Shown piece by piece: positions 1 through 64,000 of a stretch of 64,000 nt of DNA (the first letter of the stretch is position 1; every line of letters starts with the position of its first letter). Position numbers and translations under genes: made by a program. The notes beneath the pieces were generated by a model. It was not told the DNA's origin and ran no database searches. It saw nothing but the letters and a program-made list of their open reading frames with translations. The stretch comes from Hormiphora californensis (lineage: Eukaryota > Animalia > Ctenophora), in assembly GCA_020137815.1 (NCBI GenBank), contig CM035362.1, positions 744,001 through 808,000 of the forward strand, written 5' to 3'.

Positions 1-1298
1 AGAATCAATAAAAGGAAAATTGAAGATCTAGCCATGATGCTGGTAAGGACTCGGTAGCTTCGTAGTTTCAAGTTCGCATGATCCTCGAGGCTATACTATA
101 TTGATTTTCAAAGTTTGGGTCAGTCAACAATTTAGAAATATATTGAGAGAGAGGGGGGAATAATTGGGGGTTCAAAACCGAAATAAATTCCCCAAGACAT
201 CACAGAGAGAAATATATTCATTGCATGCATTATTGTCATGTTTTATAACATTGTCTTGTCGTTGTCAGGCTGTGATAGGGTTTGAGGGCGGCCTAGATGG
301 GGGGCGGGAAGCCTCGAAAGTAGAGAGAGATCTGCACTACTAGACTTGATAGGGCATGACTTGGAGCGTATCTTTCTTTAAAAAGTAGAGCTTTCACACC
401 TACTCACTAGTTTCATACTTGACCTACAATTTGTCTTGCGTTTTAGAGATCAGATCTGACTGCTGCTCAATCACATTTCACACTCAGTACTCACACAGCA
501 TTGGTCATGATTGAGAGTTATTGTAGAGAGAGAGTTCCAAATTTAGGGGGGCTGCATTCTCCCTCAAACCCTATCAAGTCTAACACCACGATATTTTCAA
601 GTAAAACAAATGCAATATTATGCAAAAACATGCAAACATTATGCAACCATTATGCAAAACAATGCAAATAACGTTTTGAGGCTGAAACAAACACAAAAAG
701 GCTAAAATTACAAAGGGATAGAGTAAAATGAAGTGAGAGAGAGAATAGCGAAGGGTAAAGACTAAAGAGAGAAAAAGTGAATGATTGAGAGATAAATATT
801 TAGGTTTATACCATGACAGACAGTATTACAAAGCTACCCAGCTAGTCAGGGACCCCCAGCTAGTAGTAACTCAACTTGTTGCTTGCTAGGAACTAATGGT
901 AAATTAATGGGGTCCTCCCCATATACCCATCAGTGTGGTTTTTGAGACATTCAAAGCAGCGCCGCGACCCTGATCTATCTACATTTCAGTGTGGGAGGGG
1001 ACAGGCAAACTTCAAATTTACAGGCAAACTAGAAATATGGTAAAACATCTACCAAGACCTAAAATAAGAAACATTGCAAAAGCCAAAAGGGTTGGGTTAG
1101 AGAAAGACATGGGCTAGGTGAATTACCAGTTCTAAGGGCTGGATGTATATTGTATAATCAAGCATATTTATTAATGAAAAGCATGGAGAGATAGAGAGAT
1201 ATAGAGTGGAGTTAAATCAGAGGGTGAACATAATGAAGTAGACTAGAAGTGAGAAATTGGTGAAAATAATATGAAATAGAGATGAAAAAACTGGGGGG

Positions 1299-1344
<46 letters not shown>

Positions 1345-1608
1345 TAGAGAAATAGATAGAGAGATAGTTGGATCAGATTTAATGAGAAGCCGAAGGGTAA
1401 AATGAGCCATGAACTTTAGTAGTTGCACATGCATGACTTCGCATGCGGTCAATTTCATGCAGCCCCTTCATACTAACAACCCCGTATCTCCCCGACCCAT
1501 TGTCCATAATTCCCCTGCTCTTTCTCTGATCTATCTCTCTCTATCTCTCTGCTCTTTACTCACTCTGTTTCTTACTCCTCTTTTCTCCAGGTCGATTGGA
1601 GGAAGTAA
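1..1608 (+). CDS. Possible 3' end of an upstream gene (exon piece 1-42 plus terminal exon 1591-1608), product unknown
   Basis: Open frame RINKRKIEDLAMML ends at a GTAAGG donor (43). A pyrimidine-tract acceptor ttttctccag at 1581-1590 gives in-phase VDWRK*. No homology recognised. Confidence 0.3.
273..576. mobile_element. Small MITE-like element
   Basis: 16-bp inverted repeats tgatagggtttgaggg (273-288) / ccctcaaaccctatca (561-576); no TSD established. Confidence 0.4.
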
Positions 1609-2412
1609 CCGCAAAACCAAATCAGTTTGAACTATTGCACGAGCCTGTCTACGCGTGACAGAGCAGCAAAATCGGAATTATAATCACTGATCAATGATCA
1701 TTGATCAGTCTGATGCTACCTGCGGCTGCAGCAATGCCTCGATCTTTGTTGAGTAAGGGGTAACAACTGAAATGCCTGGATTCTGGGTTTAGTCCGCTGC
1801 AGACACGAGCTGTAATTACCCAGGCGCTATACTGTCTAGGGTTCGCGTGCCAAAGACCCGGCCACTGCTGCTGTCGACTAACTTACAGCACCAACTGCAA
1901 GCAGTATAAAGTAGTAGTTGGGATTTGGGAAACGAAGTTTGGAGAGATAGTCCCTAGCATTTCACAACATTATAGCTCTCACTATCCTCCTTTTCTCTCC
2001 CCTTCTCCCTCTCCTTCCCCTCTATCTATATATTTGGACTGGATTCCTAACTTTCCCACTCCTATGTTTTCATTTTCCACCTCGTTTGGCTCCTCAGGAA
2101 CCTAAAAAGCTAATTTCACAAAACGGGCTCCGTCGGAAAGTCATAATAAAATTCAAATTAACGATCGAAGAAATCATATTTTCACAGGCTGTGAGAAGCC
2201 TTTTCACAGGCTGTGAGAAGCCTTGGCGCCACCATTGCATGCAACATGGTCAAGAGGAATTCAATTAGGCCAATAGGGTAAAAAATTGAGATTTGGGGAG
2301 AGAATTGAGAGAGAGAGAGAGAGAGAGAAGAGGAGAGAGAGAGAGAGAGGAGAGGGTGTTTTGGGTTTTTTGGGGTCTCTCTCTCTCTGCTCGCTTCTTC
2401 CTCTTTTTTCTC

Positions 2413-2443
<31 letters not shown>

Positions 2444-3625
2444 CCCCTTTTTTTTCCCCTTTTCCCTCCCCTTTCCTCTCTTTCTCCTTTTGTTTGCTTT
2501 CTCTTGGGGTTTCTCTGCTGCTCTCTCTCTCTCCCTTTTTTTTCCTTTCCCGTCCGGCGTTGTTGGTGTTTGGCTTGCGACCCTTTTCTTTGCTCTTTTC
2601 TTTTCAGGTCTTTGCCTTTTATCCACCCTTTTACTTTTGGGTTTTGCTTTCTTGGGTTCCCCTTTGCCCTTGGGCCTTGGTCTTTTTCCCAAATATAACC
2701 AAAGAACTTGGGTTTTTAAAAGTTTTTCACCTCGCCCCTCTTTTTAAAATTTCATATTGCAAAATTGGGGGTAGGAAAATTTTTTTTTGGGCTTTGTTTC
2801 CCTTAAGTTTTTCTTTTTTACTTTTTTAAATTCTTTAGCACACCTTACTACTAATCTGATGCCCTTTTTTCTTGCTGGTTTTTTGAGAGAAATGATTTTT
2901 TTAGAGATTTAGGTACTGTTGGTTTAGCATTATAGATGAGGGTTTTGGCACTAATACAGGTATGTTTGGGAGGAGGGTGTCATCGTAATAGCAGGTTAAA
3001 AAATAAGTTTTGATGCTAAAGTTAAGGAAAATTTCGGGGTTTTGGGGAAAAAAAGGGAGCCGGAGCGCCGAAGGTTTCTTATTCTAACGCTTTTTTTGTT
3101 TGCCCTCCCGGGGACTCCCCTTTTTTAATCCCTTTTGTCTCTAATTTCACTACTGGTTTGGGGATCTGGACATTTGCCCTTCTTTATCCATCTTCAGGCG
3201 CTAACCATCCTCTAGACACCTCCTCTTCTGGGCCTTATCAAGCTTTTCACTTTGAGAACGCGTTGGAAGTGTGAATTTTAGCAGCTACTCGGTGAGACAC
3301 TTTTCCCTCTCTTTCATCTTCATCTTCATCCCCTTCTCACTCTCATTCCTTCTTATTCATCCCATCCTTTTCTCTTCAAATTCTCTCTTATATACTTCAT
3401 ATCTCCCCTCCCTCAGTCCCTCTCGTCCCTTTCTCTTCTTATCGCTAAAAAGGTATATGACAACATATGAAATGGTGACGGGATTCTTACTAACTTTTTG
3501 CAGATGACCCACCCTCCTGCTCCACCCTATATGCATGGAATATATGTCAAAAATTTAAAGACGGCGAGAGATATTGAGAGAGAGAGAAAGGATGTTGAAG
3601 AATGAACGAGAATTTTAAGTATTGA

Positions 3626-3718
3626 CCCTTCAAGTTTTTTCTTAAGCATTTAAATATGGTGATGGCAAGATCTCTAGCCACAACCAAATTTAAATGCATA
3701 ACAAAATACTTGAAGGGC
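3626..3718. repeat. Imperfect palindrome / foldback hairpin
   Basis: Nested inverted arms cccttcaagt...acttgaaggg, gcatttaaat...atttaaatgc and tggc...gcca. Confidence 0.6.
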
Positions 3719-5356
3719 CCTCTTTGGTCTACAGCTCTAGGTTTAGGAGAGACCCAATGATTTTGGTTGCTTACGAGAAACGTGGGATAGGCTACTTGGC
3801 GGGGTAGAGCATTAGAGATACAGATGTGGTCATCGTGGGAGTCGACTACAGGCTACAGGCTACTATGTTTTGGGGCAGCCTGGGAGAGATGTGGTCATTC
3901 GCTGAGTAGCCAGGTATATGTGGAAATCAGCCAAGTAAAGAGCTACTCAATCAAGGTTTAAAGTTTAGAACTGCAAGCTAATATGTCAGCGACTAGGCAA
4001 ACCTATTTGTTCCAAGATTTACGAGACTTCCCGCCGTTATACCAGGGCCATATGTTCATTAAAATGAACGGCAAAAAAGAACGGCATATTTCACGGCGTG
4101 CAGAATATATGCAGTTGGAAAGATGCTAAATAAATTCGGCGACAACATTAAATTTCCAGAGGTAATACGGGGGAAGTTTCGCACTAAATATTATATTGAT
4201 AAACGTTATTATCACGGCTAATGCAATGGGGCCCTTCCCGGGATTAATTGGGACATTTTGGGAGATAAGTGTGCACAGGTGCTGCAATGCATGGACCGTG
4301 AAATAATTTCTCTCTTTCTAGGTGCATCCCAGATTCTCAGCTTCATTACTAGTGACCCAACAGAGACAGAAGAAGAGTCTGTCTGGGTTTCTCTCTCCAA
4401 CATCTAATCGCCATGAGCCATCCAACCCTCTCACTCACATTCCTCCCATGTTCCCCTACTGTATTTTACTATTTTACCCACATGTTTTTTCGATGAACTA
4501 ATAAACGTGATTGTTCAAAAACCACATAAATCGAAATATTCAATGAATATAATAATTCATAATCATATCGAAAAGAGAAGGAGGGGGTATAATTGAAGTC
4601 AGCGTATAAAATGGATAACCGAGCATTGAAGTTTCTAAAATAGAGAAAATACTAAAAAGGATTCCAGCAATAAGCAACGCCTGACGCCACAAGTCGCAAC
4701 AGCTTCAATCGATATCGTCATATCGAGGCGAGGTTTACTGAAACTAAAAGGGCCCATCAAGGGGTCCTTGGTTCTATTTCTGGTTTCTACAGGAGCCATG
4801 TTTTAATTTAGAAGGGGCCTGTCTACCTTTTTCCTAAAATATACTGATATGCCCATAATCTGCAGGGTTAGTGGATGGGCTACTAAATTGCTACTCCTGC
4901 ACGCACACCGCGAAATGCAGGAGAAAAAAGATAAAAAGATAGCTGTCACACAGGGTTAGACAGCATATGATGATCATGTGTGAATTAGTGAACTCATAAA
5001 TATAATATCACTTAGTTGAAGAACACGATGGGGGGAAGAAGTTATGCGAAATCATGCGTGCAGCAGCAGCAGCATGAGTTAGAGAGTTCCTCATCTTTCT
5101 CTCTCTCTCTTTGCGTGCTCTCGATGTATCTGCTTCCTCATGGGAGATACTAGTGAGGTCGGGTCGAGTTCGATCTCGAAGCTAGAGAGCATCGATAGTA
5201 GGCATCCTAACTGAGACTGCAGCAGGTCATGACCAGACTCAGAAGAGTAACATCGACTCGTCACGAATGATACGAGAAGCATGCTGACCATCCTAGTCCG
5301 AGTAGAGGCGCAGTCTACGAGTCCATCGGCTCGAGTCTCTTCTCTCTCTCTCTCTC

Positions 5357-5392
<36 letters not shown>

Positions 5393-8225
5393 CTATCCCT
5401 CTCTCTCTATCTATCTCTCTATCTCTCTCTCTCTCTATCTGATTGATGAGTGGCTGTCAGTTCTACTGAACCGTCCCCTCCTCTCCTTCTCCTCATCCCA
5501 CATCTCTCTCCCATATTTTGGCCGCATGTTATCGCCCCCTCCAGATTCCTCTCTTTTCCTCTCTCAATTTAGTTAAAGTAACAATCTCTTTCCTCTTCGC
5601 AAGGATTTCTTGCAGACATGGTAACAAGAGTTCCACGTCTGTAGCGCCCCATCATCATTCTCACTCGACCGAGGCCCTCATTCTCCCTCATGCTCAACAG
5701 CTCTTTCTTCCATCCCCCTCGAGTCTTTTCTCCTCATTTCGTATCTATTTCCGGCTCATTAGGCAGATCCTTTCTCCCATACCGCGCTGAGACCCTGCAA
5801 ACGCGGTCCAGTGTTAAGTGAGCTCCCTAAAATAATCTACCATTCAATAAGACTATCGTAGAGGATGAGAGTCTTCATTGATATAAGAAGAAGAAGGAAG
5901 CTGAAGGAGTGTTGAGTGACAATGAATGATCAGAATGACTAATTCATATCTTTATCTCAGGTTATAACACGAACCAGTGATAAGAATTATATGCGGAAAC
6001 TGTGGTCACTTTCGCCAAATAATGGCGTGCCCTAACTAACAAACCCGGTCATGAGTACCTACAGTCATGGAGGGGTCATCAACTAATAATTCTAGTGGAT
6101 GAGGTATAATATAACTTTGTGATTTATATGAAGTGTTGTACTGTTCTTACGAAGTTGGTGTTCTTATAGCTAGTTTCAATCAGGGGTTCACGCCCATGGC
6201 AGTTACCGCACTATTGCAGTTATGGACCGTACTATTACCACTATATTTACAGTGTTGACAGCTTTCGTCTCCAAACTATAGGAGCTGTATCTAGCTGTCA
6301 ACTCCTTGTATATTGTACCAAGTCAACAGCTCTTTTAGATATTGTACTTAGTATTGTAGCGGCCGTTTAACATTGATGCAGCTGCACTATTATACTAGGT
6401 CGATTTCTATCTTGTATCGTCCATAGATTCACTGCAGCGGTACCGAACCCCCTGCAGACAACCCCATGAGTTTATAATTGACTGCTCAAGTTACTATGGG
6501 TCATGCCACTAACTATTGGTAACCATGGCAACATTGCAGTGACCATGGCAACACGATTCCTGAAAGATTCCAGACAGGTCAATTGAGCAGTTAAGTCGCG
6601 GCGGCGGGACGCCTAGTTAGAGCTAACTGCATTTTACTGGTTTCTGTAGATAGAAACAATATTCAATCTCTCCTTAGTTAACGTAACAATCTTTCTTTTA
6701 CTCTCTTTAGTTAAAGTAACGATCTCACTCTATTGAAGGGGAAAGAGCTGAAAGCCCAGACATTAATAAGCTATAAAGGATTTAGTAAGGTTCCCTTTCT
6801 ATAGTCAGTTCAGTCTCTGGTAAGTGATATTAGCCCCATTGCTCTGTTGTAACTTTTCAAGAGTCAGCCCAGCTATATTCCCTAGTAATGTCATACACAC
6901 CCCTAATTGAAACCTATAATTACGACCCATGCGTGTGTATAATTATGTAGCATCATTATATCAGTTGAATAGTCATTATTTCGGATATTTTGGGCTCCCT
7001 CGCGAGGCAGGTCCGCCATCCGGCCAAATAATCATAATAAAAATACGGGACGAACGGTTCAAAATACCAACAAAGTACAAACCATCATTATTTTGAGAAA
7101 AAGTTTAATTTGTTTTCTGTTTTGCAATTTGATTCGTGCAGAATGGTGGTTTTCTTTGTCTCAGCGAATCTTCACATCTCAGTCGTACCTTTCTCTACCA
7201 ATTACATTCATCAAAATCAAGAAAATTACCCATTGTCCACTTTAATTTTGGGCTTTGTGTAAAGATAAAAGAAGGGGGTGAGAGATCAAAATATTAGTGA
7301 AAGATGGAGAGATGAGACTTTCCATGAGAGCTGAGACTGAGATGGGTTTCTGGTTTCAAGGTGGGGATCACCACACCTCTCTTATCTCCTTGTGTGTTAA
7401 TCCAATTGGAGCCAAAAGGACAGTGCCCGCCATATTTTTTGTGCCCGCCATACCTTTGCCACTTTGCTGCAGTTATAGGTACTTTTTATTTCGAGTTTTA
7501 CAACTGTTCTTCAATCTTCATCGAGTCTCCCAAAATCATTTTAAATTATATGTACCCGCAGGCGTGGTGGTATAATTTAACATGATTTTGGGAGACAGGC
7601 CCTGCGCAGGGTGGCATGTATTTTTTTCCTTTTTTGACCCCCAACCCCCCCCCCCCCCCCACCCTGGCTCCCACCCTGGCTCCCATCCTCAGAGCTGTAG
7701 TTGTCTCCGACAAGGTGTGTTTCATTCTAGATTCGATCATGGAAATGTAGTGCTCGCCCGACTGTGACACAAGTAATAAGGTTAATATTGTAGTCTCCAC
7801 ATGATGGCATTGCAAACCATGGCTATAGAACTTTCTCGAGAGCCGAGAGTACTCCATGATGTAATTCTCGTTGTCCTTTTGGTATCACGACACTTGAGAA
7901 ACTGCCGAACCCTCACAGAGCAGTGTGAGCCACACAATTATTGGTTTGGTTAGGGTTAGGTATTCTAAATGGCCCAGTGTCACTCAACCCCGGCTAAAGT
8001 GCACTTTAGACGGGATTTAGTGATGGACTGTTGAATAATTAGGTGTTTCTGAAAGCAATATACTTCTGAGAGCAATATACTTTTATACTGTAACGGCTGT
8101 TTACTGTTGACAGTCAGTATCAACAGAATATCAGTTTCCAAAAGTAGAGTCCTACAACTAGTTTCGTGTTCTTGTGTGGTAATATAGTTATCATATTGTG
8201 TTGATTCAGTCCATCAAGTCACTAA

Positions 8226-8452
8226 ATCTGGATCTAAGTAGGAAATGCACCGCAACTTGATTGGATCTAGTAACTCAGTACTAAAGTCCGTTTCAAGCGA
8301 CTTGACCCGTAATTCTTGGAATTTGGCGCATTGCGCGTGTATTTACAAAGGGGAAATCCTGAATTTCCAGGAATCTCAGGTCAAGTCGTTTGAAACGCAC
8401 TTTACTAAATTACCAGATCTAATCAAGGTGCATTTCCTACTTAGATCCAGAT
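8226..8452. mobile_element. Foldback MITE-like element about 200 bp upstream of the 5'-nucleotidase ATG
   Basis: atctggatctaagtaggaaatgcacc / ggtgcatttcctacttagatccagat plus further inner inverted blocks. Confidence 0.65.
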
Positions 8453-8655
8453 ACACACACGTGTACCACGTACATTGTAGCAGTTTGAGAGGTTGTTTTG
8501 TAACTTTGTGTTGACGGTACAAAATGCTGCAATTATAAACTAGTGATAGGACTAGTGATGGCCGACTAGGCCGTGAGATTGTTGCTGTAATACTGTTGTT
8601 AGCTTTTGTATTGTTGCTCTTTTCCTAAACAGTATTATAAATCTACCAGGGGAGC

Positions 8656-11600
8656 ATGTTACTGATTTTGGGTGTCCTTGTCTCCTCTCTGGTAATTCAT
8701 CACGTGGAGAGTTTTCAACTGAACATCTACCACACCAATGATATCCATGCTAGATACAATGAGCGGGGCCCTACAGAGGGCGGCAAGTGCAAGGGTAGGT
8801 ATATAGCTGCTGTACCGTGTATATCAGGGAGTGGGCATGATTCAATTGTGGCTGCATTCGAATCATTATCTCCTTGATTCACAGTTTTGGAATTTCTTTT
8901 GAAAACCATTTACATACTGAAATTGAGAGTTCACTGATCACTACGGTGGTTGTTTCCTTTCGGGTGTTTCTTTGAGTATTGTTAATATCACGACACACAT
9001 GTATTTCAGATCCAGGGAACTGCTACGGAGGGATGGCACGTCATGCCACATTCTTCAAGAACCACGTAGACCCCTCCGCAAACAACCTTATCCTATCTGC
9101 TGGTGATTGGTTCACAGGTAGTTGATAGATTTAGAATCAGTTTTTGTCGATAACGAACCTCAGACTACTTTAAATGTCTGACTCAGACTATTTCATATTC
9201 ATTTCTGCAAGATCAGTAGGCCTTAGCCTTGTCTACCAAGAGCTTTTTGAGCTCACTTATTATGTTCTAACCTTCCTTTACATTTGTGGGGTGCGGTGAA
9301 ACAGGGTCCTGGGTCGGGCAAGGCAAAAGCTCACATCATTTACCTCTCTCCCCATCTATAGGTACAACGTACTTTAGTGTTTACCAGGGTAACCTCACTG
9401 CCTACTACCTCAACCAATTCAACTATGACGCTTGGGCCCTTGGTAATCACGAGTTTGATAAAGGAGCAGACAATTTGGCTAGGGTTGTTGGGTTATTGGA
9501 GGGATCAGGCACACAAGTGGTAGCCGCTAATATCAACGTAAAATCACCGGTAACTGCTCCTTCATAAAATACTTTATTGCACCTTCATCAATCCAAATCC
9601 CCGAGTTAACCACAAACTATCTCTCTTCTAGTTAAGTGATAGGTTGAAAGTGGAGAAATACCTCAAGAAGGTATTTACTAATGCTAATGATCAATCTACC
9701 TCGACTACTGTGGGAGTTATAGGATATATTATACCGGAAACCAGGTTAGGATAGTTACCCGATTAGGATATTATAATGATCTTGGTTTCTAGTTGCAGTT
9801 AATCGCTCGGTTTCTTGGAAATTTGATCGTCGCGTACATTGCGTTCGAATCCAAGCCTAATTAGGTATGGTTAAACAGTATCTAACAGAGCATTGGCCTG
9901 TCAGATCTAAGTTAGATTAGTTAGTACTAACTAATCTAACTTAGATCTGACAGGCCAATGCTCTGTTAGATATTGTTTAACCATACTACTGTAATAACTC
10001 AGAGCAAATGCCAAAAACAAGGTATACTTGTTAGTTTTTAAATCAATTTTTTAAATTTTGTTTCCGTCATCTCACCTTCAGCACAACAATTTGAAGGGCC
10101 AGTATTAAAATAACCGCACTTGCAGAGGCCAAATTACCCCGTCCTACCCTACGGGTTTAATATTTTCACCGCGTTAGTAGCTGTCACCTGACTAACTACT
10201 CATTTCCGGTTTACCCTCTAACCATCAAGAATAGGACCATTTTAGAAGCATTTAAGCTCAATTTTAGTAGGCAGTTTGATTTTCATAGGCTGTGAAAATA
10301 TAACTACTTGCAGTTTAGTGCCCACTCGAGGGACTACTTTCCGTTTCAGGAAAACGGTTTAGCAGCTTAGTGGGAAATTATGGATATTATATACTTCGTG
10401 GGATATCAAGCTATGCTAAATTTATTATGCTATGCTTGATTTTATACCATGAGAATTTAATAAAGAAACATGAATTATTTAACTTCCCCACACCCCAGCC
10501 CTCTGATTCCTTATCTGATCGCCCATATCCCATTACCCAGTTATCTGAGCAGCCCGGGTGACAGTGTTGAGTTTAGCCCGATAATAGACGCAGTGAGAGT
10601 GGCTGCAAAGGAGTTAGTTGCAGATGGAGTGGATATAATTGTTGCACTTGGACACTCAGGTAACAGTAACACCCTAATTACTAGCTCAGGTAACACACTC
10701 GGTTACCACAATATGGTATGGGCCTGACTCAGTCAGTGGTCAGTGGTAAGTCACATTATTAATGTGGTAACCATGGTTACCACATTACAAGTATGACTTT
10801 CTAACAGCATCACATGACCTCTTACTCCTGAGTCTCAATGGGTATAATACCTCAGAACTGCATTCCCTCCCTCCAGGTATCAGTATGGATATTCAGATTT
10901 GCCAGGAGGTAGATGAGGTAGATGTGGTTGTTGGAGGGCACAGTAACACTTTCCTTTATAATGGAGATTACCCAGAGGGGGCAGTAGTCAAGGAGTCGGT
11001 GAGTTGTTTCTATTCCTCTGCAAGTTTCAAGTCTCAGTTACAATGTGTTACAATACCAATAGACGTCTAGTTCACGTGCTATATATTCCTTGGACGTCTC
11101 GTTATCACATGCTTTATTCCAATTGTAGAGGTACGGGCAGTACCCCCTCGAGTATACCCACAGTAACGGAGACCCCTGTCTGGTGGTTCAAGACTTTGCT
11201 TATGGAAAGTTCATGGGAAATCTGAGTGTGACATTTGATGATGATGGCAAGGTAAGTATTACTTCAAGATCAGTTATTATTTCTGCATTCAATCTTTCTG
11301 AAGACAGTTGCATCAGTGTAACTTCAGTCACTTTGTTTGTTGTTCGACGCTGTAGAAGATCAGATCCTCTGCTGCAACAGGGTCATCGCATCTTGTGTGT
11401 CAGCTCCTAGCTCTATCTGATCTGTATTCTGTACACAGGTTGTTGGTCAGTGTGTCTCACATTCCTTAAACAGGTAACGGGGTATGAGGGGAACCCTGTT
11501 CTACTGTGGACCAACATTGAGCAAGATGAGGACACACTCACAAAACAGGCAGTGTATGATGAAGAGGTCGAGAAATACGCTAAAGTTGTTGTTGGCTACA

Positions 11601-13726
11601 CAGGAAGAGATTTGGTGGGAGAACGATCAATTTGCAGGTTTGTTGCCCACAGCTGTTCTGCACAGAAATTGTAAACTTTAATATTGAGCTAGTGAACCAA
11701 TATTTCAGTAGAATGACACACTGTCTATATTTCATTCAAGAGAGATCATGATTTCCAAAGTTCCAAAGTATCACTAGGATGTCTGGTAGTATTTCACTAT
11801 CAAGATCATTGATGTCAAGATCATTGATGTCTCCTTTATAACAGGACAAGAGAGTGTGAGCTGGGAAATATCGGAGCAGATGCATATCTTGCTGAGTACA
11901 GGGAGAAGGATACATCTGTAGTGTGTGCTCTCTGCGGTTCAGGTACATACTAAAATAAATAGAGATCTAATGGCTAATTGATAACCTACTATAAGACGCT
12001 AGTACCATATCATTCAAGTTTCCACGCTTCATATTTGTCTCATCATAGTATGATCATACTTCGATATTTTATAAAATAACATCATCTGCATCATTTAACT
12101 GTCTCAGTGTATGATATTATCATTTGATAATGGTGACGCATTGACGCGCCATGATATTATATCAAGTTGTCATTATCATTTATCTGATAATGATAAATAA
12201 TGGTGACGTGCCTTTACTTTAACCGTGTAATGGCTTATCAAGTTGATTACACGGTTAAAGTTGGGGGTTTTTTTCGCTAAGTTGTTCATGACGACTTGTT
12301 GAGTCCCCGCGGTGTTCTTGAAACCATGTGTTTATCTAGTAACTTGAAAGTTTAATGGCTAAACCACTGGATACCCACATGCGTCACACCTTGACTGCAC
12401 CTTTATACTGGTTTAATCAGTATAAAGGTGGTCAAGGTGTGACGCATGTGGGTATCTAGCTAGCATTGATTTTAATTTTAAGGGAAGGTGGTCAACCATT
12501 CAACTAGATTTAAAGCGTATATCTTTCTACTAATTTTCACTAAATTGATATAGCATCATCTCTTGTACAATAATATAGTGCATTCCCCTTTAAACTTGTC
12601 GATCAGTAACCCCTTACTCAACTAAAGGTGGTATTAGAACAAGTATAGATGAAGGAAACATCACATACGCTGACGTACTAGAGGTCTTTCCATTTGGAAA
12701 CACCATTGATAGGGGGGAACTGAGTGGTACTGTGATAAGAGAGGCGTTGGAGTGGGGAGTTATGAATTTTACTGGAATAGGAGAGAATGATGAAGGAAGG
12801 TAAGTGCAGATTCTGTGTATATAACAATCAAATAAACCTCAACCCGGTAGTTGGTAAATAGCATGATAATCTGCACAGTGCACAACCATGATTGCAAACA
12901 CAAGAAACACACACAGTACACACACTTTCCTATATCAGGTATTTGCAAGTGGCTGGACTGAAGGTATGGTACAATGTATCAGAACCAGCTGGGAACAGAG
13001 TCATGTACGTGCAGATCCAGGATGAAAATGGTAAATTTAGATTTGCTGAGACTGATATATTGCTTCGTAGTAAAGCGAAGTTTGAATGAAATCAATACTT
13101 GATCAGACTCAGAAACTGTTTCCCATTTATTCCCTCCCTAATTCAGCTCCCCGCTAGGTGATTACAGTAAATTGGATGATGGCAAGAATTACCAGTGTGC
13201 CAGCAACAACTATCTCTTTGCAGGCGGAGACGGGTAAGTCTAAGTACACGTGATCTGATTTTCTCCGTGGCAATTATAGCTACCTAATTCATGGTTCCAT
13301 GAGAGAGTTTACAAATCATGACGTCGATATTTATCCAGGTTTTTGATGCTCAAGAACGTTGAATCGGTATCAGGACGGCCTGACATTGCAGTTTTAGTTG
13401 ACTTCCTGGAGAAGCACAACCCCCTTGATCAGTAAGTTTTGGGCCAAGATGTATCACACTAAATCAACCCAGTAGTACTAGTAACAGCACAATAACTGTA
13501 CTTAACTACAGTTTGGCGTGGGAGATTATGTTGTGCTGCTTATTGAATATCTTTATCAGGTCCTGTCCCCTCCTAACTCCACCCTTCCACCCCACTCAGA
13601 TATGAAGGAATCCAGGTGATACCTGAGCGTTCATTCTTCAATCAGACCCCACCAGATAACGGTGTTATTGGCTGGAACCTGCCAATCTATATCTTCCTAT
13701 TGACAATTAGCATACAGCTGTTATAA
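8656..13726 (+). CDS. NT5E: Ecto-5'-nucleotidase (CD73/apyrase family), signal peptide and GPI-anchor signal, 13 coding exons
   Basis: Exons approx. 8656-8794, 9010-9117, 9362-9549, 9632-9744, 10541-10659, 10877-10998, 11129-11251, 11474-11637, 11845-11942, 12628-12799, 12939-13030, 13158-13232, 13339-13430, 13600-13726 (14 segments as read, GT-AG, phase-consistent). Motifs HTNDIH, AGDW, GNHEFD, LGHSG, GGHSNT, GGIR, FPFGN, GGDG; hydrophobic C-terminus. Confidence 0.93.
9865..9986. repeat. 122-bp near-perfect palindrome in a nucleotidase intron
   Basis: gtatggttaaac...ttagt|actaa...gtttaaccatac, centred at 9925/9926, one mismatch, no spacer. Confidence 0.9.
12367..12459. repeat. About 93-bp near-perfect hairpin in a nucleotidase intron
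   Basis: gatacccacatgcgtcacaccttgac...ctttatactg / cagtataaagg...gtcaaggtgtgacgcatgtgggtatc. Confidence 0.85.
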
Positions 13727-14674
13727 TAGTTATCAAAAACAATGTATTACTATTAGTACATACCTACATACGTACTGTTTTTACCTAATATATTTTGTAA
13801 CTATAATTAATCGTACGATATCGTATAATTCATTCATCACGCAATTGAAACAAAATTAAATCTTATAATACAAACATCAAAATTTGAGTTTTTAACTTGT
13901 TTAAATGGTATCCTGTCTGGCGGCGCCGACCCGATCTGAGAATCAAAACGCCAGATAGATTGCATCCAGGTGCATTTGCATTTAGGAGAGGTTTTGAAAC
14001 GTAGAAGCCAGGAAGTAGCCCCGATGGACATGTTCTTTCGGCTTTCGATCTCACACCGGGCAGAAGCTCAATCATGGCTAAATCTAATGACAAAGCCCCG
14101 AGAGTTAATCGTGCGAGCCAATCAGAGGCCTGGATTTTGAATCCATCCTTCTGATTGGCTTGCGCGCAGGTTGCAAAAAAATTGTCACGCGCAAAACAAA
14201 AGCCGCGCATTATCCATCAATAAATGCGCGCTAGCCGAATTTTCAGTTTAGTGACGCCGCGCGATCCGATCGCGATAGAAATTTTTCTGTTGGCATGCGC
14301 TGCAGACCCCAAGTGCGCGCGTTTTCCACGGCTTTAAATAATGTGAAACCCAAACTAAAAAGGCCCACCTCAGGTGTCGTCGCGCGTTACATACATGGTT
14401 GGGTTGGGTTTTGATGGATTGGGATTGTCAGCAGTTAGTGAAATCGCGCGTACGCGCACTTCTCTTTGTTTAAAACAAAGAAGGATCTGGTTGTTCCAAA
14501 ATCCACGTCCCCGAAAATGAAAAACATTCATCTGTCATCACCGTTGTATTATTCATCATTTATTCATTGTTAATTAAACCGAAACACTTGATATACGATA
14601 TTGCTTGTGAAAAAGTAGTAAAATGTACAATCAACATTACACATAGTAAACACTTAACACTAAACACACACACA

Positions 14675-14726
<52 letters not shown>

Positions 14727-14768
14727 AACACATACACACACAAGTCTCTCACAGTCTCTCTATTAGTT

Positions 14769-29640
<14,872 letters not shown>

Positions 29641-29895
29641 TCCTTGGTATAAAACTAACCGCTTTTGAAACGAGAGTTAGTGAGACGAAGTCCGCACCAA
29701 GTGATGCTAGTAGTCAAGACCTAACAGAACTCGTGTTGTTCTTTAAAATATGGACAATGAAAAGCGGACAATAAATGTATATTTGTATTTGTATTTGTAT
29801 GATACAGCAATACATTGGACCTTTAAAAGTGGATATAGCGACACGAAGAGTTTGTTATTTAACCGTTAAATAACATACCACTAATTTAGAGCCAT

Positions 29896-39569
<9,674 letters not shown>

Positions 39570-39716
39570 GAGGATTTTATTAATTTTTGTGACTTTTGGT
39601 ACCTTTGTTAAGTTATATTGGCTGATTTACATAAGTTTCCTGCTTTTATTCTGCATCGTAAGGACTGAGGTATACTTCTGTAACCTTCCTAACTTGATCA
39701 TTGTTTTAGGTAGGCG

Positions 39717-40964
39717 ATGGCAAGATCCCGGCTTGCTTATCTCACCCTCAGATGTCTCACAGCCATCCCTCCTCCTCCTCCTCAAGTCCTCTCAACTCCT
39801 CATCTCCTCTCAGCTAGACCCCTCTCCACACCCTCCTCCCACACCTCTCCCTGGAGAGAAGACCACCCCAACCACACATCGGATGTCAAGAAATCATGGA
39901 AGAGCCGCAATCAGAAGCTCATGATTCACAGTCTCAAACAGGAACCTGGGGAATCATATGAAGACCTGAAGGCGATCCTAAGGGACATGTTTAGTGTTAT
40001 ACCGGGGGATCCTGTGAGGCTGGATCATGCTTACCGAGTTTATAGCACCACTGACAATGATGGTTGTTGTGCGGTCAGGGCGATCTTTGAGAACACGAAC
40101 GACATGAAGAGAGTAATTGAATACCGGAATAAGATCGCAAAATCGGGGGATGAACGAGTTGCTAAGGTGACCATCTCAAGGGATCGAAGAACAGATCTGG
40201 ATAAGAAGTTAAAAAAGCTGCAGAAAGAGAGACCAGATCGGGCATTTTGCATCATAGCTAGTAACATTGTAGATGTGACTGCTGATAAAGAAGGTAATAA
40301 AGTTTTTGTTGATCTGTTTGATCATTCCAAATCAATCAAAATCTTCAACCTACCGGAAACAGACCAAAGGGAAAACACATTCTCCCTGGTTGAGGATCTT
40401 CTAAAAGAACGAGGGTTGGAGCATCATTGTGTCAGGGCAGCATTCCGGGTAAACGTGAAGGACAATCCCAATAACCCATATGGACATCCTCGAGTTCTTA
40501 GGGCTGTGTTTGATTCGAATGAAGTTGTCACCCAGATCCTGGGGACTTTCGCAAAAAAGCCCTCCCAAAAGTATAACGGTAAAGTGTTCCTTCATCGGGT
40601 AGACATGTTGAATAAAGTGGACCCCAATAAAATGGTGTTTATCCAGAATTTTCCACGAGCCACAGATAACGGAGGGGAGGAGACTGATGAGGCTCTGAAG
40701 GAGTCCGTTGAGAATCTGTTTTCCAGCTGGGAGGAGAAACCAACCGTTTTAAGTGTGTTCCGGGTGGGCTATCCAAATTCCTATGGTAGAAGACCTGTTC
40801 GAATCATCCTGGAGACCGAGGAAGATGCGGCTTTGATTTTGCAGCAAAACCGGAAACTTGTCCGACACAATGAACGTAGTTTCAAGCTGCACGTTTACGG
40901 CAGAGGGAAGGATGAGGAAGATGATGAGAAGGAGCATGAGGAAAAGAAAAATAATGTGAGATAG
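39717..40964 (+). CDS. Unknown protein, copy 1: presequence-like N-terminus plus 3 LINE-ORF1-type RRM-like domains (415 aa)
   Basis: Intronless ORF; R/L/S-rich, acid-free N-terminus; repeated pattern [hydrophobic-I-x-N/S-L-P/K...E...(Y/F)RV...VR-hydrophobic-F/L]. Confidence 0.75.
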   Translation: MARSRLAYLTLRCLTAIPPPPPQVLSTPHLLSARPLSTPSSHTSPWREDHPNHTSDVKKSWKSRNQKLMIHSLKQEPGESYEDLKAILRDMFSVIPGDPVRLDHAYRVYSTTDNDGCCAVRAIFENTNDMKRVIEYRNKIAKSGDERVAKVTISRDRRTDLDKKLKKLQKERPDRAFCIIASNIVDVTADKEGNKVFVDLFDHSKSIKIFNLPETDQRENTFSLVEDLLKERGLEHHCVRAAFRVNVKDNPNNPYGHPRVLRAVFDSNEVVTQILGTFAKKPSQKYNGKVFLHRVDMLNKVDPNKMVFIQNFPRATDNGGEETDEALKESVENLFSSWEEKPTVLSVFRVGYPNSYGRRPVRIILETEEDAALILQQNRKLVRHNERSFKLHVYGRGKDEEDDEKEHEEKKNNVR

Positions 40965-41120
40965 TGGTAACTTATTATGATTCGGTGTGTGACATTTTTT
41001 CCCCGCCTTCGGCCTTCACCCCCGGGGGGGGGGGGGGGGATCACCTCCTAAATGCGTGGATGACATGCCTATTTTGGGGGTGGGTTCCAGCGAAAAATTG
41101 ACAGTTAGGGGGGCCCCAAA

Positions 41121-42985
41121 GGCAGGTGAGTAGAACTTCGCTCCTAATAAAAGGCTGCAATAAAAGGCTGCAATAAAAGGCTGCAGAAAAAGGCTGCAGA
41201 AAAAGGCTGCAATAAAAGGCTGCAGAAAAAGGCTGCAATAAAAGGCTGCAATAAAAGGCTGCAATAAAAGGCTGCAAGGTATCACGTATCCAACCAGACT
41301 AAAGCGGGAGATAGACCGAATCGTCCTCCCCTAATAGTGTTTCGTATCACGTATCGGCTGTAAAGAGACCGAATCACCCTCCCCTAATTATAGTGATTCG
41401 TGTCACGTATCCAACTAGACCATAGGCGATAGAGAGAGCGAGATAGAGAGCGAGTACGAGTGAGAACTGAGAGAGTGAAAAATCAGAATCACGGTGTGGT
41501 ATCACGTACCATGGTATCCTCTAATGAAAAGTGGTTACCAATTGACAATGAGACCTCATCGGTCCCGATACGTGATTCTCTACCGCTATCCCACCGCTAT
41601 GTATTTTCCATTAGTCTTTCCGTATCGATCCACGATTCAGTAGAGGTACTACTACTACTACTACTCTGAGTGCCTGGGCTTGCCTACGGCAAGCCCACAG
41701 GGGCTATCGCAAAGCGATATCGCCGGCACTGGAGAAGAGTCCCCCCGCCGTCTCCCCTCGCATGGAACTACCATCTGGCAGGTTCACAATATAACGGGAG
41801 ATTTGGAGTGGGGCTCTTCTCGGGGTTGTTCTAGTCCTGTGTGGTTATTTTTTCCAGGAACGTTTATACTTTGATCTTGAACCACAGTTTCGTCTTCGTT
41901 TTCACTTAATCTTTGATACGGGATATGTGAGACCTATCTGTCTGATTATGTTCAATTAGGTTAGAAGGCTAAACTAGCAAGGATTTTTTCTCAGTCCACA
42001 GTTTTGTTTAGTATGTATATATTGGTGGCGGGTGGGGTGGTTCGGGGTGGGTGGAGGCTAATAATAATAGGGCTAGATATTTGGTTGAAAAAGGGAGATT
42101 CTACTTGAAGGGGAGTGAGAAAAATAGGGGTAGATATTGGGTTGAATTCTTTTATTGACATAATACCATGTAGAACATGTGTTTAGGTACCAGATATTAT
42201 CCGTATAGCCATCTTAATTCTTGGAGCAGCAAACAGTGGCCTTCTGAATTGCTACTGTCAGTAGAGGTAGTCAGTAACTACTGAGAGTGTTGGTCTAATG
42301 AGGTAGACAATGGCCGAAATCTCGAGTTCGCTTTTCGTGATTTTAGCACTAGAGTCCGCTTACCCATCTATTGATTGAGCGTGTAGCACAATGAGTGCTA
42401 CACGCACTCACAATATGACAGGTGAACCACCCAACCACTTGGTTCACCTATCATAGTTTCTACCTCATTAGACCAACACTTTCAGTAGTTACTGACTACC
42501 TCTACTGAATCGTGGATCGATACGGAAAGACTAATGGAGAATACATAGCGGTGGGATAGCGGTAGAGAATCACGTATCGGGACCGATGAGGTCTCATTGT
42601 CAATTGGTAACCACTTTTCATTAGAGGATACCATGGTACGTGATACCACACCGTGATTCTGATTTTTCACTCTCTCAGTTCTCACTCGTACTCGCTCTCT
42701 ATCTCGCTCTCTCTATCGCCTATGGTCTAGTTGGATACGTGACACGAATCACTATAATTAGGGGAGGGTGATTCGGTCTCTTTACAGCCGATACGTGATA
42801 CGAAACACTATTAGGGGAGGACGATTCGGTCTATCTCCCGCTTTAGTCTGGTTGGATACGTGATACCTTGCAGCCTTTTATTGCAGCCTTTTATTGCAGC
42901 CTTTTATTGCAGCCTTTTTCTGCAGCCTTTTATTGCAGCCTTTTATTGCAGCCTTTTATTAGGAGCGAAGTTCTACTCACCTGCC
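41121..42985. mobile_element. Merlin-like non-autonomous DNA transposon with about 530-bp TIRs
   Basis: Termini ggcaggtgagtagaac / gttctactcacctgcc; 8-bp TSD gccccaaa; 13-bp repeats (aataaaaggctgc)n in the TIRs; empty site in the paralogous junction near 47909. Superfamily call is inferred from GG termini and TSD length. Confidence 0.85.
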
Positions 42986-43369
42986 GCCCCAAAATACCTT
43001 ATTTTTATAATTGGCCGATTTTTGGCCCTAATTGACCCAAGTACTAATCTTTCGAGCATGTTTGATAGATTCAGTTTTGATTTTTGGTGCACAGACTAGA
43101 TTTGATTGTCCATATTAAAAAATTTAGTCCGCTGTACAGAGAAATACATCAAAAAAGTGTACTTTTACTGTCGATTTAGTCCAGATTACCGAAAATAGCT
43201 TCAAAATCAGGCGGTTTTTGTCAAAATTGGGTTGGGCTAGACGGTTGATTCAAACAAGGGGCCCCCTGTATGAGTCCCTATTTGATAAGGGGGTGGGTCC
43301 CAATTGGAGTGGACCAGTTAGGGGGTGATTTAGGCATGTCATCCACGTAATTATAGTATAGTTATATAG

Positions 43370-43446
43370 AGTGGTATATAGTGGTATAGCTCCGAGCATG
43401 TCTCTCTGGAGAGTGGAGGTCCCTGGTTCTATTCCCGGTCAAACCC
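43370..43446 (+). other. Pseudo-tRNA / SINE head
   Basis: gtggtatag...ggtccctggttctattcccggtc; a truncated copy with ggttcaattcc lies near 50895-50920. Confidence 0.4.
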
Positions 43447-43668
43447 AGAATTTTTCGATTTTCTTCCCTATTTAATTCTTGCTCAGATCTCTTTGTTTTA
43501 AAACTCTCACCACATACAGCACCTTGCATATTTCAATTCCAGGAGAGCTTGAAGAGGCTGGAATAAAGCGTTGAAGATTGCTCGAAAGAAATCTGATTGG
43601 TCTACCATCCAGGAGGTGAGAGAAAAATAACTATTGTATATATCATGGTTAGCTTGGTTACCTTGGTT

Positions 43669-44882
43669 CAGGGCTGGCTCCAGGGGGTGATGCGGGGGGT
43701 GCACACTAGGGTGTGCTATTTTTTCAAATGCCTAATTTAATTCAAAATTTCACTTGGTATCGGGTTAAATGAGCTCCTACGATCATTCTAAAACATTTTA
43801 TCAAAAAGTTTTGGCTCTACCATGGCCCAATTACGTTGGCACGAGCTATGCCCATATATGGGCATATTCATTTCAAAAAGTATGTTTTAGGGCGTGATTT
43901 CGAACAAAACACACATATAAATCGTCCCGTGACAACTTATACAACTGTCACTTTCAGTTTGAGTCTTCAGATATCGACTTTATGAACAAAAATAAAAATT
44001 TTCCTCCCTTTTTTTCTTGCTAATTTTACCAACTTGCAGAATCGTGGGGACGAATTTTAATTTTTTTTAGTTTTTTCTTGGTGGAAAGCAAATTTCGGTT
44101 GTAATCGACTAATTTTGGCCTGCGGAACACGATCCCGTTCATGAAAAAGCTCTCAAAATTTAAGAACATGTCCAAAATGAACATTTTTTGTCAAAAATGA
44201 ACATTTTTAGGTCAAAAATGAACTTTAGCATCATTTAATGATGCATATCAATTCTTGTCAGTTTCGAGGTGCTGAACACGATCCTGAACATAAAAAGTTG
44301 ATATCAAGAACATGTCAAAAACTGGTGAAAACCACACATATTTCCCTGTTTTTACCATTTTTCGGTTAAAAACTACACTTTTTAAATCGCGATGCCAACG
44401 TAACTGACAAACACTATCCTGATTATGTTTTGCTGATGTGATAGAGAATTGTCCATAGTTTCACATTAGCTAGATACTGAATGGCCTAGTCGAAAAAAAT
44501 TTGAAATAGCACACCCTAGTGCACACCCCCCCCAAAAATTCTTGGCAGTAAAGCTGCCAAGACTGTCTGAGACCATTTGGATTGGGAAACCACCCCAAAA
44601 ATTTAAAATTTTCAGTAAAATTTTTGACTGATCACAACCGAATTAAAATCACCTAGTGAACATCACTGAGTGAGAGAGAGAGCATTGTAGCATTCATAAA
44701 TCTAGAAAGTAGACGTCACAAATGATTAAAAACCCTAAAATTTGCTTGATTTATTTAAAAAATTTCCTGGGACTTCGCCCCCTGGACCCCCCCCTGGGCG
44801 GAGCTCGCAAATGCTACAATTAGGGAACAGTGGCCTTCGGCCACTGCACCCCCCCAGAAATATCGGGCTGGAGCCAGCCCTG
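43669..44882. mobile_element. hAT-type MITE (TIR cagggctggctccag, TSD ccttggtt) with a nested hAT MITE at 43707-44518 (TIR tagggtgtgctattt, TSD gtgcacac)
   Basis: Both 8-bp TSDs read directly. The outer element recurs at 51142-51527 without the nested one. Confidence 0.88.
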
Positions 44883-44948
44883 CCTTGGTTACCATGCATA
44901 ATAACTATGTCTTGGTTATCATGGTTACAATGGTGACTAATATAATAG

Positions 44949-45180
44949 GGGGTATGCATAAGCCCGGATAGTCCGGATAATAGGAATATTCAGGAAAGCA
45001 AAGTTATTCCAGCATATATGCATACGAGCTGGAATACTCCGGTAATCATGCCCAGATAACTCGTATAGCCCGTATCTAGATTTGATAATCATACTCTGAT
45101 ATCCCGGAGTGTCCTCTAGGCTATCCTGAAAATACCAATTATCCGGACTATCCAGGTTATCCGGCTTTATGCATACCAGG
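44949..45180. mobile_element. MITE (also near 51594-51820)
   Basis: TIR ggtatgcataagcccggata / tatccggctttatgcatacc; absent from copy 1. Confidence 0.7.
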
Positions 45181-46185
45181 CCCTAATTAGCCTTTCGTAT
45201 CGCTAATCTCTCGTATGGCTTCCTTTATCAAAAGTAGTAAATTCCCGTTTGGATCAGAGAGAAACATTAGCAAGTTCTTTCTTAAACAGTATACATTTCA
45301 GGTGATGCAGAACCTGACAATTTTAAAGAAGAAACGAGAGAGTCCTGATCTCATTCATGACATTAAACAAGAGAGTTGAGAGAAATACAATTTATTTTAT
45401 TGTTACTTTTGGTACCTTTGTTAAGTTATTTTGGCTGCTTTTATTCTGCATCGTAATGGCTGAGGTATATGTGCTATAACACCGGTGTGTATCTGTATAT
45501 CGCGCCCCGTGATATGCACGCATATCGGCTCCTTGCGGAGCAAGGAGACGATATGCAATATATCGCCCCAAACGTAGTGAGGGCGATATATTTGATACAC
45601 ATAAGGTGTTATAGCATATAACGCCCACTGCAAGCAAGGAGAGAACAACACTAATCCCCTTTCAAGTTTTTCAACTCAATTTGACAAACTATTCAACATT
45701 ATCAAAGTTTCACAGCAACAACAAATAATTACACAGAGAGAGAGAGAGGCAACACAACTCATGTCAATCCTTCAAATATGTTCCCTTTTCAACTCCAGAC
45801 ATGTCTAGACATGTCTAGACACTCACACACACACAAGCGAACTATTTGGTGCTAATTAAATAGAGAGAGATAAAGATTACCTATGTCTCTCTTGTCTCTC
45901 CTTCTCTTGTCACCATTCCCCGCCCCTTGTTGTGTTAATCTCTCTTTCTTTTTGCAACAGTGTGTACACAACAGTACACACACACAAAAGAAAGAGTTTT
46001 CACACCTTTTTGGGCGAATTCTTACGTGTAATAAATTGCAATTTTGGAGCGGGCGTTATGAGATATATCATTTCGGATGCAGTCATATCAGCCCGCTACC
46101 GCGCGGGTGTTATTTCTCCAAAAAATGCGCAGTGGGCGTTATATTTCTGTAACCTTCCTAACTTGATCATTGTTTTAGGTAGGCG

Positions 46186-47670
46186 ATGGCAAGATCCCGG
46201 CTTGCTTATCTCACCCTCAGATGTCTCACAGCCATCCCTCCTCCTCCTCAAGTCCTCTCAACTCCTCATCTCCTCTCAGCTAGACCCCTCTCCACACCCT
46301 CCTCCCACACCTCTCCCTGGAGAGAAGACCACCCCAACCACACATCGGATGTCAAGGGATCATGGTACAACCGCCGTCTGAAGCTCATGATTCACAGTCT
46401 CAAACAGGAACCTGGGGAATCACGTGAAGACCTGAAGGCGATCCTAAGGGACATGTTTAGTGTTTTACCGGGGGATCCTGTGAGGCTGGATCATGCTTAC
46501 CGAGTTTATAGCACCACTGACAATGATGGTTGTTATGCGGTCAGGGCGACCTTTGAGAACAGTGATGACGTGCAGAGAATAATGAAAAACCGGAAAAATA
46601 TCGCATTATCGGGGGATGAACGAGTTGCTAAGGTAACCATCTTCAGGGATCGGAATACAGATCTGGATAAGATGTTACGAGAGCTGAAGAAAGAGAGACC
46701 GGATCGGACATTTTGCATCATAGCTAGTAACATTGTAGATGTGACTGTTGATGAAAAAGGTAATAAAGTTTTTGTTGATCTGTTTGATCATTCCAAATCA
46801 ATCAAAATCTTCAACCTACCGGAAACAGACCAAAAGGAAAACCCATTCTACCTGGTCGAGGATCTTCTAAAAGAACGAGGGTTGGAGCATCATTGTGTCA
46901 GGGCAGCTTTCTGGGTGAGGATGAAGAATGACCCCAATCTTCGAGTTCTTAGAGCGGTGTTTGATTCGAATGAAGTTGTCACCCAGATCCTGGACACTTT
47001 CGAAAAAAACCCCTCCCAAAAGTATGACGGTAAAGTGTTCCTTCATCCGAGCACCCCAGAACGATTCAGACCTCCTATAAACCCTGATTCTACCTTCTTT
47101 ATTTGCAACTTTAACATCCCTGAGGATTGGGACAAGCAGATGTTGTTGGCGGAGGGTATTGTCAAGTATCTGATGCCTGAGAACACGCCCGAGATTGAAC
47201 AAGTCTCATTTTATGGACGAACTTGGAATAAAAAAGAGAATTCGATTCTGAACGTCCAACTAGATTGTCCCAAGGCAGCTCAGCTGATCATACAACAGAA
47301 GCACCGCCTAGCCGCTAATAAGGATTATAGCACTGCGTTCATATTCCCCTACGTGGAGAACTGGAAATCAATGAGTAAAACAAAAAAGATCCAGTTAGAC
47401 ATGTTGCATAAAGTGGACCCCAAGAAACGAGTGTTTATCCAGAATTTTCCACGAGCCACAGATAACGGAGGGGAGGAGACTGATGAGGCTCTGAAGGAGT
47501 CCGTTGAGAGTCTGTTTTCCAGCTGGGAGGAGAAACCAACCGTTTTAAGTGTGTTGCGGGTGGGCTATCCAAATTCCTATGGTAGAAGACCTGTTCGAAT
47601 CATCCTGGAGACGGAGGAAGATGCGGCTTTGATTTTGCAGCAAAACCTGGAACTTGTCCGTACACAATGA
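46186..47670 (+). CDS. Unknown protein, copy 2: presequence-like N-terminus plus 4 RRM-like domains (494 aa; tail lost by 1-bp insertion)
   Basis: Close paralog of 39717 and 52804; the extra t at approx. 47661 shifts off the charged C-tail. Confidence 0.75.
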   Translation: MARSRLAYLTLRCLTAIPPPPQVLSTPHLLSARPLSTPSSHTSPWREDHPNHTSDVKGSWYNRRLKLMIHSLKQEPGESREDLKAILRDMFSVLPGDPVRLDHAYRVYSTTDNDGCYAVRATFENSDDVQRIMKNRKNIALSGDERVAKVTIFRDRNTDLDKMLRELKKERPDRTFCIIASNIVDVTVDEKGNKVFVDLFDHSKSIKIFNLPETDQKENPFYLVEDLLKERGLEHHCVRAAFWVRMKNDPNLRVLRAVFDSNEVVTQILDTFEKNPSQKYDGKVFLHPSTPERFRPPINPDSTFFICNFNIPEDWDKQMLLAEGIVKYLMPENTPEIEQVSFYGRTWNKKENSILNVQLDCPKAAQLIIQQKHRLAANKDYSTAFIFPYVENWKSMSKTKKIQLDMLHKVDPKKRVFIQNFPRATDNGGEETDEALKESVESLFSSWEEKPTVLSVLRVGYPNSYGRRPVRIILETEEDAALILQQNLELVRTQ

Positions 47671-48063
47671 ACGTAGTTTCAAGGCTGCACGTTTACGGCA
47701 GAGGGAAGGATGAGGAAGATGATGAGAAGGAGCATGAGGAAAAGAAAAATAATGTGAGATAAGTAGTGGTAACTTATTATGATTCGGTGTGTGACATTTT
47801 TTCCCCGCCTTCGGCCTTCACCCCCTGGGGGGGGGGATCACCCCCTAAATGCGTGGATGACATGCCTATTTTGGGGGTGGGTCCCAGCGAAAAATTGACA
47901 GTTAGGGGGCCCCAAAATACCTTATTTTTGGGTAATTAAGACGTTAATTGGCCGATTTTTGGCCCTAATTGACCCAAGTACTAATCTTTCGAGCATGTTT
48001 GATAGATTCAGTTTTGATTTTTGGTGCACAGACTGTCCGTATTGAAAAATTTAGTCCGCTGTA

Positions 48064-48673
48064 TAGTGGGAGACACTAGCGTGGTACGCGCAAAAAAATG
48101 CGTGCCACACCAATTTCGTTTTTCATAAAACACGCAAGAAAAAGTTTTTCAAGCTCGACTTTTCACGTTTTGGCTCATAACTTCTGTTCCTGATAAGATA
48201 AAGACTTCAAACCTTCGCCATTCGATGGGGCTTGAAATTCCCTTTCCAACGGTACCCAAACGAACTCTGTAGCTTATCAGGAACCGGAGATATGGCCATC
48301 TATATTATAAAGCAGAGAACCTTGCAAGACAAAAATTGGGGAAGGGGGTTTTTTGGGGCTTGCACGTGGAAAATTGGCGTGTTGTTAGGGGTGGTTGGTG
48401 GGGTTTGGGGAGTTGCCATGATGGTGGGCAAGAGTTTAATACTGCACGTGCATGTTGTTGGGTGTTTTATTGCGTGTTCCTGTCGTGTTTTGTGGTGCTT
48501 GGCCATCTACTGCTGCGGCCCCGATGAATGCCACAGCTTTTCTACCAACGTATCCCAGCTTTAATAACTCTACACAGCTCCAGTTCTACGGATCTTTATC
48601 ACCTGATTCCAGCTTCCATTATATTCACCAGCCCGATATGAGGGGGAGAGAGAGAGAGAGAAAGAGGGAGAGA

Positions 48674-48744
<71 letters not shown>

Positions 48745-50765
48745 GGGGAGGGAATGATGGGGTTAGAGGGATAAAGAGAGAAGGGGATAGATGAAGACTA
48801 TCCATTGGATAGGGGACAGGGAAAGAGACGGAGACGGAGAGGGGGAGAGAGAGACATAGAGACCGGGGGGGGGGAGGGGGGTTGTTGTAGGACTCCAACT
48901 GGCTGTAAGGGGATTATGGGGTGAGTTGGTCAACATAGCCCGGGGGCGGGGGAGGGAGGGTGCTGAATAATATGGGACGAGAGCAGTCAATAGATATTGA
49001 GAGGATTCGAAAGGGGTGGGAGGATTCAGTAGGGGGCGAGAGGAGTTTTGGGTTTTTTGCCTGGGCTCTCTAGTTTATCATAATGCCGAAGGGCCCTTAC
49101 TGGGGTTATTATCATAATTGATCATATCTCAGGTTCCTGATGAGCTACAAACATTGTTTGGATACCGTTGGAAAGGAAATTTCATTGCCCATCGAATGGC
49201 GCCGATTTGAAGTCTTTATCTCATCAGGAACAGGAGTTATGGGCCAAAACGCGAAAGGCCAAAAATCGTGAAAATTTTTCAATTTCGACTTTTCACGTTT
49301 TGGACCATAACTCCTGTTCCTGATGAGATAAAGACTTCAAACCGGCGCCATTCGATGGGCAATGAAATTCCCTTTCCAACGGTACCCAAACAATTTCTGT
49401 AGCTCATCAGGAACCGGAGATATTATCAATTATGATAATAACCCTCGTAAGGGCCCTTCGGCATTATGATAAATGGCCATATCTCCGGTTCCTGATAAAC
49501 TACAGAGTTCGTTTGGGTACCGTTGGAAAGGGAATTTCAAGCCCCATCGAATGGCGAAGGTTTGAAGTCTTTATCTCTGAAGACGCACCTCTTTGACAAG
49601 TCATACGGTCCTGCTGGCTGATTTGTAGCTTTGTTAGAAGAGATCTGTCTAGTCGTTGTCTGTCTTGTTTTACGAGTCTTGTTCTGTTCTGAGTTCCGAG
49701 TCTAGCCCCTTTTTATACTGAGTGCAGTGATTTTTTCCCTGCCCGGGTGGATGCCGAAGGCATTCACCCGGATGCCTTTTTACTTTGTAAAAAGGCATAG
49801 CAGGGTTAGAATTCGAAAACGACATTTTGGTATACTAACTAATCGGTAGAGGGACATTTTTTGGTCACACTTTCGTTGCGAGGGCAACGGTGTAGCAACT
49901 AGAGCCGCGCGCACAGTGACGAGCTACTCCTTCATCAAACACCTCATTGACACAGTTTGATGGACGTGTGTGTGCGCGCCACTCAACAAAACATGAAATG
50001 CTCTGCCGCGCGTTTCGCGTGTTACCTACACATTTTCATCTTGCGAGTCGAGTGTGAGATGTTAGATAAGTAGTTAAGTTGGAATGTCAAAAGCTGGTTA
50101 GCAAGTGTCATGTGATTGGGAGTTAGCTAACTCTAAGCTATGTGAGAAGTATACTGACAGCTAGATCGTATGCATCTCACATTACATTATGACCAAGCCT
50201 TGATCCTGTTGGCAGTGACAATGTCACTGACATGTGAAACGGTAGGGCAGGGAAACACAGCATTATGAATACATAATGCAATAATTCTTGTTTAACATAT
50301 CTTTTTAACCAAGTAATCGTATAGCTTATCTACACCGTTATCTACTGAATCAACTATTAATCATTAATCTACTCTTTTTTATGATTGGAATTCTAAATTC
50401 TTCTTTTTTAATTATAACTATCTTAATTAACTTATTCATACAGTCCCTCAGTGTGTACCCACTTGTATCTATCTACTGTTTCTGTATGGACTGCCGCATA
50501 AGAAGGCTGGCTTAAGAGCTCTGGCGTTTTAATTATGAGTTTTTTCTCTGTTTTTTGCGTTTATCTCTTAGCTATATTAAGTCAATTTGCGGGGTATCAA
50601 ATGTAACAATTGAATTGAATTGAATTGAATCTCATCAGGAACAGGAGTTATGAGCCAAAACGTGAAAAGTCGATGTTGAAAAACTTTTTCTTGCGTGTTT
50701 TTTTGAAAAACGAAATTGGTGTGGCGCACATTTTTTTGCGCGTACCACGCTAGTGTCTCCCACTA
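48064..50765. mobile_element. Non-autonomous DNA transposon (TAG...CTA termini, 3-bp TSD GTA; Academ-like) containing a nested insert approx. 49578-50629
   Basis: TIR tagtgggagacactagcgtggtacgcg; empty site gctgtacag near 43131. The nested insert ends in (attga)n. Confidence 0.8.
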
Positions 50766-51015
50766 GTACAGAGAAATACATCAAAAAAGTGTACTTTTAC
50801 TGTCAATTTAGTCCAGATTACCGAAAATAGCTTCAAAATCAGGCGGTTTTTGTCAAAATTGGGTACCTAGACGGTTGATTCAAACAAGGGGCCCCCTGGT
50901 TCAATTCCCGGTCAAACCCAGTATTTTTCGATTTTCTTCCCTATTTAATTCTTGCTCAGATCTCTTTGTTTTAAAACTCTCACCACATACAGCACCTTGC
51001 AAATTTCAATTCCAG

Positions 51016-52019
51016 GAGAGCTTGAAGAGGCTGGAATAAAGCGTTGAAGATTGCTCGAAAGAAATCTGATTGGTCTACCATCCAGGAGGTGAGAGAAAAA
51101 TAACAATTGTATATATCATGGTTAGCTTGGTTACCTTGGTTCAGGGCTGGCTCCAGGGGGTGATGCACACCCCCCCAAAAATTATTGGCAGCAAAGCTGC
51201 CAAGACTGTCTGAGACCATTTGGATTGGGAAACCACCCCAAAAATTTAAAATTTTCAGTAAAATTTTTGACTGATCACAACCGAATTAAAATCACCTAGT
51301 GAACATCACTGAGTGAGAGAGAGAGCATTGTAGCATTCATAAATCTAGAAAGTAGACGTCACAAATGATTAAAAACCCTAAAATTTGCTTGATTTATTTA
51401 AAAAATTTCCTGGGACTTCGCCCCCTGGACCCCCCCCCCCTGGGCGGAGCTCGCAAATGCTACAATTAGGGAACAGTGGCCTTCGGCCACTGCACCCCCC
51501 AGAAATATCGGGCTGGAGCCAGCCCTGCCTTGGTTACCATGCATAATAACTATGTCTTGGTTATCATGGTTACAATGGTGACTAATATAATAGGGGGTAT
51601 GCATAAGCCCGGATAGTCCGGATAATAGGAATATTCAGGAAAGTTATTCCAGCATATATGCATACGAGCTGGAATACTCCGGTAATCATGCCCAGATAAC
51701 TCGTATAGCCCGTATCTAGATTTGATAATCATACTCTGATATCCCGGAGTGTCCTCTAGGCTATCCTGAAAATACCAATTATCCGGACTATCCAGGTTAT
51801 CCGGGTTTATGCATACCAGGCCCTAATTAGCCTTTCGTATCGCTAATCTCTCGTATGGCTTCCTTTATCAAAAGTAGTAAATTCCAGTTTGGATCAGAGA
51901 GAAACATTAGCAAGTTCTTTCTTAAACAGCGTCCATTTCAGGTGATGCAGAACCTGACAATTTTAAAGAAGAAGCGAGAGAGTCCTGATCTCATTCATGA
52001 TATTAAACAAGAGAGTTGA
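51016..52019 (+). pseudogene. Second orphan copy of TTC19 exons 8 (51016-51088) and 9 (51942-52019)
   Basis: Same 10-bp deletion as at 43543. Confidence 0.9.
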
Positions 52020-52803
52020 GAGAAATACAATTTATTTTATTGTTACTTTTGGTACCTTTGTTAAGTTATTTTGGCTGCTTTTATTCTGCATCGTAATGGC
52101 TGAGGTATATGTGCTATAACACCGGTGTGTATCTGTATATCGCGCCCCGAGATATGCACGCATAGAGACGATATGCAATATATCGCCCCGAACGTAGTGA
52201 GGGCGATATATTTGATACAAATAAGGTGTTATAGCATATAACGCCCACTGCAAGCAAGGAGAGAACAACACTAATCCCCTTTCAAGTTTTTCAACTCAAT
52301 TTGACAAACTATTCAACATTATCAAAGTTTCACAGCAACAACAAATAATTACACAGAGAGAGAGAGGCAACACAACTCATGTCAATCCTTCAAATATGTT
52401 CCCTTTTCAACTCCAGACATGTCTAGACATGTCTAGACACTCACACACACACAAGCGAACTATTTGGTGCTAATTAAATAGAGAGAGATAAAGATTACCT
52501 ATGTCTCTCTTGTCTCTCCTTCTCTTGTCACCATTCCCCGCCCCTTGTTGTGTTAATCTCTCTTTCTTTTTGCAACAGTGTGTACACAACAGTACACACA
52601 CACAAAAGAAAGAGTTTTCACACCTTTTTGGGCGAATTCTTACATGTAATAAATTGCAATTTTGGAGCGGGCGTTATGAGATATATCATTTCGGATGCAG
52701 TCATATCAGCCCGCTACCGCGCGGGTGTTATTTCTCCAAAAAATGTGCAGTGGGCGTTATATTTCTGTAATCTTCCTAACTTGATCATTGTTTTAGGTAG
52801 GCG

Positions 52804-54372
52804 ATGGCAAGATCCCGGCTTGCTTATCTCACCCTCAGATGTCTCACAGCCATCCCTCCTCCTCCTCCTCAAGTCCTCTCAACTCCTCATCTCCTCTCAG
52901 CTAGACCCCTCTCCACACCCTCCTCCCACCCCTCTCCCTGGAGAGAAGACCACCCCAACCACACATCGGGTGTCAAGGGATCATGGTACAGCCGCCGTCT
53001 GAAGCTCATGATTCACAGTCTCAAACAGGAACCTGGGGAATCACGTGAAGACCTGAAGGTGATCCTAAGGGACATGTTTAGTGTTATACCGGGGGATCCT
53101 GTGAGGCTGGATCATGCTTACCGAGTTTATAGCACCACTGACAATGATGGTTGTTATGCGGTCAGGGCGACCTTTGAGAACAGTGATGACGTGCAGAGAA
53201 TAATGAAAAACCGGAAAAAAATCGCATTATCGGGGGATGAACGAGTTGCTAAGGTGACCATCTTCAGGGATCGGAATACAGATCTGGATAAGAAGTTAAA
53301 AAAGCTGCAGAAAGAGAGACCGGATCGGACATTTTGCATCTTAGCCAACAATATTGCTGATGTGACTGCTGATGAAAAAGGTAATAAAGTTTTTGTTGAT
53401 CTGTTTGATCATTCCAAATCAATCAAAATCTTCAACCTACCGGAAATAGACCAAAGGGAAAACACATTCTCCCTAGTCGAGGATCTTCTAAAAGAACGAG
53501 GGTTGGAGCATCATTGTGTTAGGGCAGCATTCTGGGTGAGGATGAAGAATGACCCCAATCTTCGAGTTCTTAGAGCGGTGTTTGATTCGAATGAAGTTGT
53601 CACCCAGATCGTGGACACTTTCGCAAAAAAACCCTCCCAAAAGTATGACGGTAAAGTGTTCCTTCATCCGAGCACCCCAGAACGATACAGACCTCCTATA
53701 AACCCTGATTCTACCTTCTTTATTTGCAACTTTAACATCCCTGGGGATTGGGACAAGCAGATGTTGTTGGCGGAGGGGATTGTCAAGTATCTGATGCCTG
53801 AGAACACGCCCGAGATTGAACACGTCTCATTTTATGGACGAACTTGGAATAAAAAAGAGAATTCGATTCTGAACGTCCAACTAGATTGTCCCAAGGCAGC
53901 TCAGCTGATCATACAACAGAAGCACCGCCTAGCCGCTAATAAGGATTATAGCACTGCGTTCATACTCCCCTACGTGGAGAACTGGAAATCAATGAGTAAA
54001 ACAAAAAAGATCCCGTTAGACATGTTGCGTAAAGTGGACCCCAAGAAACGAGTGTTTATCCAGAATTTACCACGAACCACAGATAACGGAGGGGAGGAGG
54101 CTGATGAGGCTCTGAAGGAGTCTGTTGAGAGTTTGTTCTCTAGCTGGGAGGAAAAACCAACCGTTTTAAGTGTGTTCCGGACGGGCCGTCCAAATTCCCA
54201 CGGCAGAAGACCTGTTCGAATCATCCTGGAGACGGAGGAAGATGCGGCTTTGATTTTGCAGCAAAACCGGAAACTTGTCCGACACAATGAACGTAGTTTC
54301 AAGCTGCACGTTTACGGCAGAGGAAAGGATGAGGAAGATGATGAGAAGAAAAACAATTTGAGATGGTGGTAA
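52804..54372 (+). CDS. Unknown protein, copy 3: presequence-like N-terminus plus 4 RRM-like domains (522 aa, most complete)
   Basis: Intact intronless ORF. Confidence 0.78.
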   Translation: MARSRLAYLTLRCLTAIPPPPPQVLSTPHLLSARPLSTPSSHPSPWREDHPNHTSGVKGSWYSRRLKLMIHSLKQEPGESREDLKVILRDMFSVIPGDPVRLDHAYRVYSTTDNDGCYAVRATFENSDDVQRIMKNRKKIALSGDERVAKVTIFRDRNTDLDKKLKKLQKERPDRTFCILANNIADVTADEKGNKVFVDLFDHSKSIKIFNLPEIDQRENTFSLVEDLLKERGLEHHCVRAAFWVRMKNDPNLRVLRAVFDSNEVVTQIVDTFAKKPSQKYDGKVFLHPSTPERYRPPINPDSTFFICNFNIPGDWDKQMLLAEGIVKYLMPENTPEIEHVSFYGRTWNKKENSILNVQLDCPKAAQLIIQQKHRLAANKDYSTAFILPYVENWKSMSKTKKIPLDMLRKVDPKKRVFIQNLPRTTDNGGEEADEALKESVESLFSSWEEKPTVLSVFRTGRPNSHGRRPVRIILETEEDAALILQQNRKLVRHNERSFKLHVYGRGKDEEDDEKKNNLRWW

Positions 54373-54525
54373 TTTATTATGATTTGGTGTCAGGTGTGTG
54401 ACAATTTTATTGTTTGAAGTGTTTCTAGTGAGAAAATTTTTCAAACTGACTTTCTAAATCGTTTTACATTAATACCGCTGTTGCCTATTTTGATATCTCA
54501 CTATATTATAGTGGTAATGTAGATA

Positions 54526-56008
54526 ATGTTCCTTGCTAACCGGTCCCTCCGATGTCTCTCAACAAAAACTATCTTCACATCAACTCTCTCTACCCGCTCA
54601 GAATCAACAGCCGCACCTTGGAAAACAACTGCCTCGAAATCTCGAGTTCCTGGTTCATGGCAGCAACGCCGCCTGAAACTCATCATCCAGGGACTTGAGC
54701 AGGATTCCAGATGAGACTACATCGGAACTAATGACAACTCTCCAGACAATGTTTAGTTTTGTGCCCGGTGACCCAGTTAGTTTGGTTCACGCTTATCGTA
54801 TTGACAACACGCCTGATGATAATGGGTGGTGCAAGGTACGGGCGACATTTAAAAACACTGCAGATGCAACGAGAATTTTTGAGAATCGTTTCCTAGTTAG
54901 AAAACTTGAAGACGAAAGGATCGCTCGGGCAAATATCTTTCGAGATCGGAACGAGAAACTTCATCAAAAGTTACAGGACTTACAGAGAGAAAAGCCTGAT
55001 CGAACGTTTCGTATTTTAGCGAACCAGCTAGTTGATGTTACACGAGATGAGAACGGGGAGAAGGTCACAGTGGACTTGTTCGATCATACGAAAACAATTA
55101 AAATCTTGAACCTCCCTGACAGTCAAGAGGAGAACGTGTTTCTGGTGGTTGAAGAGCTGCTACAGGACCTGGGGCTAGATCATTGTGTTAGGTGTGCGTT
55201 TAGGGTGAACGTGAAGAACTATGAACCCGGTGATTCCCGGGTTATCCGAGCGATATTTGATTCGAACGAGGTTGTCAACGAAATTCTCTCCACGTTAGAG
55301 GAGGTTGAGTTGTCTGGTAAACACAAGGGAGTGATCGTCCATCCCATGACCCAATCTGGGTATTATAGTACCTTAGAGCAATACCAACCCCCTCTAAACC
55401 CTGATTCTAGTTTCTTCATCACAAACTGCCAGGTATCGGGGGACCGAGGAGAACAGATGGAGTTAGCAGAGGGTATAGTGAAGTTTCTGAATCCTGAAAA
55501 TACTCCAAAGATTGAAAACGTGGCATTCTATAGTCGGACTTGGATGAATAGGGATTATTCTTTTCTAAATGTCCAATTAGGTTCCCCAGAAGCTGCTCTG
55601 CAAATCATTCGACGAAAGGAACGCCTGGTTTCAAACGAACTCTTCAAAACTGTTTATTTGTACCCTTACCTTGACAATTGGAAGTCCATATTCCAAGATA
55701 AAAGGCCCCGGGTTGAAACGATTGATCCCAAAAGAAGGCTTTTCATCGGAAACTTACCAGGAGCAACAGGCTCAGAAGAATCAGAAGCTGCTCTCCTGAG
55801 ATTGGTCAACAGTTTATTTTCCAGCTGGGAGCAGAAACCTAAAGTTCTTAATACGCTCCGTGTGGGCAAGGAAAATGTTTATGGACGAAGAACGGTTCGG
55901 GTGATACTAGAAACTGAGAAAGATGTGGCTAGGATTTTGGCCAAAAAGGAGGAAATTTCAAAACTTTCAGGACTTAAACTGTATTTTTTATGGAGGGAAC
56001 TCCAGTGA
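54526..56008 (+). CDS. Unknown protein, copy 4 (divergent paralog), with one apparent extra G at 54702-54703
   Basis: MFLANRSLRCLSTKT.. presequence-like start. ORFs 54526-54714 and 54695-56008 join as QGLEQIPDET (cf. HSLKQEPGES in paralogs) if one G is removed. Confidence 0.72.
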
Positions 56009-56402
56009 ACCGATGGGACTCCAGTGAAGCTGGTGGTGATTGGTGTAATTTATTGTACTTGTCTGTGCGTGTTTTGATAAGTTTTTAAATGAATTCAAGA
56101 TCTTTCTTCCTTCATCACCATATATAGTTTTCCCTCTCGGTGTATGTTACCAAAATCAAGTGGTGTTTCACCACTGGTAACCCCTCTTGTAACCCCTCAT
56201 GTCCATCTCTGTATATCTAGTGATATGGCCATGCCACTCCCCCCACTTATTTTGACCTGGATCCACCCCTAGTTACCCCTATTGTAACCCCCATGTCCAT
56301 CTCTCTATATCTAGTGGTATGGCATAGAGAGTGTAAAGAGTGGCGGGGTATTAGATGAGACTTCCCGCTACTAGTACTGCTTACAAAACAACCAACGCAA
56401 CC

Positions 56403-58722
<2,320 letters not shown>

Positions 58723-59141
58723 AGAACTCGGAGGAAACGTGCAGAGAAAAATGGAGAAAAGAAGATATTATATAGGAGAGCAACAAAGGAGTGATGATGT
58801 ATTTAGTATTATTGGGGCTTGGAACTGAGTTACAATTTGGTTGGGTTTTATAGGTGAAACGGGGGAAATGGGTTAATGTTTGATACCAAACAAAAAATAT
58901 TGAAAATACAAGAGAAATGTGGAAAAAAGCTGATATGTTGCAATGTTCAGAAGTGGCGCTCTATCTTTTAAACTGTCATTTAAAGTTATCAACAGAATTT
59001 GAAAACCCAAACTATCTCGTTTTTATCCCCTCTACTTCAAACCCCCAATATATCACCCATGTGATCTGACCCTCTAATAAGTTTCAGTTTCTCAATTGTA
59101 AAACTGTAATCTCCCAAATGTAGCACACAAGAAACTCTCTC

Positions 59142-59648
59142 ATGTGGTATCACGTGATCCTGCCTGTGGCCTCTATCTGTGCGTTCTACGGGATCGCTGA
59201 ACAATCCCTAAAGGCCCATCACTGGTGGAATTACGGTAAATAAATGATGATTAATTTATTGATTAGTTGATCATTATCGTTATGATTATAGTTCAGTAGT
59301 TTATTGTTTTTCTCCTGTGTATTTCATTTCTTAGTTCCCCACTAATAGTCTCTATTATATCTCAGGCAAGGCCTTCCCCAGTAACGATAAGAGTGAGCTA
59401 CACTGGATAGGACTGGGACGTGATCACAGGATTAGTGGCCGATCTTGTGGACAAAAGGTAATGATTGGGACACTGGGAGTTACCATGGGGTCTGGGGGAG
59501 TTAGTCGGTAACCTCTTGAACCCTCCGCGTGTTCAAATGAAGAGGAGCTGTGATCAGAGTGACTTGTTTAGGTGATGTAGGTATTATCACTTTTGGGGCT
59601 CGTTTCAAATCCCCGGCCTATTTACAGATGTACGAATACGAGCATTGA
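59142..59648 (+). CDS. NDUFA1: Complex I accessory subunit MWFE (3 exons; not in ORF track)
   Basis: Exons 59142-59235, 59366-59457, 59628-59648 give MWYHVILPVASICAFYGIAEQSLKAHHWWNYGKAFPSNDKSELHWIGLGRDHRISGRSCGQKMYEYEH, fitting MWFEILP...HW....RDRRISG. Confidence 0.85.
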
Positions 59649-59844
59649 AAGGACGATACGATACAAGAAGAGGGACTAACTTAAATATACAGAGACAATG
59701 TTGTTAGATCAAATTATGTGAAGTCTTGGTCAATTGAAAAAACACCTTTTTGTATTGTGCGTCTTTAGTTCACCGTCCAATTTGCCCGATACACAGAAGT
59801 ATATTCCCTTGATTCAATATTGTTTCCTATCTAGGCATGATATA

Positions 59845-62800
59845 ATGATGTTGAGGAGTGTGTTGAGTCACCCGGTTAAGCGGCTCGTATCCGCGACTGT
59901 AGGTAAGATGACCCCCACTCATTAGGTAATTTAGGTGATGGCAGCCCCTTGCTTTGTTTTGTTTGAGGACGCCATAGGAATCTGAGATACGTCGCATCAC
60001 CCTACTTAGCTAGACTGTGTTTTGCGCTCCCCGCCCGCATCACCCCACACCATCGCAAAATATTCACAACTTTTGACGCTATTTGAACAGTCTCAGTCAT
60101 TTAAAAACACGCAGTAGTTCTCCCTGTTTTCCCTCGTTCCCTATTTCCCAGCCCGGTCCAACAGTGGAGCTGCTGTAGCACCCCCTCTAGTTGAGGTCTT
60201 TGTTGATGGAAATCCCGTTGAGGTTCCAGTGGGATCTACTGTTATACAGGTACCATCGATTTAACTGAACAGGGAATCCTCAATATTACGGACTGTAGTG
60301 AGAAATAGTATAGAATCTAACCAGACATCAAAACAGAAGTGTATGATCAATGATCATATTACTCTTCAGATCCTACTCGTTTTATCTAGTTTTCTACCCC
60401 TCACTCACACCAGGCATGTGAAGAAGCGGGTGTTGAGATTCCCAGGTTCTGCTACCACGAGCGCCTCTCAGTAGCTGGCAACTGTCGAATGTGCCTGGTC
60501 GAAGTTGAGGGATCTCCCAAGGTGAGATTTGATGTAGATTTGTTATTCAGGGTGTCAAACCGATGTGGCGGAGGTTTGAACTGTTCCAAGCCATGTATTT
60601 TTAAAGACCGAAACAAAACTTCATAATCACTGAATGGTTTCTAAATCTACTCTTCTTCTCTACAGCCGGTTGCAGCGTGTGCTATGCCTGTGATGAAAGG
60701 TTGGAAAATCAACACTGATTCCCCCAAAACAAGAAAGGCCCGGGAGGGTGTAATGGAATTCCTGCTGGTGAATCACCCTCTTGATTGTCCCATCTGTGAT
60801 CAGGTATAATACGTCCCCATCTTTGTGTCTTGTTCGACCTGAGAACAGCAGTATGAATGATACCATCGTTCTTGTTGTTTGGTTACTCAACCCTCCCCAT
60901 TTGATGGAGTTGTACTCCGCGCGCGGCTGACACGCGACTTTTTTAAGATGAAAGTACACCTCTTTTCGCGCGTTCACGGACGCTCCTCCTGTCGCTTGGC
61001 TGCTACTGCTCCAACCTAATTTCTGGTGTCTGCAGCTGCTTAGAATGGAGGATTGAAGGCAGCTGTTGTTCAGTCAATATCACCTGTTTATTTGCAGGGT
61101 GGAGAATGTGATTTACAGGATCAAAGCATGGCATTTGGTGGAGATAGGAGCCGATTTGAAGATATGGGTCACGAGGGAAAGAGGTACATATTGGTCACAA
61201 TGACTGTAAATGTGTTAAATATGAAGATCTAATTCTCCCTCTCTCAGGGCGGTTGCTAACAAGAATATTGGACCTCTAGTAAAGACTATAATGACCCGAT
61301 GCATCCATTGTACTCGGTGTGTCCGGTTCGGTAATGAAGTAGCGGGAGTTGAGGATTTGGGGACCAGTGGACGAGGTGGTCATATGGAGGTAAGTTGGTC
61401 GGAACATTGATGAAGTTTCTAGGTTCAAAATTATAAAATTCGTCTCCTATCATGACCATTGAAGCTGATTAATATAAATTAGGACCCCAGTAAGATTTTA
61501 CTCCCACCCAGATTGGAACATATGTAGAGAAGATGTTCAAATCAGAGCTCAGTGGAAATGTTATCGACCTGTGCCCTGTGGGTGCCTTGACAAGTAAACC
61601 CTACGCTTTCACCGCCCGACCTTGGGAGTTAAGGAGGACTGAAAGTGTTGATGTTATGGACGCTGTCGGTAGGTTTTAGTACCCCCTTCCCCCCGCCCCC
61701 CCCCCCCACCGTTCAAGGACCATGGTGGTGTTTCATACAAGAATGTCCTCTCCGCATTTCGTAAGGCCCCTGGTAGCCATGGTTACCCAATGTAATCTCC
61801 CTTGTTACCATGGTAACTGTATATTCCCTCATGTTACAGGTTCCAATATCGTGGTACAGACCCGGGGTGGAGAGGTGATGAGAATAGTACCTGCAGAGAA
61901 CGAGGAGATTAACGAGGAATGGATCAGTGACAAAACTAGGTGAGAAGGGGAGGAATCTAGGCTGTTGTGTAGCAGCCAGATCAAGAAAATACTTCGAACC
62001 TCTTATCTGCTCCTCAGCTGTCCTGTCGATACTCTTAAAAGGGGGTCATTGCATGATTTTAATTGTTCAAATCTGAAGTCACTACCTACTCCTAGTAAAC
62101 CTGTGTTGTTTTCCCGTCTTTAGATTTGCGTACGATGGACTAAAGAGGCAGCGAATCACAGAACCTTTTGTACGTGGTAAAGATGGATTACTCCAGCCTG
62201 AAACTTGGGAAAATGCTCTCGTCACCGTTGCCAGGTAACTTAGCAACCGTCGCTAGGCAGCATGATACCAATAGTTGCTAGGCAGGAAATCACAGACTGT
62301 GGATGAAAAACCTCATATCCGTTATTACCTCACAGGGTCATGAATTCCCGATCTGGAAATGAAATTGCAGCAGTGGGTGGTGATCTTACTGATGCAGAGA
62401 CTCTCTTCTCAGTCCGACAACTCCTCCATAGGTATGTTACTACTGGCTGCAGAGTTCCAAAGTTGTTCCAGTCGGTCTAAAAGAGTTTGTTAGCTGTTGA
62501 GTGTTGGAGAGAGGCCGCATCTTCATGACTAATTATTTCATTCCTACCCTCCCTTCCTCCCCAGGTTTGATAGTGAGATGTTGATGACTGAAGATGCCTT
62601 CCCAATGGCGGGTGGGTCTGGAACAGACCTCAGATCATCCTACATCTTCAACACATCAATCAGCGGTATCGAGGTTAGTAATGAGTGACATATAATATCG
62701 AACAAGATCATGTTTGATAATTTCCAAACATGAACATTGGTCAAGATAATTTAAATTTGCTACTAAACCTTCCTCTCCCCAGGATTCTGATTTGGTGCTG

Positions 62801-63967
62801 TTGATTGGAACTAACCCTCGATTTGAGGCTCCCATTATTAATGCAAGGATTAGGAAGACCTGGGTCCACTCTCCCGTCGATCTACAGGTGACTAGTGTGG
62901 GGATAATGTGGTTAGTGATAACTGATCAGTGATACGGAGGAGATTGATTGAAATGTGGTTACCACTTGGTCTTTTTTGAGAAAGAGAGAAACAATCGGAG
63001 CGTTTCAATTCATTTAAATGTAAATACATTTCAAGATGATTATATATTTCTGTTCCCAATACCTGTTACCAATATCTGTACCAGGTTGGAGTGGTTGGTG
63101 CTGACAGTGATCTGACCTATCCAACAACCCATCTTGGAAACAGTGTTGAGACTCTAATAGACCTGGCCAACGGATACCATCCCTTCTCTCAAGTAGGTGT
63201 TTTACAGCTTGCTACCCTCTCCTTATCCTGTGTATAGCTAGTGTTTGTTTTCAGTGTTTGGTACTCTGCCAATGACATCGGCCCGATGTATGTACTAATC
63301 CCCCCCCCCTCCCATTAGAAACTGAAGTCAGCAGAACGACCCATGATAATTGTTGGTAGCTCCCTGCTATCCCGTGCTGATGGGGTGGGTATCAGTCAGA
63401 TTATTGGCAAGATATCATCCCAAACCCGGGCCCAGGCTGGATGGAAGAGTCTCAATGTGCTGCAGAGGACTGCTGGGCAGGTGGCTGCCATGGATCTAGG
63501 ATATCATCCTGGTGAGTAGGTCACAGCTGTCCTTGTGTGTTTCATACCGCATTTTATTTCAGGGTTCGGTAGATCAAAGCTGCCCCTACAACTTACAACT
63601 ATCAGGTCCAGCTCTGTCTTCTACTGCCTTCGCTATGTCAATCTTTTTCACTTCTTTGTCTATAGTTCTAATAGCTCCCGACCCAGGCCATGTCCTCACC
63701 TTTCAACTCTCCCAGTGACATTGTAACTCACCACTATTATATCCTACCAGGTATGAAATCCCTCGCTGATGTCCGACTTCTCTTCCTCCTTGGCGCTGAT
63801 TCTGCCCCCATCTCTCGAGAATCCCTGCACCCTGATTGTGTTGTTGTCTACATTGGTTCCCATGGTGACAGTGGAGCTGCACTGGCTGATGTAGTTCTAC
63901 CTGCTGCTGCTTTCACTGAGAAAAGTGGGACTTTCTGTAATACTGAGGGACGTGCTCAGATTACCAC
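59845..63967 (+). CDS. NDUFS1: NADH dehydrogenase 75-kDa Fe-S subunit (continues past window end)
   Basis: [107 protein letters not shown]. Confidence 0.98.
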
Positions 63968-64000
63968 GTGAGTGTGGTTGTTTGTTTGTTTGTTTGTTTC

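What the first reader, a model, noticed from the sequence alone, without database searches (positions are those of the whole stretch)
39717..56008. Expanding family of apparently mitochondria-targeted proteins built from tandem LINE-ORF1-type RRM domains
Seen: four intronless paralogs, each with an Arg/Leu/Ser-rich, acid-free N-terminus followed by 3-4 repeats of a ~100-aa unit (KLMIHSLKQEPGES..LDHAYRV..AVRATFEN..VTIFRD; KSIKIFNLPE..AAFRV..RVLRAVFDS; STFFICNF..ILNVQL; KRVFIQNFP..SVFRVG..RRPVRIILE). No RT/EN, tail or TSD is attached, and neighbouring genes are intron-rich. Knowledge: the spacing resembles the RRM of L1/CR1/L2 ORF1 proteins (R.NL.I.G..E..E..I.RAHR.G..RPI.V.F..I..DL), and L1TD1 is a known domesticated ORF1 gene. 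Inference: a retrotransposon RNA-chaperone domain was domesticated, multiplied, given a presequence and placed among respiratory-chain genes. It may act in mitochondrial RNA processing or translation.
Basis: partly seen in the sequence, partly recalled or inferred. Interest (0 to 1): 0.88.

Follow-up and report, generated by a model that had tools for sequence, protein, structure and literature searches.

The report
Comb-jelly genes from retrotransposon RNA-binding domains
Four neighbouring comb-jelly genes are each a chain of three or four RNA-binding domains related to the ORF1 protein of LINE jumping genes, with the part that normally trimerises replaced by a leader that is likely a mitochondrial import signal, so they would be tamed transposon proteins predicted to handle RNA inside mitochondria.

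Summary
Confirmed, with corrections. Four paralogues (39717-56027, +) in a Pleurobrachia-like ctenophore encode 3-4 tandem RRM units. All four units match the RRM of a diverse, ctenophore-associated coiled-coil-RRM-CTD family whose model's top 10 Foldseek hits are human LINE-1 ORF1p. Unit 1 keeps part of the CTD and aligns best to L1 ORF1p (Z 11.4). The coiled coil is gone. They behave as host genes: low copy by read depth, spliced RNA contigs, an 82%-identical P. bachei orthologue, dN/dS about 0.1 between copy 4 and copies 1-3. Corrections: copy 4 starts at 54526, and its frameshifts are absent from two DNA runs. Copies 1-3 are recent tandem duplicates. A copy 1/2-type transcript is spliced at its 3' end, so 'intronless' holds only for the RRM-coding part. 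Three diverged leaders are basic, acid-free and share an R-3-type motif, so mitochondrial import is likely (about 0.6) but untested. No EN/RT was found beside the donor family. Relatives were few (P. bachei plus fragments), so this looks lineage-restricted. The scan had not noted it before.

The parts
39717..40964 (+). Copy 1: leader + unit 1 (RRM with CTD remnant) + unit 2 + unit 4; unit 3 deleted. GT donor at 40956-40957, just before the genomic stop.
   Evidence: deletion junction in DNA contig X1 and RNA contigs X8, X10
46186..47760 (+). Copy 2: leader + units 1-4. The window frame stops at 47670 after small indels against copies 1 and 3 (likely assembly errors, not shown). GT donor at 47754-47755.
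52804..54372 (+). Copy 3: 522 aa, leader + units 1-4; no donor at the matching 3' position
52804..52983 (+). Leader of copy 3 (aa 1-60): basic, no acidic residue before position 48, R-C-L-T motif at 12-15, disordered in the model; presequence-like
52987..53373 (+). Unit 1 of copy 3: ORF1-type RRM (aa 62-158) plus CTD helix and hairpin (aa 159-190)
   Evidence: VIA-align Z 11.4 to 2ykp_A; HHalign 93.5%, 118 columns, to the ORF1-like family
53404..53679 (+). Unit 2 of copy 3: ORF1-type RRM (aa 201-292)
   Evidence: HHalign 97.2%, E 3.5e-11
53698..53982 (+). Unit 3 of copy 3: ORF1-type RRM (aa 299-393), followed by a basic helix
   Evidence: HHalign 93.2%, E 3.1e-7
54034..54321 (+). Unit 4 of copy 3: ORF1-type RRM (aa 411-506)
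   Evidence: HHalign 96.6%, E 5.3e-10
54526..56027 (+). Copy 4: older paralogue (about 53% to copy 3), leader + units 1-4; orthologue of P. bachei P0005. Two one-base differences in the window are absent from two DNA runs.
43543..45380 (+). Duplicated last two exons of the upstream TPR gene; serve as spliced 3' exons (seven codons, a stop, then UTR) of a copy 1/2-type mRNA
51016..52020 (+). Second duplicate of those two exons; GT..AG intron 51086-51940 is skipped in an RNA contig
29896..39569 (+). Upstream TPR gene with a presequence-like start (TTC19-like; the name is recalled, not from a call). Its stop lies 147 nt before copy 1's ATG.
   Evidence: TPR hits below cut-off; spliced exon junction
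56617..58722 (+). Downstream ING/PHD gene (first exon not located)
   Evidence: ING, PHD; below cut-off on single exons
59142..64000 (+). NDUFA1 (MWFE) gene, then NDUFS1 (75 kDa complex I subunit) from 59845

Best explanation
These are ctenophore genes whose three or four tandem RRM units match the RNA-binding domain of a LINE-type ORF1 protein; they are likely domesticated host genes, their leader likely imports them into the mitochondrial matrix, and there they are predicted to bind and chaperone single-stranded mitochondrial RNA. Steps: (1) shown: each unit matches the RRM of a coiled-coil-RRM-CTD family that folds like human L1 ORF1p, and unit 1 keeps part of the CTD. (2) Shown: the N-terminal domain and coiled coil are replaced by a ~60-aa basic, acid-free, disordered leader. 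(3) Well supported (0.85): low copy number, spliced RNA, an orthologue and purifying selection. (4) Inferred (0.6-0.65): the leader is a cleavable presequence with an R-3 site. (5) Inferred (0.65): several RRMs in one chain give the avidity that ORF1p gets from trimerising, so the protein coats or remodels RNA without strong sequence specificity. Plausible targets are the polycistronic transcripts or the highly derived rRNAs of the ctenophore mitochondrion. (6) Inferred, weak: short gaps and acceptor-like AG just before each ATG suggest that the genes sit in a trans-spliced, operon-like cluster with mitochondrial genes.
For: Fold: four RRM-topology domains. The top four of the 1000 chains realigned are human L1 ORF1p (Z 11.4, 10.8, 10.8, 10.3), covering RRM and the start of the CTD; the best other match to unit 1 is La at Z 8.9. 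Sequence: a profile of 5 family members found an ORF1-like fragment, P0014, at E 2.5e-4 among 1.84 billion proteins. Its relatives (37 proteins) fold as coiled coil-RRM-CTD (pLDDT 84), with L1 ORF1p as the top 10 Foldseek rows, and their nearest Atlas clusters are mostly Ctenophora (scores under 0.9, a lead). A profile of that family built without P0014 hits all four units of copy 3 (84 bits; reversed controls 1.8 bits or less), and HHalign gives 93-97% for each unit. Host gene: depth 58-136 over copy 3 against 40 over single-copy copy 4 in X1, and 853-1768 against 343 in X5. Spliced junctions in RNA runs X8 and X10. P0005 is 82% identical to copy 4 over 423 aa. dN/dS 0.09-0.13 between copy 4 and copies 1-3, with dS saturated. 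Leader: 4 of 4 distinct N-termini have net charge +2 to +4 and no acidic residue in the first 25, and R-C-[LF]-[ST] at positions 9-12; 0 of 37 ORF1-like proteins pass the charge test. P0006 has lost units 1-2 but kept the leader. In a crude null, 324 of 12455 windows are basic and acid-free, and 1 also has the motif. PMC7723863 (passages) names these as presequence features.
Against: No TargetP or MitoFates run and no import or RNA-binding data. The null uses overlapping internal windows of mostly transposon proteins, and its motif was written after seeing the leaders. The leader of copies 1-3 has a proline run at 18-22. No EN/RT was seen beside any donor-family member: 2 loci from metagenome contigs, neither with such an ORF, none in viral contigs. 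Pfam gave no Transposase_22 or RRM hit for the four proteins, and the donor family has no sequence match in the PDB. Whole-model Foldseek ranks ordinary multi-RRM proteins (Prp24, raver1) first, and units 2 and 3 align best to ordinary RRMs (Z 9.5, 9.0). Units 2 and 4 lack the CTD that assists RNA binding in L1 ORF1p (PMC4120745, PMC12129022, passages), and unit net charges are only -2 to +4. Only 9 family relatives were found, 8 of them unnamed and mostly fragments, which argues against a role shared by all ctenophores. Among copies 1-3 dN/dS is 0.61-1.22. An ING gene, not mitochondrial, sits in the same cluster.
Confidence: 0.5

Rival explanations
1. Domesticated ORF1-derived genes that act in the cytosol or nucleus, like L1TD1, on host mRNA or on LINE RNPs; the leader is only a disordered basic tail.
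For: All ORF1-derived host genes I found in print are non-mitochondrial (PMC4161310, PMC12129022, passages). Unit 1 of copy 1 shows 25 non-synonymous against 2 synonymous changes (p about 0.03, uncorrected, region chosen after looking), a hint of conflict-type evolution. Recent tandem amplification and narrow range fit defence genes.
Against: The coiled coil, proposed as L1TD1's handle on ORF1p trimers (PMC4161310), is absent. Three diverged leaders keep the same arginine motif near the start, and P0006 keeps the leader while losing half the domains.
Confidence: 0.25
2. Imported into mitochondria, but no longer binding RNA: the RRM chain serves as a protein scaffold, for example in respiratory-complex assembly beside the TTC19-like neighbour.
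For: CTD missing from units 2 and 4; modest net charge; units are 2-3 substitutions per site from the donor family in three of four cases; Lyosin is thought to have lost RNA binding with its CTD (PMC12129022, passage).
Against: Unit 1 keeps RRM plus CTD. The arginine-bearing strand 2 and strand 3 motifs persist in units 1, 2 and 4 (alignments). Four RRMs in a row is a usual RNA-binding layout (established knowledge).
Confidence: 0.12
3. Not a stable host function: an odd non-autonomous mobile element, or a set of young, dispensable duplicates transcribed by read-through from the TPR gene.
For: Copies 1-3 evolve near neutrally, carry stray exons of the neighbour, and lie among repeats of very high depth. 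Purifying selection also acts on active transposon ORFs.
Against: Depth over the ORFs fits 2-4 copies, not a dispersed family. Copy 4 is single-copy, with an intact orthologue in another species. No tail and no EN/RT.
Confidence: 0.08
4. The units descend from an ordinary host multi-RRM protein, and the likeness to ORF1 is the shared RRM fold.
For: Foldseek ranks Prp24 and raver1 first. Strand 1 of unit 4 resembles the canonical RNP2 motif (motif recalled).
Against: No RRM Pfam hit at E up to 10. Significant sequence match of all four units to the ORF1-like family, extending into the CTD for unit 1. The only non-family hit among 1.84 billion proteins is ORF1-like.
Confidence: 0.04

Closest known systems
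Type II ORF1p of L1, CR1 and L2 retrotransposons (Transposase_22, PF02994; PDB 2yko/2ykp/2w7a)
   Same: RRM fold and spacing; RRM followed by CTD helix and hairpin in unit 1.
   Different: No coiled coil; 3-4 RRMs instead of one; CTD partial or lost; presequence-like leader; no ORF2; low copy.
L1TD1 (eutherian mammals)
   Same: Host gene made almost wholly of ORF1-derived sequence, from more than one ORF1 copy (PMC4161310, passages).
   Different: L1TD1 has two ORF1 regions with one RRM and keeps a coiled coil; it is cytoplasmic (PMC11014241, abstract start in listing). Independent origin, from a ctenophore ORF1-like family.
Lyosin (L1 ORF1-MYL4 fusion isoform of reptiles and birds)
   Same: ORF1 RRM kept under purifying selection in a host gene, CTD lost (PMC12129022, passages).
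   Different: Lyosin is one ORF1 exon fused to a host protein and keeps the coiled coil; here the whole mature protein is RRM repeats.
Baculovirus FP25K (Baculo_FP_2nd, PF25298)
   Same: ORF1-like RRM-CTD outside a retroelement; low-rmsd partial matches (4.2-5.5 A, E 0.011-0.1) and an Atlas lead. Its L1 origin is recalled.
   Different: Viral, single RRM, no leader.
Canonical multi-RRM proteins (Prp24, raver1, PABP)
   Same: Chain of 3-4 RRM folds.
   Different: No Pfam RRM match; sequence ancestry points to the ORF1-like family.

Membership tests
Type II LINE ORF1p (intact element protein) | ORF1-type RRM | tested here: met
Type II LINE ORF1p (intact element protein) | CTD following the RRM | tested here: inconclusive
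   Unit 1 matches into the CTD (profile positions 9-132 of 137); unit 3 only to about 123; units 2 and 4 stop at the RRM
Type II LINE ORF1p (intact element protein) | Coiled coil upstream of a single RRM | tested here: not met
   Residues 1-60 have no secondary structure in the model (pLDDT about 30) and are Pro/Ser-rich; 3-4 RRMs. The donor family model has long helices there.
Type II LINE ORF1p (intact element protein) | Followed by an EN-RT ORF2, with a 3' tail, as a dispersed repeat | tested here: not met
   No such ORF or tail; depth fits 2-4 copies
Donor family (alignment A4) as ORF1 of a LINE | Coiled coil-RRM-CTD fold of L1 ORF1p | tested here: met
Donor family (alignment A4) as ORF1 of a LINE | Lies upstream of EN-RT | tested here: inconclusive
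   Only 2 loci fetched: L001 ends at the ORF's end; L002 holds two broken copies and no EN/RT ORF of 80 aa or more
Domesticated ORF1-derived host gene (L1TD1-like kind) | Low copy, transcribed as processed mRNA | tested here: met
   (contigs only: presence, not level)
Domesticated ORF1-derived host gene (L1TD1-like kind) | Intact orthologue in another species under purifying selection | tested here: met
   P0005, 82% to copy 4; dN/dS about 0.1 measured between paralogues, not orthologues
Domesticated ORF1-derived host gene (L1TD1-like kind) | Syntenic position across species | not testable with these tools
   No genome held; no DNA for P0005
Mitochondrial matrix protein with cleavable presequence | Basic, acid-free, amphiphilic N-terminus with an R-2/R-3 site | tested here: met
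   4 of 4 leaders by simple counts; hydrophobic moment 0.58-0.63 against 0.59 and 0.79 for the two mitochondrial neighbours; not a trained predictor
Mitochondrial matrix protein with cleavable presequence | Import into mitochondria and cleavage | not testable with these tools
   needs experiment
Canonical RRM proteins (RRM_1 clan) | Match to RRM profiles (RNP1/RNP2) | tested here: not met
   No RRM family at E up to 10 for 4 of 4 proteins or for P0005, P0006

The most novel reading that the evidence does not exclude
A comb-jelly lineage turned a retrotransposon's RNA chaperone into a mitochondrial RNA-binding protein. The trimer-forming coil was swapped for an import signal, the RRM was multiplied in one chain, and the genes joined a trans-spliced cluster of mitochondrial genes. 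The proteins would stabilise or fold the RNAs of one of the most reduced animal mitochondrial genomes, and the family is still duplicating, losing domains and changing fast in unit 1.
Probability: 0.4. Interest if true: 0.85.

Novelty: new variant of a known kind. Interest (0 to 1): 0.64.

Why it matters
Host genes built from LINE ORF1 are rare in print: L1TD1, Lyosin and three further vertebrate fusion isoforms in the passages I read. My searches showed no ctenophore case, no tandem-RRM form and no organelle-targeted one, though the library lacks most subscription papers. If import holds, a selfish cytoplasmic RNA-packaging domain was moved into the mitochondrion. Ctenophore mitochondria evolve fast, lack tRNA genes, atp6 and atp8, and have highly derived rRNAs (PMC6991124, passages), so the family offers named candidates for the nuclear factors that support them. 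The narrow range seen here limits the claim to one lineage.

Tried and rejected
Pfam on the four proteins: only sub-threshold noise. PDB sequence searches with P0003, A1 and A4: nothing significant. Pfam on the 38 donor-family members: Transposase_22 is not among the 25 of 41 families shown. ESM Atlas: all scores under 0.9, leads only. Unit-to-unit HHalign was weak (78% at best, U1-U4). A tree of 62 RRM rows could not tell one capture from several: 90 columns, very long branches (rows shorter than 60-70 residues and P0006's leader were left out). No donor for the leader was found in the window; the TPR gene's first exon does not match it. No ORF1 of the donor family elsewhere in the window. 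No RNA contig listed covers a 5' end, so spliced-leader addition is untested. The indels near copy 2's end were not confirmed or excluded by any listed row. The wide VIA-align search did not run, and the second fold job went to the donor family, so units 2-4 were not searched alone by structure. Earlier-findings look-ups gave one unrelated arthropod note. Khazina and Weichenrieder 2009 is not held; I rely on passages that cite it. No supplements were read; those of PMC12129022 may list further ORF1 fusions.
Full report
Setting. The window is eukaryotic and intron-rich. The one full-length relative of copy 3 among 7995 candidates scored is P0005 (49% identity, 96% cover), which its source lists under Pleurobrachia bachei. 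Copy 4 is 82% identical to it over 423 aa, so the window likely comes from a close relative, a cydippid ctenophore. No whole genome is held.

The observation. Four long ORFs lie on the + strand. Copies 1-3 are 87-92% identical, copy 4 about 53%. Self-comparison shows that copies 1-3 sit in a tandem repeat that also holds the last two exons of the upstream TPR gene; 44520-47729 matches 51164-54348 at 96.6%. Copy 1 lacks unit 3. Copy 4's start is at 54526, where a leader like P0005's begins in another frame. Contigs of two DNA runs from two studies each lack one base near 54707-54710 and one at 55983, so copy 4 is likely intact. Contig depth is 40 over copy 4 and 58-136 over copy 3 in X1, and 343 against 853-1768 in X5. 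The tool warns that this depth is a rough measure, but it fits 2-4 copies and not a dispersed repeat; flanking repeats reach hundreds to thousands of times the single-copy depth.

Expression. An oligo-dT run, X8, has a contig that joins the end of a copy 1/2-type ORF to the duplicated exon and skips the GT..AG intron 51086-51940. X10, another sample of the same study, has the first of these junctions too (record 5) and a 420-nt contig across copy 1's deletion. The donor lies just before the genomic stop, so the spliced form ends with seven other residues. Copy 4 is covered by a 152-nt X8 contig with one mismatch. These are contigs: they show presence, not level, start or strand.

What the units are. 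AlphaFold2 on a 5-sequence alignment gives four RRM-topology domains after a disordered 60-aa leader; unit 1 is followed by a helix and a hairpin. Whole-model Foldseek ranks multi-RRM proteins first, as expected for a chain of RRMs. On realigning its top 1000 chains, the first four rows are human L1 ORF1p (Z 11.4, rmsd 5.0, 145 aligned; 10.8; 10.8; 10.3, rmsd 2.9, 90 aligned), all starting at unit 1 and three reaching into the CTD. Units 2 and 3 score best with ordinary RRMs (Z 9.5, 9.0), one row being shown per entry. By sequence, a profile of five members found 10 proteins at E up to 0.001 among 1.84 billion: P0005, eight family members or fragments, and P0014. P0014 led to 37 proteins of 181-344 aa, 27-70% identical to the first. 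Their model is coiled coil, RRM, CTD (pLDDT 83.7), and its top 10 Foldseek rows are all L1 ORF1p, 9 at E up to 0.001. That is the type II ORF1 layout of L1, CR1 and L2 elements (PMC4120745, passages). A profile of the RRM-CTD part, built without P0014 and without short rows, hits all four units of copy 3 (domain E 4e-9, 9e-5, 2e-4, 6e-11 in a 20-sequence set; 84 bits), while reversed controls reach 1.8 bits at most; HHalign gives 93-97% per unit. I could not show that this donor family lies upstream of EN-RT, so its status as a LINE ORF1 rests on fold and diversity.

Selection. Nei-Gojobori dN/dS between copy 4 and copies 1-3 is 0.09-0.13, with dS above 3 and so saturated. Among copies 1-3 it is 0.61-1.22 with wide intervals. 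Unit 1 of copy 1 has 25 replacement against 2 silent changes (p about 0.03, uncorrected): a hint only.

The leader. Four distinct N-termini (copies 1-3, copy 4, P0005, P0006) have net charge +2 to +4, no acidic residue in the first 25, a hydrophobic moment near 0.6 and R-C-[LF]-[ST] at positions 9-12. The two mitochondrial neighbours share the charge pattern; 0 of 37 donor-family proteins do. These are the features of cleavable presequences, including the R-3 site (PMC7723863, passages). The leaders are otherwise poorly alike, apart from copy 4 and P0005, and P0006 keeps a leader joined directly to units 3-4. A crude null gives 324 of 12455 windows for the charge pattern and 1 of 12455 with the motif; it is not a proteome of N-termini and the motif was fixed after seeing the data. 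I put import at 0.6-0.65.

Neighbourhood. All genes from 29896 to 64000 that I identified are on the + strand: TPR gene, copies 1-4, ING, NDUFA1, NDUFS1. The TPR stop lies 147 nt before copy 1 and copy 3's stop 153 nt before copy 4, and each of the seven ATGs examined has an AG within 10 nt upstream. Spliced-leader trans-splicing occurs in ctenophores (PMC7986045, one passage). An operon-like cluster is therefore possible, but untested, and the ING gene shows that the cluster is not purely mitochondrial.

Mechanism. ORF1p binds RNA as a trimer, through RRM and CTD. Here the coil is gone and the RRM is repeated in one chain, which would restore avidity in a monomer that can be unfolded for import (inference). 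The likely job is sequence-independent binding or chaperoning of mitochondrial RNA. Ctenophore mitochondria lack tRNAs, atp6 and atp8 and have highly derived rRNAs (PMC6991124, passages). Against a general role, the search found no full-length relative outside P. bachei, though I do not know which ctenophores the library holds. The main rival is an L1TD1-like cytosolic role (0.25).

Novelty. The kind is known: L1TD1 (PMC4161310, passages), Lyosin (PMC12129022, passages). A tandem-RRM, coil-less, leader-bearing form in a ctenophore did not appear in searches (listings and abstract starts; the one listed paper of one search with a ctenophore mention, PMC12859917, concerns gypsy envelopes). Verdict: new variant of a known kind, interest 0.64; 0.85 if mitochondrial RNA binding is shown.

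Noticed in passing
window 31514-32905 and 36037-37775 (- strand), inside an intron of the TPR gene: Two pieces of an RT plus GIY-YIG-like element (Penelope-like; class name recalled) flank an inverted-duplicated block at about 33070-36040.
   Followed up: partly
window 18332-21523 (-): Open 1063-aa EN-RT ORF of a LINE; no ORF1 of the donor family beside it.
   Followed up: partly
window 24055-27998 (+): LINE with a 416-aa Cys/His-knuckle ORF1 and a broken EN-RT ORF2.
   Followed up: no
window 8641-12838 (+): Multi-exon gene that reads like an ecto-5'-nucleotidase (recalled motifs, not scanned).
   Followed up: no
window 41121-42985: Very high-depth element with long terminal inverted repeats (41188-41659 against 42957-42484, 98.5%) and 13-nt subrepeats, inserted between copies 1 and 2; likely a non-autonomous DNA transposon.
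   Followed up: partly
alignment A4 (P0014, P0017-P0053); L001, L002: A large, unnamed, ctenophore-associated coiled coil-RRM-CTD family, mostly on 1-2 kb contigs and without Pfam annotation; it may be LINE ORF1s or stand-alone ORF1-only elements.
   Followed up: partly
window 54034-54060 and 55735-55760: Strand 1 of units 3 and 4 carries an aromatic residue at the position of the canonical RNP2 motif (recalled), where the donor family has an aliphatic one; possibly a shift towards ordinary RRM-type binding.
   Followed up: no
window 15259-16300 and 28500-29300: Minisatellite arrays with units of about 40-60 nt.
   Followed up: no
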